Shown: positions 1 to 42,461 of the stretch, in pieces | How positions within the stretch are numbered: the stretch's first letter is position 1 | Layout: each line of letters starts with the position of its first letter | Origin: a virus | Lineage: Duplodnaviria; Heunggongvirae; Uroviricota; Caudoviricetes | Length of the DNA stretch: 42,461 nt | Reading direction: 5' to 3' (one strand) | IMG/VR virus record: IMGVR_UViG_2703719365_000009 | Translations under genes and position numbers: made by a program | The notes under the pieces: model-generated | Told to the model about the DNA's origin: nothing | Database searches by the model: none | Seen by the model: only the letters and a program-made list of their open reading frames with translations

Positions 1-1349
1 CCATCGATGCCGCCAGCCGCACCCTGACGCTGGACCGTGAGGTGACACTGCCGGAGACCGGTGCCGCCACGGTGAACCTGATTAACGGCAGCGGTAAGCC
101 GGTGAGTGTGGACATCACCGCACACCCCGCGCCGGACCGGATACAGGTCAGTACCCTGCCTGATGGTGTGGAGACATACGGGGTGTGGGGACTCTCCCTG
201 CCGTCACTGCGCCGTCGCCTGTTCCGCTGTGTCTCCGTCCGGGAAAACACGGACGGCACCTTTGCCATCACGGCGGTGCAGCACGTACCGGAAAAAGAAG
301 CCATCGTGGATAACGGTGCCCGCTTTGAGCCGCAGTCAGGTTCCCTGAACAGCGTCATCCCACCGGCAGTACAGCACCTGACGGTGGAGGTGAGTGCAGC
401 TGACGGCCAGTATCTGGCGCAGGCTAAATGGGACACGCCGCGGGTGGTGAAGGGCGTGCGCTTCAGTCTGCGCCTGACCAGTGGTAAGGGAACGGATGCC
501 AGACTGGTGACCACCGCCATCACCGCAGACACGGAGCACCGTTTCAGCGGCCTGCCGCTCGGGGAATACACCCTGACGGTGCGGGCGATAAACAGCTATG
601 GCCAGCAGGGTGAACCTGCCACCACCACCTTCCGGATTGCCGCACCGGCAGCACCGTCGCGGATTGAGCTGACGCCGGGCTATTTTCAGATAACCGCCAC
701 GCCGCATCTTGCCGTTTATGACCCGACGGTACAGTTTGAGTTCTGGTTCTCGGAAAAGCGGATTGCGGATATCAGGCAGGTTGAAACCGCAGCCCGCTAT
801 CTTGGCTCGGCGCTGTACTGGATAGCTGCCAGTATCAATATCAAACCGGGCCATGATTATTATTTTTATATCCGCAGTGTGAATACTGTTGGCAAATCGG
901 CATTCGTGGAGGCTGTCGGTCGGGCGAGCGATGATGCGGAAGGTTACCTGGATTTTTTCAAAGGAGAAATCGGGAAAACACATCTGGCCCAGGAGCTGTG
1001 GACGCAGATTGATAACGGTCAGCTTGCGCCGGACCTGGCTGAAATCAGGACGTCCATTACGAATGTCAGCAATGAAATCACGCAGACCGTCAATAAAAAA
1101 CTGGAAAATCAGAGTGCGGCAATCCAGCAGATACAGAAAGTTCAGGTTGATACAAATAATAACCTGAACAGCATGTGGGCCGTGAAACTGCAGCAGATGC
1201 AGGACGGACGCCTTTATATTGCGGGTATCGGTGCCGGTATTGAGAATACGCCAGCAGGAATGCAGAGTCAGGTGCTGCTGGCGGCAGACAGGATTGCGAT
1301 GATTAATCCTGCGAATGGCAACACAAAGCCGATGTTTGTAACCAGGTGA
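1..1349 (+). pseudogene. J: Host specificity / tail tip protein J (lambda J-like), upstream portion; frame enters from window start and is cut by the Mu-like insertion
   Basis: Frame open from nt 3 (5-prime partial). Translation ends ...[22 protein letters not shown] then TR-stop at the insertion end; the conserved continuation [15 protein letters not shown] reappears in frame at 40716. Confidence 0.85.
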
Positions 1350-1515
1350 ATCATTTGATACCGACAAGGGTTTTAGTGAAAGGAGGTGAAATCACCTGTA
1401 AGATGCTGAAATAAAACAGGTGATGTATACTTCGGCCGGAAAACTCTTTTTGATACCGACTGCTCAACAAATAGTCAAAAGATCAAAAAACGGCGACACA
1501 TTTGATACTGCTAAT
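1347..1515 (+). repeat. Left end (attL-like): three transposase-binding-like repeats
   Basis: TTTGATACCGAC at 1354-1365 and 1449-1460, TTTGATACTGC at 1501-1511; first site TGAATCATTTGATACCGACAAG resembles the Mu L1 site as recalled; same motif inverted at the right end. Confidence 0.6.
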
Positions 1516-1692
1516 TTACCCTTAAAATCTTCTTCAAAACATCTTCAAACTGCCAAAATGCTCACATAATCGATCTAACTATAATCAGTATGATAATCAT
1601 CATGAATTACTATTCAATAGCGTGATTATCTTGGGATGAGTCATATGATCTCTATATGTATTTACAGCACCACCTCATGATAGCGATGGCGC

Positions 1693-2304
1693 TTAACCAA
1701 CAACATTTTTCTTTACTGTCACTGCCCCTAATTCCTGGGTGGCGTTATTGCTCGAGTTGTACTTCTCAATAACGCGCAAAATCTCTTTGTCTGTTTCTTC
1801 ACTTCCCGCCATTCCTATCTTTATTGCATTTTTTAGTACGGGACGTAATGGCAAGGCATCAATGATGCTTTCTACCGCATCCTGGCTGATTGTAGATGTA
1901 TTCATTGCTGCCAGCCTGACAAGGTTGTTAGTACCTTCTCGCCTGATGAATGTAAGGATTAATTGCTTCTCTTGGGGGCTTAGAGAGCTAAGCGCCTGAT
2001 CAATACCCGAACCTGAATCGCAATTGTTTTCGATTTTTCCGCATTTATCTTCGTTCTTGCCTGTGACCAACCATTCGAGTGAACAATTACAGGCTTTAGC
2101 TATTAAGGCCAGTTTATCCAAAGGAGGGAAGTTTTTCCCCTTCCTGTAATTTCTTACTGTGGCTTCAGATAGTCCACAAAGGGTCGCCAGTTCGACGTTT
2201 GTCATGTTTCCCATAGCCATAGCTAAGCGTTCTGAAAATCGGTTTATTCCTTCCATATCAATAAACCGTTCCGCACTGGATACGGTTTTTTCTGCCTTAT
2301 CCAT
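1693..2304 (-). CDS. Prophage repressor (Mu c-like position; HTH-type regulator)
   Basis: 203-aa ORF divergent from ner-A-B; RBS AGGGGG before ATG at 2304; sits about 350 bp inside left end as in Mu; product call by position and HTH-like N-terminus. Confidence 0.7.
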   Translation of the reverse strand: MDKAEKTVSSAERFIDMEGINRFSERLAMAMGNMTNVELATLCGLSEATVRNYRKGKNFPPLDKLALIAKACNCSLEWLVTGKNEDKCGKIENNCDSGSGIDQALSSLSPQEKQLILTFIRREGTNNLVRLAAMNTSTISQDAVESIIDALPLRPVLKNAIKIGMAGSEETDKEILRVIEKYNSSNNATQELGAVTVKKNVVG

Positions 2305-2460
2305 ATAACCCCCTATAAAACAAAGAAATTATCGATATCGCATTTAATTTCGATATGCTCGCAAAAAACCGTTGATATCGAATTATTTTGCGATTATGAT
2401 TTACCTAAATCGATAACCGGTTTTGATTATCGGTTCAGGTAAACATGAGAGGATCACACA
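2305..2460. promoter_or_regulatory. Repressor/Ner operator region with divergent early promoters; about six TCGATA-type repeats
   Basis: Repeats TTATCGATATCG 2329-2340, TTTCGATATGC 2348-2358, GTTGATATCGAAT 2371-2383, CGATTATGAT 2391-2400, AAATCGATAACC 2408-2419, TTGATTATCGG 2423-2433; candidate rightward promoter -35 TTGATA 2372-2377 and -10 TATGAT 2395-2400. Confidence 0.6.
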
Positions 2461-2727
2461 ATGAGGGTATCCAGACAAGCATCGAATAATTTGTTTGTTC
2501 GAGAGGGGTGTGACTGGTCTGCTAAAGCGGTATATGCAGCCCTTGAAAACAAAGGCACAGACCTCCCTGAACTGGAAAGGGAGTTAGGATTAAAAAGCGG
2601 ATCAATGCGCAATGTGTTTTACCGCCAGTGCCGTAAATACGAAGCCGCCATCGCCGAAAAAATAGGGGTTGAACCTGCTGTAATCTGGCCCAGCAGATAC
2701 CAGGTGGACGCCAGAGAAGTGGCTTGA
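2461..2727 (+). CDS. ner: Ner-like DNA-binding early regulator
   Basis: 88 aa; C-terminal VIWPSRYQ motif matches Mu Ner as recalled; first gene of early operon with RBS GAGAGGA. Confidence 0.85.
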   Translation: MRVSRQASNNLFVREGCDWSAKAVYAALENKGTDLPELERELGLKSGSMRNVFYRQCRKYEAAIAEKIGVEPAVIWPSRYQVDAREVA

Positions 2728-2737
2728 TGGGGGATGT

Positions 2738-4828
2738 ATGTGGGTAACAGCAAAAGAATGTGTTGGTCTTCCTGATTTACCAATGATGGAACATAACATT
2801 CGCCATCGACTCACAAAAGCAGCTGCGGGAAATGCAGCCATGTTACGCAAACGTAAGGGGACAAAAGCAATCGAATTTAATATCGATTGTTTGCCTTCTG
2901 GCGCGCAACAAGTATTGCGTGAACGTTATGCCCTTCAACTGATGACGCAAAAAGCTGATGAATCACCGGCTCCGGTGGTGACAAAGGCCAGACGCTCGCC
3001 TGCCGTGGTTGATGCTGTGGAGGCATATCGCGGATCACCACAACTGATGGTTGAACGCCTTAATGCCCTGACTGAAAACCAGCGCCAGGTGGCTGATGCA
3101 CGAATCGCGATCGTCAGCGAAGTGATGAAAGTCGCGCAACAACCCGGTTTCAGCTGTGCGAAAGCTATCCGGTTTATCGTTGACAACCTGGCACGTTCGC
3201 AGCTGGACGAGCGCATTGTGGCAATGGTTGAGACGGCGAACGCCAAAAAGGGAAACAGCCGTGCGTTGAGTGAAATCACGCTGAAACGCTGGATTGCAGC
3301 CTTTAACAAGGCGCAGAACGCCGCCGAACGCCTGCTTTTACTGGCACCGGGTAAGCGCCAGGAAATAAAAGCCGAAGATATTAACTGGCTGCCCGAATTT
3401 CTGGCGCAGTATCGCCAGTCAAACGGCCGACCAATGACCGAGGCTTACGAGGATTTTGTCGCTGAATGGCAGCACCGGCACGCTGATGAGCCTTATATGC
3501 TCGATATCATGCCGTCTTATGACACCATTCGCCGCGCAATGAAGAAACTGCCGGAAGTGGTGAAACAAAAAGGCCGGGTGACCGGCAGTGAATACCGCCA
3601 GCTTGAGGGATTCACGCGCCGCGACTGGTCCAGAATGCCGGTGAATTATGTCTGGATTGGTGACGGTCACGGCATGAAGCTGAAATGCGCACACCCGGTT
3701 CACGGTCGGCCATTTGCACCGGAAGTGACCTTTGTTATCGACGGTGGCACGCGCTTTGTGGTGGGCTGGAGCCTTGACCTGGCTGAAAATGTTTTCGCCG
3801 TAGCCGGTGCCATACAGCACGGCATTCGCCATCACGGCAAACCGTTTCTGTATTACTCGGATAACGGCTCCGGGGAAACCGCCGACATCCTGGATAAGGA
3901 GGTTGTGGGGATACTGCCGCGACTGGGGATTAATCACCCGACCGGGATTGCCGGTAATCCGCAGGGACGAGGCATTATCGAACGGCTTAACCGCACATTA
4001 CCGATGCGCATAGCCCGTAAATACCGCACCTATTTCGGGAAAGGTGCAGATCGCGAGACGTTACGCAAAACCAACCGCGATTTACGCTCGGCATTTACTG
4101 CCCTGCAACAGGGCAAACGGCTGAACGTCCGGCAGCAGTCAGCGATGCGTGATTTACCGTCCTGGTCTGAACTGATTGATGCCATTCGTGACGGTGTTGA
4201 GTGGTACAACAACCGGCCGCACGATGAATTACCGGTGAAGCCGAACGGCAAGCATTACAGCCCGGCGGAGTTCAGAAAAAAACGCCTGGCGGAAGAGGAC
4301 ACGGAAATTGAATGGCTGTCCGATGTTGAGCTGCGGGATATGTTCCGGCCGATGGTGGAACGCCCTGTAAGACGCTGTGAAATACGCTGGCTGAATAATA
4401 TTTACTACGCGCCCGAGCTGCGTGACGAGCATGGTCGTAAGGTGCTTATCAGCTATGACATTCATGATGCCGAACGAATTACCGTACGTCGCCTGGATGG
4501 CAGCGTGATTTGCGAGGCGGTATGGGACGGTAATAAACGCGAAGCCTTCCCGGTCAGCGCGGAATACTACAAACAGCAGCAACGCCTTAAAGGCATGCGT
4601 AAACGCGCAGAGGAAAAAATCCGTGATGCCGAGGATGAGGTTGTCAACGTGCTGGAGCACAAGCCGCAGGAGCCCTGGCTGGAAAACATATACCGCCCTG
4701 TGGGTAATACGGTGGCCGTTCAGCAACCTGCCGTTGATGATGAGCCTGATGAAGAATACGAGCGTAATTTCCAGCGGGGATTGCAGTTGCTCGAAGCGAA
4801 ATTAAAAGAAAATGACCCGCTGGCCTGA
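2738..4828 (+). CDS. A: Transposase A (MuA-like DDE transposase)
   Basis: 696 aa; N-terminus MWVTAKECVGLPDLP resembles MuA N-terminus; position after ner. Confidence 0.93.
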   Translation: MWVTAKECVGLPDLPMMEHNIRHRLTKAAAGNAAMLRKRKGTKAIEFNIDCLPSGAQQVLRERYALQLMTQKADESPAPVVTKARRSPAVVDAVEAYRGSPQLMVERLNALTENQRQVADARIAIVSEVMKVAQQPGFSCAKAIRFIVDNLARSQLDERIVAMVETANAKKGNSRALSEITLKRWIAAFNKAQNAAERLLLLAPGKRQEIKAEDINWLPEFLAQYRQSNGRPMTEAYEDFVAEWQHRHADEPYMLDIMPSYDTIRRAMKKLPEVVKQKGRVTGSEYRQLEGFTRRDWSRMPVNYVWIGDGHGMKLKCAHPVHGRPFAPEVTFVIDGGTRFVVGWSLDLAENVFAVAGAIQHGIRHHGKPFLYYSDNGSGETADILDKEVVGILPRLGINHPTGIAGNPQGRGIIERLNRTLPMRIARKYRTYFGKGADRETLRKTNRDLRSAFTALQQGKRLNVRQQSAMRDLPSWSELIDAIRDGVEWYNNRPHDELPVKPNGKHYSPAEFRKKRLAEEDTEIEWLSDVELRDMFRPMVERPVRRCEIRWLNNIYYAPELRDEHGRKVLISYDIHDAERITVRRLDGSVICEAVWDGNKREAFPVSAEYYKQQQRLKGMRKRAEEKIRDAEDEVVNVLEHKPQEPWLENIYRPVGNTVAVQQPAVDDEPDEEYERNFQRGLQLLEAKLKENDPLA

Positions 4829-4898
4829 AATAAAAAATAACCCGAGCGGCGACTCAGGTTATTTGATTAAACAAGGTATCAAATGAGAGGTTAATAAT

Positions 4899-5831
4899 AT
4901 GACTGATATTAACGATGTAATCAAGACCATTGATGAACTTATTGATGGCGGCGTACTGACGCAGTATGCCATCGCCAGAGAGGCGGGAATTTCCGACGGC
5001 ACATTATCGGCTTTCCGTAAGGGAAAATATAAAGGCGATAACGCTGCTGTGGCTGCTTCCCTGCGTTCCTGGTATGAGAACTGGAATAAACAAAGCGCAC
5101 TGCCGGAACCGCCGCAGTTTGTGGAAACGCAGACAGTCCAGGAGCTGCGCGCACTGTTTCAGGCGGTTCGTCTGATGGGCTGTATTAACGTTATTGTGGG
5201 CGTACCGGGTGTGGGTAAAACGGCCACTGCCCGTAATTACTGCCAGGAGCAACCAAACACCTGGATGATCACCCTGTCACCCGCGCACTCCAGCGTCACG
5301 GAGTGTCTGCTGGAGCTGGCCGATGCGCTGGGGATTGATTACACCCGCGCGAACAAAGGGGCATTATCCCGCGCCATCCGCCGTCGCCTGATGGGAACGC
5401 GTGGACTGGTGATTGTGGATGAGGCGGATCATCTGGGTATTGACGGTCTGGAGCAACTCCGGGCAATTCAGGACGCCACGGGGATCGGGATGGTGCTTAT
5501 TGGTAACCCGCGCGGATTGTTTAAAGGTGGACGCCGCGCCTTTGATGATTTATCGCGCCTGTTCAGCCGTCTTGCCCGTACAAAACAACTTCGCAAGGCC
5601 AAAAAGGCGGATGTGCTGGCCATTGCCAGGGCATGGGGTATCAGTGGTGAGGCCGAGCTGGCCGTCATGCAGGCTATCGCTGAAAAGCCGGGAGCGTTAC
5701 GCGTTCTGACACATACGCTTAACCAGGCGTGGCTCACCGCCAGCGGTGAAGGCGCGGCGCTGACAGAAAAACATATTAATGCGGCCTTTAAAGAGGTTTA
5801 TACCAACCCTGAATTACTCTCACAGGTGTGA
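4899..5831 (+). CDS. B: Transposition ATPase B (MuB-like AAA+ target DNA activator)
   Basis: 310 aa; Walker A GVPGVGKT; strong overall resemblance to MuB including PEPPQFVETQTV and VIVDEADHLG segments. Confidence 0.93.
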   Translation: MTDINDVIKTIDELIDGGVLTQYAIAREAGISDGTLSAFRKGKYKGDNAAVAASLRSWYENWNKQSALPEPPQFVETQTVQELRALFQAVRLMGCINVIVGVPGVGKTATARNYCQEQPNTWMITLSPAHSSVTECLLELADALGIDYTRANKGALSRAIRRRLMGTRGLVIVDEADHLGIDGLEQLRAIQDATGIGMVLIGNPRGLFKGGRRAFDDLSRLFSRLARTKQLRKAKKADVLAIARAWGISGEAELAVMQAIAEKPGALRVLTHTLNQAWLTASGEGAALTEKHINAAFKEVYTNPELLSQV

Positions 5832-6055
5832 TTATGGCGGTATTTAATATTCCTGATATTTACGGACGCTTTTACCTGGTTAATTTCGATAACGTGAAGG
5901 TGATTTCACTGGCCGAAAATAAAGAATGTGGCGATTTACTTTTTGAATTTAATGACCGCACACGAATGGTGATATCTGCCGGACTTGATCGCGAAGGTGC
6001 GACAGACGTTTACAGCGGAATATGCCGTTCTGTTGGTGCGAAACAAGTCAGCTAA
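5828..6055 (+). CDS. Small early protein at the Mu kil position (Kil-like by position and size)
   Basis: 75 aa; start overlaps B stop (ATGA coupling); Mu kil is about 74 aa immediately after B. Confidence 0.5.
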   Translation: MIMAVFNIPDIYGRFYLVNFDNVKVISLAENKECGDLLFEFNDRTRMVISAGLDREGATDVYSGICRSVGAKQVS

Positions 6056-6067
6056 ATGAGGTGTTAT

Positions 6068-6322
6068 ATGAATATGCAATCCTGCGGTAACAAAATGAAT
6101 TTATTCGACTCCCTGAACAGCGCGCGCCGTCTGACCGAACTTGCCGGTGCGGTACTGGAACGCAGTAAGCGCTACCCACAACGTTTTGCACTGAAAACCA
6201 CGCCGCCGGTAGGCAACGTGCAGGGAACCGGTGAAATTGAAATCACCATACAGACCAACGGCCTGCGCCGCCGTGTGAAGGCCACCCGCATCAGCGGCTG
6301 CACGGTTTACTGGGAGGTGTGA
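6068..6322 (+). CDS. Hypothetical early protein
   Basis: ORF with RBS GAGG before ATG 6068 (alternative ATG at 6056). Confidence 0.5.
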   Translation: MNMQSCGNKMNLFDSLNSARRLTELAGAVLERSKRYPQRFALKTTPPVGNVQGTGEIEITIQTNGLRRRVKATRISGCTVYWEV

Positions 6323-6323
6323 G

Positions 6324-6605
6324 GTGAAAAAAAATCTCATTGCATGGGCGTGGTCGAGTGGTCTTATTGAGTTTGGTTACGTCCTGCCGGAAGGTGCATT
6401 GCCGATAGTTGCCGGAAAGCCTGCCACGGTACGGCATGTGATTGAGGTTATGGCGCGTCATGGACGTGATGAACAGGAGCAGTTACTGGTTCCGGGGATA
6501 CCGGAAGCGGTGACGGAGGAAGAAGCCTTTAATGCCATGATTCGGTTCTGCCGTGAGGTCAGACGCCGGGTCAGTTATCCAAACAGAACGAGGACCAGAG
6601 GATGA
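6324..6605 (+). CDS. Hypothetical early protein
   Basis: 93 aa; GTG start with RBS GGAGGTG; tightly packed in early operon. Confidence 0.5.
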   Translation: MKKNLIAWAWSSGLIEFGYVLPEGALPIVAGKPATVRHVIEVMARHGRDEQEQLLVPGIPEAVTEEEAFNAMIRFCREVRRRVSYPNRTRTRG

Positions 6606-6874
6606 GTAAAGTCGTACGCATTATTTTCGAATACAAGGAGCACGTTATCCATAAAAACGCTGATGGAACAGTGCGCATGGGGGTAAGTCTGGACATACGT
6701 TCAACCGGGATAAAGCAGAAAGGTGATGGACCCGCCATGATTTTTGGGGTGGTTATGCTCGCGGAAAGCAGAGACTTTGCTGAACTTGTGGCAATGAAAG
6801 CCAGTGCGCTCATGAAAGATATGAGCATGCGTTCCGGGGTTATTAAAGGTAATGAATTTAATCAGCAGGGGTAA
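6602..6874 (+). CDS. Hypothetical early protein, paralog A of tandem pair
   Basis: 90 aa; N-terminus MSKVVRIIFEYKEHV similar to the next gene MSKVRVIFEFKHVSH; start overlaps upstream stop. Confidence 0.6.
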   Translation: MSKVVRIIFEYKEHVIHKNADGTVRMGVSLDIRSTGIKQKGDGPAMIFGVVMLAESRDFAELVAMKASALMKDMSMRSGVIKGNEFNQQG

Positions 6875-6878
6875 TTCC

Positions 6879-7172
6879 ATGAGCAAAGTACGCGTTATTT
6901 TTGAATTTAAGCATGTTTCGCATGACGAAAAACCGGCAGGCAATGACTGTGTTGAAGTGCATGAAAAGATTGGTGTGGATGTAAAAACAGAACGTGATAC
7001 GAATAACAGGCCGACGTCACTCTGTGACGTTTATGCAAGTATTCTCCAGTATCACAGCCCTGAAATTATTCAGTTTCTCTCAGCGGAATTTCAGGCATCT
7101 GTACAGGCTTTTGGGGCGGATGCCATCATTAAACGCCACCGCGTGCATAAAGCATCAGGCACACTGCAATAA
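6879..7172 (+). CDS. Hypothetical early protein, paralog B of tandem pair
   Basis: 97 aa from ATG 6879 with RBS AGGGG; paralogous N-terminus to 6602-6874. Confidence 0.6.
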   Translation: MSKVRVIFEFKHVSHDEKPAGNDCVEVHEKIGVDVKTERDTNNRPTSLCDVYASILQYHSPEIIQFLSAEFQASVQAFGADAIIKRHRVHKASGTLQ

Positions 7173-7183
7173 GGAAAAACAAA

Positions 7184-7714
7184 ATGGCAAAACGCGTTAC
7201 AAAATTAAAGGCCGCAGCAGAGGCGGCACCGCAGACCCGTGAAGAGGTCAGCCGCGATATCCGCACCCTGGGCGATATTCAGCGAGAGGCGCTGCGCCTG
7301 GAAACAGCGATGAATGATGAAGTGGCAGAAATCACCGCCCGTTATACGCCGCAGATTGAAAGCCTTAAAAAAGAAATCAAAGTGCTTTTTAAGGGGATTC
7401 AGGACTGGTGCAAAACCAACCGTGATGAGCTGACGAACGGCGGCAAAACCAAAACTGCCAATCTGACCACCGGAACGGTGTCATGGCGACTGGGGAATCC
7501 ATCATGCAGCGTCAGTCGTGATGTGGAAGGTGTGATTGAAATGCTGCGCCGTATGGGCCTTGAGCGTTTTATCCGCACGAAAGAGGAAGTGAACAAGGAA
7601 GCGGTCCTGGCGGAGCCGGATGCAGTGAAAGGCATTGCCGGTATTAAGGTGAATAAAGGCGCTGAAAGTTTTTATGTCGAGCCTTTTGAACAGGACGCCG
7701 GACTGAATAAATAA
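7184..7714 (+). CDS. gam: Gam-like host-nuclease inhibitor (DNA end-binding, Ku-like)
   Basis: 176 aa; segments RDELTNGGKTKTANL, SWRLG, FIRTKEEVNKEA match Mu Gam as recalled. Confidence 0.88.
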   Translation: MAKRVTKLKAAAEAAPQTREEVSRDIRTLGDIQREALRLETAMNDEVAEITARYTPQIESLKKEIKVLFKGIQDWCKTNRDELTNGGKTKTANLTTGTVSWRLGNPSCSVSRDVEGVIEMLRRMGLERFIRTKEEVNKEAVLAEPDAVKGIAGIKVNKGAESFYVEPFEQDAGLNK

Positions 7715-7811
7715 CACCGCATTAAATCTTTAAATATCACATCGTTTTAAGTATGGCGCTCGCGTCAGGGGACTGCCTGCGCCTGTAAACTGAAAATAAG
7801 GAACAGGATAT

Positions 7812-8354
7812 ATGGCATATTTTTATTTCAAATTAGACCGTGTGCAGACAAATAAATATTTCACCAAATATCAACAGACTGTTTTACCGCTACGCAACAG
7901 TATTCTTCGGGCATTACTGAAAAATACAGGCGCTGCCGGATTGCGCTTAAAGCCGTTTGCCATGGACGTAATCAGTGAGTTTTATTTTTCTGGTGCTCTG
8001 CCTGCGGGCTGGCGTAAGCGCGATGATGTGGCTTTTATCGGGGACGGACCGTGCTTTATTGCCAGACCTGATGAGTCATGCCCTGAAGGACCGGCGATTG
8101 CCGCAATGATTGAAGCCGCTGAACGCGAGTTAAGAAAGCGTCCTGATTTCCTTGTCTGGCTCTGTGAAAAGCTGGGGGTAATGAGAATCCCCTCCATGTT
8201 TAACATGGACTCCTGGTGGACCCCGTCGCTCTCCCGTGATGCCCTGTGCGTGGTGTTTAAAGTAGGCGCTTATGGCAGGGAAATAAAAGGGGGTATTCCT
8301 GAAGAATGCCAGGAGATTAAACATTCTGAATATGTGGCGCTGACGGAGGAATAA
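7812..8354 (+). CDS. Hypothetical early protein
   Basis: 180 aa ORF with RBS AAGGAACAGG. Confidence 0.55.
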   Translation: MAYFYFKLDRVQTNKYFTKYQQTVLPLRNSILRALLKNTGAAGLRLKPFAMDVISEFYFSGALPAGWRKRDDVAFIGDGPCFIARPDESCPEGPAIAAMIEAAERELRKRPDFLVWLCEKLGVMRIPSMFNMDSWWTPSLSRDALCVVFKVGAYGREIKGGIPEECQEIKHSEYVALTEE

Positions 8355-8357
8355 TTC

Positions 8358-8891
8358 ATGATTGATGCAAAAGTGCTTGAAGGGGTTAAAAACTGGCTGA
8401 GTATTTACGGGCGTCTGACCTGCGGCATTCTGGCTGAAAAAATGAATATGCCGCCATCCTCGATGGTTTATTTTCTGCGTGATGCGGTCGATGCCGGGGT
8501 GCTGACGGAATGTAACGGTTTTTATGATATTCCGCGTCCCCGCCCGGTGCAGCCGATTCGTCGCAAATGCAGCCAGGAAGGTGCGGCTGATGATGTTCAG
8601 TGGTGCAGCTTCAGAAAATCCCTGCCGTGGATTGAGGGGCATGATATTCCGTCAATGGCGTGGGAATTTGCTCAGGGCGTTCTGACCTGTGAAACCGTTT
8701 ATGTGGTGGCTGAAGTTGATGAGCAGGCCATGAAAGAAGGCGTGCCCCAGTTTGTGATGGCGTATATCGACATACGCCTGGGTGTCATTATCTGCGGTTT
8801 AAGCGGCTGGAATATCACCTCGCGCGTTCTGCGTTACCTGATTGTTGACCGGACGGCCGCGCCTGCCGGGATATCTGCGGAGGTGGCGTAA
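8358..8891 (+). CDS. Hypothetical early protein
   Basis: 177 aa ORF 3 nt after upstream stop. Confidence 0.55.
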   Translation: MIDAKVLEGVKNWLSIYGRLTCGILAEKMNMPPSSMVYFLRDAVDAGVLTECNGFYDIPRPRPVQPIRRKCSQEGAADDVQWCSFRKSLPWIEGHDIPSMAWEFAQGVLTCETVYVVAEVDEQAMKEGVPQFVMAYIDIRLGVIICGLSGWNITSRVLRYLIVDRTAAPAGISAEVA

Positions 8892-9406
8892 TGTTCTTTA
8901 AAACATCAAACCCTTCCGCGCTGGCCGCGTGGCAAAAATATCAGCAGGACTGCCAGAAAGTTAAGGATGAGGCAAAACGCCTTGAGGCCGTGCTGAATGT
9001 TGCGTGCCGGTCGGTATTTGTATCCGGTATCAGTGGCTTTTGTTTTAAAGGGCTGCGCTTTATGGATGACAAATATCCTTTTCATCGCGACTTATGGCGA
9101 AAACCGACTGCGTCGAATGGCTGGAGCTGCACACCGCGCACATCACGTATTCCCAAAGCCCTGCGCGTTGCCTCTGACGAACTTAACAGTCTGTGGCGTG
9201 AATATTCGCCCGTCACGTATGCCAGAACCGATGCACTGTTGTTCTGGCTGGGTATTGATTTCTCGGCAATCATGTTTGGCCCTGTGAAGTGGTTCTGCGT
9301 TGACGATGTGATTTACCTTGAGTGCGGCGTAAAACCCGCAAATCAGAAAATGACCGAAATGCTGTCTGATGAGTTTTATGCTGCTGAAAAGCGAGTCAGG
9401 GGGTGA
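8891..9406 (+). CDS. Hypothetical early protein
   Basis: 171 aa; start overlaps upstream stop. Confidence 0.55.
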   Translation: MFFKTSNPSALAAWQKYQQDCQKVKDEAKRLEAVLNVACRSVFVSGISGFCFKGLRFMDDKYPFHRDLWRKPTASNGWSCTPRTSRIPKALRVASDELNSLWREYSPVTYARTDALLFWLGIDFSAIMFGPVKWFCVDDVIYLECGVKPANQKMTEMLSDEFYAAEKRVRG

Positions 9407-9409
9407 TGC

Positions 9410-9961
9410 ATGATGAAATTACAACCCATGGGACTAAAAGGTCGCGCCCCCGCTCATGTCCGTCCGTGGACACCTGAAGAAGATGCGCTGCTGATTGCGC
9501 TTTATTCATCCACCCCGGTTAAGGATATTGCTGCCAGAATAAAAAGAACTGTCTGGGCTGTATATAACCGGACTGGTGTATTGCGCAGTTCATACCCGGA
9601 GTTACTGAAATATAAACACCCAAGATTTACACCTGATGAAGATAAGTTTATTCGAAAAAATGCCAGAACAATGACCTGCCAGCAAATGGGAGAATATCTC
9701 GGACGTAATAAAGATTCTGTCAGATGTCGGGCAGGAATGATTGGTGCTGGATTAACAAAGTGCGGAGAGTTACGCCCCGGCACGCGCATATCTGATGATG
9801 ATGTACGTCTTATACGTGCGCTGCGTGATTCCGATTACCCACGCCGTCTGTCATTCCGGGAAATTGGCGAAAAGTTTGGAATATCTGAACATTCTGCTCA
9901 CGCAGTTTATTACCGTCGCCGGACTGCCGAGGACGCTGTATTACGGGAGTTAACGCCATGA
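9410..9961 (+). CDS. Early protein with three internal Myb/SANT-like helix-turn-helix repeats (putative DNA-binding)
   Basis: 183 aa; repeats WTPEEDALLIALY (about res 20), FTPDEDKFIRKN (about res 73), ISDDDVRLIRAL (about res 127). Confidence 0.55.
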   Translation: MMKLQPMGLKGRAPAHVRPWTPEEDALLIALYSSTPVKDIAARIKRTVWAVYNRTGVLRSSYPELLKYKHPRFTPDEDKFIRKNARTMTCQQMGEYLGRNKDSVRCRAGMIGAGLTKCGELRPGTRISDDDVRLIRALRDSDYPRRLSFREIGEKFGISEHSAHAVYYRRRTAEDAVLRELTP

Positions 9962-10287
9962 TAACGACCTTATTTGTTGAATCAGATGAACCTCTTGTGT
10001 GTGCCGCCGGAATGCCGCTCTGTGGCGGAACGCTGACCGGTGTTTATTTCGGGGATTTACGCGGTTATCCCTGGCATTCACTGAATGATGCTTTCCCACC
10101 TGATATGGAGGCTGTCGTGCTGATTGTTCAGTATGGTCACCGTCAGGAGCTGCGCATCGGCCATATGGGGTATGAAGGCTTTTTTGTTGATGAAGAAACC
10201 GGAGCCTGCCTTGAAGATGAAGACGGACAGGTGACGCACTGGTGTCATATTTCGGCTTTACCGGAATTACGGGAGGTGAATGCGTGA
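9958..10287 (+). CDS. Hypothetical early protein
   Basis: 109 aa; ATGA overlap with upstream gene. Confidence 0.5.
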   Translation: MITTLFVESDEPLVCAAGMPLCGGTLTGVYFGDLRGYPWHSLNDAFPPDMEAVVLIVQYGHRQELRIGHMGYEGFFVDEETGACLEDEDGQVTHWCHISALPELREVNA

Positions 10288-10634
10288 GAAGTTATATTGA
10301 TAATGAAAAGCTGGAGACAATAAGCGACTGTCTTAGCTTGCTGGCAAAAATCAAAGAAACTATTGAAGAGATTAAATTTCAGCTTGAATACGAACCCTGT
10401 GGCGATGATACATGGCGTAACTCTGCCAGAAAAGCACTGGCTGTCTTTCAGAAACAACGCCGGACTGTTGAGTACCGACTTGCTGTATTGCGCCAGGAGG
10501 AAAAGGAAAGAAATATAAGACGTCATGAACTCGTTAATGATTTTCTTGTTCGTGAATTAAAGGAGCGTGTGCCGGAGTCGGTATTTTTTGAGTGTGAGGC
10601 TGTTGCCCGTAGCAAAGCACTGGAAACTGATTAA
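10284..10634 (+). CDS. Hypothetical early protein (charged, probably coiled-coil)
   Basis: GTG 10284 overlapping upstream stop with RBS GGGAGGTG (alternative ATG 10242 would overlap 46 nt). Confidence 0.45.
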   Translation: MRSYIDNEKLETISDCLSLLAKIKETIEEIKFQLEYEPCGDDTWRNSARKALAVFQKQRRTVEYRLAVLRQEEKERNIRRHELVNDFLVRELKERVPESVFFECEAVARSKALETD

Positions 10635-10646
10635 ACAGGCAGGTGA

Positions 10647-10982
10647 ATGATGAGTATTGAATTAAGATCGTCTTATGAATATCGTAAAATTCTCATCGCC
10701 GGAGGCATGAAACCGGAAGATGCAGAAAAAATCGTTTCTTTTATGGATAAAGAATGTGACAAACGGGATATGCCAGAAATTATTATGGATGACATGATTC
10801 TGCATTCAGCCGTAGCGTTAAGCCCGTTATGGATTGTGCATTCTCTTGCTGAAATTGCCAAAGGCACCGATAAACAGGCAGCTGTTGCTGCCCTTCAGAC
10901 GCTTAATGAAATGCGTATATCTCCACGCCCGACATTAATACATATGATTCTGTCCAGCATGGAGGATAAAGCAAATGAATAG
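10647..10982 (+). CDS. Hypothetical early protein
   Basis: 111 aa; RBS AGGTGA before ATG. Confidence 0.5.
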   Translation: MMSIELRSSYEYRKILIAGGMKPEDAEKIVSFMDKECDKRDMPEIIMDDMILHSAVALSPLWIVHSLAEIAKGTDKQAAVAALQTLNEMRISPRPTLIHMILSSMEDKANE

Positions 10983-11172
10983 TCTACCCGCTGGATGGGC
11001 GAGGCCACTAATGGCCAGGAAGCATCATTTTTTTAAAACAGGCGAAAATATCAGTATATGTGGACGGTGGTTATATCTGGCTCATAATCGCGAGCCGGAT
11101 ACATTTGAAAGCCCTGATGACTGTGCCGAATGCCGCAGAAGAGTGAATAAGGAGAAAGATAATGGACAATAG
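10975..11172 (+). CDS. Small protein with possible zinc-ribbon (Cys pairs)
   Basis: 65 aa; C-x-large gap-CAEC arrangement; overlaps neighbours. Confidence 0.4.
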   Translation: MNSLPAGWARPLMARKHHFFKTGENISICGRWLYLAHNREPDTFESPDDCAECRRRVNKEKDNGQ

Positions 11173-11458
11173 TTCTCTGTTGTTCTGGTGCTTATATATC
11201 ACATCCTTTTTCGGTGCATTTGTTATTACCCGGTGGTTATGTCGAAAAATCATCTGCTTTTTTGATAAAAGATATCCGGTTGAACGGGCGGCTGATGCAC
11301 TCATTCAGCAGGCCATTGTGTTATATAGCGGTGAATTTTTCTGCCGAATAACAACCAGAGATGGCTGGCACATAATGATTATTCCGCCAACACACCATGT
11401 CCGGTGGGATGAGGCAGAAAAGGCTTTCCATGTCCGTAAAAAGGTAAATACGGTATGA
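11162..11458 (+). CDS. Small membrane protein (one predicted TM helix)
   Basis: 98 aa; hydrophobic segment LLFWCLYITSFFGAFVIT. Confidence 0.45.
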   Translation: MDNSSLLFWCLYITSFFGAFVITRWLCRKIICFFDKRYPVERAADALIQQAIVLYSGEFFCRITTRDGWHIMIIPPTHHVRWDEAEKAFHVRKKVNTV

Positions 11459-11964
11459 GAGGAAAACTGATATCCGCCATTCATGTGGCAAAGCGCGAGC
11501 TTGCCCTTGATGATGAGGCTTATACATTCGCGCTGCTGGCCGCCACCGGCAAAACCAGCTGCCGGGATATGTCACCGGATGAGTTATCCCGCGTGCTGGA
11601 TGTTTTCAAAAAACGCGGTTTTAAAGTGCGTCAGAACCCGGTTAACCGGGCCTTAAAACCGGGTACGGTGACCGCTAAAATTCGCGCCATCTGGAAGGTG
11701 ATGCACCGGCAGGGCTTTATCTCTGATGGTGCGGAAACCGCCCTTAACCGCTGGGTGAAATCGCAGACGGCCGCGCAAAACGGCGGCGAAGGTGTGGCAA
11801 ACTGGCAGTGGCTGGAGCAACACCCCGCCCTGGCCTCAGATGTGCTGGAGCGTCTCAAGCGATGGCACCGCCGCAAAATGCTGGCCGCGATGGGAATGCC
11901 CGAACGCACGCTGATGGGGTATGACGCCGTTTGCAGGCAGTATGAAAAATCACTTCCCCGTTAA
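11455..11964 (+). CDS. GemA-like protein (Mu gp16 family)
   Basis: 169 aa; N-terminal KRELALDDEAYTFALLAATGKTSCRDMSPDELSRVLDVFKKRGFKV resembles Mu gp16/GemA family as recalled. Confidence 0.6.
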   Translation: MRGKLISAIHVAKRELALDDEAYTFALLAATGKTSCRDMSPDELSRVLDVFKKRGFKVRQNPVNRALKPGTVTAKIRAIWKVMHRQGFISDGAETALNRWVKSQTAAQNGGEGVANWQWLEQHPALASDVLERLKRWHRRKMLAAMGMPERTLMGYDAVCRQYEKSLPR

Positions 11965-11970
11965 CCCCAA

Positions 11971-11998
11971 ATCCCGCCATAACGCGGGATTTTTATTT
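11971..11998 (+). terminator. Rho-independent terminator ending the early operon
   Basis: ATCCCGC-CATAAC-GCGGGAT hairpin followed by TTTTATTT. Confidence 0.7.
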
Positions 11999-12033
11999 TA
12001 AACTTACCGGGAACGCGAGAACCGGAGGCTGAT

Positions 12034-12459
12034 ATGGCAGAAACTCAGATGAGCATGTTTGGTGGTGACAGTGAGCAACTGCACGCCCTTATCGACCGCC
12101 TTGATGACATCCCTGATGATGTTCTCAAAAAGAACTGGCCGCGGACCCTGTCAGAACTGGTTGAAGTCACCGGCGCAGAACTTCAGCGTCAGGGGATTGA
12201 GCCGGTACTGGCCGGCAAACTGGCACGCAAGGTGGCTGCGGCTCAGGCAGCCTATATGGGCGGACGGGGTTATTACCTGCCGGTCGGGGAATCTCTCTTT
12301 GCCGAGCTGCGAAACAATGAGATATTTTCGCGCTGGGACCGGGGCGAGAAAATTGAATCCCTTCGCCGCCATTACCGGATGTCAGAAACCCAGATTTATA
12401 CCGTCATACGTGAACAGCGCCGTCTGCATCTGGCAAGAACACAACCGCCACTTTTCTGA
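12034..12459 (+). CDS. Mor/C-family transcription activator (C-like by position, immediately upstream of lys)
   Basis: 141 aa; C-terminal YLPVGESL...IYTVIREQRRL resembles Mor/C family HTH region as recalled; RBS GGAGG. Confidence 0.75.
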   Translation: MAETQMSMFGGDSEQLHALIDRLDDIPDDVLKKNWPRTLSELVEVTGAELQRQGIEPVLAGKLARKVAAAQAAYMGGRGYYLPVGESLFAELRNNEIFSRWDRGEKIESLRRHYRMSETQIYTVIREQRRLHLARTQPPLF

Positions 12460-12530
12460 TATTCCGCAAAGCCTGCCGCCTTTCCTTCACCGTTACGCTG
12501 ACTCAGAGAACATCATGAGACAGCGTAACA

Positions 12531-13031
12531 ATGCCAAAACTCCCCGCACCACTGCGTAAAAAGCTGATTGCCCTTGTTCTGGCCGGTGCCGGGACGTTCA
12601 CGATTGCCACGCATTACACCGGTTACTGGGAAGGGAAAGAAAACTCCACGTATATCGATCCCACCGGTACACCCACCATCTGTTACGGCCATACCGGCCC
12701 GGATGTGAAACCGGGTATGACCCTGACGGATGAAGAATGCCTGGAACTACTGGAAAAGGACATGAAATGGGCCTTTGCGGCCATTGATCGGCGTGTTCAG
12801 GTGCCGCTTACCCGTGGTCAGACGGTGGCGCTGGCTTCGTGGATCTTCTGGGCCGGTGAAACGAACTTTCGCAACTCCACGCTTCTGCGCCTGATCAATG
12901 CCGGGCAGATGCCCGCGTCCTGTAAGCAGTATATCCGCTGGATTTATTCAAAGGGGGTGAAGCTCCCCGGCCTTGAGGCCCGCCGTTCGGCGGATGAATG
13001 GTTATGTCGCTACGATTTGCCGAAAGTCTGA
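12531..13031 (+). CDS. lys: Endolysin, lysozyme-type with N-terminal signal-anchor-release (SAR) segment
   Basis: 166 aa; Gly/Ala-rich weakly hydrophobic N-terminus LIALVLAGAGTFTIATHY followed by YWEG...D...T lysozyme-like catalytic region. Confidence 0.8.
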   Translation: MPKLPAPLRKKLIALVLAGAGTFTIATHYTGYWEGKENSTYIDPTGTPTICYGHTGPDVKPGMTLTDEECLELLEKDMKWAFAAIDRRVQVPLTRGQTVALASWIFWAGETNFRNSTLLRLINAGQMPASCKQYIRWIYSKGVKLPGLEARRSADEWLCRYDLPKV

Positions 13032-13104
13032 ACCGCTTCTGGCGACCGATCATGATAGCGCTGCTGTGTGCGGTACTGCTGTTACGGGGTGTCCTGTGGC
13101 TGCG

Positions 13105-13494
13105 GTGAATAATGCCTTACCGGCCCTGATTGCCGGGGCGTGCATGGCGGCGCTGGGGATTATCGCTGTACTGGTTGCCGCGATATGGGGAATGCACCAG
13201 AAGACGCAGCGCCTTGAAGACAATAATCAGGTGCTTGTGCGTGAGCGGGATGAGGCGCGTCAGGTGCTGGCAAATCAGCAGCACACCCTGCAACTCATTT
13301 CACAAATCAGTGAGGCGGCCACGAATGAAAAACAACAGAACATTCAGCACAGCGAGGGGCAGCAGAGCGTTGTCCGCCGGTCGCTGGCAGCAGTGCCTGC
13401 GGCCTCTGCCCCTGTTCCTGATGATGTGGCTGATCGGGTGCGCCGGGCCGTCTGTGAAATACGTGCCTGTGAAGCCGGTGCCGATCCCCGCTGA
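13105..13494 (+). CDS. Putative i-spanin (Rz-like inner membrane spanin); start uncertain (GTG 13105 or ATG 13144)
   Basis: N-terminal TM segment ALPALIAGACMAALGIIAVLVAAIW then charged coiled-coil-like region; directly after endolysin. Confidence 0.55.
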   Translation: MNNALPALIAGACMAALGIIAVLVAAIWGMHQKTQRLEDNNQVLVRERDEARQVLANQQHTLQLISQISEAATNEKQQNIQHSEGQQSVVRRSLAAVPAASAPVPDDVADRVRRAVCEIRACEAGADPR

Positions 13495-13696
13495 ATGGCT
13501 GGCTGACTGCCTGGTCCCTCCTGCGCCGGAGCCGTTCACGTTTGGGGCATCGGTCACTTACAACCTGCAACTGCTGGCGGTGATCAAGAACTGCAACGTG
13601 GACAAGGCCAGTATTCGTCGTCTGGAGACGCGGCGACAACATGAATTTACTGATATGGCCGGAACGCCTGCTGTTCCGGCAGGAAAAACGAAGTAA
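13325..13696 (+). CDS. Putative o-spanin (Rz1-like outer membrane lipoprotein), overlapping the i-spanin in another frame
   Basis: Signal with lipobox-like LIGC then proline-rich region PVKPVPIPAEW...PPAPEP; overlapped gene arrangement. Confidence 0.5.
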   Translation: MKNNRTFSTARGSRALSAGRWQQCLRPLPLFLMMWLIGCAGPSVKYVPVKPVPIPAEWLADCLVPPAPEPFTFGASVTYNLQLLAVIKNCNVDKASIRRLETRRQHEFTDMAGTPAVPAGKTK

Positions 13697-13705
13697 GGAA
13701 AAGGT

Positions 13706-13933
13706 ATGGATGATTCAGATCGTGCTCAGGCTGTGATGGAGCGGGGATCAGAACGCGCCCTTTGTAACCGGCTGACACGTAAGCGCCAGGCAGTGGATAC
13801 GCCGGGCAGACGTGTCTGCGCGGACTGTGGTGGAGAGATCCCCGCCGCACGTCTTGTTGCTGTGCCTGATGCCATCCGTTGTGTGAACTGCCAGAACATC
13901 ATGGAGGCCCGTAATGTGGGTCAGCATCGTTAA
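13706..13933 (+). CDS. TraR/DksA-family C4 zinc-finger protein
   Basis: 75 aa; CADCGGEI ... CVNCQ zinc finger. Confidence 0.7.
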   Translation: MDDSDRAQAVMERGSERALCNRLTRKRQAVDTPGRRVCADCGGEIPAARLVAVPDAIRCVNCQNIMEARNVGQHR

Positions 13934-14222
13934 AGATTATGTTGTGCCGATCCTTTCGGCGACGGCAACCGCTGGCGGGATATTCATGGCGCTGATGCGC
14001 AAAACGTTTGTCCCCCGCGAGGCCTTTGAAAAACTCTCCGACCGCGTTGAGAAGGTGGAAACCCGCCTGTCGTCACTGCCGACAGAAGCCGAGGTCAACC
14101 GTCTGAATGTGGAAATCGTGACCCTGCGGGGTGAACTGAAAACCACGAACGCCACGCTCCGCTCTGTCTCCTATCAGAACGAACTGCTGCTGGAGCAGGC
14201 TGTAAGGAAAAAAACGCAATGA
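13914..14222 (+). CDS. Small membrane/coiled-coil protein (Mu gp25 position)
   Basis: 102 aa; N-terminal hydrophobic helix then coiled-coil; RBS GGAGG. Confidence 0.5.
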   Translation: MWVSIVKDYVVPILSATATAGGIFMALMRKTFVPREAFEKLSDRVEKVETRLSSLPTEAEVNRLNVEIVTLRGELKTTNATLRSVSYQNELLLEQAVRKKTQ

Positions 14223-14509
14223 GTGATTTCATTACTGAAGATCAGCGTCTGGTCATTCTGCGGTCGCTGGCAGATTACAACGGTGAACTGGGTGAATCCG
14301 TGCTCCAGGACTGTCTGGATGATTACGGCCACCGCGTGTCCCGCGACACCGTTCACACCCACATTGCCTGGCTTGCCGAGCAGGGACTGGTGCGCAAACG
14401 CGTTCTGATTAACGGTTATTTCATCGCGGAACTGACCGGTCGTGGGCAGGATGTGGCGGAAGGCCGGGCCTGCGTTCCGGGTGTGAAGAAACCACGCGCA
14501 AGGGGGTAA
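14219..14509 (+). CDS. Small protein (Mu gp26 position)
   Basis: 96 aa; overlaps upstream stop. Confidence 0.5.
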   Translation: MSDFITEDQRLVILRSLADYNGELGESVLQDCLDDYGHRVSRDTVHTHIAWLAEQGLVRKRVLINGYFIAELTGRGQDVAEGRACVPGVKKPRARG

Positions 14510-14511
14510 CG

Positions 14512-15093
14512 ATGGACAAGCCGACGCGTGGTCGTGTACGCAAGGTGGATTTGCTCCCCGACAGCATCCGTAAGCCGCTGCTGGAAATGCTGCGTGAAAA
14601 ACGTCTGACGCAGGTCCAGATCCGCGAGGAAATCAACCGTCTGATCCGAGAGGCGGGCCTGCCGGAAGAGCAGCAGCTTTCACCGGCGGCCATCAGCCGG
14701 GAAGCCTCCCGTAATGAGCTGATTGCCCGTAACCTGCGTGATTTACGCGAGCAGACAAAAGCCATGATGGCCGAACTGGGGGACAAGCCAACCGGTGAAA
14801 CCACAGCGCTGATTCTGGAAATGTCCCGCGCCCTGATGTACCGCCGCCTGCGTGCCGCGACCGAATCTCTGAACAGCGACAGCGACGTGGATATGCGCCT
14901 CATCAAAGACATCCTCCTGTCAGCACAGCGTGCGGAAAGTGCCGCCGAGCGCAGCATTAAGCGTGAAAAAGAAATCCGGGCCGCATTTGCTGAAGAGATG
15001 GCAAACGCGGTCACCGACGAGCTGCGCGGCGTGGACGGGATGAGTGAACAGCTTGAGTCCCGTATTAAGGGGATTCTGTTGGGTAAAGCCTGA
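14512..15093 (+). CDS. Terminase small subunit (Mu gp27-like)
   Basis: 193 aa, charged, immediately upstream of large terminase; RBS AAGGGGG. Confidence 0.7.
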   Translation: MDKPTRGRVRKVDLLPDSIRKPLLEMLREKRLTQVQIREEINRLIREAGLPEEQQLSPAAISREASRNELIARNLRDLREQTKAMMAELGDKPTGETTALILEMSRALMYRRLRAATESLNSDSDVDMRLIKDILLSAQRAESAAERSIKREKEIRAAFAEEMANAVTDELRGVDGMSEQLESRIKGILLGKA

Positions 15094-16757
15094 TGAATAA
15101 CGCCGAAGAACTCTCACCCTTACTGACGAATACCGTCTCCACCCGCAAAATTGATCTGGCCGGTGAAAAAGCCCTGCTGGGCGTGGATGTGCCGGACAGC
15201 CTTGATTTGCCCGGTGATATGCCGGTGTTTCTGGATTATCAGGCCCGCTGGTTTGAGGATGAAAGCGAGGTCTGCATCGCGGAAAAATCCCGCCGCACCG
15301 GGCTTACCTGGGCGGAAGCCGGGCGTAACGTCATTACCGCTGCAAAACCGAAGCGGCGTGGTGGCCGCAATGTGTTTTATGTGGGGTCAAAGCAGGAGAT
15401 GGCGCTGGAATATATTTCTGCCTGCGCACTGTTCTCCCGTGCCTTTAACCAGCTGGCAGATGCTGATGTGTATGAGCAGACCTTCTGGGATCGGGATAAA
15501 AAAGAAGAAATTCTGACCTACATGATCCGCTTTCCGAACAGTGGATTCAAAATTCAGGCACTGTCTTCCCGTCCGTCAAACCTGCGCGGCCTTCAGGGGG
15601 ATGTGGTGATTGATGAAGCCGCGTTCCACGAGTCACTGGATGAGCTTCTCAAGGCGGCAATGGCGCTTACCATGTGGGGCGCGCGCGTGCGTATTATCTC
15701 CACGCATAACGGCGTCGATAATCTGTTTAATCAGTACATTCAGGAAGCCCGCGAGGGGCGCAAGGATTACAGCGTCCACCGCATTACCCTGGATGATGCC
15801 ATTGCGGACGGGCTGTACCGTCGTATCTGTTATGTCACCGGCCGCGAATGGTCACCGGAAAGCGAGCAGAAGTGGCGTGATGATCTCTACAAAAACGCCC
15901 CGACCCGTGAGGATGCCGACGAGGAATACGGCTGTATCCCGAAAAAATCCGGCGGTGCCTATATTCCTCACGCGCTTATTGAAATGGCGATGATCCGCGA
16001 CATCCCGATTCTGACGTTTGAAGCCCCGGACGACTTCATCAGCCGTGCCGCATGGCTGCGTGAATCGGAGGTTTTAACCTGGTGTGAAGAACATTTAAAA
16101 CCGCTTTTAGAGGCGTTAAATCCCCGTTCCCGCTTCAGCTTCGGGGAAGACTTTGCCCGCACCGGAGACCTGTCCTGCTTTGTGCTGCTGGAAATCACTG
16201 AATCCCTGGCAAAACGCGAGGTGTTTCGCGTGGAGCTGCGCAACCTGCCGTATGCCCAGCAGGAGCAGGTGATGATGTACATCCTGACCCGCGTTCCGGC
16301 GCTGGTCGGTGCGGCGTTCGACGCCACCGGTAACGGCGGCTATCTGGCCGAAGCCGCGCTGCTGGCCTTTGGCCCGGACATCATCGACTGCGTGATGTTA
16401 TCGCCGAAGTGGTATGGCGAGTGGATGCCAAAACTGAAGGCCGAGTTTGAGGATCAGAATATCCTCGTCGCCCGCCATCAGACCACGCTTGATGATTTGC
16501 GCCATGTGAAGGTGGTGAACGGTATCCCGCAAATCGACAAGGGGCGTACGAAGGACCAGAACGCAACGGCTGTGAACGCCCGCCGCCATGGTGATTTTGC
16601 CGTGGCGCTCTGTATGGCAAACCGGGCGTCATACATGGAGGGCTTCATCCTGGATGAATCAGCCTGTCAGGCGCTGCCGGAGCGGTCGCGGGCAATGGAG
16701 GGCGGTTATCGTGATGACGATGAGGCATATCATGAATTTGATCGGGGGTGCTGGTAG
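15093..16757 (+). CDS. Terminase large subunit (Mu gp28-like)
   Basis: 554 aa; position and size; start overlaps upstream stop. Confidence 0.85.
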   Translation: MNNAEELSPLLTNTVSTRKIDLAGEKALLGVDVPDSLDLPGDMPVFLDYQARWFEDESEVCIAEKSRRTGLTWAEAGRNVITAAKPKRRGGRNVFYVGSKQEMALEYISACALFSRAFNQLADADVYEQTFWDRDKKEEILTYMIRFPNSGFKIQALSSRPSNLRGLQGDVVIDEAAFHESLDELLKAAMALTMWGARVRIISTHNGVDNLFNQYIQEAREGRKDYSVHRITLDDAIADGLYRRICYVTGREWSPESEQKWRDDLYKNAPTREDADEEYGCIPKKSGGAYIPHALIEMAMIRDIPILTFEAPDDFISRAAWLRESEVLTWCEEHLKPLLEALNPRSRFSFGEDFARTGDLSCFVLLEITESLAKREVFRVELRNLPYAQQEQVMMYILTRVPALVGAAFDATGNGGYLAEAALLAFGPDIIDCVMLSPKWYGEWMPKLKAEFEDQNILVARHQTTLDDLRHVKVVNGIPQIDKGRTKDQNATAVNARRHGDFAVALCMANRASYMEGFILDESACQALPERSRAMEGGYRDDDEAYHEFDRGCW

Positions 16758-18346
16758 TGGGACGCATAATTGATCTTGACGGAAAACCTTTCTCCTTTGA
16801 CCCGGAGATGCAGAGTGCCGTGCTGGATATTCCGCAGATTGCCAGCCGTTATATTGAACATCCGGCCTCGGGTATCACCCCGAACCGGGCGGCACAGTGC
16901 CTTCGCGGAGCTGAACGTGGCGATCTGATTGCCCAGTCCGATCTGGCCGCTGACATTGAAGAAAAGGATACCCACCTTTTTGCAGAGCTGGGCAAGCGAC
17001 GCCTTGCCATTCAGGGGGTGTCCTGGAGTATTGAGCCGCCCCCGAACGCCAGCGCGAATGAGAAAAAGGACGCGGAAATGCTCGACGAATATCTGCATTC
17101 CGCCGACTGGTTTGATGCCATGCTGTTTGATGCCACCGATGCCATCCTGAAGGGCTATTCCTGTATGGAGATTGAGCACGGGATGCTCGGTAAAATGCAC
17201 ATCATCCGCGCCATCCGCTGGCGTGACAGCGGGCATTTCTGCCTTAACCCGGATGATTTGAGCGAACTGCGGCTGCGTGACGGCAGCCATGCCGGGGTGG
17301 CGTTTCAGCCCTTTGGCTGGATAGTGCATCAGTCGCGTTCACGCACTGGCTACGGTGGTGCGACGGGGCTTGTCAGAACGCTTATCTGGCCGTTCATTTT
17401 CAAAAACTATTCCGTGCGCGATCTGGCTGAATTTCTGGAGGTGTACGGCCTGCCGATGAAGGTCGGTAAATACCCGTCCGGGGCAACACCGGAGCAGAAA
17501 AGCGCCCTGATGCGGGCGGTGATGGATATCGGGCGACGTACAGGCGGGATCATCCCGGCCGGGATGTCGCTGGAGTTTCAGGCGGCAGCGAACGGTCAGG
17601 CCGATCCGTTTGAAACCATGATTTCGTGGGGGGAGCGTTCCATCTCCAAAGCTATCCTCGGCGGCACGCTGACCACGGAAGCCGGAGACAAGGGCGCACG
17701 TTCGCTGGGTGAAGTGCATAACGAGGTGCGCCGGGAAATCAGGGATTCTGATTTACGTCAGCTGGCCGCCACGCTGAACCGCGATCTGGTGTATCCGCTG
17801 TATGCCCTGAACACCGCCCACGCCATTGATATCCGTCGCCTGCCGCGTATCTGTTTCCAGACAAAAGAGCCGGGGGATATCACCAAAATCACCAGTGCGG
17901 TGATGCAGCTCAGTACGGGGATGGATATTCCTGATCCCTGGGTGCGGGAGCAGACCGGTATTCCACAGCCTGCCCCCGGTGAAGCCATCTTCCGTGTCCG
18001 TCAGAGTGGCAATGAACCTGCTCAGACAGACAAAGAGATGCCACCGGAAAAACAGGAGAAGACAGAGCAGACAGCGCTGGCTGCCAGACTGCCGGAAGCG
18101 AAGAGCAGCCCCCGAGATGAACTGGACGACATGGGGGATGCGGTGCCTGCCCGCCGGTTACAGGAGGCCATCGACCCGGTACTGGAGCCGGTCATTGAAG
18201 CCATCAGAACGCGGGGGCTGGCGGAGGCACTGGCAGACCTGCCTGCCCTTTACCGTGAAATGGATGATTCCCGCCTGATGACGCTGCTCAGTGATGCCAT
18301 GTTTGCTGCGGAAATGAAGGGGATGCTGGATGGCACAGGGGATTGA
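16748..18346 (+). CDS. Portal protein (Mu gp29-like)
   Basis: 532 aa; GTG start overlapping terminase stop; follows terminase. Confidence 0.85.
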   Translation: MLVVGRIIDLDGKPFSFDPEMQSAVLDIPQIASRYIEHPASGITPNRAAQCLRGAERGDLIAQSDLAADIEEKDTHLFAELGKRRLAIQGVSWSIEPPPNASANEKKDAEMLDEYLHSADWFDAMLFDATDAILKGYSCMEIEHGMLGKMHIIRAIRWRDSGHFCLNPDDLSELRLRDGSHAGVAFQPFGWIVHQSRSRTGYGGATGLVRTLIWPFIFKNYSVRDLAEFLEVYGLPMKVGKYPSGATPEQKSALMRAVMDIGRRTGGIIPAGMSLEFQAAANGQADPFETMISWGERSISKAILGGTLTTEAGDKGARSLGEVHNEVRREIRDSDLRQLAATLNRDLVYPLYALNTAHAIDIRRLPRICFQTKEPGDITKITSAVMQLSTGMDIPDPWVREQTGIPQPAPGEAIFRVRQSGNEPAQTDKEMPPEKQEKTEQTALAARLPEAKSSPRDELDDMGDAVPARRLQEAIDPVLEPVIEAIRTRGLAEALADLPALYREMDDSRLMTLLSDAMFAAEMKGMLDGTGD

Positions 18347-19661
18347 TTTAGGTTATGCCGCCACGCTTCCCTCAAAAGAGGCGGTGGCATACTTCCGCGC
18401 CAAAGGGGCGCATATCAGCTGGAACTGGTTCGAAACAGACGCGGATGTTCATGCCCGTTCATTCACGGCGGCAAAAGTGGCACGCCTGGACGTACTGACC
18501 ACACTACAGGCGGAAGTGCAGCGTGCTGTTGATGAGGGGATTTCACAGAAAGCATTTATCCGCACACTGACACCCCGCCTGCAAAAGCTGGGATGGTGGG
18601 GAAAGCAGATTGTGGTGGACAGCGCCGGTAACGCAGAAGAAGTGCAACTGGGCAGTCCCCGCCGTCTGGCGCTGATTTACAACGTGAACACCCGCGTGGC
18701 TTACAATGCCGGGCGTTACACGCAGATGATGAACAACACGGACACGCATCCGTTCTGGCAGTATGTGGCGGTGATGGACAGCCGCACCCGCCCGGCGCAT
18801 TCCGCCCTTAACGGGCAGGTATTCCGCTATGACGATCCGTTCTGGAATACACACTACCCACCCAATGGCTGGAACTGCCGCTGCCGTGTCCGGCCATTGT
18901 CTCAGACCCGTCTGGATGCAATGGGGTTATCCGTTTCATCCGGTCAGGATCATCTTTCCACCCGCAATGTTGAGGCTGGCGTGGATAAGCAGACCGGAGA
19001 AGTCAGAGAAATGCCGGTGACCACATATTCAGATGGCACCAGAACCATGACACCGGATGTGGGCTGGTCATATAACCCCGGCTCGGCGGCGTTCGGCACA
19101 GACCAGGCGTTGATCCGTAAACTGATCGAGGTGAAAAGCCCGGCGCTGCGGGAAATGGTGGTGCAGGAGATGAACAACAGCCCGGAGCGGCAGCTGGCGT
19201 TCCGCATCTGGGCAAAAAACATCATGAAAACCCGGCGAGGCGGTAACGATATCCGCACGCTGGGCTTTATGACCGAAAGCATTGCGCAGGCGGTGGAAAG
19301 CCGGACGGGAACGCCACCGGCCCGCCTGCTGGCGATGAGCGGTAAAAATGTGCTCCATGCGGACAGCGTGAAACATCAGAATGACGGCATCGCCCTGACG
19401 CCGGAGGATTTCGGGCGATTACCGGCAATGCTGGCAAAGCCAAAAGCGGTACTGTGGGATAAACGCCACAACAATCTGATGTATATCGTGGAAAGTAAGG
19501 ATGGCAGTGTGCAGATTGCCGTTAATGCGCCGTACAGCCTGAAGCGTCAGCCGGATAAACTGGATGTGATTGTGAATGCTTACCGGGTTATCAATATGGA
19601 TAAGCTGAAATCGGATATCCGGGGCGGAATGCTTGAGGTACTGGAAGGAGATATTGATTAA
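18330..19661 (+). CDS. Head morphogenesis protein (Mu F / gp30-like)
   Basis: 443 aa; follows portal, overlapping start. Confidence 0.8.
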   Translation: MAQGIDLGYAATLPSKEAVAYFRAKGAHISWNWFETDADVHARSFTAAKVARLDVLTTLQAEVQRAVDEGISQKAFIRTLTPRLQKLGWWGKQIVVDSAGNAEEVQLGSPRRLALIYNVNTRVAYNAGRYTQMMNNTDTHPFWQYVAVMDSRTRPAHSALNGQVFRYDDPFWNTHYPPNGWNCRCRVRPLSQTRLDAMGLSVSSGQDHLSTRNVEAGVDKQTGEVREMPVTTYSDGTRTMTPDVGWSYNPGSAAFGTDQALIRKLIEVKSPALREMVVQEMNNSPERQLAFRIWAKNIMKTRRGGNDIRTLGFMTESIAQAVESRTGTPPARLLAMSGKNVLHADSVKHQNDGIALTPEDFGRLPAMLAKPKAVLWDKRHNNLMYIVESKDGSVQIAVNAPYSLKRQPDKLDVIVNAYRVINMDKLKSDIRGGMLEVLEGDID

Positions 19662-19782
19662 CGGTCAGTGGCGGGGGTCGAACCCGCATACATGATCCAC
19701 CCGGAGGCAGGCACCGACTTTACCAGTTAAGCGTACACTGACCGCCTGCTTATTTTATATTCATATTTTATACGGAGGCAAT

Positions 19783-20256
19783 ATGTCATCCATTGATGCC
19801 GCCGTCGTTGTTGACGTTACGCGTCTCCAGCGGGTCTTTGCCCGGCTTCAGTTTGTGGGTGGCGGAAAAGACCTGGCCCGCAGTGTGGCGTCCAGCCTTC
19901 TGTCATCGTCAGAAATGGCGTTTGAACAGGAAAAAGAGCCGGACGGCGAACGCTGGCATGACTGGTCAGATCCTTACCGCAAGTGGCGTACCCGTAAGGG
20001 ATACATGCCCGGCAAAATCCTGACGCTGAACGGCGATCTGGCCCGACGCCTGACCACGGATTATGGCGACACCTGGGCGCTGATTGGATCAAATGAGCCT
20101 TATGCGGCCATTCATCAGTGGGGTGGCCTGCCAGGTATGCCGCCGGGACCGGCGGCCATTGGTGCACGTCCGTATATGGGCTTTGATCAGGTGGCAGAGC
20201 AGGAGATCATGGACGAAATCAGAAAACGCTTTAAAAAGGCCACAGAAACGCCTTAA
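19783..20256 (+). CDS. Virion morphogenesis protein (Mu G-like)
   Basis: 157 aa; RBS GGAGG; Mu G is about 156 aa at this position. Confidence 0.75.
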   Translation: MSSIDAAVVVDVTRLQRVFARLQFVGGGKDLARSVASSLLSSSEMAFEQEKEPDGERWHDWSDPYRKWRTRKGYMPGKILTLNGDLARRLTTDYGDTWALIGSNEPYAAIHQWGGLPGMPPGPAAIGARPYMGFDQVAEQEIMDEIRKRFKKATETP

Positions 20257-20432
20257 TTGTTTAAGGTATGCAAATGCATTACCTTACCCCCTTCAGGCGC
20301 GTGTCGTGATTTTCTAACCTGTATTTAACGGGCTTTAAAATCTGCGTGAAGCGCCTTTGTATTTTTCCCCTGGAAGCACTTCCTGAAATCCCGCAAAACC
20401 CGCCCTGAAAATTCCCGGCTTATGCTGCCGGA
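20257..20432 (+). promoter_or_regulatory. G-I intergenic region: candidate late promoter and candidate central strong gyrase site
   Basis: 176-bp gap at the midpoint of the element; contains TCCCGCAAAACCCGCCC (20389-20405), similar to the motif upstream of lys. Confidence 0.4.
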
Positions 20433-21557
20433 ATGAAGACGAAAAACACGCCCAAACTTGCTTATGCCATTCTGAATGCCATCAGCCTGTCCGCAGACGG
20501 GGACGGTGACTGGTGTCAGATCATGCCAGCCGGTCGGGTAAAGGCCCGTGACGGTCGCCCGGAAAAACCGGCCGAGGGCTGGCTGATCAACCATGCAGCC
20601 GTTGAGCGCATGGTCTCCCGGGTTGTGGCGCTCAATCAGCCGGTGAAAATTGACTACAACCACCAGACCCTGATTAAGGGGCATCAGGCACCGGCTGCCG
20701 GTTTTGTGATGGCCTCACCGGAGAATTTTCGCTTCAGTGAAGAGCGTGGCTTCGAGGTGCGCCCGAAGTGGAACCCTCCGGCCCTTGAACATCTGCGTAA
20801 TAACGAATTCCCCTGGTTTTCACCGGTGATTGGCTATGACGAGAACACCGGCGAACCTGTCGAACTTCGGATGCTGGCTATTACCGGTGACCCCGGTCTG
20901 ACCGGCATGAATCCTGTCGCCGCGCTGTCGGCGGATGACCTTTATAACGCCTTAAACCCTCCTTTAAAGGATACCTCCATGAATGAGCAATTACGCCAGT
21001 TGCTGACGGCGCTCGGTCTGACCGTGGCTGACGGTGACGAATTTACGCCGGAGCTGGGCACGGCGGCGCTGTCTGCCCTCACCGGGATCAAAACCCGTGC
21101 GGATGCACACGACAACCTGAAAACACAGGTCGCCAGTCTGTCGGCAGAGCTGGAAACCGCAAAAGGCACACCGGCTGGCGGCAGTATTGATCTGACGAAA
21201 TACGTGCCCGTTGAAACGTATAACGCCCTGCGTACCGAATACGTTGCGCTGTCGGCGCAGCACGGCAGCACCACGCTGGAGCAGGTGCTGGACAAGGCTG
21301 AATCCGAAGGGCGCATCTTCAAAAGCGAACGCGGCTATCTGGAACAACTGGGCGGGCAGATTGGCGTTGCGGCACTTTCTGCACAGCTTGACGCCCGCCA
21401 GCCGGTTGCGGCCCTGACCTCTCTTCAGACCGACACCGTGACCGTGCCGGATAAAAAGACTGCCACCGCTGCGCTGTCGGCTGAAGATATCGCGGCCGCC
21501 AAACTGCTGGGTAAAACCGAAGCCGAGTTCCTGAAAATGAAAGAGGAAATGCAATAA
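20433..21557 (+). CDS. Head protease / scaffold protein (Mu I-like)
   Basis: 374 aa; position before major head subunit. Confidence 0.8.
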   Translation: MKTKNTPKLAYAILNAISLSADGDGDWCQIMPAGRVKARDGRPEKPAEGWLINHAAVERMVSRVVALNQPVKIDYNHQTLIKGHQAPAAGFVMASPENFRFSEERGFEVRPKWNPPALEHLRNNEFPWFSPVIGYDENTGEPVELRMLAITGDPGLTGMNPVAALSADDLYNALNPPLKDTSMNEQLRQLLTALGLTVADGDEFTPELGTAALSALTGIKTRADAHDNLKTQVASLSAELETAKGTPAGGSIDLTKYVPVETYNALRTEYVALSAQHGSTTLEQVLDKAESEGRIFKSERGYLEQLGGQIGVAALSAQLDARQPVAALTSLQTDTVTVPDKKTATAALSAEDIAAAKLLGKTEAEFLKMKEEMQ

Positions 21558-22504
21558 TGCCTACCCCGATTACACCGGCGATGATCACCGCCCTGATGAC
21601 GGGCTACCGTTCTGATTTTCAGGCCGGGATGTCCATGGCCCCGTCGCAGTATAAAAAAATTGCGATGACCGTGCCCTCCACATCGAAATCCAACACCTAC
21701 GGCTGGCTGGGGCAGTTCCCGCAGTTCCGTGAGTGGATCGGCTCCCGCGTCATCGAGAAGATGAAAGCCTATGGCTATGCCATCGTGAACAAAACTTTTG
21801 AAGGCACTGTCGCCATTAGCCGCGATGACTTCGAAGACGACAACCTCGGTATTTATTCCCCGTTGTTCCAGGAGATGGGGCGCGCTGCGGCGGTACAACC
21901 GGATGAGCTGGTCTTTGCTGCCCTGCGTGACGGGATCAGTGCGGCCTGCTATGACGGTCAGAACTTCTTTGATACCGAACATCCGGTTTACCCCAAAGTG
22001 GATGGCTCCGGGGATGCGCAGATGGTCAGCAATATGTTTGTGGCAAAAACCGGCTCTGTCGGCGCACAGGCTGATTACAGCGGTCCGGCCTGGTATCTGC
22101 TTGACTGCTCCCGCGCGGTAAAACCGCTGATTTATCAGGATCGCCGTAAGGCTGAACTGGTTGCCCAGACCAAAGTCGATGAAGGTCGCGCATTCACCGA
22201 TAACGAATTTGTGTTCGGTGCATCCGCCCGTCGCAATGTGGGCTACGGCTTCTGGCAGATGGCCTACATGATGCAGTCACCGCTGACGCTGGATGCACTG
22301 TGGCACGGCTGGTCAGCCATGCGCGAATTTACCGCTGACGGTGGCCGCAAACTCGGCATCAAACCCACCCATATTGTTGTCCCCACCTCGCTGGAAAAAC
22401 AGGCGGTGCAGCTGCTGGAGCGTGAACTGTTCGCAGACGGAAACGCCACCGTTTCTAACGAGATGAAGGGCAAGCTGGAGCTGGTTGTCGCGGATTATCT
22501 GTAA
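21557..22504 (+). CDS. Major head subunit (Mu T-like)
   Basis: 315 aa; start overlaps upstream stop (TAATG). Confidence 0.82.
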   Translation: MPTPITPAMITALMTGYRSDFQAGMSMAPSQYKKIAMTVPSTSKSNTYGWLGQFPQFREWIGSRVIEKMKAYGYAIVNKTFEGTVAISRDDFEDDNLGIYSPLFQEMGRAAAVQPDELVFAALRDGISAACYDGQNFFDTEHPVYPKVDGSGDAQMVSNMFVAKTGSVGAQADYSGPAWYLLDCSRAVKPLIYQDRRKAELVAQTKVDEGRAFTDNEFVFGASARRNVGYGFWQMAYMMQSPLTLDALWHGWSAMREFTADGGRKLGIKPTHIVVPTSLEKQAVQLLERELFADGNATVSNEMKGKLELVVADYL

Positions 22505-22511
22505 ATGGTGA

Positions 22512-22530
22512 GCCGGGCTTACGGCCCGGC
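22512..22530 (+). other. GC-rich hairpin just after major head gene (possible attenuator or mRNA stability element)
   Basis: GCCGGGC-TTACG-GCCCGGC stem-loop, no clear U tract. Confidence 0.4.
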
Positions 22531-22547
22531 CCCTGCGGAGGGCAAAT

Positions 22548-22901
22548 ATGAATGAACATCACACTGTGGCAGCAACAGATGATTCAGGCCTTCAGGTCAG
22601 TGGTGACAATTCTGTCACAGTGCTGGCAGAAGTGCGTTGCAGTCGTTCGGCGTTTCGTCGTGCGGGGTTCCTGTTCACGCGTGGACGTCAGCAGGTTGAG
22701 GTCTCCCCGGAGCAGCTTGCCCGACTGGAGGCGGAGCCATGCCTCACTGTGCGAATACTACAGACGCCTGCTGATGATGCGGGGAGCGTGGCGGGTGTGG
22801 TTCATGCAGTGGCCGGTACAGATTTAGCCGAAGCCGGACAGGATACTCCCCGGAAAAAGACCGGTAACAAAGCGAAACAGGCGAAAAAGGCCCGCGCATG
22901 A
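22548..22901 (+). CDS. Hypothetical head-region protein
   Basis: 117 aa; RBS GGAGGG; Lys-rich C-terminus. Confidence 0.55.
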   Translation: MNEHHTVAATDDSGLQVSGDNSVTVLAEVRCSRSAFRRAGFLFTRGRQQVEVSPEQLARLEAEPCLTVRILQTPADDAGSVAGVVHAVAGTDLAEAGQDTPRKKTGNKAKQAKKARA

Positions 22902-23317
22902 ATTACGCCACTGAAACCGATATGCGGGCGCGTTACCGCGAGGATTTGCTCAGGCCGTTACTGGCTGTGCCCCGTTCGGATGAGCCGGACACGCGCAAGC
23001 TGAACCGGGCGCTGACAGATGCGTCAGCCCTTATCGACAGCTATCTGTCCGCCCGTTACACGCTGCCGCTGGAGGTTATTCCGGCCGTTCTTGTTCAGCA
23101 CTGTTGCGCGATTGCCTTTTATTACCTGTGCGATCAGCGAGCCTCCGATCAGGCGCGTGACCGTTACCGTGAAGCGCTGGCCTGGCTGAAAGATGTCATG
23201 AACGGCAATGTGCCGGTTGGTGTGGATACGAACGGTGCGGCCCCTGAATCCGGGGATTTACCACAGGTTCAGTCTGATGCAGCGGTATTCGGGCGCAACC
23301 AGAAGGGCTTCATATGA
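22898..23317 (+). CDS. Head-tail region protein (Mu gp36 position)
   Basis: 139 aa; overlapping start. Confidence 0.6.
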   Translation: MNYATETDMRARYREDLLRPLLAVPRSDEPDTRKLNRALTDASALIDSYLSARYTLPLEVIPAVLVQHCCAIAFYYLCDQRASDQARDRYREALAWLKDVMNGNVPVGVDTNGAAPESGDLPQVQSDAAVFGRNQKGFI

Positions 23318-23874
23318 TTACGGAAACCGAACAGGCATACATCGCCCGTATCCGTGAGTATTTCGGGAATGAACTTGTGTCTGTTGACACGCATCCCGGC
23401 GACTGGAGCGACAGCGTACTGCGCACCATGCTGATTAACGCCCCGGCGATCTACGTTGCCTGGCTGGGTGCCGGTGAAGGCCGTACCCGTGGTCGCCTGG
23501 TCAGTCACTGGGTGTTCTACGTCATCGGCGACATGCTCAACGGGCGTGAGGCCAGCCGTCCCGGACTGTATCAGATTGTGGCCCGGCTGATCGCCGTACT
23601 TAACGGCTTCAGAACAGAAAAAACCTCACCGCTTTACTTTGAAAAGGCGGTCAACGGTTACACCGAAACCCAGGCGGACAGTGGTGCGGTGATGTATGCG
23701 CTTTATTTCTCCTGCGAGGAAATGATCGCACCGCTGACCGATATCAGCTCGCTGGACGACTTCCTGCGTCATTACGAAACCTTTGTGGAGCCGCCCGGTA
23801 CGCCGCCGTTTGAGGCACATATTGATTTGCCGGGGAACACGACAACGGCGGTCGAACCGCCGGAGGAACTGTAA
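23314..23874 (+). CDS. Head-tail region protein (Mu gp37 position)
   Basis: 186 aa; overlapping start. Confidence 0.6.
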   Translation: MITETEQAYIARIREYFGNELVSVDTHPGDWSDSVLRTMLINAPAIYVAWLGAGEGRTRGRLVSHWVFYVIGDMLNGREASRPGLYQIVARLIAVLNGFRTEKTSPLYFEKAVNGYTETQADSGAVMYALYFSCEEMIAPLTDISSLDDFLRHYETFVEPPGTPPFEAHIDLPGNTTTAVEPPEEL

Positions 23875-24120
23875 ATGAAAACCATCTTTATCAAACCCGC
23901 GCCGGGACGCCTGATTCGTGATCCCGACACAATGCGCCCGCTGGCACAGGAGGGGGAGGAAAAGCCCTTTACGCCGTTCTGGTGTCGGCGTCTTGATGAC
24001 GGCGATGTCATTCAGGCTGAAAAAGCCGCTGAAGAGGCTCCGGCTGTATCTGCGGATGCAACGACTGCGACAGAAAAACCGGTCGCCCAACCGGCATCCG
24101 ATAAGGAGAAACCGCAATGA
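23875..24120 (+). CDS. Small head-tail region protein (Mu gp38 position)
   Basis: 81 aa; starts immediately after upstream stop. Confidence 0.55.
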   Translation: MKTIFIKPAPGRLIRDPDTMRPLAQEGEEKPFTPFWCRRLDDGDVIQAEKAAEEAPAVSADATTATEKPVAQPASDKEKPQ

Positions 24121-25619
24121 TTAATTTTGACGGGATCGGTAATGACCGCCGTATACCGCTGATTGAGGTTGAGTTTAATAACTCCATGGCTGTCACCGGC
24201 ACTCCGGCACAGCGTCAGTGTGTGCTGCTGTTTGGTCAGGCGAGAATGAAAGAGAATGCCGTGGACGGTGCCGGTGTTCTGGATGTTCCGGTCAGGATCA
24301 CCCGTGCGTCTCAGGCAACAGAACTCTGGGGGCGCGGCTCCATGATTGCCCTGATGGTGGCGGAATTTATCGCCATCAATCCTGATGCTGAACTGTATGC
24401 CATTGCTCAGGGGAACGGCACCGGACAGGCAACGGCTGCGGCCATGAATCTGACCGGAACGGTCACCCGTGACGGGATTGTTTATGCCTGCGTGGGGGGG
24501 CGGCGTTATACACTTCCGGCACCAAAAGGTAAGAAAGGCAAAGAACTGACCGACGAGCTGGCCGCGCTGATCAATGCCGATCCTGACGCGCCCTTCACGG
24601 CCTCCTCTGGTGCAGGAAGTGGTGATAATGGCGCAGGTCTGAAAGGGTCTCTGGGGATCACCGCCCGCTTTACCGGTGAATGCTCCGTTCATGATGTGCG
24701 CCTGAACTATTACGACGGGGAAGCAACCCCGGAAGGAATACAGGTCGCTATAGCCTATCCGAAACAAAAAGCGGCTAACCCGGATATCACCCGAAGCGTG
24801 GCGGGTATGGGCGATCGCCAGTACAACTATGTCGTCATGCCCTATAAGGATGATGCAAACCTGAAAATCATCAGTGATGAGCTTCTGAAACGCTGGGGAC
24901 CGGCCAAAATGTCTGACGGCGTGCTGTGGCTGGCACATACCGGCACGTTTGGTGAGGTGCAGGCATTCGGGGCAAAACGCAATGATTTTCTGGCGACCTG
25001 CACATCCATTCCCAAAGCCCCTGAACCGGATTACCTCTGGGCAGCGGCGGTCTGTGCCACCTGTGCACCCTCTCTGGGAGCAGATCCTGCGCGTCCGCTT
25101 CAGACGCTGGCGCTTCCGTCACGCATGGCCCCGGCTCCGGCCGATCGTCTGACGCGTGAAGAGCGTAACAGTCTGCTGTGGGGAGGGATTGCCACGGTCA
25201 GTGTGGCTGCCGGTGATGTGGTTCAGATCGAACGTCAGGTGACCATGTATCGCCAGAACGTGTACGGCGAAAGTGATCCCAGCTATCTGGATGTGGAAAC
25301 CATCTACACCCTCTCCTGGCTGCGTTATTCCCTGCGTACTTTTATCACACAACGTTTTCCGCGCCATAAACTGGCTGATGACGGGACGCCCGTTCGTGCC
25401 GGTCAGAATATCGTGACGCCGGAGATCATGAAGCTTCAGTTAATTTCGCTGGGTGAAGAGTGGGTGGAGCTCGGGCTGGTCGAAAATCTGGACACCTTTA
25501 AAAAGAATCTGCTTGTGGAGCGTAATGCGTCAGATCGAAACCGTCTTGACGTGTTATGCACGCCGGATCTGGTTAACCAGTTCCGCTTCCTGGCAGCACA
25601 GATCCGTTTCATTTTGTGA
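24117..25619 (+). CDS. Tail sheath protein (Mu L-like)
   Basis: 500 aa; RBS AAGGAGA; size and position. Confidence 0.85.
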   Translation: MINFDGIGNDRRIPLIEVEFNNSMAVTGTPAQRQCVLLFGQARMKENAVDGAGVLDVPVRITRASQATELWGRGSMIALMVAEFIAINPDAELYAIAQGNGTGQATAAAMNLTGTVTRDGIVYACVGGRRYTLPAPKGKKGKELTDELAALINADPDAPFTASSGAGSGDNGAGLKGSLGITARFTGECSVHDVRLNYYDGEATPEGIQVAIAYPKQKAANPDITRSVAGMGDRQYNYVVMPYKDDANLKIISDELLKRWGPAKMSDGVLWLAHTGTFGEVQAFGAKRNDFLATCTSIPKAPEPDYLWAAAVCATCAPSLGADPARPLQTLALPSRMAPAPADRLTREERNSLLWGGIATVSVAAGDVVQIERQVTMYRQNVYGESDPSYLDVETIYTLSWLRYSLRTFITQRFPRHKLADDGTPVRAGQNIVTPEIMKLQLISLGEEWVELGLVENLDTFKKNLLVERNASDRNRLDVLCTPDLVNQFRFLAAQIRFIL

Positions 25620-25627
25620 GGTAAGGC

Positions 25628-25993
25628 ATGAGCGGAAAACAGTATCAGGGTACGGCCACTATCCGTGTGAACGGTCAGGAATACGAGACGCTTGAGGGGG
25701 CTACATTTTCTCCGTCTGGTTTTGAACGTGAAGTGGTGAAAGGCGCGAAAGTCTATGGTTACCGCCAGAAACCACGTGAAGCGACGCTGGACTGCAAATT
25801 TCCGGCAGGCGGAGAAGGTTCACCAGCCGCCGATGAAATCAACAACTGGACTGCGGTCACTATCGAGTTTGTGGCGGATACCGGCGAAGTCCACATGATG
25901 ACGAAGGCCTGGAGCAGTGAACCGGCCTCGCTTGACGGTGGCGGGGAGATCTCCGTGAAGTTCGCCAGCGCCTCCAGTACCCGTGTTCAGTGA
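25628..25993 (+). CDS. Tail tube protein (Mu M-like)
   Basis: 121 aa immediately after sheath. Confidence 0.75.
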   Translation: MSGKQYQGTATIRVNGQEYETLEGATFSPSGFEREVVKGAKVYGYRQKPREATLDCKFPAGGEGSPAADEINNWTAVTIEFVADTGEVHMMTKAWSSEPASLDGGGEISVKFASASSTRVQ

Positions 25994-26007
25994 TCAGGAA
26001 AAATAAA

Positions 26008-26484
26008 ATGACCACACGTAAGAAAAAAACGGCAGTTTCCGAGGCAGCCGTGATGGAGGCAATCCGGGAAGCACTTGAGGGGGCTGATCCACGCACTGCC
26101 GGGCTGACAGAGCAACTGGCAAAGGGATATGTGGATCTGCTTGATGGTCTGCCGTTTGGTGAAACCCGTGAATATCGTGTCACGTTCCGGGAACTGACAG
26201 CGAAAGACAGTATTGACGCAGAAGCAGAAGCCGAGCGCGTGGTGGAGACAAACAATGGCCCGATGCTGATAGCGTCTCCGTCGTTACGCGGTGTTGCACT
26301 GCTGCGCCGTCAGATTGCCGCAGTGGGAGACATTGAAGGTCCGTTGTCACCCCGTCAGATTGGACAGTTAAGCGAGCGCGATCTCTCCCGCCTGATGGCA
26401 GCGGTCAGCCTGCTGGATACCGCGCTTGCCGGAAAGCTGGCAGCTGACCGGGGGCGATCAGGCGCAGTGTCGGGATCAGATTGA
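26008..26484 (+). CDS. Tail assembly chaperone (between tube and tape measure); alternative GTG start at 25990
   Basis: ORF with RBS AGGA before ATG 26008; acidic protein in the canonical chaperone position. Confidence 0.65.
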   Translation: MTTRKKKTAVSEAAVMEAIREALEGADPRTAGLTEQLAKGYVDLLDGLPFGETREYRVTFRELTAKDSIDAEAEAERVVETNNGPMLIASPSLRGVALLRRQIAAVGDIEGPLSPRQIGQLSERDLSRLMAAVSLLDTALAGKLAADRGRSGAVSGSD

Positions 26485-26608
26485 AGAAGCGGCAATTATC
26501 CTGGGGATGGTGACAAAAAGCGGTCCGGAATGGGCGCTTAACCTCCCCCTGTCGCAACTTTACCGGCACTGCCGACAGACAGAAAAAATCATCAGAACGA
26601 AGCAGTAA
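26426..26608 (+). CDS. Overlapping +1-frame ORF; candidate frameshift-extended C-terminus of tail assembly chaperone
   Basis: Open frame overlaps chaperone 3-prime end and ends 2 nt before tape measure start; slip site not identified. Confidence 0.35.
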   Translation: MPESWQLTGGDQAQCRDQIEEAAIILGMVTKSGPEWALNLPLSQLYRHCRQTEKIIRTKQ

Positions 26609-26610
26609 GT

Positions 26611-28686
26611 ATGGCCCGAAATCTCAGAGCATCTCTGATAGTTGATTTGCTCGGCAATATCTCAGCCAAATCCCGCCAGTGGTCACAGGAGCTGGGGGCA
26701 TTCTCACGCTCCGGCCAGGCGGGGCTGGGTGGCCTGGGAAATGCTGCCCGCCGTGCCGGGCAGGAAACAGATGTACTCGGAAGCAGGATGCAGCGCACGC
26801 TGGCCGGGGTGCGGGGCAGTATCCGCCATGTCACTTCTGATTTTGACCGTCTTCAGGGCAGTATTACCGGCACCATCGGGCGGATCAGCAATCTTTACGG
26901 AATGCTGGCCGGTGGTGCTGCTGTATATGGCTTTAACCGGGGATTTATTCGCCCGGCAGCGGAGATGGAAACCTATATGATTCGCCTGAACTCCCTTTAC
27001 AAAGGGGATCGGGCGAAAACGGATGATGTCCGCAGGTGGGCAATACAGAATGCGAAGGAAACCACCTGGGGGCTGGCTGGCGTCATGCAGGAATATACGT
27101 CCAGTCTGGGCTTTGGTATGAGTGACAGGGAGGCCCGAAATTTTGTCACCATGCTTCAGGATCAGGGGGCCGTGGGCGGCTGGTCACTGTCCGATGCACA
27201 GGGGGCATCCCTGCAACTGAAACAGATGTATGCAAGAGGCAGTATTCAGGCGGCGGATGCAAATATTCTTGCCACCTACGGCATTAATGCCTACCGCGTG
27301 CTGGCTGATCGTCTGGGTGTGGACCAGAAAGTGGTCAGAAAACTTGGTGAAAAAGGGCTGCTTGGGCCGGACAGTATTCGCCTGTTATTTCAGACGCTGG
27401 CGGAACAGGCCAGGGGAGCACAAAAGGACGCAATGAATTCCTGGAGTGGCCTGACGGCCATGATGGGTGACGTCTGGGACCAGTTTGCCCGGGATGTGAT
27501 GGACAGTGGGCCATTTGAAAAACTGAAGGGTAATCTCAGGGGATTTCTTTCATGGGTTGACAGTGCCAAATCTGATGGCAGTTACCATTCCCTGGCGGAA
27601 AGCACGGCATCAGCCATGAACCAGGGCTTTGAGTATGCCCGTGATGCAGTGACAGGGTTTTATCAGGCGATCAGAAAGGTACGCGACACGCTTCAGGCTC
27701 TGCGGGATGCGGGCTATGGTGATGCGCTGGATCGCATTGGTCAGGGGGCACAGACTGCCGCGAAATACCTGCTGTACATGTATCTCGCCACCCGTGCCCT
27801 GAAAATGGCGCGGGCTGTCGGAACGGGGATTATACGTCCGGGTGCTGCATTGCTGGGATACGGATTATCAGCGGCGGCCTTCCTGACTTCACCTTTCCGG
27901 CGCTCTCCTCCGGCCGGAACACCACCAGGCACATCTCAGGGACGAGGGCAACGTTTTATAAACTTTCTTACCGGGGTAAATCCGGCAGCCGTTCAGCCAG
28001 TACTTGTAACAAACTGGCCCACAGGAGGACTGTCCGGCACCGGCGCGACCGATACATCCTCAGGCGGACGTCAGGGGCGGGGTCGCAGGAAACGCGGACC
28101 GGGGCGCGGAAGACCGGTCACGCCTCCCCTGCCACCGTCCCCAGTGCCACCGTCTCCCTCTTCTGGTGGGGCAGGGTTCTGGGGGCGCATGATGGGGCGC
28201 GCCGGTGGGTTACTTTCGTCTGTCGGTAGCCGCATGGGGCTGGGGCGTTTCTCCGGCTTTTTCCGCAGTGCCGGTGGACTGGCCGGCCGGCTGGGTGGAG
28301 GTGCCCTGTGGGCTGGCGCGATGGCAGCCCCGGTTCTGCTGGATGGCAGCGCCAGTGCCACAGACAAGGGAGAAGCGGTCGGCTCTCTTGCAGGCAGTAT
28401 TGCCGGTGGTGCGCTGGGGGCGGCAGCCGGACCTGTGGGGATTGCCATTGGTTCTACGGTGGGCAGCTATCTCGGTAACTATCTGGGGGGATGGCTGACT
28501 GAAGCCTGGCAGAAATTACGGGGCAGTGATGATGAAAGCAGTGGACAGGCGGTACAAAAAGCCTCTGCCCGTGTGGAGCTGGTTGCCCCGGAAGGGTGGC
28601 AGGCTCGCAGTATTGATATTGATGACACGTCCGGTCACGGACTGGATGTGAATGTCTGGAACGGAGGGAATTATGGCCTCTGGTGA
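26611..28686 (+). CDS. Tail tape measure protein
   Basis: 691 aa; Gly/Pro-rich low-complexity C-terminal part; position after chaperone. Confidence 0.85.
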   Translation: MARNLRASLIVDLLGNISAKSRQWSQELGAFSRSGQAGLGGLGNAARRAGQETDVLGSRMQRTLAGVRGSIRHVTSDFDRLQGSITGTIGRISNLYGMLAGGAAVYGFNRGFIRPAAEMETYMIRLNSLYKGDRAKTDDVRRWAIQNAKETTWGLAGVMQEYTSSLGFGMSDREARNFVTMLQDQGAVGGWSLSDAQGASLQLKQMYARGSIQAADANILATYGINAYRVLADRLGVDQKVVRKLGEKGLLGPDSIRLLFQTLAEQARGAQKDAMNSWSGLTAMMGDVWDQFARDVMDSGPFEKLKGNLRGFLSWVDSAKSDGSYHSLAESTASAMNQGFEYARDAVTGFYQAIRKVRDTLQALRDAGYGDALDRIGQGAQTAAKYLLYMYLATRALKMARAVGTGIIRPGAALLGYGLSAAAFLTSPFRRSPPAGTPPGTSQGRGQRFINFLTGVNPAAVQPVLVTNWPTGGLSGTGATDTSSGGRQGRGRRKRGPGRGRPVTPPLPPSPVPPSPSSGGAGFWGRMMGRAGGLLSSVGSRMGLGRFSGFFRSAGGLAGRLGGGALWAGAMAAPVLLDGSASATDKGEAVGSLAGSIAGGALGAAAGPVGIAIGSTVGSYLGNYLGGWLTEAWQKLRGSDDESSGQAVQKASARVELVAPEGWQARSIDIDDTSGHGLDVNVWNGGNYGLW

Positions 28687-30022
28687 CGGTCGTGGTGCGT
28701 TCCGTGGTGTGCCGTTCCTCGTCTGGCGTGAGCAGCGCGAACGTGGCGGGCGAAACATTGTCCGTCGGGAATATCCGTTACGGGAAACCGGTGGTGCAGA
28801 CGATCTGGGACCTAAACTGGCTGAATTTACGTTCAGTGTACTTGTGATGGGGGATGATGTTCAGACACAGCGAAATCGTCTGCGTGATGCCCTTCGTGCA
28901 CCCGGTGCCGGGGAGCTGCTTCACCCGGATTACGGCACGTTAAATGTGCTGATAAACAGCTTTGAAAGTCGTTATAACGCTGCTGAACAGGGCGTGGTTG
29001 AGTTCACCATTAATGTCACGCCGGTAAGTGATGATACCGCACCTGCTGTCACACAGGACACGGCCGCCATTCTGGAGCAGAAGAGTACCACCGCGCTCGG
29101 GAAGGTTTTTGAAACCCTGGAAGCGGGCTGGACGGTGATTTCTGACGGAATGCACGATGTCCAGGCAATGACCGAAACCATCAGCGATAAGGTGTCCGCC
29201 CTGGAAAATGCCGTTTCCGGCATGGGGATTGTACAGGATATCAGTGCCTTTACTGCCACGTTCACGGCGCTGAAAGGGAATGCCACGGCATTACTGACAG
29301 CACCTTCCCGCATGGCCTCATCTTTTGCGGGGCTTTTCAGTGCCCTGATCACCCTGCCATCGCTGCCGTCACTGTCTTCAGGAGGCCTGCATACCCGGCC
29401 CGGTGGCAGTATCGGCCGGACGACATCCGCCGTCTCTCAGGGAATGCCGCAACTGTACAGGACATTATCTTCCCTGCGTTACGTGCTGGATGAGCAGGAT
29501 AATCCGCAGACTCTCATCGGTCTGACACCGGCAGCACAAAAGAATATTCGTCTGATACGGGCGGTAATGCAGAGTGCTGCCGTGGTGGCCCAGGCACAGA
29601 CCGTGGGAAAACTGCTGGATCAGGTTCTCAGTCAGGAAACCCTGCCGGACAGTGACGCAGCCCACCGTACCTGGCCTGTCTGGCTGGAAAGTTCAGTTGA
29701 TCTTCAGCGCATTAACCGTGACTTAAGCGAAGCGCTCGAACGGCAGGTGATGACACTGTCCGGGCAGGGGTATACCGCCACGGCGCTGACGCTTCGTGAT
29801 GCCAGACTGGCACTGACAGAGGATCTGAATACGCGGGGAGTTCAGCTACCCGGTGCAACAGTAGTGACTGTACGTACCACCGAGCCTGCACTGGTGACCC
29901 TGTACCGTGCCACCGGGAACAGTACCGGCTGGCAACGTTTTGTGCGCCGTAACGGTATTGTTGATCCGCTGTTCATTCCCGGAGGCCATTCAGTGGAGGT
30001 GATTAGTGAGCAGCAGGGTTGA
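28673..30022 (+). CDS. Mu N-like tail protein (DNA circularisation protein)
   Basis: ATG 28673 with RBS GGAGGG (alternative 28652); position after tape measure. Confidence 0.75.
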   Translation: MASGDGRGAFRGVPFLVWREQRERGGRNIVRREYPLRETGGADDLGPKLAEFTFSVLVMGDDVQTQRNRLRDALRAPGAGELLHPDYGTLNVLINSFESRYNAAEQGVVEFTINVTPVSDDTAPAVTQDTAAILEQKSTTALGKVFETLEAGWTVISDGMHDVQAMTETISDKVSALENAVSGMGIVQDISAFTATFTALKGNATALLTAPSRMASSFAGLFSALITLPSLPSLSSGGLHTRPGGSIGRTTSAVSQGMPQLYRTLSSLRYVLDEQDNPQTLIGLTPAAQKNIRLIRAVMQSAAVVAQAQTVGKLLDQVLSQETLPDSDAAHRTWPVWLESSVDLQRINRDLSEALERQVMTLSGQGYTATALTLRDARLALTEDLNTRGVQLPGATVVTVRTTEPALVTLYRATGNSTGWQRFVRRNGIVDPLFIPGGHSVEVISEQQG

Positions 30023-31130
30023 ACTGTATCTGGGCGGTGAGATTTTTTCCGGCTGGCTGACGGTGAGTGTTCGTCGCTCTCTTGAACATCTGGCGGGCTC
30101 CTTTGAACTGGGGGTAATGATGCCCGGTGTACGCCTTCCGTCATCCGTCCGTGCCGGTCAGTCTCTGGAATTGCGCATTGACGGTCAGCCTGTGATCACT
30201 GGCTGGCTGGATCAGGTCCGGCAGCGCATCAGCGCCACGCGTTTTCAGATCACGCTCAGCGGACGGGATAAAACCGGTGACCTGGTGGACTGTTCAGCCA
30301 TTCATCCGGGCAGCCAGTGGAGGAACCGCACGCTGGAGCACATTGCTTCAGATTTGTGTGCTCCGTTCGGGGTCACGGTGCGCTGGCAGGTAAATGATGC
30401 AACGGCAGCCCGGCCCTTTTCCACCTTCACACTGGAAAACTCAGAAACCGTGGCAGATGCGCTGACACGGGCCGCGAGACACAGAGGCGTCCTGGTAACC
30501 AGTAATGCCGCCGGTGAACTGGTTTTCACTCAGGCCGGCAGTCAGCGTGGCGACACGCTGACGCTGGGCGAAAATCTGCTGGATTTGGATCACAACGTGG
30601 ATCACCGTCTGCGCCACAGTGAATACCGTGTACGGGGGCACGGGCGTGGTGGTGGTCATGCCGGGGATGCACTGACAGCCGGAACGCTGGCCGCACCCGT
30701 TGGTACGGTGACAGACAGTGCCATCCACCGTTACAGACCGAAAATTGTGCTGGCGGATCATGCTGTTGATGCAGACGGTGCACGCCAGAGGGCTGTCCGG
30801 GAAATGCGCCGGGCGGTTGCCCGCTCTGCGCGCCTGACAGCCACCGTGCGGCACTGGTTTCGGGAGAACGGCCAGTTGTGGGATATCAACCTGCTGACGG
30901 CTGTCACGGCTCCCCGCACCGGAGTGGAAGAGCGTGATCTTCTTGTCTGTCAGGTGGAGTTTTCGCTGGATGCAAATCACGGCGAAACCACCCGTCTGAT
31001 TCTGGCACCCCGTGACGGCTTTATTGTTCCGGCAGAGCCGGGAAACAGCGGAAGCGGAAATGCGGGTGACGTGGACGCCTTCGTGCGGGCACAGATGAAA
31101 AAACAGGGGATTAAATTCAATGATGAATGA
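30006..31130 (+). CDS. Baseplate/tail protein (Mu P-like)
   Basis: 374 aa; GTG start overlapping N stop. Confidence 0.75.
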   Translation: MSSRVELYLGGEIFSGWLTVSVRRSLEHLAGSFELGVMMPGVRLPSSVRAGQSLELRIDGQPVITGWLDQVRQRISATRFQITLSGRDKTGDLVDCSAIHPGSQWRNRTLEHIASDLCAPFGVTVRWQVNDATAARPFSTFTLENSETVADALTRAARHRGVLVTSNAAGELVFTQAGSQRGDTLTLGENLLDLDHNVDHRLRHSEYRVRGHGRGGGHAGDALTAGTLAAPVGTVTDSAIHRYRPKIVLADHAVDADGARQRAVREMRRAVARSARLTATVRHWFRENGQLWDINLLTAVTAPRTGVEERDLLVCQVEFSLDANHGETTRLILAPRDGFIVPAEPGNSGSGNAGDVDAFVRAQMKKQGIKFNDE

Positions 31131-31734
31131 CGAAGTCATCAGCCGCCTTCTGGCCCCCGTAATGCGGGGTGTTCGTCTGCTGTTCGGGCGTGGTGTACTG
31201 ACCGGCACAACGGACACGCTGAAAATCCAGAATGTGCAAATCACCGGTATGGATGGTGAAACCTTTGATGACGTTGAACGCCCCCAGCAGTACGGGCAAA
31301 TCAGCGTCCCCCTGCCTGGTGCGGAAGTTTTTCTGGCCTGTGCTGGCGGACAACGGGATCAGGCCGTGGTGCTTGTGGTGGAAGACCGCCGCAGTCGCCC
31401 GACCGGACTTACCGCCGGAGATACCGGCGTGTATCACCATGAGGGGCACCGTATACGTCTGACAAAGAACGGCCGGATCATTGTGACCTGTAAGACGCTG
31501 GAGATTTACGCCGATGAAGGTGTTCAGGTGGATACACCGGAGGCTCACTTTACCGGTAATGTCACAGTGGATAAGAACCTGCATGTCAAAGGCAATGTGT
31601 CCATTGACGGCACCGGAAGATCACAGGGGACGTTCACGATGTCCGAAGCGGTTATTGCCGGGATCACCTATTCAGGTCATGTGCATCACGATAACGGTGA
31701 AGGCAGCAAAACGGGAGGACCAGAGAATGGCTGA
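31120..31734 (+). CDS. Baseplate assembly protein (Mu gp45-like)
   Basis: 204 aa; overlapping start. Confidence 0.7.
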   Translation: MMNDEVISRLLAPVMRGVRLLFGRGVLTGTTDTLKIQNVQITGMDGETFDDVERPQQYGQISVPLPGAEVFLACAGGQRDQAVVLVVEDRRSRPTGLTAGDTGVYHHEGHRIRLTKNGRIIVTCKTLEIYADEGVQVDTPEAHFTGNVTVDKNLHVKGNVSIDGTGRSQGTFTMSEAVIAGITYSGHVHHDNGEGSKTGGPENG

Positions 31735-32164
31735 TATTGCAATTGTGTGGGATCAGGGTTGCGGTTCCCTGCAACTGAACGGCGCAGATCTTCTGACGGA
31801 TAACAGCCTGCTGACTGCGGTCATTATTTCACTGTTTACGGACAGGCGGGCGCTGGATTCCGATGAAATCCCTGACGGCACCCGTGACCGTCGGGGATGG
31901 TGGGGAGACAGTTTCCGGGTGCGCCCCGTTGGCTCCCGTCTCTGGCTGTTAAGCCGTGAAAAGACGCTGTCCTCCGTGGTCAGCCGTGCACAGGCCTATG
32001 CTGATGAAGCGCTGGCGTGGCTGCATAAAAGCGGTGCTGCCACATCCGTGGTATGTCATGCCATGCGTGTGGGGCATGCTCGCCTTTCGCTTTCCGTGAA
32101 AATCACCCTGCCGGACGGAAGCAGACATCCGATGATTTTTTATGCTGATATGAAGGGGGAATGA
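31727..32164 (+). CDS. Baseplate protein (Mu gp46-like)
   Basis: 145 aa from ATG 31727, overlapping gp45 stop; the longer ORF from 31514 is unlikely. Confidence 0.7.
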   Translation: MADIAIVWDQGCGSLQLNGADLLTDNSLLTAVIISLFTDRRALDSDEIPDGTRDRRGWWGDSFRVRPVGSRLWLLSREKTLSSVVSRAQAYADEALAWLHKSGAATSVVCHAMRVGHARLSLSVKITLPDGSRHPMIFYADMKGE

Positions 32165-33246
32165 TGCCTTATCAGCCCTTACCACTGGCGCAACTGATCA
32201 CACAGACACAACAGGATATCAGCCAGCGCCTGCCCGGTTCGCAGCCGGGCGTGAATGAAACCACCCTGAATGCCATTGCGTATGCACTGGCGGGTCTGTC
32301 AGCACAGGAGCATGAACATCTGGCCTGGATCTCCCGGCAGATAATTCCGACAGAAGCTGATGAAGCCGAACTCCTGAAACACTGCGCATTCTGGGGTGTC
32401 ATCCGTAAACCGGCTTCCCGCGCTGACGGACCGGTACAACTGATGCTGACCACGGATGCAGGGATCACGGAAGGCGTACTCCTTCAGCGAAGCGATGGGG
32501 TTGTGTACCGCATCACCGGCTCTGCGACCGGAAAAGCCGGAACACTGAATGTTAATGTGGAGGCGGAAAGTGCGGGGCGCGCTGGAAATACCCCGACCGG
32601 AACCCGCCTGTCCTTTATCACGCCACAGGCGGGCATCAACCAGACAGCCACGGTCACCGGCACGGGACTCACCGGTGGTGCGGATGTGGAAACGGTGCCG
32701 GAGTTGCTGTCCAGGCTGGTATTCCGGGTACAGAACCCGCCATCAGGGGGAACACAGTATGATTTTGAACGCTGGGCACGGGAAGTACCGGGCGTGACGC
32801 GGGCATGGTGTAAGCCTGAATGGCCTGAGGCGGGTAGTGTTGGTGTGACTTTTGTTCAGGATAATAACCCTGACATTTTCCCCGGAGAAGGTGATGTGAA
32901 GCGGGTGGCGGATTATATCCGCAGTCATGATGATCCGGCGACGGGCCAGCCCGTTGGTCAGCCACTTGGGCCGACAATCAGCGTGTTTAAGCTGACCAAT
33001 AAGCCGGTGGCGTTTGAGATCAGGATTGTACCCAAAACGCCGGAAAATCAGGCTGCCGTAAAACAGGCATTAACAGACCTGCTTTATAACGAATCGCGGC
33101 CGGGTGGACTTGTATTGCCTTCATCATTCTGGCGGGCTGTTGCAGGGGTGAAAGGACTGGAGGATTTTGAAGTTCGCAGCCCGCTGAAGTCCGTGATGGC
33201 CGGAGATACAGAGTTGCTGACCGTGGGGGAAATCACATGGCTGTAA
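32161..33246 (+). CDS. Baseplate J-like protein (Mu gp47-like)
   Basis: 361 aa; overlapping start. Confidence 0.75.
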   Translation: MMPYQPLPLAQLITQTQQDISQRLPGSQPGVNETTLNAIAYALAGLSAQEHEHLAWISRQIIPTEADEAELLKHCAFWGVIRKPASRADGPVQLMLTTDAGITEGVLLQRSDGVVYRITGSATGKAGTLNVNVEAESAGRAGNTPTGTRLSFITPQAGINQTATVTGTGLTGGADVETVPELLSRLVFRVQNPPSGGTQYDFERWAREVPGVTRAWCKPEWPEAGSVGVTFVQDNNPDIFPGEGDVKRVADYIRSHDDPATGQPVGQPLGPTISVFKLTNKPVAFEIRIVPKTPENQAAVKQALTDLLYNESRPGGLVLPSSFWRAVAGVKGLEDFEVRSPLKSVMAGDTELLTVGEITWL

Positions 33247-33797
33247 CCCTGACCCCGCATCAGCGCGCCCTGTTGCAGTTGCTGCCTGACGGGCTGGCAT
33301 GGGATAAGCGGCCGTCATCCGTTCTTGCGGCTTTGTGCCTGGGCCTCAGTCATTCCACGGAGCGTGTTTCCTGGACCGGTAACCAGATGCTGGCAGAACG
33401 TTTTCCTGATTCATCCCGTCTGCTGCTGGAAGACTGGGAGCGTTATCTGGGGTTACCGGAATGTGATATGACCGGCGCAACCATTCAGGAGCGTCAGCGT
33501 TATGCCGGGAATAAATACCGGATGAAACCCTCTCTTAACCGTGAATTTTATATCCGGTTTGCGGCAGAGTTTGGTTATGAAATAGATATTCAGCCATCAC
33601 CGGATTCACAGTGGGTCAGTATTGTCACGATTAACAGTGAAACCGGCTACCGGAATATGAATGTGCTGGATGATATTCTCACGCCGCTGCGTATTTATGA
33701 AGGCGGTGCGCTGGAATGTATTCTGAACCGTTATAAGCCTGCATGGCAGACGTTTATTTACGTATATGCAAACAGTCACGAAGAGGAGAATATTTAA
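33237..33797 (+). CDS. Tail protein (Mu gp48-like)
   Basis: 186 aa; overlapping start. Confidence 0.7.
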   Translation: MAVTLTPHQRALLQLLPDGLAWDKRPSSVLAALCLGLSHSTERVSWTGNQMLAERFPDSSRLLLEDWERYLGLPECDMTGATIQERQRYAGNKYRMKPSLNREFYIRFAAEFGYEIDIQPSPDSQWVSIVTINSETGYRNMNVLDDILTPLRIYEGGALECILNRYKPAWQTFIYVYANSHEEENI

Positions 33798-34708
33798 TGT
33801 TCCATGTTGATAATAATTCCGGCGTGGCGAATATGCCTGCGCTGGCACCGGCGCAGAGTAATACCACCACCTGGTTTACCGAAGGTGACGGACAAAAAGG
33901 TATCAGCTGGATTGGTCAGGACTGGCTGAATATTCTCCAGGCCGAACTGCTGAATATTCTGGCTGAAGCCAGTATTCAGCCGGATAAGGCGCAGTTAAAC
34001 CAGCTTACGCTGTCCATTAAAGCCATTATCGCTGCGAATGCCTTTTCCCGGAAAAACAACCTGAAAGAAATTGCTGATGCCGGTGCGGAAGCCCAGCGTC
34101 TTGCCCGTGGTTATCTTGGTCTTGGGGCGCTTGCCACAAAAAACAGTCTTGGTCCCGGTGACGTTAATGCTCTGGCGAAGGATCAGAACCTTGCCGACCT
34201 GGAGAATGCGGGAACCGCCCGTAATAATCTGGATGTTTACAGCAAAAGCGAAGGTGATAACCGTTACCTGCGCAGGGAGCAGAACGGCGCAGACATTCCG
34301 GATAAAGGCGCTTTTATCGATAACGTCGGTTTACGGGAAACGGTAAATAAGGCTGCTGATGCCCTGCCATCGGGTGGAACCGCCGTGGCAGCAAACAGAC
34401 TCGCCACCCCAAGAAATATTAATGGCGTTCCTTTTGACGGAACGCAGGATATCAACATCACGTCAGGAATGACGCAGTCAACCGCAGATGGCCGGTATGT
34501 ACAGAATGTTCAGCTTGGAGCACAGAGCTATCATTCACCCGGAGGCAATGAAATATCATGGAATTACAGCGCACCTTCCGGTTGTATGCTTTCCGGTATT
34601 AACGTGCAGGAAACCGGCTCCCGGTCTGCGGACAATATCGGTGGGGTCTATTATCGCCCGGTTCAGATTTATATTAATAATGCCTGGAGAACGGTAAGTT
34701 CAGTGTAA
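33797..34708 (+). CDS. Tail fibre protein S: constant part plus variable C-terminus encoded inside the invertible segment (current orientation)
   Basis: ATG 33797 overlaps upstream stop (TAATG); C-terminal about 127 aa lie beyond gixL; homologous alternative C-terminus on the opposite strand. Confidence 0.8.
   Translation: MFHVDNNSGVANMPALAPAQSNTTTWFTEGDGQKGISWIGQDWLNILQAELLNILAEASIQPDKAQLNQLTLSIKAIIAANAFSRKNNLKEIADAGAEAQRLARGYLGLGALATKNSLGPGDVNALAKDQNLADLENAGTARNNLDVYSKSEGDNRYLRREQNGADIPDKGAFIDNVGLRETVNKAADALPSGGTAVAANRLATPRNINGVPFDGTQDINITSGMTQSTADGRYVQNVQLGAQSYHSPGGNEISWNYSAPSGCMLSGINVQETGSRSADNIGGVYYRPVQIYINNAWRTVSSV
34314..34339 (+). other. gixL-like inversion crossover site inside S
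   Basis: TTATCGATAACG-TC-GGTTTACGGGAA; 12-bp half-sites about 9/12 to the Hin/Gin half-site consensus; 2-bp core. Confidence 0.75.
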
Positions 34709-34718
34709 ACCACAGAAA

Positions 34719-34737
34719 AGGGTGCTGAATGCACCCT
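34719..34737. terminator. Hairpin between convergent S and tail-fibre-assembly stops (candidate bidirectional terminator)
   Basis: AGGGTGC-TGAAT-GCACCCT stem-loop; U-rich flank on the minus-strand side. Confidence 0.5.
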
Positions 34738-34742
34738 CTGAA

Positions 34743-35264
34743 TTATTCCGGTTTTTCCGGCCAGGGAATCGCCTGGTAATGCCCCTCACTGGCAATATCA
34801 TTAAAGTGCATTTCTTTAAGCTGTCGGATATACGCCATCCAGCGCGTCAGCTGTAATTTATTTTCATCGCTAATCATGTCCAGTTTTAATTCCGTTTTCC
34901 AGTCATCCACAGTTTCGTTGGCTTCCTGGAGCAGCGATGAGCGGCGCTTTTCAGCAACCGTCTTCCAGTTTACCGGCACCTTTGATATCAGGCCATCAGA
35001 AAACTGCCAGTTACCGTCAATATTCACACCTTCCGGCAGTTCGTCCACTTCAACAACAGTAAAACCTGCCGGATATAAAGCAGAGACATCTTCAGCAACA
35101 GAGCAGATAATACCCGTTACAGGCGAAATACAGAGTTTGTATTTCTTTGTGAAAAGCGGGATAGATTCATAAAAATCCCTTCCGTCCTCACTCTGGAAAT
35201 ACTGAACATCCTCACCATAGGGTTTGTGTTCCGGGTAATATCGTTTTACGTTAATAAGCTCCAT
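34743..35264 (-). CDS. Tail fibre assembly protein (Mu U/U-prime-like), in register with the alternative S C-terminus
   Basis: 174 aa from ATG 35264 with RBS AAGGTGA; the longer ORF to 35375 overlaps the alternative S cassette. Confidence 0.75.
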   Translation of the reverse strand: MELINVKRYYPEHKPYGEDVQYFQSEDGRDFYESIPLFTKKYKLCISPVTGIICSVAEDVSALYPAGFTVVEVDELPEGVNIDGNWQFSDGLISKVPVNWKTVAEKRRSSLLQEANETVDDWKTELKLDMISDENKLQLTRWMAYIRQLKEMHFNDIASEGHYQAIPWPEKPE

Positions 35265-35343
35265 TATTTCACCTTGTTTTTGTTGAAAAGACAAAATCAT
35301 CATATATTTATTCAGATAATCTGTTTTTTGAACTACTGCACTT

Positions 35344-35712
35344 TTATGCGCTGGAAGCTGTTTTCCACGAACCATCTATCAGAAACTGAACAGGTCGATA
35401 ATATGCGGTTACCGTTGCATTACCATCACCAGCGACATCAAGCCCTGTAAGTACGCATCCGTCAGGAACTTCAAAAATATTATATTGCATTCCAATCGTT
35501 GACCTTGAACCTCTTCGAATGCTTTGAACATAACGTGAGTCAGCCACAGACTGCGTCATCCCCGATGTAATATTTATATCCTGCGTTCCGTCAAATGGGA
35601 CACCATTAATATTTCTTGGAGTGGCGAGTTTATTCGCTGCAACAGCCGTTCCGTTCGATGGCAGGGCATTCGCCGCCTTATTTACCGTTTCCCGTAAACC
35701 GAGGTTTTCAGG
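35344..35712 (-). CDS. Alternative tail fibre C-terminal cassette (S-prime variable part), promoterless in the current orientation
   Basis: Minus-strand frame open from gixR core to stop at 35344; encodes GLRETVNKAANALPSNG...NITSGMTQS, homologous to the S region after gixL, then a divergent C-terminal tip. Confidence 0.75.
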   Translation of the reverse strand, partial: PENLGLRETVNKAANALPSNGTAVAANKLATPRNINGVPFDGTQDINITSGMTQSVADSRYVQSIRRGSRSTIGMQYNIFEVPDGCVLTGLDVAGDGNATVTAYYRPVQFLIDGSWKTASSA

Positions 35713-35724
35713 GATACCGTATAT
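35699..35724 (+). other. gixR-like inversion crossover site just upstream of gin
   Basis: TTCCCGTAAACC-GA-GGTTTTCAGGGA; core GA is the reverse complement of the gixL core TC. Confidence 0.75.
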
Positions 35725-35769
35725 CTGTTTTAAAAGGCATTTTCACCTCTTTTTAAGGAAGGTAAATAC

Positions 35770-36330
35770 ATGCTGATTGGCTATATACGCGTATCAACAA
35801 ATGACCAGAACACCGGTTTACAAAGAAATGCGCTGGAATGTGCAGGATGTGAGCAGATTTTTGAAGACAAAATGAGTGGTAAAACGACACAGCGGCCGGG
35901 ACTGAAGCGGGCACTGAAGAAACTAAAACCCGGTGACACACTGATGGTCTGGAAACTGGACAGGCTGGGGCGCAGTATGCGCCACCTTGTTGCGCTGACA
36001 GATGAATTACAGCAACAGGGGATAAATTTTCGTAGTCTTACTGACAACATTGATACGTCAACCCCCATGGGGCGCTTCTTTTTTCACATAATGGGTGCGC
36101 TGGCAGAAATGGAGCGTGAATTAATTGTCGAACGGACACGGGCTGGTCTTGCAGCTGCCCGTGAAAGGGGACGAACCGGCGGCAGACCCCGCCGTCTCAC
36201 GCAGGAACAATACGAGCAGGTCGGGCGTTTACTGGCCGGGGGTGTCAGTCGAAGACAGGTGGCACTTATTTTTGATATCGGCCTTTCAACCCTTTATCGT
36301 TATTATCCTGCGAGCGTTTCGGAAAAATAA
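35770..36330 (+). CDS. gin: Gin/Hin/Pin-family serine DNA invertase
   Basis: 186 aa; N-terminal GYIRVSTNDQ catalytic serine motif and C-terminal HTH; RBS AAGGAAGG; adjacent to gixR. Confidence 0.95.
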   Translation: MLIGYIRVSTNDQNTGLQRNALECAGCEQIFEDKMSGKTTQRPGLKRALKKLKPGDTLMVWKLDRLGRSMRHLVALTDELQQQGINFRSLTDNIDTSTPMGRFFFHIMGALAEMERELIVERTRAGLAAARERGRTGGRPRRLTQEQYEQVGRLLAGGVSRRQVALIFDIGLSTLYRYYPASVSEK

Positions 36331-36429
36331 GACGCTCTCTTTGTTGGGCCTTTACTGAATTAACGCAAAATGGCGTTTATCGGTCTGTGGATATGATAAT
36401 TCAGTTTATTCAGGAACAGGCTGATTATT

Positions 36430-42461: not shown

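Follow-up and report, generated by a model that had tools for sequence, protein, structure and literature searches.

The window, which is the whole 42,461-nucleotide stretch of DNA analysed here (IMG/VR record IMGVR_UViG_2703719365_000009), carries sequence of a lambdoid tail-tip gene J on both sides, left of position 1340 and right of 40715, and a Mu-like prophage between them. The initial annotation had reported the octamer ATGTTTGT at both junctions, and the positions of the two copies (1332–1339 and 40716–40723) confirm this. The features at the junctions, in the register argued for below, are the following.

1 to 1336, plus strand: 5' part of the interrupted lambdoid J, the target, through the left duplication copy (Pfam Ig_J, Ig_J_second and Phage_Tail_Tip on ORF 42–1346; 100% to annotated gpJ)
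1332 to 1339, plus strand: left octamer ATGTTTGT, read as target A, duplication TGTT and the first three bases of the prophage, TGT
1333 to 1336, plus strand: target-site duplication, left copy TGTT (in other copies the bases outside TGT.../...ATA vary yet match each other over 4 bp)
1337 to 40716, plus strand: Sp18-type Mu-family transposable prophage, 39,380 bp, 5'-TGTAACCAGG...GCCGCGCTATA-3' (same termini in 19 of 19 copies; Mu-like genes)
1337 to 1338, plus strand: left terminal dinucleotide TG, canonical (TA in two divergent relatives)
40715 to 40716, plus strand: right terminal dinucleotide TA, non-canonical, Mu having CA (19 of 19 copies)
40716 to 40723, plus strand: right octamer ATGTTTGT, read as the last base of the prophage, A, duplication TGTT and target TGT
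40717 to 40720, plus strand: target-site duplication, right copy TGTT (junction comparison across copies)
40717 to 41369, plus strand: 3' part of the interrupted J (contiguous with 1–1336 in intact gpJ alleles)

The octamer is ordinary in frequency, with 3 copies in the window against 1.83 expected and at least 3 in 25 of 100 shuffles; the third copy, at 22034, is unrelated. Its significance lies in the fact that both of the other copies fall exactly at the junctions of a 39.4-kb insert, not in rarity.

The genes of the insert follow the order of annotated relatives. Those identified by domain are listed here.

1693 to 2304, minus strand: CI-type repressor gene (Pfam Phage_CI_repr, HTH_3)
2461 to 2727, plus strand: small HTH_35-family DNA-binding gene at the position of Ner in Mu (Pfam HTH_35; Mu gene order)
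2738 to 4828, plus strand: DDE transposase, 696 aa (Pfam Mu-transpos_C, E 1.5e-17; HTH_Tnp_Mu_1)
4899 to 5831, plus strand: MuB-type AAA+ transposition ATPase, adjacent to the transposase (Pfam Phage-MuB_C, E 2.5e-25; AAA_22)
7184 to 7714, plus strand: Gam (Pfam Phage_Mu_Gam)
12034 to 12459, plus strand: Mor-type transcription activator (Pfam Mor)
16748 to 18346, plus strand: Mu-type portal protein (Pfam Portal_Mu)
21557 to 22504, plus strand: major head subunit, gpT type (Pfam Mu-like_gpT)
24117 to 25619, plus strand: contractile tail sheath (Pfam Phage_sheath domains)
35770 to 36330, plus strand: serine invertase of the resolvase family (Pfam Resolvase, HTH_7; in annotated relatives it adjoins oppositely oriented tail-fibre genes)
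36430 to 38469, plus strand: cargo ORF, 679 aa, with DUF6645 and a SASA carbohydrate-esterase domain (domain search)
39851 to 40588, plus strand: Mom DNA-modification gene, the last before the right end (Pfam Mom)

These data place the element among the transposable (Mu-like) phages in the broad sense, as it encodes a transposase and a MuB-type ATPase, occupies varied sites, carries a Mu morphogenesis module and, at 39,380 bp, has a genome in the ~36–40 kb range. The transposase is 23% identical to MuA along its whole length (BLASTP, E 8e-14). A phmmer search of the transposase against PDB reached no MuA chains and returned only weak matches to retroviral-integrase cores, so the relation to MuA was shown by the direct BLASTP comparison instead. 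The candidate catalytic residues are D309, D375 and E415; the two aspartates align opposite the MuA catalytic aspartates, and E415 is part of the motif GIIERLNR, which matches the core of retroviral integrases. The DUF6645/SASA (sialate O-acetylesterase-type) ORF between the invertase and com/mom is kept in all annotated relatives. PGAP annotates a 'tRNA-OTHER' of ~80 nt between head-morphogenesis and virion-morphogenesis genes in copies L001–L005, L011–L013 and L015, and this annotation is missing in the Z570, 2014C-3011 and SRCC 1675 copies. The equivalent region of the window is ~19662–19782; ARAGORN found no tRNA anywhere in the window.

A synthetic empty site, built from 832–1331, one ATGTTTGT and 40724–41223, is 100% identical over 1008 nt to many annotated intact gpJ genes. 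Thus, the pre-insertion sequence is known and contains the octamer once. Together with the Mu-like gene content, this match upholds the original view that a Mu-type element is inserted in gene J and that the two positions are its junctions. Alignment to an uninterrupted J allele had been proposed as the check that would define the pre-insertion sequence, and such alleles do exist with a single ATGTTTGT, but the empty site alone cannot choose the register. When intact J alleles are aligned to the left junction the match continues through 1339, which is consistent with an identity of TGT in the target and at the prophage start. Because the empty site leaves the register ambiguous, independent insertions at other sites were needed, and these settle it.

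The boundaries were set by base-by-base register alignment with 18 further copies at other sites, located on chromosomes, on one plasmid and in two database entries for Stx phages. All 19 copies lie at different sites, start with T(G/A)TAACCAGG and end with CGCCGCGCTATA, and the sequence immediately outside is unrelated; the longer shared termini, present in every copy, are T(G/A)TAACCAGGTGAATCATTTGATAC at the start and GTATCAAAAAAATCGCCGCGCTATA at the end. Bar single-base variants, the ends TGTAACCAGGTGAATCATTTGATAC... and ...GTATCAAAAAAATCGCCGCGCTATA are the same in Sp18 of Sakai and 17 other copies. Right-end alignments reached the final base in 60 of 60 sampled genomes. Since the TGT at 1337–1339 and the A at 40716 are present in every copy whatever the target, they belong to the prophage, whose ends read 5'-TGTAACC...CGCTATA-3'. 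All 19 copies end in TA on the right, while on the left 17 have TG and two have TA, L011 (strain M18, in hsdR) and L015 (strain HH35, in a diguanylate cyclase gene), which start TATAACC rather than TGTAACC. These two copies have TA at both ends and their duplication is still 4 bp.

In 17 of the 19 copies the two flanks come from the same gene, and 16 of these 17 show a 4-bp direct repeat. The sixteen repeats are TGTT, CGTT, CATA, ACTA, GGTG, TGCG, CATC, TACC, CGCA, TACG, CGAT, TAAA, GATA, ATTA, ATCA and AGAG. Synthetic empty sites built on the 4-bp model matched intact etk (100%), ydeE (100%) and melA (99.6%), each ungapped over 496 nt. The sole 5-bp duplication, CCAAA, is in cheB of strain TOE17 (L012, NZ_CP069093.1), where the termini are unchanged and a 5-bp-model empty site is 100% identical to intact cheB over 495 nt. 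In this copy the small HTH protein beside the transposase, WP_001310454, is the same as in the 4-bp copies L014 and L016. The same method applied to Mu in E. coli W as a control recovered TG...CA ends and the 5-bp repeat GCCGC; this control represents one independent site, as strain B-766 has the same Mu insertion as E. coli W. At exactly the boundaries derived here, the records LC727881 and LC727895 carry a 4-bp 'duplication due to insertion' feature entered independently by their depositors, and apart from these two annotations our search for a published description of a 4-bp duplication in Mu-like phages found no paper.

Two copies with flanks from unrelated genes, L003 and L013, were left out of the duplication count. 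Both L003 (NZ_CP074995.1, 'plasmid' p8479-1) and L013 (NZ_CP166879.1, strain 48) are complete Sp18-type prophages with no flanking repeat, the mismatched flanks being a ydhX side against yeaW and a terC-like against a ferritin-like gene. Strain 48 has four Sp18-type places and the p8479-1 'plasmid' bears chromosomal genes. The flanks of these copies suggest either a rearrangement via the prophage or recombination of one copy with another.

Each end of the element also contains three repeats of the form TTTGATAC(C/T), at +18, +113 and +165 from the left terminus and at +18, +40 and +75 from the right.

1354 to 1361, plus strand: left-end repeat 1, TTTGATAC core, separated from the left terminus by 17 nt, a presumed transposase-binding site
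1449 to 1456, plus strand: left-end repeat 2, TTTGATAC core (repeat search)
1501 to 1508, plus strand: left-end repeat 3, TTTGATAC core (repeat search)
40635 to 40642, minus strand: right-end repeat 3, TTTGATAC core (repeat search)
40670 to 40677, minus strand: right-end repeat 2, TTTGATAC core (repeat search)
40692 to 40699, minus strand: right-end repeat 1, TTTGATAC core, likewise separated from its terminus by 17 nt and in register with left repeat 1

The equal 17-nt spacing between terminus and first repeat at the two ends provides independent support for A40716 as the right terminus. The repeats are presumed transposase-binding sites, and as such their layout, one plus two at the left and three together at the right, would resemble that of the L1–L3 and R1–R3 MuA-binding sites of Mu. 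Between left-end repeats 1 and 2 there is a perfect 9-nt inverted repeat, ATCACCTGT at 1391–1399 and ACAGGTGAT at 1416–1424, with 16 nt between its arms.

Taken by itself, the window is fitted equally well by a 5-bp duplication of ATGTT or TGTTT, and these readings are excluded only by the other copies. Were ATGTT the duplicated sequence, the element would run TGT...CTAT and the A at 40716 would be target DNA. However, an A follows ...CGCTAT in 18 of the 18 other copies, while the matching base of the left flank differs between copies (T, T, C, T, C...), and the cheB insertion keeps this A and then displays its full 5-bp repeat. Removing the A would also break the equal 17-nt register of both ends, and we regard the ATGTT register as extremely unlikely. 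The TGTTT register, which would assign the T at 1337 to the target and leave an element of GTAACC...CTATA, suits not only the window but also the etk insertion, where the target by chance continues with a T. Yet in 10 of the 15 other 4-bp sites a base other than T follows the repeat and T nonetheless always precedes GTAACC, and in the empty sites of melA and ydeE this position is an A; this register has just as slight a chance of being correct as the previous one.

A duplication of 8 bp or longer, comprising all of ATGTTTGT and bounding an element of AACCAGG...GCGCTAT, would explain the perfect repeat at both junctions and its single copy in the empty site. This is the least credible of the readings, indeed close to inconceivable, as the TGT and the terminal A accompany the element wherever else it has inserted and the repeats at the other insertions never exceed 5 bp. 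Finally, the enzyme might make a Mu-like 5-bp stagger, with one base of the duplication lost later by repair or deletion. The 5-bp repeat of one insertion and the placement of the enzyme in the Mu transposase group by its domains are compatible with such a loss. It would, however, have to occur identically in 16 of 17 independent events, each time leaving intact termini and an exact 4-bp repeat, whereas genuine Mu in the same species retains 5 bp, and we consider it very unlikely.

The reading in which the prophage spans 1337–40716 and TGTT is duplicated, that is, in which an Sp18-type Mu-family element transposed into the J gene of a lambdoid prophage, is in our judgement very probably correct, given the junction comparison. 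The initial annotation had noted that no register combines TG...CA ends with a 5-bp duplication and had suspected non-canonical termini, and both points hold, the right end being TA-3' instead of CA-3'. A clean 5-bp duplication with TG...CA ends, which would have made the matter trivial, is not what the data show, as they give 4 bp and TG...TA. The proposals that did not survive are a 5-bp duplication in one of four registers, or a longer one, since the other copies fix it at 4 bp (TGTT), and extra bases at the ends, which are unneeded because an element of 1337–40716 accounts for the junctions.

In the same reading, four of the eight octamer bases are the target duplication and the other four a chance identity of the element termini with the target. 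The target A1332 equals the last base of the prophage, and target bases 40721–40723 (TGT) equal its first three. An identity of four bases has a chance of ~1/256 for uniform bases. At the 15 other 4-bp sites the 5' flanking base is A in two and the 3' flanking base is T in five.

How might a Mu-family enzyme generate this junction? The transposase and the MuB-type ATPase would assemble on the three TTTGATAC(C/T) repeats at each end and expose a 3'-OH at ...TTACA-3' (left end, bottom strand) and at ...CTATA-3' (right end, top strand). Joining of these 3'-OH ends to target phosphates spaced by 4 bp, or occasionally by 5 bp, would leave gaps whose repair duplicates TGTT (1333–1336 and 40717–40720). 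A TA-3' transferred end is unusual for this transposase superfamily. Across the Sp18-type copies the boundaries, the 4-bp duplication and the TG/TA termini all appear in the integrated products, from which we infer where cleavage occurs and that strand transfer is staggered by 4 bp. The target sequences (n = 15) show a tentative purine/pyrimidine pattern, R-Y | N-R-Y-N | R-Y, with its axis of symmetry at the middle of the 4-bp repeat, as a 4-bp stagger would predict. The one insertion with 5 bp indicates that the stagger is not strictly fixed. It seems likely that the Sp18-type transposase, as a natural Mu-family enzyme, works in a transpososome that imposes a 4-bp stagger, occasionally 5, and that it accepts both TA and CA as the transferred 3' end.

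The element is an ordinary new insertion of a known prophage type, Sp18. It has the same termini and gene order as, and genes near-identical to, Sp18 of E. coli O157:H7 Sakai and the 'Mu-like phages' of STEC (PMC2669165, PMC7430833, PMC10132054). The chromosomal location varies within this group, and Sp18 of Sakai likewise has a 4-bp repeat, TAAA, at its flanks. Sp18 is reported to be packaged efficiently and to have no circular form (PMC2669165). Compared to the Sakai-type copies, the present element has another insertion site and another allele of the immunity region; in these copies the match to the left-end query stops after its first 87 nt (96.6%). Over its left 1.36 kb, the element shares 99.9% identity with a prophage of O157:H7 strain Z570. 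The junction in J itself is absent among 5,426 complete E. coli genomes.

Like Mu (Muvirus), the element is a transposable temperate myovirus with the order repressor, small HTH gene, transposase and AAA+ ATPase, then Gam, Mor, Mu-type portal and head genes, an invertase region and com/mom. In contrast to the TG...CA ends and 5-bp duplication of Mu (PMC8705779 and our own control), the element has TG...TA and 4 bp, its transposase is only 23% identical to MuA and its end-repeat sequence is unrelated to that of Mu. By duplication length, termini and kinship to MuA, it falls outside Mu proper. By transposase, the nearest isolated virions are the Yersinia phages vB_YpM_5 and vB_YpM_6 (78%), followed by Klebsiella phage Kp4866-3 (58%), Haemophilus SuMu (43%) and Mannheimia 3927AP2 (43%). 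The SuMu paper gives variable terminal sequences without termini or a duplication length (PMC3447690).

According to a 2021 study (PMC8705779), Mu makes a 5-bp and B3 a 6-bp duplication, a 5/6-bp duplication is a key identifying feature, and every Mu- or B3-like phage described by that date had kept TG–CA ends, with the TA–TA ends of Leptospira prophages presented as new. Some of the Leptospira prophages have TA at both ends, like the M18 and HH35 copies. B3-like and Leptospira phages, however, have B3/Tn552-family transposases and 6-bp duplications, whereas the element has Mu-type domains and 4 bp; by duplication length it does not group with the B3-like or Tn552-type phages. Retroviral integrases are a mechanistic analogue only: the transposase core aligns weakly to the avian sarcoma and Rous sarcoma virus integrase cores at the DNG...ER motif, while architecture, accessory ATPase and end structure all differ, and no membership is implied. 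Within the retroviral integrase group the stagger varies by enzyme (4, 5 or 6 bp).

A 4-bp scar and a TA right end in a transposase family with Mu domains depart from the picture drawn in PMC8705779 and are under-documented. The rule of delimiting such prophages by a 5/6-bp scar and TG–CA ends is broken on both counts by the Sp18 family, and these family-level properties have practical value for prophage delimiting. Related left ends occur in 232 of the 5,426 complete E. coli genomes, with 283 genomic places in all, and if our reading is right, the rule of thumb misses a family present in ~4% of them. RefSeq, for example, places Sp18 of Sakai (NC_002695.2, L021/L022) at 5040971–5079729, while junction comparison gives 5040970–5079724 with TAAA duplicated, so that the annotated left boundary lies 1 nt too far in and the right boundary 5 nt too far out. 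If the proposed properties of the enzyme are correct, the Sp18-type transposase would be a comparison partner for MuA in asking what fixes the stagger and how strictly a terminal CA is needed. The current understanding of transposition is unchanged by these data; one detail is refined, which is of modest, specialist interest.

Many of the copies lie within other mobile elements, including two gpJ genes, one Stx1a phage, one Stx2c phage and one IS609, and one further copy is in a terB-like gene beside prophage-type genes. A previous study found 6 of 10 such prophages in mobile elements (PMC10132054). Downstream of J in the window, a lom/ail-like outer-membrane-protein ORF (41437–42078) contains a perfect 42-bp tandem duplication at 41722–41815, which comprises 2.2 copies with a 100% match and is in frame (14 codons).

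What the first reader, a model, noticed from the sequence alone, without database searches (positions are those of the whole stretch)
1347..1515. Three plus three TTTGATACCG-type end repeats, distinct from Mu ends but in Mu-like arrangement
Left end has TTTGATACCGAC at 1354-1365 and 1449-1460 and TTTGATACTGC at 1501-1511. The right end (40633-40703) has three reverse-complement copies packed closely. One spaced site plus a pair on the left and three near-contiguous sites on the right mirrors Mu L1-L3 and R1-R3. The site sequence differs from Mu, suggesting a transposase with altered end specificity.
Basis: partly seen in the sequence, partly recalled or inferred. Interest (0 to 1): 0.45.

Follow-up and report, generated by a model that had tools for sequence, protein, structure and literature searches.

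The report
Transposase-binding repeats at Mu-like prophage ends
The repeats are real and are almost certainly the six sites where the transposase of an Sp18-type Mu-like prophage, here inserted in a lambdoid tail gene, grips the prophage's two ends; the layout copies phage Mu, but the recognition sequence, a TA right terminus and a 4-bp target duplication differ.

Summary
Observation confirmed. TTTGATAC occurs three times inside each end of a 39,380-bp element (window 1337-40716), all pointing inward. That is 6 copies in the two 180-nt end zones against 0.003 expected. The element is an Sp18-type Mu-like prophage, as in E. coli O157 Sakai, inserted in a lambdoid J tail gene. Independent insertions fix the termini exactly. 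The motif starts 18, 113 and 165 nt from the left terminus and 18, 40 and 75 nt from the right. Mu's RCGAAAR half-sites lie at 21/126/166 and 21/43.

The 18/40/75 geometry holds in all relatives checked, while the motif changes with transposase lineage: TTTGATAC, TTCAAGATA, TTCTGGAC, TTTTGCAT. The change tracks residues about 121-200 of the transposase, in a predicted MuA I-beta-like domain. It does not track the immunity module. The transposase is only 23% identical to MuA.

Binding itself is untested.

Three differences from Mu stand out. R3 is direct, not inverted. The right terminus ends TA, not CA. The target duplication is 4 bp in 8 firm and 3 probable end pairs, not 5 bp. It is a known kind of feature, with a modest variant twist.

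The parts
1333..1336 (.). Left copy of the 4-bp target-site duplication (TGTT) in the interrupted lambdoid J/TipJ gene
   Evidence: Flank comparison; the same 4 nt follow the right terminus.
1337..1343 (+). Left terminus TGTAACC (5'-TG). Some relatives have TATAACC, TATAGAG or TATGACT here.
   Evidence: Matches to other insertions start exactly here.
1344..1365 (+). L1: inferred 22-bp site AGGTGAATCA-TTTGATACCGAC (core 1354-1361)
   Evidence: Core starts at position 18 from the terminus. Columns 8-11, 13-15 and 17-25 are invariant in 7 diverged left ends.
1377..1425 (+). L1-L2 spacer with extra AGGTGA / TCACCT copies. Candidate pac or accessory-protein region (inference).
   Evidence: Conserved among Sp18-type variants. 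It is replaced by a Mu-pac-like CCGGGAGGA...GGGAT sequence in lineages A2 and B.
1439..1460 (+). L2: GAAAACTCTT-TTTGATACCGAC (core 1449-1456)
   Evidence: Position 113 from the terminus. Present in all Sp18-type variants, and shifted to 122 in lineage A2.
1491..1512 (+). L3: CGGCGACACA-TTTGATACTGCT (core 1501-1508)
   Evidence: Position 165. Core columns are invariant in the alignment.
1693..2304 (-). CI-type HTH repressor, not related to Mu c
   Evidence: Pfam Phage_CI_repr and HTH_3; no similarity to Mu c.
2310..2450 (.). Divergent regulatory region with inverted repeats. Candidate operators and enhancer (inference).
   Evidence: the repeat finder I1-I3. This region co-varies with the transposase N-terminus in relatives.
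2461..2727 (+). Ner-like winged-HTH protein
   Evidence: Pfam HTH_35.
2738..4828 (+). Transposase A, 696 aa. It has a MuA-like I-alpha/I-beta N-terminus, an integrase-like core with DD35E-type spacing and a Mu-transpos_C domain. Residues about 121-200 are the inferred end-specificity segment.
4899..5831 (+). MuB-like AAA+ target-capture ATPase
   Evidence: Pfam Phage-MuB_C and AAA_22.
39851..40588 (+). Mom DNA-modification gene, the last gene before the right end
   Evidence: Pfam Mom, 1.8e-76.
40631..40652 (-). R3: core TTTGATAC at 40635-40642, in the same orientation as R1 and R2
   Evidence: Position 75 from the terminus in every lineage examined.
40666..40687 (-). R2: core 40670-40677
   Evidence: Position 40, exactly 22 bp from R1 as in Mu.
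40688..40709 (-). R1: core 40692-40699
   Evidence: Position 18 from the right terminus, symmetric with L1.
40710..40716 (+). Right terminus ...CGCTATA, with a 3' TA rather than CA
   Evidence: In 12 IMG/VR junctions and 5 genome junctions (L001-L003, L153, L157) the sequence varies only after this A.
40717..40720 (.). Right copy of the 4-bp target-site duplication (TGTT); the J gene resumes here

Best explanation
The six TTTGATAC-containing repeats are the end-binding sites (L1-L3 and R1-R3) for the transposase encoded at 2738-4828. The element is an Sp18-type Mu-like transposable prophage spanning window 1337-40716.

Each site is about 22 bp. It has a terminus-distal half (TTTGATACCG) and a weaker terminus-proximal half (GGYGA or GCRA). 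By analogy with MuA (inference), transposase protomers bind the sites through a bipartite I-beta/I-gamma-like domain. They pair the two ends into a transpososome and nick after the terminal A of each 3' end. They then join the ends to target DNA captured by the MuB-like ATPase.

Shown here:
- the exact ends, and the number, orientation and spacing of the sites;
- conservation of the geometry across diverged relatives;
- co-variation of the distal half-site with one segment of the transposase;
- a 4-bp duplication in every end pair examined.

Inferred: that the protein binds these sites, which subdomain reads which half-site, and the chemistry.
For: 1. The ends are exact. Other insertions in unrelated genes diverge precisely at 1337 and 40716.
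2. Six inward copies lie in the end zones against 0.003 expected.
3. L1 and R1 both start 18 nt from their terminus. R1-R2 spacing is 22 bp, as in Mu.
4. Right-end cores start at 18/40/75 in lineages A, A2 and B and at 18/40/74 in Klebsiella Kp4866-3, with VW-6B close to this, although spacers and even the motif differ.
5. Left-end cores are invariant while spacers diverge.
6. The motif tracks the transposase. Lineage A2 (77-78% identity) keeps TTTGATAC and keeps 60-78% identity in residues 121-200. Lineage B (72-75% identity) uses TTCAAGATA and drops to 28-48% in that segment only. Residues 201-440 and 481-640 stay at about 78-98% identity in both lineages.
7. The motif does not track the immunity module. 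That module pairs with the transposase N-terminus instead.
8. The AF2 model of residues 1-300 has as its top PDB matches the Mu transpososome (4fcy), MuA I-alpha (1tns) and MuA I-beta (2ezk).
9. The gene set is Mu-like: transposase, MuB, Ner, Mom and Mu-type late genes.
10. The same left end is found at 284 places in 233 of 5426 complete E. coli genomes, and the insertions examined lie in unrelated genes. This indicates an active, randomly inserting transposon.
Against: There is no binding, footprinting or transposition experiment for this element in the literature I could read. Key subscription papers were not available.

Sequence similarity to MuA is low at 23%, and phmmer against the PDB finds only retroviral integrase cores. 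Foldseek E-values are weak (1e-2 to about 2), and the residue ranges of the matches were not reported. Assigning residues 121-200 to an I-beta-like domain is therefore an inference.

Three features differ from the Mu paradigm: direct R3, TA terminus and 4-bp duplication.
Confidence: 0.9

Rival explanations
1. The repeats are operators for the prophage repressor or Ner, or sites for a host factor, rather than transposase sites.
For: Mu-like left ends lie close to the immunity region. A TTGATATCG-like sequence occurs in the c-ner intergenic region at about 2372-2382.
Against: The same motif, number and spacing are kept in Sp18-type variants carrying at least four different immunity modules. The distance from L1 to tnpA is 1409, 1384, 1250, 1204 or 1192 nt across these variants. 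The motif also sits at the far right end in inverted orientation, at the same 18-nt offset. It changes when a transposase segment changes, not when the repressor changes.
Confidence: 0.04
2. The repeats are packaging (pac) or terminase recognition signals.
For: Mu's pac lies in the left end between L1 and L2 (established knowledge). The left end here does carry other conserved repeats, AGGTGA at 1377-1425.
Against: pac is needed at one end only, whereas these repeats are symmetric and inverted at both ends. In lineages A2 and B the L1-L2 spacer switches to a Mu-pac-like sequence while the TTTGATAC or TTCAAGATA sites stay at their positions. Spacer and sites therefore behave as separate modules.
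Confidence: 0.03
3. The repeats are chance or relic repeats without function.
For: Two further TTTGATAC copies (4876, 21968) sit inside genes and look like chance.
Against: P is about 8e-18 for the end clustering. Core columns are invariant in diverged relatives. The element is mobile in many genomes.
Confidence: 0.01

Closest known systems
Phage Mu attL/attR (L1-L3, R1-R3) bound by MuA domain I-beta-gamma
   Same: Both have three sites per end, with the first site about 18-21 nt from each terminus. L1 is separated by about 95-105 bp from an L2/L3 pair, and R1-R2 are abutting 22-bp sites. The left terminus is TG. The transposase has an I-alpha-like winged helix, an I-beta-like helical domain and Mu-transpos_C. 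Both have a MuB partner and Mu-type late genes.
   Different: The recognition sequence differs: TTTGATACCG against RCGAAAR/GTTTCAY. R3 is direct and set off by about 13 bp, whereas Mu's is inverted. The right terminus is TA, not CA. The duplication is 4 bp, not 5 bp. The transposase is 23% identical, with integrase-like D-35-E spacing. The repressor is CI-type and not homologous to the transposase N-terminus.
Prophage Sp18 of E. coli O157:H7 Sakai and its relatives
   Same: This is the same element family. The first 90 nt of the left end (through L1) and the right-end sites are near-identical, with L2 and L3 kept at the same positions in a diverged stretch, and the gene order is the same. Sp18 is described as an intact Mu-like prophage (PMC2669165).
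   Different: The window copy carries a different immunity module and a new insertion site in the lambdoid J gene. No complete E. coli genome has this junction. I found no published description of Sp18's end-binding sites, termini or duplication length.
D3112/B3-type Pseudomonas transposable phages with predicted L1-L3 and R1-R3 (PMC4378225)
   Same: These have three predicted 22-bp sites at each end, conserved together with transposase A. Their transposases are about 30% identical to this one, closer than MuA.
   Different: They have different motifs and positions (10/93/124 and 4/46/93) and one inverted right site. Their 5'-TGT termini are reported as conserved at both ends. Here the right end reads 5'-TAT on the complementary strand.
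Closer relatives: Klebsiella Kp4866-3, Pseudomonas VW-6B, Mannheimia vB_MhM_3927AP2, Haemophilus SuMu
   Same: Transposases are 40-58% identical. At least one end shows the 18-nt offset of the first site and the 22-bp R1-R2 step; VW-6B and Kp4866-3 also carry a third right-end site at about 74. VW-6B shares the terminal TGTAGCGCGGCGA with Sp18's TATAGCGCGGCGA.
   Different: The distal half-site differs: TTCTGGAC in VW-6B and TTTTGCAT in Mannheimia and Kp4852-3. The more distant members keep TGT termini. Their duplication length was not determined here.
Retroviral integrases (DD35E)
   Same: The only sequence-level PDB hits to the catalytic core are retroviral integrase cores, ASV/RSV best (SDNGSG...IERLNR, D-35-E spacing). 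Retroviral integrases make 4-6 bp duplications (PMC4422553 abstract).
   Different: They are an unrelated biological system. Integrases recognise short terminal sequences, not arrays of three sites per end.

Membership tests
Mu-type transposable-phage ends (att sites) | Element encodes a MuA-family DDE transposase next to the left end | tested here: met
   Pfam Mu-transpos_C (1.5e-17) and HTH_Tnp_Mu_1. BLASTP to MuA gives 23% identity, E=8e-14. DNG and ER catalytic motifs are present.
Mu-type transposable-phage ends (att sites) | MuB-like AAA+ partner downstream of the transposase | tested here: met
   Pfam Phage-MuB_C, 2.5e-25.
Mu-type transposable-phage ends (att sites) | Multiple (three) repeated sites inside each end, in inverted orientation between the ends | tested here: met
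   Sites at 18/113/165 on the left and 18/40/75 on the right, all inward.
Mu-type transposable-phage ends (att sites) | Sites are bound by the element's transposase | not testable with these tools
   Only indirect support: co-variation of the motif with transposase residues 121-200.
Mu-type transposable-phage ends (att sites) | Termini 5'-TG...CA-3' | tested here: not met
   The left end is TG, but the right end is ...CTATA-3' in all 17 independent right junctions. Several relatives also have TA at the left end.
Mu-type transposable-phage ends (att sites) | 5-bp target-site duplication | tested here: not met
   The duplication is 4 bp in 8 firm pairs (TGTT, TAAA, TGCG, TGCC, CGTA, CGTG, GATA, AGGA) and 3 probable cross-contig pairs. 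A fifth base never matches.
Mu-type transposable-phage ends (att sites) | Near-random insertion sites | tested here: met
   The element occurs at 284 places in 233 genomes, and the insertions examined lie in many unrelated genes.
Mu-type transposable-phage ends (att sites) | Mu-specific detail: R3 inverted relative to R1 and R2 | tested here: not met
   R3 is direct here; Mu has a reverse match at position 56.
Mu-type transposable-phage ends (att sites) | Internal enhancer (IAS) overlapping the operators, bound by the transposase I-alpha domain that is shared with the repressor | tested here: inconclusive
   An I-alpha-like domain is present (1tns match, 32% identity) and co-varies with the immunity region. 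However, the repressor is CI-type with no similarity to Mu c. No enhancer was mapped.
Sp18-type prophage family | Near-identical ends and gene order to Sakai Sp18 | tested here: met

The most novel reading that the evidence does not exclude
The enterobacterial Sp18 clade is a natural variant of the Mu transposition machine in three respects:
- It joins its ends with a 4-bp rather than a 5-bp stagger.
- It tolerates or prefers a TA-3' terminus in place of the near-universal CA.
- It has diversified into mutually distinct transposase and end pairs (TTTGATAC against TTCAAGATA) by changing one I-beta-like subdomain while keeping the 18/40/75 site geometry.

If so, it offers ready-made orthogonal Mu-like systems. 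It also offers a natural experiment on what sets stagger length and terminal-dinucleotide requirement. This may already be noted in subscription literature that I could not read.
Probability: 0.6. Interest if true: 0.45.

Novelty: new variant of a known kind. Interest (0 to 1): 0.35.

Why it matters
Mu is the textbook model for DDE transposition, and MuA with R1-R2 ends is a widely used in vitro mutagenesis tool.

An abundant E. coli relative keeps Mu's end architecture but uses a different recognition sequence, a TA terminus and a 4-bp stagger. Closely related lineages appear to have switched specificity through one subdomain. Together these give testable material on how end recognition, the terminal-dinucleotide requirement and target stagger are set. 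They could also yield orthogonal transposase and end pairs.

For genome annotation, the exact termini allow precise delimitation of these prophages in E. coli, Shigella and Salmonella: TGTAACC or TATAACC at the left and GCGCTATA at the right, with a 4-bp duplication. Such prophages often disrupt genes or other prophages, as here.

In itself, finding transposase-binding repeats at the ends of a Mu-like prophage is expected.

Tried and rejected
- A 5-bp duplication was tested in all registers (element starting at GTAACC, or ending at GCGCTAT). It fits only the window copy, by coincidence of the target ATGTTTGT, and fails in every other pair. A 6-bp reading fails likewise.
- An apparent T-first bias of the duplication in the first four pairs disappeared with more junctions.
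- Literature searches for Sp18 ends, binding sites, or a 4-bp duplication in Mu-like phages found nothing relevant.
- Morgan 2002, Hulo 2015 and Toussaint & Rice 2017 are not held in the library.
- The genome-contig scan with the transposase returned only two loci, both lineage B.
- phmmer against the PDB did not retrieve MuA, so a fold comparison was used instead.
- The right end of the CP103972 copy was not at the expected distance, so that pair was dropped.
- An attempt to pair ends of the TGT-terminated Klebsiella relatives, to see whether 4 bp is clade-wide, gave left and right ends on different contigs only.
- Many IMG/VR contigs are trimmed at the mom stop codon and lack the right end.

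Full report
**1. What is in the window**

Bases 1-1336 and 40717 onward are one lambdoid tail-tip (J/TipJ) gene. It is followed by lom and a side-tail-fibre gene. Between the two J pieces lies a 39,380-bp element.

The element's genes run in this order:
- a CI-type repressor (1693-2304, minus strand);
- a Ner-like protein (2461-2727);
- a 696-aa transposase (2738-4828; Pfam Mu-transpos_C and HTH_Tnp_Mu_1);
- a MuB-like ATPase (4899-5831);
- Mu-type late genes;
- Mom (39851-40588).

It is the same family as prophage Sp18 of E. coli O157:H7 Sakai. Sp18 is described as an intact Mu-like prophage (PMC2669165). The first 224 nt of its left end match 284 places in 233 of 5426 complete E. coli genomes, with up to 4 copies per genome, and the insertions examined lie in unrelated genes. 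No complete genome has this particular junction in J.

**2. The observation**

TTTGATAC occurs 8 times in the window against about 1 expected. Six copies lie within 180 nt of the termini and point inward, against 0.003 expected (Poisson P about 8e-18). The repeat finder recovers the same families and extends them to 16-17 nt.

**3. Exact ends**

I compared independent insertions:
- three complete prophages in other genomes (L001-L003);
- two further genome pairs;
- 12 right junctions and more than 20 left junctions from IMG/VR.

Sequence similarity starts exactly at 1337 (TGTAACC...) and stops exactly at 40716 (...GCGCTATA).

Counted from the termini, the cores start at 18, 113 and 165 on the left and at 18, 40 and 75 on the right, all in the same inward orientation. 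In Mu the RCGAAAR half-sites start at 21, 126 and 166 on the left. On the right they start at 21 and 43, with R3 inverted at 56. The layout is therefore Mu-like, including the 22-bp R1-R2 step. The differences are that R3 is direct and is set off by about 13 bp.

**4. Conservation and co-variation**

In seven diverged left ends the L1 and L3 core columns are invariant while the spacers diverge.

Displayed without gaps from the terminus, right-end cores start at 18/40/75 in lineages A, A2 and B. This is despite different spacers. Three lineages can be distinguished:
- **Lineage A.** Sp18-type variants with at least four different immunity modules keep TTTGATAC x3 with spacing 95 and 52.
- **Lineage A2.** Transposases 77-78% identical keep TTTGATAC with spacing 104 and 42.
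- **Lineage B.** Transposases 72-75% identical use TTCAAGATA x3 at both ends, at the same right-end positions.

More distant relatives keep the geometry with still other motifs:
- Klebsiella Kp4866-3 (58% identical) has TTGATAC at 18/40/74.
- Pseudomonas VW-6B (47% identical) has TTCTGGAC at 18, 40 and about 74, after a terminal TGTAGCGCGGCGA.
- Mannheimia 3927AP2 and Klebsiella Kp4852-3 (40-43% identical) have TTTTGCAT at 18 and at +22.

Along the transposase, lineages A2 and B are about equally similar to the window protein in residues 201-440 and 481-640 (about 78-98%). They differ sharply in residues 121-200: 60-78% for A2, which has the same motif, and 28-48% for B, which has the other motif.

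The first 40 residues are about 35% identical even among lineage-A variants. They pair instead with the immunity region. For example, L110 (A) matches L134 (B), and L118 (A2) matches L126 (B). The end motif therefore tracks a specific transposase segment and not the repressor module. The N-terminus tracks the immunity module, as established for Mu and D108.

**5. Protein domain check**

The transposase is 23% identical to MuA. An AF2 model of residues 1-300 was built from 32 sequences and has mean pLDDT 73. It shows three parts:
- a confident winged-helix unit at 1-66;
- a confident helical domain at 93-202 (pLDDT 85-93);
- a weaker helical unit at 218-276.

Its best PDB matches are the Mu transpososome (4fcy, probability 1.00), MuA I-alpha (1tns, TM 0.61, 32% identity) and MuA I-beta (2ezk, TM 0.64). 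E-values are weak and match ranges were not given. Placing the specificity segment 121-200 in an I-beta-like domain is therefore an inference.

The catalytic core matches retroviral integrase cores, with D-35-E spacing.

**6. Site anatomy**

Each inferred 22-bp site has two halves. The terminus-distal half is strong (TTTGATACCG in L1, L2, R1 and R2; TTTGATACT in L3 and R3). The terminus-proximal half is weaker (AGGTGA, CGGCGA or TGCA/CGCA about 4-5 nt upstream).

The proximal part of L1 (AGGT[GA]A) and of R1 (GCGCG...) is kept in both lineage A and lineage B, while the distal half switches. This fits a two-subdomain reader in which only one subdomain changed (inference).

**7. Departures from Mu**

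- The right terminus ends TA-3' in all 17 independent junctions. Several relatives also begin TA at the left (TATAACC, TATAGAG, TATGACT, TAAGAAG). More distant relatives keep TGT, and TGT is reported as conserved in other Mu-like phages (PMC4378225).
- The target duplication is 4 bp in 8 firm pairs: window TGTT, Sakai TAAA, Z570 TGCG, M7638 TGCC, OkiPb01714 CGTA, CI5 CGTG, and two lineage-B contigs GATA and AGGA. Three probable cross-contig pairs agree. A fifth base never matches in any register.
- The repressor is CI-type and unrelated to Mu c.

**8. Rival explanations**

- **Operator or host-factor sites.** Rejected because the motif is independent of the immunity module and is present symmetrically at the far end.
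- **pac sites.** Rejected because the repeats are symmetric at both ends, and because the L1-L2 spacer changes type independently of the sites.
- **Chance.** Rejected by the statistics and by conservation.

**9. Literature**

Papers I could read name Sp18 as Mu-like, but none describes its ends, binding sites or duplication length. Analogous predicted L1-L3 and R1-R3 sites are published for the D3112 group. Three key subscription papers were not available, so prior description cannot be excluded.

**10. Verdict**

The repeats are, with about 0.9 confidence, the transposase end-binding sites of an Sp18-type Mu-like prophage. The kind is well known. The recognition sequence, the direct R3, the TA terminus and the 4-bp duplication make it a variant. 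Interest is modest at 0.35. The main added value lies in the natural specificity switch and in the 4-bp and TA features.

Noticed in passing
window 1333-1336 and 40717-40720; also L001-L003, L152/L153, L156/L157, L126/L071, L133/L065: The target-site duplication of this prophage family is 4 bp, not Mu's 5 bp, in 8 firm and 3 probable end pairs.
   Followed up: yes
window 40713-40716; left termini of L092, L106-L109, L117, L118, L005, L124-L126, L133, L134: The right terminus ends TA-3' instead of the canonical CA. Many relatives also start TA at the left end. More distant relatives (VW-6B, Mannheimia, Kp4852-3) keep TGT.
   Followed up: partly
window 2738-2860 (transposase residues 1-40) and 1537-2737; L094/L005, L107/L117, L110/L134, L118/L126: The transposase N-terminus (I-alpha-like) co-varies with the repressor/operator module, independently of the end-motif type. 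This is modular shuffling like Mu versus D108, although the repressor here is CI-type and not homologous to the transposase N-terminus.
   Followed up: partly
window 1377-1425: The L1-L2 spacer carries extra AGGTGA/TCACCT copies that are conserved among Sp18-type variants. In lineages A2 and B this spacer is instead similar to Mu's left-end CCGGGAGGA...GGGAT region, where Mu's pac lies. It is a candidate packaging signal.
   Followed up: no
window 2310-2450: The c-ner intergenic region holds several inverted repeats built on TCGATAT/ATATCGA and TTTACCTAAATCGATAA/TTATCGGTTCAGGTAAA. These are candidate operators. One copy (GTTGATATCGAA, 2371-2382) resembles the end motif.
   Followed up: no
window 40619-40665: A 13-nt inverted repeat (GAAAAGCGCCGAT / ATCGGCGTTTTTC) brackets site R3 just after mom. 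It may be a terminator-like hairpin overlapping a transposase site.
   Followed up: no
window 3827-4015 (transposase residues 363-425): The catalytic core aligns at sequence level with retroviral integrase cores, ASV/RSV best (SDNGSG...IERLNR, D-35-E spacing), rather than with MuA's longer D-E spacing.
   Followed up: partly
window 41722-41815: There is a perfect 42-bp tandem duplication (2.2 copies), in frame, inside the lom-like outer-membrane gene of the host lambdoid prophage.
   Followed up: partly
window 1-1336 and 40717-41369: The Mu-like prophage interrupts the J (tail-tip) gene of a lambdoid prophage. Other copies sit in terminase, portal and TipJ genes of lambdoid or Stx prophages. 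This prophage family therefore repeatedly inactivates resident prophages.
   Followed up: partly
NZ_CP034806.1, about 1,023,669 and about 3,350,320 (hits H18, H39): A left end and a right end of Mu-like copies both abut fragments annotated as a DUF5682 protein, but they lie 2.3 Mb apart on opposite strands. This suggests a large inversion by recombination between two prophage copies.
   Followed up: no
L001 (Sakai) 1671-40425: The annotated Sp18 feature (locus 1672-40430) is offset from the termini inferred here by 1 nt on the left and 5 nt on the right.
   Followed up: partly

What the first reader, a model, noticed from the sequence alone, without database searches (positions are those of the whole stretch)
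2305..2460. Operator region with about six TCGATA-core repeats between repressor and ner
The 156-bp divergent control region holds repeated (A/T)TCGATA(T/A)CG-like motifs, several palindromic, overlapping a candidate early promoter (-35 TTGATA, -10 TATGAT). In Mu the equivalent region is both the lysis-lysogeny switch and the transposition enhancer. The repeat sequence here is different and would define the immunity specificity of this phage.
Basis: partly seen in the sequence, partly recalled or inferred. Interest (0 to 1): 0.35.

Follow-up and report, generated by a model that had tools for sequence, protein, structure and literature searches.

The report
Mu-like prophage immunity switch region
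This 156-bp stretch is the on/off control region of a Mu-like transposable prophage, where the phage repressor and a second regulator (Ner) most likely bind different repeats around the early promoter; it is an ordinary kind of phage switch, with its parts now assigned more precisely.

Summary
The repeats are real. TCGATA occurs 5 times in 2305-2460 against 20 in the whole 42 kb window, and no shuffle puts more than 3 in any 156-bp span. They are not one family, though.

- **Left group.** Two 18-bp dyads of form ATCGMA-N6-TKCGAT lie at 2337-2354 and 2377-2394. The second fills the spacer of the early promoter (-35 TTGATA 2372-2377, -10 TATGAT 2395-2400). A third copy sits inside the repressor gene at 2017-2034.
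- **Who binds them.** These dyads travel with the repressor's N-terminal helix-turn-helix domain, which has the P22 c2/434 fold and not the Mu c fold. Natural mosaics and about 18 immunity types show this, so they are the likely immunity determinants.
- **Right group.** The TCGATA/TATCGG copies at 2410-2433 belong to a 44-bp palindrome (2400-2443). Heteroimmune relatives share it. It travels with ner and sits where Mu has its Ner site, so it is most likely the Ner operator.
- **Leftmost copy.** The TATCGATA at 2330-2337 varies among 99.4%-identical copies.
- **Enhancer.** An enhancer role for the TCGATA repeats is unlikely.

Verdict: a new member of a known kind, of modest interest. Nothing here has been tested by binding or transcript mapping.

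The parts
1693..2304 (-). Repressor gene (c-like), 203 aa. It has an N-terminal P22 c2/434-type HTH domain, a disordered linker and an all-helical C-terminal domain.
   Evidence: ORF. Pfam Phage_CI_repr and HTH_3. PHROG 3037 'transcriptional repressor', E 7e-59. AF2 model with Foldseek matches to P22 c2 and 434 Cro, rmsd 0.8-1.6 A. No S24 peptidase domain and no Mu-c-type domain.
2017..2034 (.). Intragenic operator-like dyad ATCGCAATTGTTTTCGAT. It lies in the linker codons IENNCD of the repressor gene, 320 bp from the left operator.
   Evidence: Perfect match to ATCGMA-N6-TKCGAT. It is the best match of each type's own operator inside its own c gene, at 287-318 nt from the ATG, in 7 of 10 types and also in L153 and L154. 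It co-varies with the type's own operator. It encodes residues 91-96, inside the segment 88-98 with pLDDT below 50. Binding is inferred.
2309..2313 (-). Shine-Dalgarno of the repressor gene (GGGGG on the minus strand).
   Evidence: Read from the sequence. Conserved in the Salmonella relatives.
2328..2333 (-). Candidate -10 (GATAAT) of a proximal repressor promoter, 23 nt upstream of the c ATG. Weak and unresolved.
   Evidence: Read from the sequence. A similar hexamer (TAAAAT, ATAAAT, GCAAAT) sits at the same distance in the Salmonella relatives. The -35 is poor, and the scan found no strong minus-strand promoter.
2330..2337 (.). Probably not a constrained site.
   Evidence: Positions 2334-2336 vary (GAT to GAC, AAC or GGC) among copies that are 99.4% identical.
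2337..2354 (.). Left operator dyad ATCGCA-TTTAAT-TTCGAT, a proposed repressor site.
   Evidence: Invariant in 7 of 8 close copies, while the flanking bases 2334-2336 and 2355-2356 vary. Replaced by other repeats in heteroimmune relatives. Only its right half-site is kept in the Salmonella relatives.
2363..2368 (+). A-tract just upstream of the -35, a possible UP-like element.
   Evidence: Read from the sequence. An A-rich run at the same place in most relatives. Inference only.
2372..2400 (+). Early promoter Pe: -35 TTGATA (2372-2377), 17-bp spacer, -10 TATGAT (2395-2400). The start is predicted near 2407.
   Evidence: 10 of 12 match. A -35/N17/-10 at the same position in 18 of 18 immunity types (one with N18). 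Same layout as Mu Pe, TTTACA-N17-TATCTT. The start site has not been mapped.
2377..2394 (.). Right operator dyad ATCGAA-TTATTT-TGCGAT. It fills the Pe spacer and is the proposed main repression site.
   Evidence: Invariant in all close copies. Conserved as ATCGRATTATTTTGCGAT in Salmonella relatives with the same recognition helix, including L153, which has an unrelated C-terminal domain. Spacer identity correlates with HTH identity.
2400..2443 (.). 44-bp palindrome made of two TTAYC-N6-GRTAA dyads (2401-2416 and 2427-2442). Proposed Ner operator covering the Pe start.
   Evidence: 4 hits in the window, 0.1 expected. Shared by all heteroimmune relatives that have a related Ner, and unchanged in the L001 type. 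Replaced together with Ner in the Sp18 type. Same position as the CTAAGT-N6-ACTTAG palindrome in Mu.
2447..2453 (+). Shine-Dalgarno of ner (GAGAGGA).
   Evidence: Read from the sequence. Invariant in the relatives.
2461..2727 (+). ner gene, 88 aa.
   Evidence: Pfam HTH_35, E 1.7e-20. Mu Ner 1NEQ, E 8e-8, and EnrR 7F9H, E 6.5e-7.
2738..4828 (+). Transposase A. Its N-terminus carries the Mu-type enhancer-binding winged-helix domain.
   Evidence: Pfam HTH_Tnp_Mu_1 (residues 6-143) and Mu-transpos_C. The N-terminus also hits PHROG 7148 'transcriptional repressor'.
2870..2887 (.). Operator-like dyad ATCGAATTTAATATCGAT inside A (codons IEFNID). Doubtful as a site.
   Evidence: One mismatch to the dyad pattern. 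The identical sequence occurs in the heteroimmune L001 type, and the homologous codons are the same in L002, L003 and L004 despite their different repressors.

Best explanation
The region is the immunity and early-control switch of a Mu-like (Sp18-group) transposable prophage. It is built from two separable modules.

**Module 1, repressor-specific.** It consists of the early promoter Pe and two 18-bp dyad operators, ATCGMA-N6-TKCGAT, set 40 bp apart. One dyad (2377-2394) occupies the whole spacer between the -35 and -10 of Pe. A dimer of the P22/434-type HTH repressor bound there would exclude RNA polymerase and keep ner, A and B silent in the lysogen. The other dyad (2337-2354) lies over the most plausible proximal repressor promoter. 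A third dyad inside the repressor gene's linker codons (2017-2034) may allow cooperative or looped binding, or autoregulation. These dyads define immunity specificity.

**Module 2, Ner-linked.** It is a 44-bp palindrome (2400-2443) starting one base after the -10 and covering the Pe start. It is most likely the operator of Ner, which would turn down early (and possibly repressor) transcription after induction, as in Mu.

**Shown here:** the repeats, their statistics, their conservation and co-variation, the protein folds, and the conservation of the promoter.

**Inferred:** all binding, the transcription starts, looping, and the direction of autoregulation.
For: - **Enrichment.** TCGATA is clustered far beyond chance, and the dyad pattern gives 3 perfect hits plus one 1-mismatch hit against 0.41 expected.
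- **Promoter.** Pe scores 10 of 12. Its -35/N17/-10 is kept in 18 of 18 immunity types while the spacer changes.
- **Natural mosaics.** The L001 type has an identical ner, an identical right palindrome, an identical A N-terminus and a nearly identical repressor C-terminus. Its HTH domain and its left repeats differ. L153 has the same recognition helix and the same operators but an unrelated C-terminal domain.
- **Salmonella relatives.** Their repressors are 64-72% identical to this one, with the same recognition helix. They keep the right operator and the -10.
- **Co-variation.** HTH identity correlates with Pe-spacer identity (Spearman 0.53, permutation p 0.003).
- **Polymorphism.** In 99.4%-identical copies the dyads and the palindrome are invariant, while 5 intergenic SNPs hug the edges of the left dyad.
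- **Repressor fold.** The N-domain matches P22 c2 and 434 Cro, which bind 14-18-bp dyads as dimers.
- **Palindrome.** It tracks Ner and sits where Mu has a palindrome between Pe and ner. Ner is homologous to Mu Ner and to EnrR. EnrR binds an AT-rich palindrome, and one of its two top ChIP-seq peaks lies upstream of its own gene (PMC9023278).
- **Co-residence.** Window-type and Sp18-type immunity modules occur together in the genomes AP042687, AP022811 and AP043606.
Against: - No binding or transcript data exist for this phage group.
- The HTH/operator correlation is between physically adjacent DNA, so linkage alone produces some of it.
- The left dyad is only half conserved in the Salmonella relatives.
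- The window-type and L001-type right operators still share 12 of 18 bases, so heteroimmunity between those two is not proven.
- The A N-terminal domain co-varies with the palindrome exactly as Ner does. The Ner assignment therefore rests on position and on analogy to Mu.
- No convincing repressor promoter was found.
Confidence: 0.72

Rival explanations
1. All six TCGATA-core repeats are one family of repressor (and Ner) sites that together define immunity, and as in Mu they double as the transposition enhancer.
For: All copies share the CGATA/TATCG core. In Mu the operators overlap the enhancer, about 1 kb from the left end (PMC3145075). These repeats lie 1000-1100 bp from the left end at 1337.
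Against: The right-hand copies sit in a palindrome that is identical in the L001 type and is also present in relatives whose repressors recognise CGTACTTTTG, AAAATCCGC or CCAACAAAAAACC repeats. The leftmost copy is polymorphic. The repressor is not homologous to the A N-terminus. The L001 type keeps the same A N-terminus with different left repeats.
Confidence: 0.08
2. The 44-bp palindrome 2400-2443 is, alone or in addition, the transposition enhancer. It would be bound by the winged-helix N-terminal domain of transposase A rather than (only) by Ner.
For: A carries the Mu enhancer-binding domain. The first ~55 residues of A are swapped together with the palindrome in the Sp18 type, while the rest of A stays nearly identical. 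The palindrome is the only repeated element of the gap shared by the window type and the L001 type, which have the same A N-terminus. Its centre, TTTGATTATCG, resembles the end repeats TTTGATACCGA.
Against: Ner is swapped in the same events, so there is no discrimination. In Mu the element at this position is the Ner site, and the enhancer lies upstream in O1-O2 (my knowledge). No conserved IHF consensus was found.
Confidence: 0.18
3. The palindrome acts as a hairpin in a leftward (repressor) transcript that starts to its right, affecting stability, termination or translation. It would not be a protein-binding site.
For: The minus-strand RNA of 2396-2448 folds at -21.2 kcal/mol, z = -7.1. The outer arms change symmetrically between types (TTACC...GGTAA against TTATC...GATAA), which preserves pairing.
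Against: A symmetric protein site gives the same pattern. No promoter was found to the right of it. No U-run follows it. The predicted Pe leader alone is unstructured, z = 0.6. No Rfam family matches.
Confidence: 0.07
4. The repeats are a chance product of an AT-rich intergenic region.
For: The region is 33% GC against 53% for the window.
Against: Shuffling the region alone gives 5 or more TCGATA in 0.05% of trials. The dyad pattern was reached in 0 of 100 shuffles. The dyads are conserved across species.
Confidence: 0.01

Closest known systems
Bacteriophage Mu early control region (c, operators O1-O3, Pe and Pc, the Ner site, ner)
   Same: Divergent repressor and ner genes about 1 kb from the left end. 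An operator lies inside the -35/-10 spacer of Pe (in Mu, CTTTTCAGTAAT inside TTTACA-N17-TATCTT). A palindrome lies between Pe and ner. The Ner, A and B proteins are homologous.
   Different: The repressor has a P22/434-type HTH, not the Mu c winged helix shared with the MuA N-terminus. The operators are 18-bp dyads rather than Mu's arrays of asymmetric repeats. No IHF site was recognised. An operator/enhancer overlap is not expected and is disfavoured by the L001 mosaic. The Ner palindrome has a different sequence (GATAA type against CTAAGT).
Pseudomonas transposable phages of the D3112/B3 group (CI-like c repressor, overlapping pC/pE promoters, ner-like gene)
   Same: Mu-like transposable phages whose left-end repressor is a CI-like HTH protein. 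Their repressors are 42-44% identical to this one over the HTH domain. A divergent ner-like early operon with overlapping promoters is described for B3 and Fc02 (PMC9936078).
   Different: Only the HTH domain is related. The host and the operator sequences differ. The ner and A genes here are closer to the enterobacterial lineage.
Lambdoid repressor-operator systems: P22 c2, 434 and lambda cI
   Same: The DNA-binding domain has the same fold. The operators are dyad-symmetric, 18 bp as in P22, and occur in multiple copies that overlap divergent promoters.
   Different: There is no S24 autocleavage domain. The C-terminal domain is all-helical with no structural match. The second regulator is Ner, not Cro. 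The element is a transposable phage.
Distal auxiliary operators and repressor looping: coliphage 186 FL/FR, lambda OL-OR, TP901-1 OD (from my knowledge; TP901-1 operators appear in the abstract of PMC7250872)
   Same: An extra operator copy lies a few hundred bp from the main switch (here 320 bp), inside coding sequence.
   Different: Looping is untested here. The distal site lies inside the repressor's own gene, in the linker codons.
EnrR, a Ner-family protein of Edwardsiella (PDB 7F9H/7F9I)
   Same: A homologue of the same length class (90 aa; E 6.5e-7). It binds an AT-rich palindrome, AATAAATNATTTATT. One of its two top ChIP-seq peaks lies upstream of its own gene.
   Different: It is a global nucleoid-associated regulator in a decayed island. 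Its half-site differs in spacing and sequence.

Membership tests
Mu-type lysis/lysogeny control region | Divergent repressor and ner genes flanking a short control region near the left end, followed by transposase A and B | tested here: met
   ORFs and Pfam. The left end is at 1337 and the control region at 2305-2460.
Mu-type lysis/lysogeny control region | Repressor homologous to Mu c, that is, sharing the winged-helix DNA-binding domain of the MuA N-terminus | tested here: not met
   The repressor hits Phage_CI_repr and HTH_3 only. Its fold is P22 c2/434. The A N-terminus, not the repressor, hits HTH_Tnp_Mu_1 and PHROG 7148.
Mu-type lysis/lysogeny control region | Early promoter with a repressor operator inside or overlapping it | tested here: met
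   The dyad 2377-2394 fills the Pe spacer. The same arrangement is seen in 18 types. Binding itself was not tested.
Mu-type lysis/lysogeny control region | IHF site between operator clusters | tested here: inconclusive
   The only near-match to WATCAANNNNTTR is the reverse of the -35 (TATCAACGGTTTT), read by eye. It is not conserved in the relatives.
Mu-type lysis/lysogeny control region | Operator region doubles as the transposition enhancer | not testable with these tools
   Indirect evidence only. The L001 mosaic argues against the left dyads. The palindrome remains possible.
CI/434/P22-type repressor-operator system | Five-helix HTH DNA-binding domain | tested here: met
   AF2 pLDDT is about 90 for residues 20-85. 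Foldseek TM 0.86-0.89 and rmsd 0.8-1.6 A to 3JXB and 2CRO.
CI/434/P22-type repressor-operator system | Several dyad-symmetric operators of 14-18 bp overlapping the regulated promoters | tested here: met
   Three perfect ATCGMA-N6-TKCGAT dyads, two of them in the gap.
CI/434/P22-type repressor-operator system | C-terminal S24 (LexA-like) autocleavage domain for SOS induction | tested here: not met
   No Peptidase_S24 hit. The C-domain is all-helical and has no PDB match.
Ner-family operator | A Ner homologue encoded immediately downstream | tested here: met
   HTH_35, E 1.7e-20. Mu Ner 1NEQ, E 8e-8.
Ner-family operator | Palindromic site between the early promoter and ner that co-varies with Ner | tested here: met
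   The palindrome 2400-2443 is shared by relatives with MRNVFYR- or LRNAFYR-type Ner. It is replaced in the Sp18 type, which has a different Ner. The confound is that the A N-terminus co-varies as well.
Ner-family operator | Ner binds the site and represses Pe and Pc | not testable with these tools
   Needs EMSA or footprinting and reporter assays.

The most novel reading that the evidence does not exclude
The repressor gene carries an operator for its own product inside the codons of its disordered inter-domain linker (2017-2034). This site would be kept at the DNA level across heteroimmune lineages, changing in step with each lineage's operator sequence even where the encoded peptide changes completely (IENNCD, IESKFD, ANKKTQ, NEIDFE). 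It would let the repressor loop about 320 bp of DNA, or block its own gene. In parallel, the enhancer function that Mu places in its operators would have moved to the Ner palindrome, because this repressor no longer shares a DNA-binding domain with the transposase.
Probability: 0.4. Interest if true: 0.5.

Novelty: new member of a known kind. Interest (0 to 1): 0.3.

Why it matters
Sp18-group Mu-like phages are common in Shiga-toxin-producing E. coli. They occur at 1-3 copies per genome and insert into other prophages, including Stx phages (PMC10132054). Here one sits inside a lambdoid tail-tip gene.

Knowing which bases set immunity lets these prophages be typed into immunity groups from sequence alone. 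It predicts which of them can co-reside or superinfect. It also gives defined targets, the two dyads and the palindrome, for induction and transposition experiments.

The modular layout is a clean natural example of how phage switches are rebuilt by recombination. One module is the HTH domain with its operators. The other is Ner with its palindrome and the first ~55 residues of A.

If the intragenic operator is real, it would add a case of regulatory DNA constraining a protein linker. None of this changes current understanding of phage switches.

Tried and rejected
- **Genome scan.** A scan of genome contigs with a Ner alignment returned only one locus, a 1-kb Edwardsiella contig.
- **Metagenome scan.** Only 4 of the matched stretches encoded Ner.
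- **Repressor promoter.** No minus-strand candidate is both strong and position-conserved. I list GATAAT 2333..2328 only as a candidate.
- **IHF site.** The only near-match is the reverse of the -35, and it is not conserved.
- **A-gene dyad 2870-2887.** I rejected it as a supported operator. It is identical in the heteroimmune L001 type, and the homologous codons do not track the repressor type in L002, L003 and L004.
- **RNA element.** No Rfam hit at E up to 1. The Pe leader is unstructured.
- **Repressor C-terminal domain.** No PDB sequence hit and no structural match, so its oligomeric state is unknown.
- **Ner versus A N-terminus.** I tried to tell them apart as the palindrome's ligand by looking for mosaics that split them. 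None was found. They are swapped together in the Sp18 type and kept together in all others.
- **L001 co-residence.** The L001 type is too rare in E. coli for this test, being present in only 2 genomes.
- **Papers.** The classic Mu papers PMC336651 and PMC4486318 are not held. Statements on the Mu and D108 Ner sites rest on my own knowledge plus the Mu sequence itself.

Full report
**Context**

The window holds a Mu-like transposable prophage. Three TTTGATAC-type repeats lie at the left end: TTTGATACCGAC at 1354 and 1449, and TTTGATACTGC at 1501. Three inverted copies lie at the right end, at 40634, 40666 and 40688.

The left terminus TGTAACCAGGTGAATCATTTGATA matches the start of the Klebsiella phage Kp4866-3 record and of the Sp18-type O157 prophages. 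This puts the element at about 1337-40715, with a 5-bp duplication ATGTT. It interrupts a lambdoid tail-tip J gene (Pfam Ig_J).

The same immunity region occurs at 99% identity or more in 34 complete E. coli genomes. The best match is O157:H7 strain Z570.

The genes around the finding are:
- the repressor, 1693-2304 on the minus strand;
- ner, 2461-2727;
- transposase A, 2738-4828;
- B, 4899-5831.

TCGATA occurs at 2330(-), 2332(+), 2350(+), 2376(-) and 2410(+), against 20 hits in the whole window. No 156-bp span in 300 shuffled windows held more than 3. Shuffling the AT-rich region alone reached 5 in 0.05% of trials. The promoter match TTGATA-N17-TATGAT (2372-2400) is as described.

**The repeats fall into two classes**

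I compared the gap with relatives from E. coli genomes, IMG/VR contigs, metagenomes, Salmonella, Morganella, Proteus, Edwardsiella and a Klebsiella phage. It splits at about 2395.

*The ner-proximal part.* The roughly 60 bp next to ner are kept in every relative that has a related Ner. They consist of the palindrome TTTACCTAAATCGATAACCGGTTTTGATTATCGGTTCAGGTAAA followed by the ner ribosome-binding site.

*The repressor-proximal part.* The roughly 90 bp next to the repressor differ from type to type and carry type-specific repeats:
- CGTACTTTTG in L003 and L004;
- AAAATCCGC in L002;
- ATCGGATTATTGTTCG in L001, L155 and L156;
- CCAACAAAAAACCGA in L038 and Kp4866-3;
- AAAATACC in the Sp18 type;
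- TTCGAA-N6-TTCGAA in L024.

In all 18 types a -35 hexamer, a 17-bp spacer (18 bp in one) and a TAnnnT -10 sit at the same place. One copy of the type's own repeat fills the spacer. This is strong comparative support for Pe and for an operator inside it. Mu uses the same design.

**The unit in this phage is an 18-bp dyad**

The pattern ATCGMA-N6-TKCGAT has three perfect matches in 42 kb: 2017-2034, 2337-2354 and 2377-2394. There is also a one-mismatch match at 2870-2887. The expected count is 0.41, and 0 of 100 shuffles reached 4.

Eight copies that are 99.4% identical show 17 SNPs between 1350 and 2800. Six are intergenic, and five of those sit at 2334-2336 and 2355-2356, directly flanking the left dyad. 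The dyad itself is invariant in 7 of the 8 copies. One metagenomic copy has TTCGAT changed to TCCGAT.

The right dyad and the palindrome show no variation.

**The dyads go with the repressor's HTH domain**

- The L001 type has an identical Ner, an identical palindrome, an identical A N-terminus and a nearly identical repressor C-terminal half. Its HTH domain and its left repeats are different.
- Salmonella relatives with the same recognition helix (SEATVRNYRKGK) keep ATCGRATTATTTTGCGAT and TATGAT.
- L153 keeps that helix and those operators but has an unrelated C-terminal domain.
- The closest other helix (TEATIRNYRKGK, in L024, L025 and L154) goes with TTCGAA-type dyads at the same 40-bp spacing.
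- Across 18 types, HTH identity correlates with spacer identity (rho 0.53, permutation p 0.003). Linkage contributes to this correlation.
- The modelled N-domain superposes on P22 c2 and 434 Cro. Those proteins bind such dyads as dimers (established knowledge).
- Genomes AP042687, AP022811 and AP043606 carry both the window-type and the Sp18-type modules. This is as expected for heteroimmune phages.

**The palindrome**

It consists of two TTAYC-N6-GRTAA dyads, at 2401-2416 and 2427-2442. It starts one base after the -10, so it covers the predicted start of Pe.

It is unchanged in the heteroimmune L001 type, so it cannot set repressor immunity. In the Sp18 type it is replaced together with Ner.

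Mu has a palindrome, CTAAGT-N6-ACTTAG, at the equivalent place. From my own knowledge, that is the Mu Ner site.

The Ner protein here is homologous to Mu Ner and to EnrR. EnrR binds an AT-rich palindrome, and one of its two top ChIP-seq peaks lies upstream of its own gene (PMC9023278).

I therefore assign the palindrome to Ner, with about 55-60% confidence. The first ~55 residues of A, which form its enhancer-binding winged helix, are swapped in the same events. An enhancer role therefore cannot be excluded. A leftward transcript through the palindrome would fold into a strong hairpin.

**An unexpected extra site**

The dyad at 2017-2034 encodes residues 91-96 (IENNCD). These fall within the segment 88-98, which is modelled as disordered with pLDDT below 50.

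In 7 of 10 immunity types, and also in L153 and L154, the best match of the type's own operator within its own repressor gene falls 287-318 nt from the ATG. The sequence there follows the type's operator while the peptide changes: ATCGAACTTTGATTCGAT encodes IESKFD in L003, and TGCGTCTTTTTGTTCGCA encodes ANKKTQ in L004. The diagonal of the cross-type matrix is highest for L004, L002 and L038, and is tied for highest in L003.

Other types (L001, L155, L156, Kp4866-3) instead have a copy about 66 nt into the gene.

I rate a real distal operator at about 0.6, and the full novel reading, which adds a relocated enhancer, at 0.4. Its role, whether looping or a roadblock, is speculation.

**What remains open**

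- The repressor promoter has only weak candidates.
- The oligomeric state of the helical C-domain is unknown.
- It is not known whether the dyad in A (2870-2887) is ever used. It is probably a coding coincidence.
- The location of the enhancer is unknown.

**Comparison with known systems**

The region works like the Mu switch in layout. It works like P22/434 in how the repressor reads DNA. Its nearest described relatives in kind are the CI-like repressors of D3112/B3-type Pseudomonas transposable phages.

It fails the membership feature 'Mu-c-type repressor' and the lambdoid feature 'S24 autocleavage domain'.

Published genome papers mention these STEC Mu-like phages but not their control regions.

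It is a new, uncharacterised member of a known kind, and of modest interest.

Noticed in passing
window 1332-1336, 1337-40715, 40716-40720: The Mu-like prophage (about 39.4 kb) is inserted inside a lambdoid tail-tip J gene, whose reading frame resumes at 40716. It is flanked by a 5-bp duplication, ATGTT. The exact boundary is ambiguous by 1-3 bp because the target reads TGTTTGTT. The right terminus ends ...GCGCTAT and not the canonical CA.
   Followed up: partly
window 1354-1365, 1449-1460, 1501-1511; 40634-40642, 40666-40677, 40688-40699: Three TTTGATAC(C/T)G repeats sit at each end in inverted orientation. They are presumably the transposase end-binding sites. The centre of the Ner palindrome (TTTGATTATCG) and the Pe -35 region (TTGATATCGA) resemble them.
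   Followed up: partly
window 2334-2336 and 2355-2356: Among 99.4%-identical copies, 5 of the 6 intergenic SNPs lie within 3 bp of either edge of the left operator dyad. Three more (2014, 2026, 2030) lie in or next to the intragenic dyad. Operator edges look like polymorphism hot spots. The cause is unknown.
   Followed up: partly
window 2310-2332 and 2486-2508: A 23-nt inverted repeat (83% complementary) links the repressor leader and Shine-Dalgarno region with a stretch inside ner. It could only pair in a leftward transcript that starts beyond 2508. It is not conserved in the L001 type.
   Followed up: partly
window 2870-2887: An operator-like dyad, ATCGAATTTAATATCGAT, lies inside transposase A (codons IEFNID). 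It is also present in heteroimmune relatives with the same A gene, so it is probably a coding coincidence.
   Followed up: yes
L148 4222-4390 compared with window 2738-2905: In Sp18-type O157 prophages only the first ~55 residues of transposase A differ from the window's A, and the rest is nearly identical. The recombination breakpoint of the immunity module therefore lies inside the enhancer-binding domain of A.
   Followed up: partly
L153 1501-2097: A Salmonella relative has the same HTH domain and operators but an unrelated repressor C-terminal domain that resembles the Sp18-type repressor's. This is domain shuffling within the repressor gene.
   Followed up: no
window 2260-2269, 2282-2291, 2363-2372: There are three copies of AA(T/A)AAACCGT, one of them inverted. 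Two lie in the first codons of the repressor gene (encoding EKT and ERFI) and one lies just upstream of the Pe -35. Relatives have similar A-tract-CCG motifs at both places. In the Kp4866-3/L038 type the operator itself is CCAACAAAAAACCGA.
   Followed up: no
window 19588-19603: TTATCAATATGGATAA, deep inside the prophage, matches the TTAYC-N6-GRTAA dyad of the Ner palindrome. It was not examined.
   Followed up: no
L024 1403-1921: One heteroimmune relative sits next to a gene that by eye resembles an RfaH/NusG-type antiterminator, and next to a gene whose product looks conjugation-related. This suggests insertion into a plasmid or an ICE. It was not checked with any tool.
   Followed up: no

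Follow-up and report, generated by a model that had tools for sequence, protein, structure and literature searches.

In phage Mu (AF083977, Mu_5 to Mu_54), the semi-essential early (SE/SEE) region lies between B and gemA-mor, on the same strand as these genes, and consists of small, tightly packed genes. We analysed a stretch of 42,461 nucleotides of viral DNA (the window), in which 15 plus-strand ORFs (o1 to o15) occupy positions 5828-11458, from B (4899-5831, plus strand; Phage-MuB_C and AAA_22 matches) to gemA (11455-11964, plus strand). The genes ner-A-B precede the block on its own strand, and gemA is followed by mor (12034-12459). Kil, Gam, Mu_11, Mu_12 and Mu_9 of the Mu region all have homologues in the block, whereas Mu_6, Mu_7, Mu_8, Mu_13, Mu_14 and Mu_54 are absent and an extra gene, o1, is located between B and kil. 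The original prediction of an early accessory region of a Mu-like phage, with about 15 short ORFs between B and gemA, is borne out by these flanks and by the kil and gam homologues inside, and we consider it highly probable that the block represents the SE/SEE region in a transposable prophage of the Mu type. Since ten of the 15 genes have no Mu counterpart, the equation of the two regions rests on position and flanking genes.

Gam had been thought the only recognisable gene of the block, but profile searches, BLASTP and hhalign also detected homologues of Kil, Mu_11, Mu_12 and Mu_9. o6 (7184-7714) is Gam, a Ku-like DNA-end-binding protein, as predicted: it matched Pfam PF07352 (Phage_Mu_Gam) over profile positions 1-149 of 149 (E=1e-41; 142.8 bits, cut-off 28.3) and is 57% identical to Mu Gam over 175 aa. 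The Kil homologue o2 (6056-6322; 84-88 aa, RefSeq start 6068) matched phrog_2679 'Kil' (E=8e-46) and aligned with Mu Kil at an hhalign probability of 79-100%; at the BLAST level the similarity is weak (33% over 39 aa, E=1e-4). o8 (8358-8891) is 67% identical to Mu_11 (gp11) and matched Pfam Gp11_C (E=8e-40), and o9 (8891-9406), a homologue of Mu_12 (gp12), has no solved structural relatives. The expected triple-HTH-repeat protein is o10 (9410-9961; 183 aa), whose alignment shows a threefold pattern of SANT/Myb-like HTH repeats, compared with two repeats in Mu_9 (E8). Residues 66-167 of o10 are homologous to Mu_9 (hhalign probability 97%, E=6e-11), and phrog_323 'transcriptional regulator' and the RefSeq name support the SANT/Myb-like assignment, for which Pfam scores stayed under the cut-offs (Myb_DNA-binding 20.7 bits versus 24.4; HTH_AsnC-type 19.1 versus 27). 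The SANT protein follows the gp12 homologue here but precedes gam in Mu. A role as DNA-binding regulators is probable for o8 and o10. Roles are known for Kil and Gam only; a further three genes have Mu counterparts without a known role and the other ten have no counterpart in Mu. The block is thus not made up throughout of well-characterised Mu proteins, in line with the expectation that most of its genes would lack a known function.

These ten genes (o1, o3, o4, o5, o7 and o11-o15) fall into PHROG families of unknown function and gave no Pfam, NCBIfam or PADLOC match. A PDB sequence search with o3, o7, o11 and o13 returned no match, and no functional work on the block's non-Mu genes came up in literature searches. 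o1 (5828-6055; 73-75 aa, from GTG at 5828 or ATG at 5834) is a RefSeq CDS with a match to phrog_3375 (E=9e-47) and dN/dS of 0.30. o3 (6324-6605; 93 aa; phrog_1518, E=4e-43) belongs to a broad family, with 546 cluster representatives at E<=1e-3 in an exhaustive search and no fused domains among them; word-indexed searches with o3 and o7 found close relatives only. The label 'host nuclease inhibitor' attached to o3 is a propagated database name without support, and o3 had no Pfam match, PF07352 included, no BLASTP match to Mu Gam and no PDB profile match. An apparent paralogy of o1 and o3 was rejected: the hhalign probability of 98.8% came from a chimeric ORF in one related locus (L032), where an in-frame deletion joins o1 to o3 with loss of kil, and fell to 17% once this ORF was removed. 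o4 (6602-6874; 90 aa; phrog_4107, E=1e-61; dN/dS 0.35) and o5 (6879-7172 from the RefSeq start, longest ORF from 6852; 97 aa; phrog_2230, E=2e-40) had been taken for a paralogous pair. They do resemble each other at the N-terminus, with 70% identity limited to the first 17 residues (BLASTP E=0.02), but paralogy as such is weakly indicated (hhalign probability 43%).

o7 (7812-8354; 180 aa) is a phage-specific alpha+beta protein without solved structural relatives, and its predicted model folds with a pLDDT of 87.5. In related loci it is present, absent or swapped for a 24%-identical allele, and the family includes tandem duplicates. It weakly resembles DUF5420 (PF17457), a family of the same length (~184 aa) and without known function. 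Profile positions 86-181 can be aligned in register with o7 relatives, of which one carries the NCBI name 'DUF5420 family protein', but the scores remain under the Pfam cut-off (15 bits versus 26) and o7 itself gave no match at E<=0.1.

Towards the distal end, o11 (9958-10287; 109 aa; phrog_6925, E=4e-51; dN/dS 0.12) is very acidic (18 D+E, 4 K+R) and stays 81-85% identical even where B of the same locus falls to 57-79% identity. Its C-terminal ...VTHW...LPE motif is one that we took to be DUF551-like, but no Pfam match appeared even at E<=10 and the assignment was dropped. o12 (10284-10634 from the RefSeq start; 116 aa) has a longest ORF from 10242, of which residues 15-130 are covered by phrog_6158. 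o13 (10650-10982; 110 aa) matched phrog_1988 (E=6e-45; dN/dS 0.14). The small Cys-pair protein and the small membrane protein that had been predicted were both identified. The former is o14 (10975-11172; 65 aa; phrog_2358, E=5e-34), with a CxxC pair (C51, C54) plus C29 in the family alignment; its match spans only positions 4-67 of the 146-position profile. The latter is o15 (11162-11458; 98 aa; phrog_17269, E=4e-34), with a single N-terminal hydrophobic segment as membrane anchor (Kyte-Doolittle 1.82 over residues 5-23). Several equations with the missing Mu genes, namely o4 or o5 with Mu_7, o14 with the Cys-rich Mu_13 or Mu_6, o13 or o12 with Mu_14 and o7 with Mu_8, were each rejected at hhalign probabilities below 1%.

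The block was found in 233 of 5,426 complete E. coli genomes, and 190 complete E. coli genome records carry it at 95-99% identity. The closest known prophages are Mu-like ones in Shiga-toxin E. coli, namely the Sp18 type of O157:H7 Sakai and the Stx-phage inserts LC727881 and LC727895. Nucleotide identity across the block is 94.6% and 91%, the higher value being that of LC727881, an 'inserted Bacteriophage Mu-like phage'. The prophage analysed here is Sp18-related and inserted in gene J of a VT1-Sakai-like Stx1 phage. It thus resembles the LC727881 and LC727895 inserts, which also lie inside Stx phages, although the insertion site in LC727881 is not the same.

The region had been predicted to be variable, and a presence/absence matrix of the related loci supports this for close relatives: even between near-identical prophages, cassettes have been exchanged, deleted or duplicated. 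The block is a mosaic of exchangeable cassettes and not a co-inherited unit. The maximal set, o11 through o15, is present together here and in only ~6 of 55 related loci. We considered whether one sub-block nevertheless forms a functional unit that encodes an undescribed system for counter-defence or superinfection exclusion, or one of the toxin type. The best candidate is o13-o14-o15 (small, Cys-pair and membrane-anchored proteins): in most related loci the three genes come and go as a group, and a Mu_13/Mu_14-like cassette is the alternative occupant of their position; moreover, the o13/o14, o14/o15 and o15/gemA junctions all overlap, and the two alleles of o15 (overall identity only 53%) have the anchor in common and diverge in the soluble part. 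A second candidate is o11-o12, as o11 is strongly acidic, like DNA-mimic proteins. However, two loci (L035 and L044) have o15 but neither o13 nor o14, o13 was matched at 69% coverage without o14 and o15 in ~10 loci and o11 occurs without o12, so that co-inheritance is loose. Enzymatic or toxin domains were not detected, Pfam and NCBIfam gave no match, and none of the 15 proteins matched PADLOC-DB 2.0 at E<=0.01 (best score: o13 against PDC-S72, E=0.035, 11 bits). We regard such a unit as unlikely. The suggestion that the block hides an undescribed system found no support: there was no PADLOC match and no obligatory co-occurrence beyond small cassettes, and every gene is already in a PHROG family. 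We favour the reading of the block as an SE/SEE region with exchangeable accessory genes.

With respect to coding status, 97% of the block is coding, on one strand, and the same 15 CDS are annotated by RefSeq in an E. coli prophage that is 98.5% identical. All 15 genes matched a PHROG profile at E<=1e-33 and nearly full length (in o14, part of the profile only), Shine-Dalgarno-like sequences precede most starts, and pooled pairwise dN/dS, from homologues in 55 related loci, was 0.08-0.45 for every ORF, so that these are real genes. That many of the ORFs are open by chance, in prophage DNA that is non-coding or decaying, would fit their short length, some GTG starts, several starts that differ between longest ORF and RefSeq and the lack of Pfam matches for 11 of 15. 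The selection and profile evidence already refutes this reading; coding on a single strand and the o7 model also speak against it, and we attach next to no probability to it. With RefSeq-type starts, seven of the 16 junctions overlap, eight are gaps of 1-15 nt and one, gam/o7, is a gap of 97 nt. Overlapping stop-start junctions are thus fewer than the 'nearly all' first claimed, although 15 of 16 lie within 15 nt.

This only long gap (7715-7811) contains a near-invariant 29-nt hairpin (7755-7783, plus strand) with an outer stem GGCGC/GCGCC, an inner stem CAG/CUG and a GGGA loop. Mu has the same ~97-nt gap after gam, with the same conserved hairpin inside. Copies occur in 87 viral contigs, as well as in Mu and in prophages of Erwinia and Pantoea. 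When genomes were scanned for the hairpin pattern, most matches were chance ones in GC-rich genomes; of the loci that in addition had a Mu early-gene homologue, those examined were the Erwinia and Pantoea ones (L148, L156 and L158). In the alignment 92.9-100% of cells are paired, with two compensatory pairs. Rfam covariance models gave no family at the gathering score anywhere in the window, the hairpin included, and literature searches found neither a description nor a functional study of it. There is no T-run 3' of the stem, where the sequence is TGTAAACTGAAAAT, and the terminator scan does not list the hairpin. A mini-ORF from an ATG inside the conserved intergenic core was rejected as coding, because a 1-nt indel sets Mu apart from the other sequences, so that conservation does not extend to the peptide. 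The conserved TTTTAATTAT was likewise rejected as a sigma-70 promoter, this being a -10-like hexamer without an acceptable -35 and unlisted by the promoter scan. In Mu-like phages of enterobacteria, the hairpin may act in cis as an undescribed RNA element of the early operon; such an element could signal processing or stability, or bind a protein, and thereby uncouple the distal half from the B-to-gam half. As the sequence is almost invariant, a protein-binding site at the DNA level is also possible.

A Mu-type region of this kind is expected to be expressed as the distal part of the early (Pe) transcript and to be dispensable for plaque formation. We propose that the genes of the block are read as the distal part of a long early transcript, probably from the early promoter upstream of ner. 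Consensus scans gave a promoter-like candidate at 2372-2400 and, just after gemA, a terminator-like site (11969-11992). Expression as a single transcript is inferred from these scans, whose hits showed no enrichment compared with shuffled sequence. Translation would probably be coupled or re-initiated across the short junctions. A hairpin in the sense-strand RNA would set the B-to-gam half of the operon apart from the half that runs from o7 to gemA, and probably sets differential mRNA stability or processing. Judging by homology, Kil would block host cell division and kill the host, and Gam would bind double-strand DNA ends and shield them from host exonucleases. The remaining genes would act as independent accessory factors, in host takeover, replication support, exclusion or counter-defence, and not as one machine; anti-defence roles among them are suggested by analogy. 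One or more of the rapidly exchanged cassettes, with the o7 family, o11 and o13-o15 as candidates, may code for undescribed proteins of counter-defence or exclusion that have new folds. Taken jointly, an undescribed cis-acting RNA element at the hairpin and undescribed counter-defence or exclusion proteins in the cassettes are a tentative proposal that we hold as possible but doubtful.

Taken together, the block is the ordinary, already catalogued semi-essential early region of a Mu-like prophage that is common in Shiga-toxin E. coli. Its layout is textbook Mu biology and its exact sequence is widespread in E. coli, and the finding therefore adds little alone. The hairpin is the only feature of the block for which a description was not found, and it could explain the partitioning of the 9-kb early operon. 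The value of the region is that of a catalogue, comprising ten conserved, selected and uncharacterised phage genes in exchangeable cassettes, which it would be reasonable to include in screens for host takeover or counter-defence.

The region between B and gemA of the Mu-like prophage (5828-11458, plus strand) contains 15 consecutive plus-strand ORFs in the ORF list, here o1 to o15 in order of position, and the RefSeq annotation of a 98.5% identical prophage has the identical set of 15 CDS. The RefSeq starts differ from the ORF list for o1 (5834), o2 (6068), o3, o5 (6879), o12 (10284) and o13 (10650). With these starts the coding share of the block is 97%; of the 16 junctions, seven overlap and eight leave 1-15 nt between the genes, while gam and o7 lie 97 nt apart. 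The original prediction had called nearly all junctions overlapping, which is too strong, but the genes are tightly packed. Against its homologues from 55 related viral contigs, each of the ORFs has a pooled Nei-Gojobori dN/dS of 0.08-0.45, and we conclude that all 15 are real genes under purifying selection.

The original description of the gene block was largely right. The triple-HTH-repeat protein is o10 (9410-9961), with three SANT/Myb-like HTH repeats, the small Cys-pair protein is o14 (10975-11172), with a C51-x2-C54 pair and C29 (replaced by Arg in one variant), and the small membrane protein is o15 (11162-11458), with a single N-terminal hydrophobic helix. The proposed paralogy of o4 and o5 stands less firmly: it rests on 70% identity over their first 17 residues (E=0.02) and on an hhalign probability of just 43%.

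All 15 proteins matched PHROG families (E≤1e-33). BLASTP and profile-profile comparison with phage Mu (AF083977) identified o2 as a Kil homologue and o6 as Gam (57% identity to Mu; Pfam E=1e-41), and matched o8 to Mu_11 (67%; Pfam Gp11_C) and o9 (8891-9406) to Mu_12 (54%), with PF26885 carried by o9 relatives. Residues 66-167 of o10 matched Mu_9/E8 with 97% probability; in contrast to Mu_9/E8, o10 has one additional N-terminal repeat. The claim that only gam is recognisable was therefore incorrect once search tools were applied. For o1, o3, o4, o5, o7 and o11-o15, no Mu counterpart was found in AF083977 by either method, nor any Pfam, NCBIfam or PADLOC match, and those tested among these ten proteins had no sequence relatives in the PDB. 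Two predicted structure models showed secondary-structure elements in the same order and several low-Z hits in common. Because the profile comparison of these two proteins was not significant, a common fold is only a suggestion.

The database label of o3 is "host nuclease inhibitor". Its family is a broad one of ~90-residue proteins (546 cluster representatives at E≤1e-3), and the name "host nuclease inhibitor protein" has spread over at least 546 sequence clusters from genera including Escherichia, Salmonella and Chelatococcus. No similarity of this family to Gam or to a characterised inhibitor could be detected, longer members carry no fused domains and o3 has no relative with a solved structure. 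We regard the label as a propagated annotation and do not accept it.

Across 55 related loci the block is a set of exchangeable cassettes. The o7 slot (7812-8354) can be filled, empty, occupied by a 24%-identity allele or by a tandem duplicate (4862-5991 of locus L050). This is the fastest-changing position of the block, and in three loci (L012, L021 and L033) the 24%-identical allele lies in otherwise near-identical prophages. An alternative allele exists for o3, two alleles each (53-72% identity) for o5, o10 and o15, and some loci have a Mu_8-like gene between o1 and kil. The distal part consists of o13-o14-o15, of o11-o12, of o11 with Mu_13/Mu_14-like genes, or of o11-o15; the window has this last, maximal set, which was seen in about six of the 55 loci. 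In locus L032 (3997-4248), kil has been lost through an in-frame deletion that leaves a fusion of o1 (its first 49 residues) with o3 (its last 34), so at least one related prophage can do without kil. An apparent o1/o3 homology was a false signal produced by this chimera.

The cassettes are only loosely co-inherited, and the block has neither defence nor enzymatic domains, so we see no evidence for a concealed multi-gene system; the original prediction had named this region as one of the two likeliest places for an undescribed system. What holds of that interpretation is an early accessory region, mosaic and with mostly unknown functions. This is in keeping with the literature on Mu, in which the region between B and C is largely uncharacterised in function and, among Mu-type phages, shows lower conservation than the late genes do (PMC3820752; PMC4553209).

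The window opens with 1336 nt that share 99.9% identity with gene J (host specificity) of the Stx1 phage VT1-Sakai. At 1337 a match to the Stx2c phage LC727881 begins, with the left end annotated there for an inserted "Bacteriophage Mu-like phage". At this junction the Mu-like prophage interrupts gene J (tail tip) of a VT1-Sakai-like Stx1 phage, whose tail was presumably inactivated; the related insert in LC727881 occupies a different site. The left end is followed by a repressor-like gene (minus strand), ner, A (2738-4828), B (4899-5831; Phage-MuB_C and AAA), the block, GemA (11455-11964) and Mor (12034-12459). The block is 94.6% identical to LC727881 and is present in 233 of 5,426 complete E. 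coli genomes, with 190 records at 95-99% identity.

The block genes would form the distal part of an early transcript, running from a promoter-like site ahead of ner (2372-2400) to a strong terminator-like hairpin directly after gemA (11969-11992). The latter, a 9-bp stem followed by a T-run within the 69-nt gemA-mor gap, suggests that early transcription in this phage stops short of mor. As promoter and terminator scans were not enriched over shuffles, the scheme is a model only.

In Mu, Kil halts host cell division and is lethal to the host, and the Ku-like protein Gam binds DNA ends, which it shields from host exonucleases; by homology, o2 and o6 would act likewise. o10 looks like a DNA-binding protein, as does the N-terminus of o8, judged by eye. 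The other genes are best viewed as accessory factors independent of one another, for which their turnover makes anti-defence or exclusion roles plausible. o11 (9958-10287) is very acidic (18 D+E versus 4 K+R in 109 aa) and retains 81-85% identity even where, in distant Mu-like loci, the identity of B and gp11 falls to 57-79%. Its profile fits a DNA-mimic-type protein; no homology in support was found.

The 97-nt gap 3' of gam contains a conserved intergenic core, TTTTAA(G/T)TATGGCGC-TCGCGTCAGGGGACTGCCTGCGCCTG (7743-7786), with a near-invariant hairpin at 7755-7783. The core occurs in 87 viral contigs and is kept in Mu, whose record annotates only a ribosome-binding site in that gap. It was also found in loci with flanking proteins of just 30-60% identity and a gene other than gam upstream, and in Erwinia and Pantoea prophages with GemA only 34-39% identical. 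The inner stem and the five core outer pairs persist in every sequence. Compensatory changes affect two positions (C-G to U-A, G-C to A-U), and other variation is confined to the loop, which is mostly GNRA-type. In the Mu clade, a G-U wobble forms a pair on the sense strand only. We read the hairpin as an RNA element of the sense strand, with a role in processing, stability or protein binding, that would partition the operon. Since the sequence is nearly invariant, it may alternatively be a DNA site. The hairpin lacks a T-run and is not a terminator, and a short ORF starting in the core was rejected as a gene because its frame is not conserved. The putative RNA element had no match in Rfam, no second copy in the window and no description in the literature searched.

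Taken together, the block is an ordinary, already catalogued instance of a known region, in which the fold-orphan proteins o7 and o9 and the hairpin after gam are the only leads deserving follow-up.

What the first reader, a model, noticed from the sequence alone, without database searches (positions are those of the whole stretch)
6602..7172. Tandem paralogous small early genes
Adjacent genes 6602-6874 and 6879-7172 begin MSKVVRIIFEYKEHV and MSKVRVIFEFKHVSH and then diverge. This indicates a local duplication followed by divergence, a pattern often seen in phage inhibitor families that are diversifying against host targets.
Basis: seen in the sequence. Interest (0 to 1): 0.4.

Follow-up and report, generated by a model that had tools for sequence, protein, structure and literature searches.

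The report
Tandem divergent paralogs, Mu-like prophage
Two adjacent small early genes of an E. coli Mu-like prophage are real but very diverged copies of one uncharacterised, fast-changing phage gene family that related phages carry only once, just upstream of gam; its function is still unknown.

Summary
6602-6874 (orfA, 90 aa) and 6879-7172 (orfB, 97 aa) start MSKVVRIIFEYKEHV and MSKVRVIFEFKHVSH. Pairwise BLASTP sees only those 17 residues (E 9e-4).

Profiles show homology over about 75 residues:
- hhalign gives E 3e-6 over 65 columns.
- The orfA body without its N-terminus scores 10.9 bits against a family HMM that excludes E. coli orfB; 1 of 5000 shuffles reaches that.
- orfA residues 28-72 match a Klebsiella/Salmonella-type family member at BLASTP E 3e-6.

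They are therefore true paralogs, filed separately as phrog_4107 and phrog_2230.

About 15 Mu-like prophages of Salmonella, Klebsiella and Serratia carry one copy, always directly upstream of gam or DUF3164. The tandem pair is specific to the E. coli lineage: 40 of 41 IMG/VR loci, and about 227 of 5426 complete genomes.

The family is the most variable syntenic early gene (22% identity where Kil and Gam are 95-99%). Its dN/dS is about 0.3 against about 0.1 for neighbours. orfB alleles are swapped as a cassette whose left breakpoint lies just after the conserved N-terminal 11 codons.

Function is unknown. The best inference is a non-enzymatic binding protein in a host or competitor conflict. 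Interest is modest.

The parts
6602..6874 (+). orfA, 90 aa, basic (pI 9.45); phrog_4107. Upstream copy of the pair, found only in the E. coli Mu-like lineage.
   Evidence: ORF and translation. phrog_4107 at E 1e-61. 41 homologs, all E. coli, at least 73% identical. dN/dS 0.30. Homology to the orfB family over residues 1-75. pI and no transmembrane segment.
6879..7172 (+). orfB, 97 aa, pI 6.6; phrog_2230. Downstream copy, at the position (directly 5' of gam) that the single-copy gene occupies in other Mu-like prophages.
   Evidence: ORF. phrog_2230 at E 1e-40. Homologs. Single-copy positional equivalents. dN/dS 0.36.
6602..6646 (+). Codons 1-15 of orfA (MSKVVRIIFEYKEHV): shared N-terminal beta-strand motif.
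   Evidence: BLASTP. DNA alignment. Nearly invariant across orfA alleles. AF2 predicts a strand from residue 4 at low confidence.
6879..6910 (+). First ~11 codons of orfB (MSKVRVIFEF): family-wide conserved motif. It is about 100% identical in DNA between orfB allele classes and lies immediately left of the cassette breakpoint.
   Evidence: Alignments. Window versus L032 identity profile.
6911..7163 (+). Hypervariable body of orfB (codons ~12-96), replaced as a cassette between otherwise near-identical prophages.
   Evidence: 50-83% DNA identity here against 97-100% on both sides. Two allele classes, at least 91% and about 60% aa identity.
6602..6605 (+). ATGA overlap: the start of orfA overlaps the stop of the upstream phrog_1518 gene (6324-6605). 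The single-copy gene has the same junction in Salmonella prophages.
6867..6871 (+). AGGGG ribosome-binding site of orfB, inside the 3' end of orfA. Only 4 nt separate the orfA stop from the orfB start.
   Evidence: Read from the sequence.
6324..6605 (+). Upstream neighbour, 93 aa, phrog_1518. Present or absent among related prophages.
7184..7714 (+). Downstream neighbour gam (PF07352). The family gene always sits directly 5' of gam or of DUF3164.

Best explanation
orfA and orfB are two tandem members of one small-protein family (about 90-98 aa; phrog_2230 plus phrog_4107). The family belongs to the early operon of Mu-like transposable prophages of Enterobacteriaceae.

Shown:
- They are homologous over about 75 residues, not only at the N-terminus.
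- One copy directly upstream of gam or DUF3164 is the widespread state. The second copy (orfA) is an addition specific to the E. coli lineage.
- orfA keeps the ancestral 5' junction and orfB keeps the gam junction.
- The family has a conserved hydrophobic N-terminal strand (V-x-V-I-F-x-F-E) and a few conserved core residues, but an extremely variable body.
- Alleles are swapped by recombination, with breakpoints just after the conserved N-terminal codons and at the stop codon.

Inferred:
- The proteins are soluble and non-enzymatic. No conserved polar catalytic residues are visible; only core hydrophobics plus one Glu and one Gly are conserved.
- They are co-transcribed with the transposase genes A and B, kil and gam at the start of lytic growth.
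- They act by stoichiometric binding to a variable host or rival-element target, in counter-defence, host takeover or exclusion.
- Carrying two divergent copies broadens or splits that specificity.
- The pair arose either by in-situ tandem duplication or by unequal recombination that stacked two divergent alleles. The similar 5' ends would then be kept alike by shared constraint or by gene conversion.
For: Homology:
- hhalign of the orfA family against the broad orfB family: E 3.3e-6, 65 columns, probability 88%.
- hhalign against the family without E. coli sequences: 75 columns, E 3.3e-5.
- hhalign against the P0162-164 group: E 1.3e-5, 71 columns. E. coli orfB against that same group gives only E 1e-4.
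- hmmsearch --max over 1505 six-frame ORFs: orfA is the only non-member hit (E 4.5e-4); the next is E 2.5.
- orfA residues 18-90 score 10.9 bits. 1 of 5000 shuffles reaches this and the reversed sequence scores -0.6. Other orfA alleles score 8.8-20.7 bits.
- BLASTP of orfA 28-72 against P0163 31-75: E 3e-6, ungapped.
- The low-confidence AF2 models share the same order of elements: a long N-terminal beta-hairpin (4-18/24-38 and 4-21/24-39), then helices.

Copy number:
- Single copy in L042-L049, L062, L064 and L065-L072.
- Tandem pair in 40 of 41 E. coli-type IMG/VR loci.
- 227 of 5426 complete E. coli genomes cover at least 80% of the region.

Junctions.

Variability:
- 84 full-length 90%-identity cluster representatives, median pairwise identity 45%.
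- The family gene is 21-46% identical where B, Kil, Gam and gp11 are 60-99%.
- dN/dS is 0.30 and 0.36, against 0.05-0.21 for neighbours.
- Cassette breakpoints at 6910/6911 and about 7164.

Operon and protein properties:
- No + strand promoter or terminator beyond chance; gene spacings are -4, 4 and 11 nt.
- No transmembrane segment.
Against: - Each homology statistic is modest: hhalign probabilities are 72-88% and HMM scores 11-18 bits.
- PHROGs keeps the two families apart, with no cross-hit at E <= 10.
- The close E. coli orfB profile alone sees nothing beyond residue 12 of orfA.
- Structure models are low-confidence (pLDDT 55 and 53), so a common fold is not demonstrated.
- No functional evidence exists: no Pfam, NCBIfam, PADLOC or PDB match, and nothing on this family turned up in two literature searches.
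- dN/dS is below 1 overall, so positive selection is not shown. The high variability could reflect relaxed constraint plus recombination.
Confidence: 0.65

Rival explanations
1. The similarity is N-terminal only. The first ~12-15 codons were copied, or are a shared recombination or translation-initiation boundary, and the two proteins are otherwise unrelated.
For: Pairwise BLASTP aligns only residues 1-17. The E. coli orfB profile gives -1 bit for orfA residues 18-90. PHROGs files them as separate families with no cross-hits. The conserved 5' segment coincides with a recombination breakpoint.
Against: The orfA body without its N-terminus scores 10.9 bits (other alleles up to 20.7) against a family HMM that excludes E. 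coli orfB. 0-1 of 5000 shuffles reach this and the reversed control scores -0.6. BLASTP of orfA 28-72 against P0163 gives E 3e-6. hhalign alignments span 65-75 columns.
Confidence: 0.1
2. A recent in-situ tandem duplication of orfB in the E. coli lineage, followed by very fast divergence of the bodies. The N-terminus is the last relic.
For: The two N-termini share lineage-specific residues (K3, R, E10, K12, H) that the Salmonella, Klebsiella and Serratia members (N3, Q6, T10, E12) lack. The 5' and 3' junctions are those expected of a tandem duplication. Single copy is the rule elsewhere.
Against: The orfA body is least similar to the adjacent orfB allele (BLOSUM sum 16-21 over 63 columns) and most similar to P0163 (60). 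Allelic cassettes are demonstrably exchanged between phages, so stacking two old alleles and then homogenising the 5' end explains the chimeric pattern equally well.
Confidence: 0.35
3. The family has a housekeeping role in the Mu life cycle, for example as an accessory factor for Gam/DUF3164 DNA-end handling or for transposition. Its variability would then reflect weak constraint, not conflict.
For: The position immediately 5' of gam or DUF3164 is invariant, with 8-12 nt spacing, in every prophage examined. dN/dS is below 1.
Against: Phage Mu itself has an unrelated gene (E8) upstream of gam and no confirmed family member. orfA is absent from some otherwise intact E. coli prophages (L040, H38). 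N-terminally truncated or frameshifted alleles are common. Identity of 22% next to a 99% identical Gam argues against co-evolution with Gam.
Confidence: 0.15

Closest known systems
PHROG families phrog_2230 (orfB) and phrog_4107 (orfA), both 'unknown function'
   Same: Both window proteins are full-length members: E 1e-40 and 1e-61. The distant Salmonella and Serratia relatives also fall in phrog_2230.
   Different: PHROGs treats them as two unrelated families. Here they are linked by profile-profile and transitive evidence.
Semi-essential early region of phage Mu (kil, E5-E8, gam)
   Same: Same operon position between B/kil and gam, with small genes of unknown role. Kil, Gam, gp11 and gp12 homologs flank the pair.
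   Different: Mu itself has no confirmed member. The gene upstream of Mu gam (E8) is unrelated. Mu E6 gives only a weak phrog_2230 hit (E 0.009) that my HMMs and hhalign do not reproduce.
Variable accessory or anti-defence gene slots of phages, for example the anti-CRISPR locus of Pseudomonas Mu-like phages (from my own knowledge, not tested here)
   Same: A fixed genomic slot between conserved genes holds small, highly diverse proteins that are exchanged as cassettes, sometimes several in tandem.
   Different: This slot is in the early operon, not the late region. All occupants belong to one family. No associated HTH (aca-like) regulator is seen. No anti-defence activity has been tested.
Conserved boundary sequences at module junctions in mosaic temperate phages (general concept, from my own knowledge)
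   Same: A short conserved segment coincides with the point where sequence identity collapses between otherwise identical phages.
   Different: Here the boundary lies inside the coding sequence (the first 11 codons) and also encodes the family's most conserved structural element.

Membership tests
phrog_2230 family (single-copy 'upstream-of-gam' gene of Mu-like prophages) | Full-length sequence match to the family profile | tested here: met
   orfB: E 1.3e-40, residues 3-97 against profile 1-88 of 89. orfA: no direct PHROG hit, but it matches my family HMM over residues 1-74 (17.1 bits, 0 of 5000 shuffles reach this) and hhalign gives E 3e-6 to 3e-5.
phrog_2230 family (single-copy 'upstream-of-gam' gene of Mu-like prophages) | Conserved N-terminal motif M-S-(N)-K-V-x-V-I-F-x-F-E | tested here: met
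   orfB has MSKVRVIFEFK and orfA has MSKVVRIIFEYK.
phrog_2230 family (single-copy 'upstream-of-gam' gene of Mu-like prophages) | Position directly 5' of gam or DUF3164 in the early operon | tested here: met
   orfB ends 11 nt before gam. orfA is one gene further upstream, at the ancestral 5' junction.
phrog_2230 family (single-copy 'upstream-of-gam' gene of Mu-like prophages) | Common three-dimensional fold | tested here: inconclusive
   The AF2 models have pLDDT 55 and 53. Both show an N-terminal beta-hairpin and then helices, but they are too uncertain to superpose. Foldseek against BFVD finds nothing at E <= 1e-3.
Phage Mu E6 (gp7, phrog_10252) | Significant sequence or profile similarity | tested here: not met
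   BLASTP E 7. hhalign probability 0.2%. HMM scores of 0.7-2.1 bits are indistinguishable from shuffles. The only signal is a weak phrog_2230 hit at E 0.009.
Gam host-nuclease inhibitor (PF07352) and Kil (PF26843) | Pfam domain match | tested here: not met
   Neither ORF has a Pfam hit at E <= 0.1. The neighbours do hit.
Known defence-system components (PADLOC) | Match to any PADLOC model | tested here: not met
   0 families at E <= 1 for orfA, orfB, P0065 and P0070.
Characterised anti-defence proteins (anti-CRISPR, anti-RM, anti-CBASS and others) | Sequence or structure match to a characterised inhibitor, or demonstrated inhibition | not testable with these tools
   No anti-defence library is available. 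The PDB sequence search found nothing. An activity assay is needed.

The most novel reading that the evidence does not exclude
The slot directly upstream of gam or DUF3164 in enterobacterial Mu-like phages holds a hypervariable specificity cassette: one small-protein family whose body is swapped between phages, using its own conserved first 11 codons as the left recombination arm. The protein neutralises a polymorphic host defence or rival-prophage factor. The E. coli O157-type lineage has stacked two divergent alleles (one basic, one acidic, possibly pairing through their N-terminal strands) to widen that range.
Probability: 0.25. Interest if true: 0.6.

Novelty: new member of a known kind. 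Interest (0 to 1): 0.33.

Why it matters
The result links two 'unknown function' PHROG families into one. It also identifies the most variable gene of the early operon of enterobacterial Mu-like prophages, together with a defined cassette structure (conserved N-terminal strand, variable body). Such slots are where counter-defence and exclusion factors are usually found. The family, and the naturally occurring one-copy and two-copy prophages in E. coli O157-type strains, are therefore a reasonable and cheap target for functional screening. Without a function it remains an ordinary example of phage accessory-gene duplication and mosaicism.

Tried and rejected
- tblastn of both proteins against 50,697 phage records found only two Stx-phage records with an inserted Mu-like phage, and nothing in Mu or D108.
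- Mu E6 looked similar by eye (MAKVIIEIK..., GDEGTLAGMVALLVL). BLASTP, hhalign and my HMMs with shuffles do not support it, so the lead was dropped.
The models have pLDDT 55 and 53. Foldseek against BFVD gave nothing significant, and afdb50 was unavailable.
- Pfam, NCBIfam, PADLOC and PDB sequence searches gave no meaningful hit.
- Two literature searches found nothing on this family.
- Block shuffles with 9-residue blocks are not a clean null, because motifs survive them, and I give them no weight.
- Antisense ORFs across the region (6571-6828 and 6701-6943, - strand) were treated as spurious. The + strand frames are the ones conserved, with dN/dS below 1.

Full report
**Context.** The window carries a complete Mu-like transposable prophage. 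The relevant genes are:
- a MuA-type transposase (2738-4828; PF09299, PF02316);
- MuB (4899-5831; PF09077);
- a phrog_3375 ORF (5828-6055);
- a Kil homolog (6056-6322);
- a phrog_1518 ORF (6324-6605);
- the two ORFs of the finding;
- Gam (7184-7714; PF07352);
- further downstream, a gp11-like gene.

The region is 99.7-99.9% identical to chromosomal prophages of E. coli O157:H7 and other STEC strains. The genes are packed, with spacings of -4, 4 and 11 nt, and there is no + strand promoter or terminator signal above chance. They therefore belong to the early operon.

**Observation.** orfA (6602-6874, 90 aa) and orfB (6879-7172, 97 aa) exist as described, and the quoted N-termini are exact.
- BLASTP aligns only residues 1-17 against 1-15: 12 of 17 identical, E 9e-4.
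- The DNA of this segment is about 85% identical, with synonymous differences. It is therefore not a very recent copy.
- Both ORFs are real genes. They are conserved in 232 of 5426 complete E. coli genomes (annotated 'hypothetical protein') and in 41 IMG/VR contigs, with dN/dS of 0.30 and 0.36.

**Is it only the N-terminus?** At first it looks that way.
- PHROGs files the two proteins in different families, phrog_4107 and phrog_2230, with no cross-hit even at E <= 10.
- A profile of the close E. coli orfB sequences gives orfA residues 18-90 a score of -1 bit.
- Word-index searches found only close E. coli relatives of each.

The exhaustive HMMER search with the orfB profile found full-length relatives at 26-35% identity. 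A third search with a mixed alignment then expanded the family to 159 proteins. These are mostly Salmonella enterica, plus Serratia and Klebsiella oxytoca; all are 'hypothetical' and none has a Pfam domain.

With this depth the picture changes:
- hhalign of the orfA family against the broadened orfB family aligns 65 columns (E 3.3e-6, probability 88%).
- Against the family with all E. coli orfB sequences removed it aligns 75 columns (E 3.3e-5).
- In an hmmsearch --max of 1505 six-frame ORFs from the window and related loci, orfA is the only non-member hit (E 4.5e-4); the next is E 2.5.
- The signal survives removal of the N-terminus. orfA residues 18-90 score 10.9 bits, which 1 of 5000 shuffles reaches, and the reversed sequence scores -0.6. 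Other orfA alleles score 8.8-20.7 bits.
- orfA residues 28-72 align without gaps to residues 31-75 of P0163 at BLASTP E 3e-6.
- P0163 belongs to a Klebsiella/Salmonella-type subgroup, whose members P0162 and P0164 sit at the canonical position upstream of DUF3164 or gam. That subgroup is at least as close to orfA (hhalign E 1.3e-5) as it is to E. coli orfB (E 1e-4).

I conclude that the two genes are paralogs over about 75 residues. The AF2 models are low-confidence (pLDDT 55 and 53). They agree in their order of elements, a long N-terminal beta-hairpin followed by helices. That is compatible with a common fold but does not prove one.

**Copy number and origin.** In every non-E. coli-type Mu-like prophage examined the family is present once, directly 5' of gam or of DUF3164, which replaces gam in some phages. 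It follows either Kil or a phrog_1518 homolog. The loci are seven from exact-protein look-ups (P0065, P0067-P0070, P0162, P0164) and eight from IMG/VR.

In the E. coli-type lineage 40 of 41 IMG/VR loci have the tandem pair. One locus (L040), and at least one complete genome (strain CI5), lack orfA.

The start of orfA overlaps the stop of phrog_1518 (ATGA), exactly as the single-copy gene does in Salmonella. L040's lone orfB carries an orfA-type upstream region. So the upstream copy keeps the ancestral 5' junction and the downstream copy keeps the gam junction, which is what a tandem duplication predicts.

However, the pattern is chimeric:
- The N-termini of orfA and orfB share lineage-specific residues that are absent from the other genera.
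- The orfA body is least similar to the adjacent orfB allele and most similar to P0163.

Either the pair is an in-situ duplication with very fast body divergence, or two old alleles were stacked by unequal recombination and their 5' ends were later homogenised or similarly constrained. I cannot separate these two routes.

**Variability.** The family is the most divergent syntenic early gene in all 21 pairwise comparisons of seven prophages. In L045 against L064, for example, identities are MuB 85%, Kil 95%, Gam 99% and gp11 92%, but the family gene is 22%.
- The 84 full-length 90%-identity cluster representatives have a median pairwise identity of 45%.
- Within E. coli, orfB has two allele classes (at least 91% and about 60% identity) in otherwise near-identical backgrounds.
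- The DNA identity profile of the window against L032 is about 100% up to 6910. It falls to 50-83% from 6911 to 7163 and recovers at the stop codon.

The variable cassette is therefore orfB codons 12-96, and its left breakpoint lies just after the conserved 11 N-terminal codons. dN/dS is about three times that of B, kil, phrog_1518 and gam, but it stays below 1.

The columns conserved across the family are hydrophobic core positions plus one Glu and one Gly. I see no catalytic-type constellation. Both proteins are predicted soluble; orfA is basic (pI 9.45) and orfB is near neutral (pI 6.6).

**Mechanism (inference).** The evidence is:
- an early-operon, small, non-enzymatic protein;
- a conserved structural strand and a hypervariable body;
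- presence/absence and allelic polymorphism among near-identical prophages.

The most likely role is stoichiometric binding of a polymorphic host or competing-element factor, in counter-defence, host takeover or exclusion. The second copy would then extend or split that specificity. This is unproven. There is no match in Pfam, NCBIfam, PADLOC or PDB, no significant structural neighbour, and nothing on this family in two literature searches.

A housekeeping role tied to Gam or DUF3164 is less likely. Mu itself lacks a confirmed member. The gene varies independently of a 99% identical Gam. Truncated or frameshifted alleles are common.

**Verdict.** The phenomenon, a duplicated, fast-evolving accessory gene in a mosaic phage slot, is a known kind. 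The specific family is uncharacterised, and the link between phrog_4107 and phrog_2230 is new but minor. Interest is modest.

Noticed in passing
window 6324-6605 (+): The 93-aa ORF upstream of orfA matches phrog_1518, which PHROGs labels 'host nuclease inhibitor', yet it has no Pfam hit and is not Gam. It is present or absent among otherwise near-identical prophages: loci L008, L011, L013, L015, L026 and others lack it. It has homologs upstream of the family gene in Salmonella.
   Followed up: partly
L042, L047, L048, L062, L063 and several of L065-L072 (gene directly after the family gene): In many Salmonella and Klebsiella Mu-like prophages a 212-aa DUF3164 (PF11363) protein occupies exactly the position of gam. 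The rest of the early operon stays syntenic, which suggests a functional replacement of Gam.
   Followed up: no
Proteins P0142-P0150 and P0153 (82 aa, 'MKEKRFRGG...'); loci L068, L069, L071: Many Salmonella alleles of the family are called with a different, shorter N-terminus, or start late. This looks like recurrent frameshifts or truncations in the 5' part of the gene that remove the conserved N-terminal strand. They could be pseudogenes in decaying prophages or sequencing errors.
   Followed up: no
window 6774-6833 (3' part of orfA) and 5828-6055 (phrog_3375): A second, smaller variable patch lies in the 3' third of orfA (77-90% DNA identity against L032, with 100% around it). The 75-aa phrog_3375 gene after MuB is also unusually variable among the E. 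coli loci (73-99% aa identity, dN/dS 0.21).
   Followed up: partly
L041 (IMGVR_UViG_2617271340_000001), L010, L030: Some IMG/VR copies have frameshifted orfA, orfB, kil or gam (split BLAST hits). This is consistent with degraded prophage copies or assembly errors.
   Followed up: no
L070 2145-2504 (+), Serratia-type Mu-like prophage: Between kil and the family gene there is a Cys-rich ORF (CPFCG...CQTCG) that looks like a zinc ribbon, reminiscent of Mu E5 (CPGCG...CCPWC). No such ORF is present in the window.
   Followed up: no
window 7812-8354 (+): The 180-aa ORF after gam has no Pfam hit. In part of the E. coli loci it is replaced by a protein only about 24% identical. This is another allelic replacement slot in the same early operon.
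   Followed up: no

What the first reader, a model, noticed from the sequence alone, without database searches (positions are those of the whole stretch)
11455..12459. Single Mor/C-family activator; no separate Mor gene recognisable
Mu has two paralogous activators, Mor as the last early gene and C after a terminator. Here gemA is followed directly by a terminator (11971-11998) and then one 141-aa Mor/C-family gene next to lys. No second family member is apparent among the early ORFs. The early-to-late cascade may therefore be wired differently, or another early protein plays the Mor role.
Basis: partly seen in the sequence, partly recalled or inferred. Interest (0 to 1): 0.4.

Follow-up and report, generated by a model that had tools for sequence, protein, structure and literature searches.

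The report
Mu-like prophage with one late activator
This Mu-like prophage of E. coli carries a single Mor/C-family transcription activator, an orthologue of Mu's late activator C; that is the usual state of Mu-like phages, so phage Mu with its two activators is the exception.

Summary
GemA (11455-11964) is followed by a strong intrinsic terminator (stem 11969-11992, U-run to 11999). Then comes one 141-aa Mor/C-family gene (12034-12459), followed by the endolysin gene. A family HMM that finds both Mor and C in Mu finds only this gene in all six frames of the window. Profile-profile tests of 24 other ORFs found no hidden homologue.

The protein is a C orthologue, with 96.7 bits to Mu C against 40.7 bits to Mor. 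It shares a 7-leaf clade with Mu C that excludes Mor.

The missing Mor is not unusual. Of 80 phage records with a Mor/C gene, the count implies only 14 have two, and every two-copy record listed is a Mu relative. All 33 related viral contigs and six other Mu-like phages have one.

Two late promoters, upstream of lys and of gene I, share an 18-bp box 38 nt before a -10 hexamer. Box and -10 are conserved in relatives while the spacer varies.

How the activator gene is transcribed past the terminator is unresolved. I favour attenuated read-through from the early promoter (about 45%) over a promoter of its own (about 30%).

This is ordinary and of low interest.

The parts
2372..2400 (+). Candidate early promoter (Pe equivalent), TTGATA-17-TATGAT, between the repressor gene (1693-2304, minus strand) and ner (2461-2727)
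   Evidence: It is the best sigma-70-like match (10 of 12) in 1400-16000. The flanking genes were identified by Pfam as Phage_CI_repr and HTH_35. Function is inferred.
9410..9961 (+). 183-aa early protein with a Myb/SANT-like N-terminus and a C-terminal helix-turn-helix; the only other clear DNA-binding candidate late in the early operon; not a Mor/C member
   Evidence: Pfam gives only weak Myb and HTH hits. PHROG 323 'transcriptional regulator, D5-like' matches at 2e-52. It aligns with Mu gp9. hhalign against the Mor/C profile gives probability 29.6% on the HTH only, and profile-profile comparison gives 6%.
11455..11964 (+). gemA (gp16 family), the last gene before the terminator
   Evidence: Pfam GemA PF06252 at E 4e-29; 42.8% identical to Mu GemA by tblastn.
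11969..11999 (+). Intrinsic terminator: stem AAATCCCGC/GCGGGATTT, loop CATAAC, then TTTTTATTTT
   Evidence: Found by the consensus scan. RNA fold -13.5 kcal/mol, z = -4.4. Stem and U-run are conserved in relatives whose activator protein is 84-100% identical, while the loop varies (CATAAC, CACAAC, CACAGC). No Rfam family matches.
12034..12459 (+). The only Mor/C-family activator gene of the prophage, an orthologue of Mu C (late activator); Shine-Dalgarno GGAGG at 12025-12029
   Evidence: Pfam Mor at 2.8e-32. PHROG 532 'late transcriptional activator' at 3e-45. PDB search gives Mu C (9l0x) 96.7 bits against Mor (1rr7) 40.7 bits. 40% identical to Mu C and 31% to Mor. The neighbour-joining clade with Mu C excludes Mor.
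12456..12499 (+). Candidate late promoter Plys: box CTGATATTCCGCAAAGCC (12456-12473), no -35 match, -10 TACGCT (12494-12499)
   Evidence: The 18-mer CTGAWATYCCGCAAARCC occurs exactly only here and at 20383, and the 17-mer scan found nothing with 1-3 mismatches. Box and -10 are conserved and the spacer varies in the 84% group. If transcription starts near 12506, the box spans about -50 to -33, like Mor and C sites centred at -43.5 (PMC2582627). Activity is inferred.
12531..13031 (+). Endolysin gene (lys), first late gene
   Evidence: ORF; PGAP names it 'lysozyme' in 231 E. coli genomes; same position as Mu lys.
20383..20426 (+). Candidate late promoter PI: box CTGAAATCCCGCAAAACC (20383-20400), -10 TATGCT (20421-20426), directly upstream of the protease gene I (20433-21557)
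   Evidence: Exact box match with the same 38-nt offset to a TAnnnT hexamer. Conserved box and -10 with a variable spacer in the 84% group. Gene I matches Pfam Mu-like_Pro at 1e-76.
36355..36397 (+). Weaker third box-like site, CTGAATTAACGCAAAATG, 37 nt before TATGAT, between gin and a 679-aa SASA/DUF6645 gene
   Evidence: 5 mismatches of 18 with a correctly placed TAnnnT. The total number of such hits equals that in shuffled sequence, so this site is only a lead. Its position matches that of Pmom after gin in Mu.

Best explanation
The window holds an apparently intact Mu-like prophage, roughly 1.35-40.7 kb, that runs a two-tier lytic programme instead of Mu's three tiers.

The early operon (ner, A, B ... 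gemA) is transcribed from a repressor-controlled promoter near 2372-2400 and ends at an intrinsic terminator just after gemA.

The next gene, 12034-12459, encodes the phage's only Mor/C-family protein. It is an orthologue of Mu C, not of Mor.

By analogy with Mu C, I infer that it binds an 18-bp box (CTGAWATYCCGCAAARCC) lying about -50 to -33 at promoters that have a -10 hexamer but no -35. There it would recruit sigma-70 RNA polymerase and switch on the lysis/packaging operon (Plys, 12456-12499) and the head operon (PI, 20383-20426).

No Mor step exists or is needed, and this is the common layout of Mu-like phages.

What is shown: gene identities, the single copy, the orthology to C, the terminator, and the conserved box plus -10 pairs. 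What is inferred: binding and activation by the protein, and how the activator gene itself is expressed.

For that last step I commit, at about 45%, to attenuated read-through of the terminator from the early promoter. The hairpin would then act as a damper or timer in place of the Mor step. A separate factor-dependent promoter overlapping the hairpin is the main alternative, at about 30%.
For: Single copy:
- Pfam, phmmer and a 148-member family HMM over all six frames find only this ORF.
- The positive control finds both genes in Mu.
- hhalign of 25 ORFs and a profile-profile test are negative.

C orthology:
- 96.7 bits to Mu C against 40.7 bits to Mor.
- tblastn to Mu C gives 1e-20. Mu Mor against the 100%-identical copy of this protein in LC727881 gives 7e-6.
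- A 7-leaf neighbour-joining clade holds the window protein and Mu C and excludes Mor.
- The gene sits directly before lys, as in Mu.
- It has both an N-terminal QMSMF and a C-terminal QPPLF, resembling the two clamp-binding motifs that C has; Mor's C-terminus reads QPSLL (PMC12867686).

Ordinariness:
- 80 phage records give 94 matching places, so 14 records have two copies if none has more. All 11 two-copy rows listed are Mu, D108, SfMu, Yersinia vB_YpM or PhiR68_1.
- HS6, Vibrio martha, BcepMu, SuMu, PhiKM and Pmp9 each have one HMM hit.
- All 33 IMG/VR relatives have one within up to 10 kb on either side.
- The same gene order occurs in 231 of 5,426 complete E. coli genomes.

Late promoters: exact 18-mers occur only upstream of lys and of I, at an identical offset from TAnnnT. 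Box and -10 are conserved and the spacer varies in the 84% group.

Activity of the phage type: an LC727881 feature records a target duplication at a Mu-like insertion in an Stx2c phage. Here the prophage splits a lambdoid J gene.

Read-through:
- The consensus scan finds no sigma-70-like promoter in the 69-bp gap.
- There is no late-type box in register upstream of the gene.
- In BcepMu, HS6 and PhiKM the single activator gene overlaps or abuts the preceding early gene, so there it is simply the last early gene.
- In relatives L037 and L040 the U-run after the hairpin is only 3 T.
Against: - The hairpin looks like an efficient terminator (-13.5 kcal/mol, 9 U in 10), similar to Mu t9.2. From my recollection of the Mu literature, t9.2 is tight enough that C expression depends on Mor.
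- Relatives L021 and L028 carry two copies of the hairpin with a minus-strand cargo gene between them, upstream of the activator gene. This makes pure read-through less plausible there.
- GGGATTTTTATTTTAAACTT next to the activator gene is invariant across the 100% and 84% groups, while the following ~16 nt are replaced. That pattern fits a promoter with -10 TAAACT as well as it fits a terminator.
- The box differs from Mu C's TTAT-N5-6-ATAA site, so DNA recognition is not demonstrated.
- Only two, perhaps three, boxes were found, against four late promoters in Mu.
- The neighbour-joining tree has no support values. Its members were sampled by similarity to the window protein.
Confidence: 0.75

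Rival explanations
1. The activator gene has its own 'middle-type' promoter that overlaps the terminator hairpin, as Mu Pm overlaps t9.2. It would be switched on by an early function that is not a Mor/C protein, for example GemA, the 183-aa Myb/HTH protein, or replication itself. A Mor-like step would then exist, carried out by something else.
For: - In Mu the annotated Pm (9163-9233) overlaps the terminator (9179-9200).
- The hairpin, U-run and AAACTT are invariant next to the activator gene across the 100% and 84% groups, giving a conserved TAAACT hexamer.
- The 84% group has TGTAAT exactly where a -10 would sit if the 16-bp dyad CCCGC-N6-GCGGG were centred at -43.5. I read this from the sequences. 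That geometry is the one described for Mor and C sites (PMC4390567, PMC2582627).
- L021 and L028 keep a second hairpin copy next to the activator gene, behind a first terminator and an antisense cargo gene.
- Vibrio martha, SuMu and L038 also have a hairpin followed by a -10-like hexamer before their single activator.
- Pmp9 has a perfect TATAAT in its 130-bp gap.
Against: - In this window the position matching TGTAAT reads AACGCG, so no -10 sits in the -43.5 register.
- With TAAACT as the -10, the dyad would be centred near -30, a position typical of operators for repression rather than of Mor/C-type activation.
- The distance from hairpin to the -10-like hexamer varies between relatives by 25-29 nt.
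- TAnnnT hexamers arise easily in the AT-rich stretch after a terminator.
- The consensus scan finds no promoter.
- No candidate activator has any supporting evidence.
Confidence: 0.3
2. The activator gene is positively autoregulated. A little read-through protein binds the hairpin DNA, whose left arm AAATCCCGC is identical to the core of the PI box, and boosts its own transcription.
For: The 9-mer AAATCCCGC is shared by the hairpin arm (11969-11977) and the PI box (20386-20394). Mu Plys also contains AATCCCGC. L038 of the 57% group has AATCCC motifs both upstream of its activator gene and in its Plys.
Against: - The upstream region matches the 18-bp box at only 13 of 18 positions by my own alignment.
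- No TAnnnT lies at the +38 offset, and the sequence at that offset is not conserved in the 84% group.
- In the 84% group the PI box reads AAGTCCCGC while the hairpin stays AAATCCCGC, so the two do not co-vary.
- The Mu-like CCATAAC in the window's loop is CCACAAC or CCACAGC in relatives.
- The motif sits 5-8 bp out of register relative to Plys and PI.
Confidence: 0.08
3. A diverged Mor homologue is hidden among the early ORFs, and the three-tier Mu cascade is intact.
For: The 183-aa ORF gives hhalign probability 29.6% to the C-terminal HTH of the family. Mu gp9, of the same class, gives the best sub-threshold HMM hit in Mu (E 0.09).
Against: - The profile-profile probability is 6%, over 37 HTH columns only.
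- It has no dimerisation domain and no GG-x3-Y-x-P linker.
- Mu has the same kind of protein in addition to Mor.
- All other ORFs score below 5%.
- The six-frame HMM search is negative, with the next best hit at E = 7.5.
Confidence: 0.03
4. The prophage is a defective deletion derivative of a Mu-type phage that lost mor and the middle operon.
For: Relative to Mu, about 1.2 kb (mor, E18, E19, gp20) is missing between gemA and the C-type gene.
Against: - The same junction is found in all 29 IMG/VR loci of the 84-100% groups (or with extra cargo inserted), in the 52-57% group, and in Pasteurella phage Pmp9.
- It is present in 231 E. coli genomes.
- The phage type makes fresh insertions with a target duplication.
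- Mor's nearest relative in the tree is the single activator of a Vibrio phage rather than C, so Mor looks like an acquisition in the Mu lineage and not a loss here.
- All late genes appear as long open reading frames.
Confidence: 0.05

Closest known systems
Phage Mu protein C (Mup21), late-gene activator; structures 9l0x and 9vw8
   Same: - Same Pfam family, and the best hit among solved structures (96.7 bits); 40% identity over the full length.
- Same size and same position directly upstream of lys and downstream of the early terminator.
- Acidic N-half and basic C-half, GG-x3-Y-x-P linker, and both terminal clamp-motif-like sequences.
- Candidate target promoters have a -10 but no -35, with a box at about -50 to -33.
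   Different: - The gene is not preceded by a Mor-dependent Pm and small middle-operon genes.
- The candidate box CTGAWATYCCGCAAARCC differs from Mu C's TTAT-N5-6-ATAA.
- Only two clear boxes were found, against four late promoters in Mu.
Phage Mu protein Mor (Mup17), middle-operon regulator; structure 1rr7
   Same: Same family and fold class, with 31% identity. Like mor in Mu, this is the next gene after gemA.
   Different: - Much weaker similarity than to C (40.7 bits).
- Not in the same clade.
- Separated from gemA by a terminator, where Mu's mor overlaps gemA.
- Followed by lys rather than by a middle operon.
Single Mor/C activators of other Mu-like phages: Pasteurella Pmp9, Vibrio martha 12B12, BcepMu gp01, SuMu_16, Pseudoalteromonas HS6, E. 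coli PhiKM
   Same: One family member per genome, next to or near gemA. Pmp9 has the same order (gemA, gap, C-like at 40% identity, lysis gene). Vibrio martha and SuMu also have a terminator-like hairpin before the activator.
   Different: In BcepMu, HS6 and PhiKM the gene overlaps or abuts the upstream early gene with no terminator. Several of these proteins are Mor-like rather than C-like in sequence.
Mu t9.2 / Pm arrangement (terminator overlapped by an activator-dependent promoter)
   Same: A hairpin terminator ends the early operon immediately upstream of the transcription unit that contains the C-type gene.
   Different: No Mor gene and no recognisable Mor site. No -10 hexamer at the Pm-like distance in this window. 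The gap to the start codon is only 69 bp.

Membership tests
[quoted passage not shown] | Significant match to the family profile over the whole domain | tested here: met
   PF08765 at E 2.8e-32, 111.3 bits against a cut-off of 24.9, profile positions 2-107 of 107. My own 148-member HMM gives 1.5e-50.
[quoted passage not shown] | Small protein (about 100-150 aa) with an acidic N-terminal half and a basic C-terminal half (PMC2582627) | tested here: met
   141 aa; net charge -4 for residues 1-70 and +4 for residues 71-141.
[quoted passage not shown] | Conserved linker between the dimerisation and DNA-binding domains (GG-x3-Y-x-P) | tested here: met
   G76, Y81 and P83 are invariant and G77 nearly invariant (at least 90%) across 91 diverse members, and all four are present here.
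[quoted passage not shown] | C-terminal helix-turn-helix DNA-binding domain and dimer or tetramer fold, as in 1rr7 and 9l0x | tested here: inconclusive
   The sequence aligns through the HTH of Mu C without gaps. No structure was predicted or compared.
[quoted passage not shown] | Clamp-binding motifs: N-terminal Qx[D/E][L/M]F and C-terminal QPDLF (PMC12867686) | tested here: inconclusive
   N-terminal QMSMF has S where the consensus has D/E. C-terminal QPPLF has P where the consensus has D. They are similar, not exact, and binding was not tested.
[quoted passage not shown] | Activates sigma-70 RNA polymerase at promoters lacking a -35 by binding a site centred near -43.5 | not testable with these tools
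   Only indirect support: two conserved box plus -10 pairs with fitting geometry upstream of lys and I.
Orthologue of Mu C (late activator) rather than of Mor | Closer in sequence to C than to Mor, and grouped with C in a tree | tested here: met
   96.7 against 40.7 bits. tblastn to Mu C gives 1e-20. Mu Mor against the 100%-identical copy of this protein in LC727881 gives 7e-6. The 7-leaf neighbour-joining clade with C excludes Mor, without support values.
Orthologue of Mu C (late activator) rather than of Mor | Gene lies downstream of the early-operon terminator and immediately upstream of the lysis gene | tested here: met
   Terminator at 11969-11999, gene at 12034-12459, lys at 12531. In Mu, C is at 9963-10385 and lys at 10480.
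Orthologue of Mu C (late activator) rather than of Mor | Target promoters carry the Mu C site TTAT-N5-6-ATAA | tested here: not met
   The shared box is CTGAWATYCCGCAAARCC, a different sequence with similar placement. With 40% protein identity a changed specificity is expected.
Mu-type three-tier cascade (Pe -> Mor -> Pm -> C -> late promoters) | Two Mor/C paralogues, one inside the early operon | tested here: not met
   One hit only in six frames; hhalign and profile-profile tests negative.
Mu-type three-tier cascade (Pe -> Mor -> Pm -> C -> late promoters) | Activator-dependent middle promoter (dyad centred at -43.5 plus a -10) upstream of the C-type gene | tested here: inconclusive
   The hairpin contains a 5-6-5 dyad, but this window has no -10 in register (AACGCG). 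The 84% relatives have TGTAAT there.

The most novel reading that the evidence does not exclude
The conserved hairpin after gemA may be more than a terminator. It could double as the operator of a Mor-independent 'middle' promoter for the C-type gene. That promoter would be switched on by an early function outside the Mor/C family or by replication.

The same 24-bp hairpin may also serve as the repeat that flanks exchangeable cargo cassettes, because it is duplicated around two different minus-strand genes in relatives L021 and L028.
Probability: 0.25. Interest if true: 0.45.

Novelty: already known. Interest (0 to 1): 0.2.

Why it matters
The result corrects a Mu-centred expectation. The Mor-then-C double switch is peculiar to Mu and its closest relatives, and this widespread E. 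coli prophage type (231 of 5,426 complete genomes) uses the common one-activator design.

It also gives concrete, testable late-promoter candidates: an 18-bp box upstream of lys and of gene I.

One small open question remains. It also arises for at least three other single-activator phages examined (Vibrio martha, SuMu and the IMG/VR relative L038). How is an activator gene that sits behind the early-operon terminator switched on without Mor?

The practical value is modest. It lies in annotation of Mu-like prophages in Shiga-toxin-producing E. coli, where this phage inserts into and disrupts other prophages.

Tried and rejected
1. Hidden Mor. Pfam, phmmer, a family HMM over six frames and hhalign of 25 ORFs were all negative. 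The profile-profile test of the 183-aa Myb/HTH protein gave 6%. I rejected this reading.

2. Autoregulation through a late-type box in the hairpin. The shared 9-mer AAATCCCGC looked promising. It fails on register, on the missing -10, and on the lack of co-variation in the 84% group.

3. The Mu-like CCATAAC in the hairpin loop as a C half-site. It is a window-specific variant, reading CACAAC or CACAGC elsewhere, so I rejected it.

4. A Pm-like promoter in the -43.5 register. It is present as TGTAAT in the 84% group but absent in this window, so the question stays open.

5. More late promoters (PP and Pmom equivalents). A box scan with up to 7 mismatches plus a -10 constraint gave as many hits as shuffled sequence. 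Only the site at 36355 is worth noting.

6. Scans for distant relatives with their genomic context. Three family alignments had no stretch conserved enough to search with. The genome-contig scan found nothing. The viral-contig scan gave 33 loci, all with activator proteins 52-100% identical.

7. Rfam on 11300-12700 gave nothing.

8. Literature. I found no open-access paper that states the single-activator rule or maps transcripts of this prophage type, and Morgan et al. 2002 (PMID 11922669) is not held.

9. IS or cargo insertions as a clue. L027 is simply an IS4-family insertion into the hairpin and tells nothing.
Full report
**What is in the window**

The window holds a Mu-like prophage. From left to right the genes are:
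- a CI-type repressor (1693-2304, minus strand)
- ner (2461-2727)
- transposase A (2738-4828) and B (4899-5831)
- gam (7184-7714)
- a Mu gp11-like gene (8358-8891)
- gemA (11455-11964)
- a Mor-family gene (12034-12459)
- the endolysin gene (12531-13031)
- head and tail genes
- gin (35770-36330)
- com and mom (39652-40588)

The prophage interrupts the J tail-tip gene of a lambdoid prophage. The N-terminal part of J is at 42-1349 and the C-terminal part lies within 40581-41369.

Over the stretch searched (window 9400-13100) the DNA is 95.6% identical to the 'inserted Mu-like phage' annotated in an Stx2c phage record. A feature in that record notes a target duplication caused by the insertion.

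The gemA-activator-lys stretch occurs in 231 of 5,426 complete E. coli genomes. PGAP names the genes there 'gp16 family protein', 'Mor transcription activator family protein' and 'lysozyme'.

**Checking the observation**

All parts of the observation hold.
- GemA matches PF06252 at 4e-29, and the 141-aa ORF matches PF08765 (Mor) at 2.8e-32.
- Between them lies a 9-bp-stem hairpin (11969-11992) followed by TTTTTATTTT. It folds at -13.5 kcal/mol, z = -4.4 against shuffles.
- No Rfam family matches the region.

The second-member question was tested in four ways.
- The other 19 ORFs of the left arm that were scanned give no Pfam Mor hit at E <= 1.
- phmmer with Mu Mor, Mu C and the window protein against all 969 stop-to-stop ORFs in six frames showed only the one ORF. 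The Mor-query rows were cut off in that output.
- An HMM of 148 diverse family members, taken from a search of 1.8 billion representatives, hits it at 1.5e-50, with the next best at E = 7.5.
- The same HMM finds both C (6e-50) and Mor (1.7e-35) in Mu, so it would have seen a Mor-like gene.

hhalign of 25 ORFs against the family profile gives below 5% probability for every ORF but two. One is the activator itself (100%). The other is the 183-aa ORF at 9410-9961 (29.6%, confined to the helix-turn-helix).

With an alignment of that ORF's homologues, the profile-profile probability falls to 6% over 37 columns.

That protein belongs to PHROG 323 ('D5-like regulator'). Mu gp9 carries the same 'D5-like' label, and the two proteins align. 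Mu therefore has this kind of protein as well as Mor.

**Which activator it is**

The protein is a C orthologue.
- It is 40% identical to Mu C and 31% to Mor.
- Against solved structures it scores 96.7 bits to C (9l0x) and 40.7 bits to Mor (1rr7).
- In a neighbour-joining tree it shares a 7-leaf clade with Mu C that excludes Mor. Mor's nearest neighbour is the single activator of Vibrio phage martha. The tree has no support values, and its sample was drawn by similarity to the window protein.

It also has the family's other hallmarks:
- an acidic N-half and a basic C-half
- the conserved GG-x3-Y-x-P linker
- N-terminal QMSMF and C-terminal QPPLF, which resemble the two clamp-binding motifs recently described for this family (PMC12867686)

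Its position, directly before lys and after the early terminator, is that of Mu C. Relative to Mu, the segment mor-Pm-E18-E19-gp20 is simply absent.

**Is a single activator unusual?**

It is not.

A tblastn of Mu Mor against 50,697 phage records finds 80 records and 94 places. If no record has more than two places, 14 records have two copies. All 11 two-copy records listed are Mu, D108, SfMu, Yersinia vB_YpM phages or PhiR68_1.

The other 66 records have one. They include Vibrio, Burkholderia, Pseudomonas, Shewanella, Pasteurella and Pseudoalteromonas phages and E. coli PhiKM.

The HMM finds one hit each in HS6, Vibrio martha, BcepMu and SuMu (whole genomes) and in PhiKM and Pmp9 (partial stretches). 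It also finds one in each of 33 IMG/VR relatives of this prophage.

BcepMu's own annotation already calls its gene 'Mu protein C / Mor gp17'. Pasteurella phage Pmp9 has the same order as here: gemA, a gap, a C-like gene, then a lysis gene.

**How it probably works downstream**

The intergenic regions upstream of lys and of the protease gene I share an 18-mer. It reads CTGATATTCCGCAAAGCC at 12456 and CTGAAATCCCGCAAAACC at 20383.

Each copy lies 38 nt before a TAnnnT hexamer (TACGCT and TATGCT). Neither promoter has a -35 match.

The degenerate 18-mer occurs exactly at these two places only. The 17-mer scan found nothing with 1-3 mismatches anywhere in 42 kb.

In relatives whose activator is 84% identical, the box and the -10 are conserved while the spacer differs. 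That is the pattern expected of a real promoter.

If transcription starts about 7 nt after the hexamer, the box spans roughly -50 to -33. This matches the published placement of Mor and C sites, a 16-bp element centred at -43.5 that replaces the -35 (PMC4390567, PMC2582627).

The sequence differs from Mu C's TTAT-N5-6-ATAA (PMC12867686). At 40% protein identity that is not surprising.

Relatives at 57% identity have a Mu-like box (GTAATCCCC, 28 nt before TATCCT) upstream of lys.

A third, weaker box lies after gin at 36355. It is only a lead.

**How the activator gene itself is expressed**

This step is unresolved. Three readings were examined.

(a) Read-through of the terminator from the early promoter.
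- In favour: no promoter-like site in the 69-bp gap and no late-type box in register.
- In favour: other phages have the single activator simply as the last early gene.
- In favour: relatives L037 and L040 have a weakened U-run.
- Against: the hairpin looks efficient.
- Against: relatives L021 and L028 have two hairpin copies and an antisense cargo gene in front of the activator gene.

(b) An own promoter overlapping the hairpin, as Pm overlaps t9.2 in Mu.
- In favour: the hairpin plus TTTTTATTTTAAACTT is invariant next to the gene.
- In favour: the 84% group has TGTAAT exactly where a -10 would lie if the dyad CCCGC-N6-GCGGG were centred at -43.5.
- In favour: Vibrio martha, SuMu, L038 and Pmp9 show similar hairpin or -10-like features.
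- Against: in this window the same position reads AACGCG.
- Against: with TAAACT as the -10, the dyad sits near -30.
- Against: the spacings vary between relatives.

(c) Autoactivation. The hairpin arm AAATCCCGC equals the PI box core. It is out of register, has no -10 at the right offset, and does not co-vary with the PI box in the 84% group.

I put these at about 45%, 30% and 10%.

**Comparison with what is known, and novelty**

[quoted passage not shown] The cascade is not a member of the Mu-type three-tier scheme, because the defining second paralogue was tested for and is absent. It is instead the ordinary one-activator design of Mu-like phages.

Identical proteins are already in public databases under the family name. 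The finding is therefore real but already known in kind.

Its residual interest is the open question of what gets transcription past, or started at, the hairpin.

**Limits**

No transcript data were available. Promoter calls rest on sequence and on relatives with activator proteins 52-100% identical. The scans for more distant relatives with genomic context failed. The statement that Mu C expression strictly needs Mor, despite possible t9.2 read-through, comes from my recollection of the Mu literature and not from a paper read here.

Noticed in passing
window 42-1349 and 40581-41369 (lom-like gene from 41437): The Mu-like prophage sits inside the J tail-tip gene of a lambdoid prophage. Pfam Phage_Tail_Tip positions 1-74 lie on the left fragment. 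Positions 69-138 plus the J C-terminal receptor-binding domain lie on the right fragment. Repeats of TTTGATACCGAC near 1350-1510 look like transposase-binding sites of the left end.
   Followed up: partly
L021 2570-2593 and 3290-3313; L028 8835-8858 and 9480-9503: In two relatives the 24-bp hairpin is present twice. The two copies flank two different minus-strand cargo genes (140 aa and 113 aa), each with its own promoter-like site, between gemA and the activator gene. The hairpin may mark a cassette-exchange hotspot.
   Followed up: partly
L027 8595-9932: An IS4-family transposase gene (445 aa) is inserted into the left arm of the hairpin in one relative, destroying the stem.
   Followed up: no
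L037 7627-8106, L039 and L040 (activator 52-57% identical): These relatives carry about 470 bp with small, possibly membrane-protein ORFs between the hairpin and the activator gene. The layout recalls Mu's middle operon (E18-E19-gp20-C) but has no Mor. Upstream of their activator gene lies TACAAT, flanked by two GATC sites.
   Followed up: no
window 20421-20435: The -10 hexamer of the candidate PI promoter ends only 6 nt before the annotated ATG of the protease gene I, and there is no clear Shine-Dalgarno sequence. The mRNA may be leaderless, or the true start codon may lie elsewhere. The arrangement is conserved in the 84% group.
   Followed up: no
window 36430-38469: A 679-aa protein with a SASA (sialate O-acetylesterase-like) domain and DUF6645 is encoded right after gin, where Mu has com and mom. 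A weak late-box-like site at 36355 precedes it.
   Followed up: no
window 39080-39651: A 572-bp non-coding stretch upstream of com and mom is rich in GATC sites and short palindromes, for example TCGATCGTTTTTGTCGATCGA. It recalls the Dam/OxyR-controlled mom regulatory region of Mu. No late box was found there.
   Followed up: no
window 9410-9961: A 183-aa early protein with a Myb/SANT-like repeat and a C-terminal HTH, variously named 'AsnC family' or 'SANT/Myb domain-containing' in databases. It is conserved in E. coli and Salmonella relatives. It is a longer relative of Mu gp9, and its HTH faintly resembles that of Mor/C.
   Followed up: yes
L004 (Vibrio phage martha) 24531-24611; L006 (SuMu) 9448-9616: Two distant single-activator Mu-like phages also have a terminator-like hairpin with a U-run between the gemA-side gene and the activator gene. 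Placing the activator behind the early terminator is therefore a recurrent design.
   Followed up: partly
L007 (Mu, AF083977) 8151-8217 in record coordinates: The Mu record annotates a 'semi-early promoter' just upstream of gemA. In this window the preceding ORF overlaps gemA by 4 nt, so there is no intergenic space for an equivalent.
   Followed up: no

What the first reader, a model, noticed from the sequence alone, without database searches (positions are those of the whole stretch)
12463..12480. Shared motif upstream of lys and of head gene I (candidate late-activator site)
TCCGCAAAGCCTGCCGCC (12463-12480, upstream of lys) and TCCCGCAAAACCCGCCC (20389-20405, upstream of I) share a CCGCAAA-CC-GCC core. 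Both lie in the two intergenic gaps where Mu places the late promoters Plys and PI. This fits a binding element for the Mor/C-family activator.
Basis: partly seen in the sequence, partly recalled or inferred. Interest (0 to 1): 0.4.

Follow-up and report, generated by a model that had tools for sequence, protein, structure and literature searches.

The report
Late-promoter activator box of Mu-like prophage
The shared motif is real and is the core of a 25-bp conserved box, placed where phage Mu's C protein binds its late promoters, in front of the lysis gene and the head gene I of an E. coli Mu-like prophage; this is an expected kind of element, with a recognition sequence different from Mu's.

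Summary
Observation confirmed. Both strings are at the stated coordinates, and the similarity is far above chance. Aligned without gaps, the two gaps share a 25-bp box, TTyCTGAwATyCCGCAAArCCyGCC (12453-12477 and 20380-20404; 20/25 identical). In both, the box lies 16 nt upstream of a TAnGCT -10-like hexamer, and there is no -35 hexamer.

If the hexamers are the -10, the box spans -53 to -29. Published Mu work puts C binding at a footprint of about -55 to -30, with a dyad centred at -43.5. The core CCGCAAArCC aligns with Mu's conserved CCATAAyCCC.

The only Mor/C-family gene in the element (12034-12459; 39% identical to Mu C) sits directly upstream of lys.

In viral contigs, 66 of 77 exact matches to box plus hexamer lie in either the C-to-lys or the G-to-I gap of Mu-like elements. 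The box is kept where the flanks cannot be aligned.

A third copy precedes the ORF after gin. None was found for the tail gene P or for com/mom.

Interpretation supported, but transcript starts and protein binding are untested. This is a new member of a known kind, of modest interest. Two side observations are more unusual: a predicted leaderless I mRNA, and a lys hairpin that contains the promoter.

The parts
12034..12459 (+). Gene for the only Mor/C-family activator in the element, C-like. Its last two codons and its TGA stop lie inside the lys box.
   Evidence: Pfam Mor PF08765, E 2.8e-32. 39% identical to Mu C and 27% to Mu Mor.
12453..12477 (+). 25-bp activator box of the predicted Plys (TTTCTGATATTCCGCAAAGCCTGCC), predicted -53 to -29.
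   Evidence: In relatives whose activator is 83-88% identical, the box is invariant except for one G-to-T change.
12463..12480 (+). It covers the promoter-proximal part of the box plus 3 non-conserved spacer bases.
12494..12499 (+). Predicted -10 hexamer of Plys (TACGCT). The predicted transcript start is about 12505-12506.
   Evidence: Fixed CGCAAA-N23-TAnnnT spacing. The hexamer is invariant in close relatives and is TACTCT or TAATCT in distant ones.
12492..12529 (+). Hairpin GTTACGCTG...CAGCGTAAC. It encloses the -10 hexamer and the predicted start, and ends 1 nt before the lys ATG.
   Evidence: (96-nt stretch 12440-12535): MFE -21.5 kcal/mol, z -3.2. (49-nt stretch 12488-12536): -20.1, z -6.4, against -2.1 for the transcript from the predicted start. 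Not conserved across clades.
20380..20404 (+). 25-bp activator box of the predicted PI (TTCCTGAAATCCCGCAAAACCCGCC), predicted -53 to -29.
   Evidence: Conserved in I loci found by protein homology, where the flanks cannot be aligned.
20421..20426 (+). Predicted -10 hexamer of PI (TATGCT). The ATG of I at 20433 falls on the predicted +1.
   Evidence: The arrangement hexamer, 6-7 nt, ATG is present in all relatives examined.
36352..36397 (+). Third candidate late promoter: box TTACTGAATTAACGCAAAATGGCGT (36352-36376) plus TATGAT (36392-36397), upstream of the 679-aa SASA-esterase/DUF6645 ORF that follows gin.
   Evidence: Identical in the relatives examined.
11965..11992 (+). Weak partial copy, CCCCAAATCCCGCC (11965-11978). 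It forms the left arm of a 9-bp hairpin plus T-run (11969-11992) between gemA and the activator gene. Intrinsic terminator; any role as an activator site is unresolved.

Best explanation
The motif is the promoter-proximal half of a roughly 25-bp binding box for the prophage's single C-like Mor/C-family activator. One box sits in each of two activator-dependent sigma-70 late promoters, Plys and PI.

Each promoter has a weak -10 hexamer (TACGCT or TATGCT) and no -35 hexamer. The box spans about -53 to -29. Its two conserved sub-blocks are TTyCTGA upstream and CCGCAAAnCC downstream.

By analogy with Mu C, the activator would bind as a dimer or tetramer, cover the -35 region and recruit or activate host RNA polymerase. 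That would switch on lysis and head genes late in infection. A third copy probably drives the cargo gene after gin.

Shown here: the sequence element, its fixed register to the hexamer, its gene context, and its conservation. Inferred: the transcript starts, the binding of the activator, and the dependence on it.
For: 1. Statistics: the 20/25 ungapped match is reached by 0 of 500 shuffles. There are 2 hits against 0 expected for the 25-mer. There are 3 exact hits of CTGANNTNNCGCAAA, all on the + strand and all intergenic.
2. Register: a PWM scan that also requires TAnnnT at the right spacing returns only four + strand sites: upstream of the activator gene, lys, I and the ORF after gin.
3. No sigma-70 promoter with both -35 and -10 hexamers is predicted at either site.
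4. Position relative to Mu: the four annotated Mu late promoters align on their -10 hexamers, with the conserved CCATAAyCCC at -42 to -33. The window's CCGCAAArCC falls in the same columns. Mu C footprints about -55 to -30 and binds a dyad centred at -43.5 (PMC2582627). The C complex covers about 26 bp (bioRxiv 10.1101/2025.05.02.651988).
5. A C-like activator gene lies immediately upstream.
6. Conservation at lys: the box and the -10 are invariant in close relatives while the spacer diverges.
7. Conservation at I, in loci found by protein homology: majority-base frequency is 0.86 for the box, 0.62 for the 40 nt upstream and 0.72 for the spacer.
8. Distribution: of 77 exact matches to box plus hexamer in 2.9 million viral contigs, 35 are in the C-to-lys gap and 31 in the G-to-I gap. 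These include lys sites of a clade whose activator is only 55% identical, which were not used to define the pattern.
9. Clades that share the box share states at the residues aligning with Mu C's DNA-contact positions (E98, T/S/A116, E120), and these differ from Mu C.
Against: - No transcript start has been mapped, so all -N coordinates rest on a predicted -10 hexamer.
- Dyad symmetry is weak: TTyCTG matches the complement of CGCAAA at only 3-4 of 6 positions.
- No box was found for the tail gene P or for com/mom, although Mu has C sites there.
- At lys, the upstream sub-block overlaps the last codons and the stop codon of the activator gene, so part of its conservation there may reflect coding constraint.
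- The link between activator residues and box sequence rests on two phylogenetic groups only.
- The viral-contig pattern was derived from these same sequences, so most of those matches are not independent.
Confidence: 0.78

Rival explanations
1. The motif is the counterpart of Mu's known 10-bp match between the lys and I promoters (TCCCGCACCT). That element has no assigned function and is not the C-binding site, so the similarity may reflect shared ancestry or some other factor.
For: Mu Plys contains TCCCGCACCTGCC and Mu PI contains TCCCGCACCTCCCGCAAAC. These resemble the window's TCCGCAAAGCCTGCC and TCCCGCAAAACCCGCC. The 10-bp match is noted in PMC4461284 (Fig. 1 legend).
Against: Aligned on the -10 hexamers, the Mu 10-mer lies at -36 to -27 in Plys but at -26 to -17 in PI. 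It therefore has no fixed register. The window motif has an identical register in both promoters and in all relatives, and it falls on the C-box columns.
Confidence: 0.07
2. The box is recognised by something other than the phage activator. Candidates are a host factor, RNA polymerase itself (an UP-like or unusual -35 element), or another phage protein.
For: No binding data exist. The box is conserved among activators that are 55-100% identical, which would also be expected for a host-factor site.
Against: The position and extent match the Mor/C footprint class. Exact matches are confined almost entirely to Mu-like elements that encode this activator clade: 66 of 77, with the remaining 11 at roughly the number expected by chance. 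Mu, which has a different C protein, has a different sequence in the same columns.
Confidence: 0.1
3. The similarity is chance, or is carried along with conserved neighbouring sequence, and has no function.
For: The lys leader and the start of the lys gene are also nearly invariant in close relatives, so part of the conservation could reflect a recently shared module.
Against: Shuffle tests argue against chance. The spacer between the box and the -10 diverges while both of those stay fixed. In the I gap the box persists where the flanks cannot be aligned.
Confidence: 0.03

Closest known systems
Phage Mu C-dependent late promoters Plys and PI (C-binding site)
   Same: The gene contexts are the same (C|lys and G|I). 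A weak -10 hexamer is present and there is no -35 hexamer. A conserved block covers about -53 to -29, with CC..AA..CC in the same columns as Mu's CCATAAyCCC. A Mor/C-family activator is encoded just upstream of lys.
   Different: The core sequence is CCGCAAAnCC, not CCATAAyCCC. The dyad symmetry is much weaker than at Pmom. The element has only one Mor/C gene, whereas Mu has Mor and C. There is no terminator between the activator gene and lys, and the box overlaps the activator's stop codon. No copies were found for P or com/mom. The ATG of I sits at the predicted +1, whereas in Mu the I ATG lies about 26 nt after the inferred +1, behind an annotated ribosome-binding site.
Phage Mu middle promoter Pm and its Mor site (dyad at -51 to -36, centred at -43.5; PMC4287176)
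   Same: In Mu the predicted hairpin terminator after mor lies inside the annotated Pm region. The window likewise has a hairpin plus T-run just upstream of its activator gene, and the left arm of that hairpin resembles the box (11/14).
   Different: With the window hairpin centred at -43.5 there is no usable -10 hexamer. The upstream CTGA..T half of the box is missing. No separate Mor protein is encoded. Whether this site is an activator target is unresolved.
Mu 10-bp match between Plys and PI (TCCCGCACCT; PMC4461284)
   Same: It is a C/G-rich string of similar sequence shared by the same two promoters.
   Different: In Mu it sits in different registers in the two promoters and is not the mapped C site. 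Here the motif is in a fixed register and coincides with the box.
Phage T4 lysozyme gene e, early versus late transcripts (recalled from memory, not checked here)
   Same: This applies to the side observation only. A hairpin that occludes the translation start of a lysis gene contains the late promoter, so only late transcripts would be translatable.
   Different: The phage and the activator system are unrelated. Here the hairpin is predicted only in the window's own clade and is untested.

Membership tests
Mu-type C-dependent late promoter (C box) | Lies upstream of late operons at the Plys (C|lys) and PI (G|I) positions | tested here: met
   Pfam identities of the flanking genes compared with the Mu annotation.
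Mu-type C-dependent late promoter (C box) | Recognisable -10 hexamer but no -35 hexamer | tested here: met
   TACGCT and TATGCT lie at a fixed spacing. The hexamers 17 bp upstream (GCCTGC and ACCCGC) match TTGACA at 0 of 6 positions (direct reading). No sigma-70 promoter is called at either site.
Mu-type C-dependent late promoter (C box) | Conserved activator site of about 25 bp covering roughly -55 to -30, centred near -43.5 | tested here: met
   The box spans -53 to -29 relative to the predicted -10 hexamer. It falls in the same columns as the conserved block of the four Mu promoters. Caveat: the transcript start is predicted, not mapped.
Mu-type C-dependent late promoter (C box) | Imperfect dyad symmetry of the site | tested here: inconclusive
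   TTyCTG against the complement of CGCAAA agrees at 3-4 of 6 positions, centred at about -44.5 (direct reading). This is comparable to Mu Plys and far weaker than Pmom.
Mu-type C-dependent late promoter (C box) | Sequence of the Mu C box (CCATAAyCCC) | tested here: not met
   The lys-site core CCGCAAAGCC matches Mu Plys CCATAATCCC at 6 of 10 positions. This implies a related but different specificity.
Mu-type C-dependent late promoter (C box) | A cognate Mor/C-family activator is encoded in the element | tested here: met
   PF08765, E 2.8e-32. 39% identical to Mu C.
Mu-type C-dependent late promoter (C box) | Present at all four late promoters (lys, I, P, mom) | tested here: not met
   Found at lys, I and the ORF after gin. 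No convincing copy between 21.5 and 35 kb or upstream of com/mom.
Mu-type C-dependent late promoter (C box) | The activator binds the site, and transcription depends on the activator | not testable with these tools
   Needs EMSA or footprinting and reporter assays.
Intrinsic terminator | G+C-rich hairpin followed by a T-run | tested here: not met
   Neither main site forms such a structure. Only the weak copy at 11965-11992 does.

The most novel reading that the evidence does not exclude
In this widespread E. coli Mu-like prophage clade, one C-like protein may replace the Mor-then-C cascade, and the late promoters may be wired to translation in two unusual ways.

First, Plys fires from inside a hairpin that occludes the lys start. 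Read-through transcripts from the activator gene, which has no terminator after it, could then not make endolysin, and only late transcripts could.

Second, PI starts at the A of the I ATG and gives a leaderless protease/scaffold mRNA.
Probability: 0.3. Interest if true: 0.5.

Novelty: new member of a known kind. Interest (0 to 1): 0.3.

Why it matters
The box gives a concrete, testable recognition sequence (CTGAnnTnCCGCAAAnCC, then 20 nt, then TAnnnT) for a C-like activator that is 39% identical to Mu C. The prophage that carries it is found in 231 of 5426 complete E. coli genomes, including O157:H7 and O26 strains. This allows late promoters of such prophages to be annotated. It also offers a natural specificity variant to set against the recent Mor/C structures.

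The analysis suggests that a cargo esterase gene is under late control. Beyond that, the result confirms what Mu biology predicts.

Tried and rejected
- PP and Pmom counterparts: PWM and core-only scans of 21.5-35 kb gave nothing with a usable -10 hexamer. The com/mom upstream region (39582-39697) has a GATC cluster but no box. The gaps before G and before 26611 have no box either.
- Other partial hits: those at 6412 and 8521 lie inside early ORFs, have no correctly spaced -10 hexamer, and score within the shuffle range. I treat them as chance.
- Terminator or RNA-structure reading of the two main sites: rejected. There are no Rfam or tRNA matches.
- Covariation of the lys hairpin across clades: RNAalifold found no shared structure. 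In distant clades the pairing is weak or replaced by another structure. The hairpin idea is therefore supported only thermodynamically, and only in the window's clade.
- Co-variation of box sequence between the lys and I promoters within divergent genomes (L054, L063, L066, L067, which have GCGTAATCCC or CCGTAAACCC boxes at I): this could not be done, because the lys search did not retrieve those contigs.
- Papers: Margolin 1989 and Chiang & Howe 1993 are not held. Mu promoter coordinates were therefore inferred from the record's 67-bp promoter features. They are consistent with the published -43.5 centre at Pmom.
- No paper on the late promoters of this prophage type was found.

Full report
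**What the window is.**
- The window holds a Mu-like prophage inserted in a lambdoid tail-fibre region. Residues of J and lom flank it at 40581-42078.
- The region around the finding is 98-99% identical to the 'inserted Bacteriophage Mu-like phage' annotated in two Stx-converting phage records.
- It occurs in 231 of 5426 complete E. coli genomes, including O157:H7 and O26 strains.
- Around site 1 the gene order is GemA (11455-11964), one Mor/C-family protein (12034-12459) and lysozyme (12531-13031). Around site 2 it is G (19783-20256) and the Mu-like protease I (20433-21557).
- The activator is 39% identical to Mu C and 27% identical to Mu Mor. No second Mor/C gene lies between gemA and lys, whereas Mu has mor, three small genes and then C.

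**Checking the observation.**
- The core CCGCAAANCCNGCC matches exactly only at those two places. With one mismatch allowed there are 4 hits against 0.43 expected.
- Without gaps, the similarity extends upstream: 12453-12477 (TTTCTGATATTCCGCAAAGCCTGCC) and 20380-20404 (TTCCTGAAATCCCGCAAAACCCGCC) are 20/25 identical.
- None of 500 dinucleotide-preserving shuffles of the two upstream regions exceeded 18/25.
- The degenerate 25-mer has only these two hits in the window at up to 3 mismatches, with none expected.

**Anatomy of the two sites.**
- In both sites CGCAAA is followed after exactly 23 nt by a TAnGCT hexamer: TACGCT at 12494-12499 and TATGCT at 20421-20426.
- The hexamers 17 bp upstream of these (GCCTGC and ACCCGC) match TTGACA at none of 6 positions. 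A consensus scan calls no sigma-70 promoter at either site.
- A PWM scan that also requires TAnnnT at the right spacing returns only four + strand sites in 42 kb. All are intergenic: upstream of the activator gene (weak), lys, I, and the ORF after gin.
- CTGANNTNNCGCAAA has three exact hits: lys, I and 36355.

**Comparison with Mu.**
- The Mu record annotates four 67-bp late promoters. Written out, they align on their -10 hexamers: TAGACT, CAAACT, TATCCT and TAAGAT.
- They share CCATAAyCCC (CAATAACCAC in Pmom) 30 nt upstream of the hexamer.
- With +1 placed 7 nt after the hexamer, Pmom's TTAT-N6-ATAA dyad is centred at -43.5. This agrees with the literature.
- The literature reports that C binds a 16-bp imperfect dyad centred at -43.5, that the footprint is about -55 to -30, and that -52 to -34 is needed in Plys (PMC2582627). 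A recent preprint describes a C tetramer that covers about 26 bp, with an upstream A site and a downstream B site.
- The window's CCGCAAArCC falls in exactly the CCATAAyCCC columns. Against Mu Plys (CCATAATCCC), the lys-site core CCGCAAAGCC is identical at 6 of 10 positions.
- The 25-bp box matches the extent of the footprint. Its two conserved sub-blocks, TTyCTGA and CCGCAAAnCC, are plausible counterparts of the A and B sites.
It is therefore not the C site in Mu and is not the functional counterpart here.

**Relatives.**
- In viral contigs whose activator is 83-88% identical, the lys box is invariant apart from one G-to-T change. The hexamer and leader are invariant, and the spacer between them has diverged.
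- For I loci found by protein homology (32 loci, 19 distinct sequences), the majority-base frequencies are:

| Segment | Majority-base frequency |
|---|---|
| Box | 0.86 |
| 40 nt upstream | 0.62 |
| Spacer | 0.72 |
| Hexamer | 0.91 |

- Two clades cannot be aligned upstream of I, yet both keep TTnCTGAnnTnCCGCAnAnCC and the spacing to the hexamer.
- More distant I relatives carry CCGTAAACCC or GCGTAATCCC in the same place. These grade towards Mu's CATAACCCC.
- An exact scan of 2.9 million viral contigs for CTGANNTNCCGCAAANCC-N20-TANNNT gave 77 matches. Of these, 35 have C upstream (32 of them with lys confirmed downstream) or, in one case, only lys downstream; 31 have G upstream and/or I downstream; and 11 are unrelated, roughly the number expected by chance.
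- The lys sites of a clade whose activator is only 55% identical were not used to build the pattern, so they are independent confirmation.
- Two further lys loci found by protein homology have a variant box (CTAA and CCGCAAT). They keep the same CCGCAA-N24-hexamer spacing.
- Activators of all box-sharing clades share E98, T/S/A116 and E120 (preceded by Arg) at positions aligned to residues reported to contact DNA in Mu C, where Mu C has R98, Q116 and R120 (preceded by Ala). This fits a changed specificity, but it rests on two groups only.

**Other copies.**
- The third box, at 36352-36376 with TATGAT at 36392-36397, precedes a 679-aa SASA-esterase/DUF6645 ORF. That is where Mu has Pmom. The box is identical in relatives, including three whose esterase protein is only 60% identical.
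- The weak copy at 11965-11978 is the left arm of a 9-bp hairpin with a T-run, an intrinsic terminator after gemA. It is conserved in relatives. It lacks the upstream half of the box, so I cannot tell whether it is also an activator target.
- No copy was found for the tail gene P or for com/mom.

**Mechanism, with what is shown and what is inferred.**
- Shown: the element, its register, its context and its conservation.
- Inferred from the Mu paradigm: the C-like protein binds the box, substitutes for -35 recognition, and activates sigma-70 RNA polymerase at Plys, PI and the promoter after gin.
- The transcript starts are predictions.

**Side observations.**
- At lys, the -10 hexamer and the predicted start lie inside a hairpin (12492-12529) whose right arm ends 1 nt before the ATG.
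  - A read-through RNA folds at -20.1 kcal/mol (z -6.4), against -2.1 for an RNA starting at the predicted +1.
  - There is no terminator between the activator gene and lys, so this could restrict endolysin translation to late transcripts.
  - The pairing is not conserved in distant clades, so this remains a hypothesis.
- At I, the hexamer is followed by 6-7 nt and then the ATG in every relative examined. No earlier in-frame start exists, because a TGA lies at 20406-20408.
  - PI transcripts would therefore be leaderless. In Mu, by contrast, the I ATG lies about 26 nt after the inferred +1, behind an annotated ribosome-binding site.
  - The N-terminus of I aligns with that of Mu I from residue 9.

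**Verdict.** This is an ordinary but previously undescribed member of the Mor/C-dependent promoter class, with a recognition core different from Mu's.

Noticed in passing
window 12492-12531: The hairpin GTTACGCTG...CAGCGTAAC encloses the predicted Plys -10 hexamer and start, and ends 1 nt before the lys ATG. Read-through RNA folds at -20.1 kcal/mol (z -6.4), against -2.1 for the predicted late transcript. There is no terminator between the activator gene and lys. This may gate endolysin translation to late transcripts, as I recall for T4 gene e. The pairing is not conserved in distant clades.
   Followed up: partly
window 20415-20435: The predicted PI -10 hexamer TATGCT sits in the loop of CCGGC...GCCGG. 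The ATG of I falls on the predicted +1, which implies a leaderless mRNA. The arrangement hexamer, 6-7 nt, ATG is kept in all I relatives examined, including divergent ones with CACACT or TACGAT hexamers. In Mu, by contrast, the I ATG lies about 26 nt after the inferred +1, behind an annotated ribosome-binding site.
   Followed up: partly
window 36352-38469: A third box-plus-hexamer copy precedes a 679-aa ORF with SASA (sialate O-acetylesterase-like) and DUF6645 domains. The ORF lies after gin, where Mu has Pmom. Residues about 100-673 of the protein resemble proteins in many non-Mu viral contigs. It is likely a late-expressed cargo gene.
   Followed up: partly
window 11969-11999: A perfect 9-bp hairpin plus T-run lies between gemA and the single activator gene, followed by TATTTT. 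This recalls Mu, where a predicted terminator after mor lies inside the annotated Pm region. In one relative (L021) the left arm has been replaced at a mosaic junction in the loop.
   Followed up: partly
window 20300-20335: GTATTTAACGG in the G-I gap matches the sequence a few dozen bases downstream of the annotated gyrase cut site in the same gap at the centre of the Mu genome. It probably belongs to a conserved strong gyrase site region.
   Followed up: no
window 20352-20365 and the I-upstream regions of the distant relatives (L050, L055-L061): A second short block, TTTTCCC(C)TG, lies about 8-9 nt upstream of the PI box in both clades, even though the surrounding sequence cannot be aligned. 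Its function is unknown.
   Followed up: no
window 39582-39900: A com-like ORF begins at 39698 and precedes mom (39851-40588). A cluster of GATC sites lies upstream (about 39630-39660), as in Mu's Dam/OxyR-controlled mom region. No activator box was detectable there.
   Followed up: partly
window 19665-19690: GGCGGGGGTCGAACCCGC in the F-G gap resembles the T-arm and acceptor end of a tRNA on the minus strand. ARAGORN finds no tRNA gene.
   Followed up: partly
window 1-1400 and 40581-42078: The prophage is flanked by lambdoid tail-tip J and lom sequences, so it sits inside another prophage. This agrees with the Stx-phage records that annotate an inserted Mu-like phage.
   Followed up: partly
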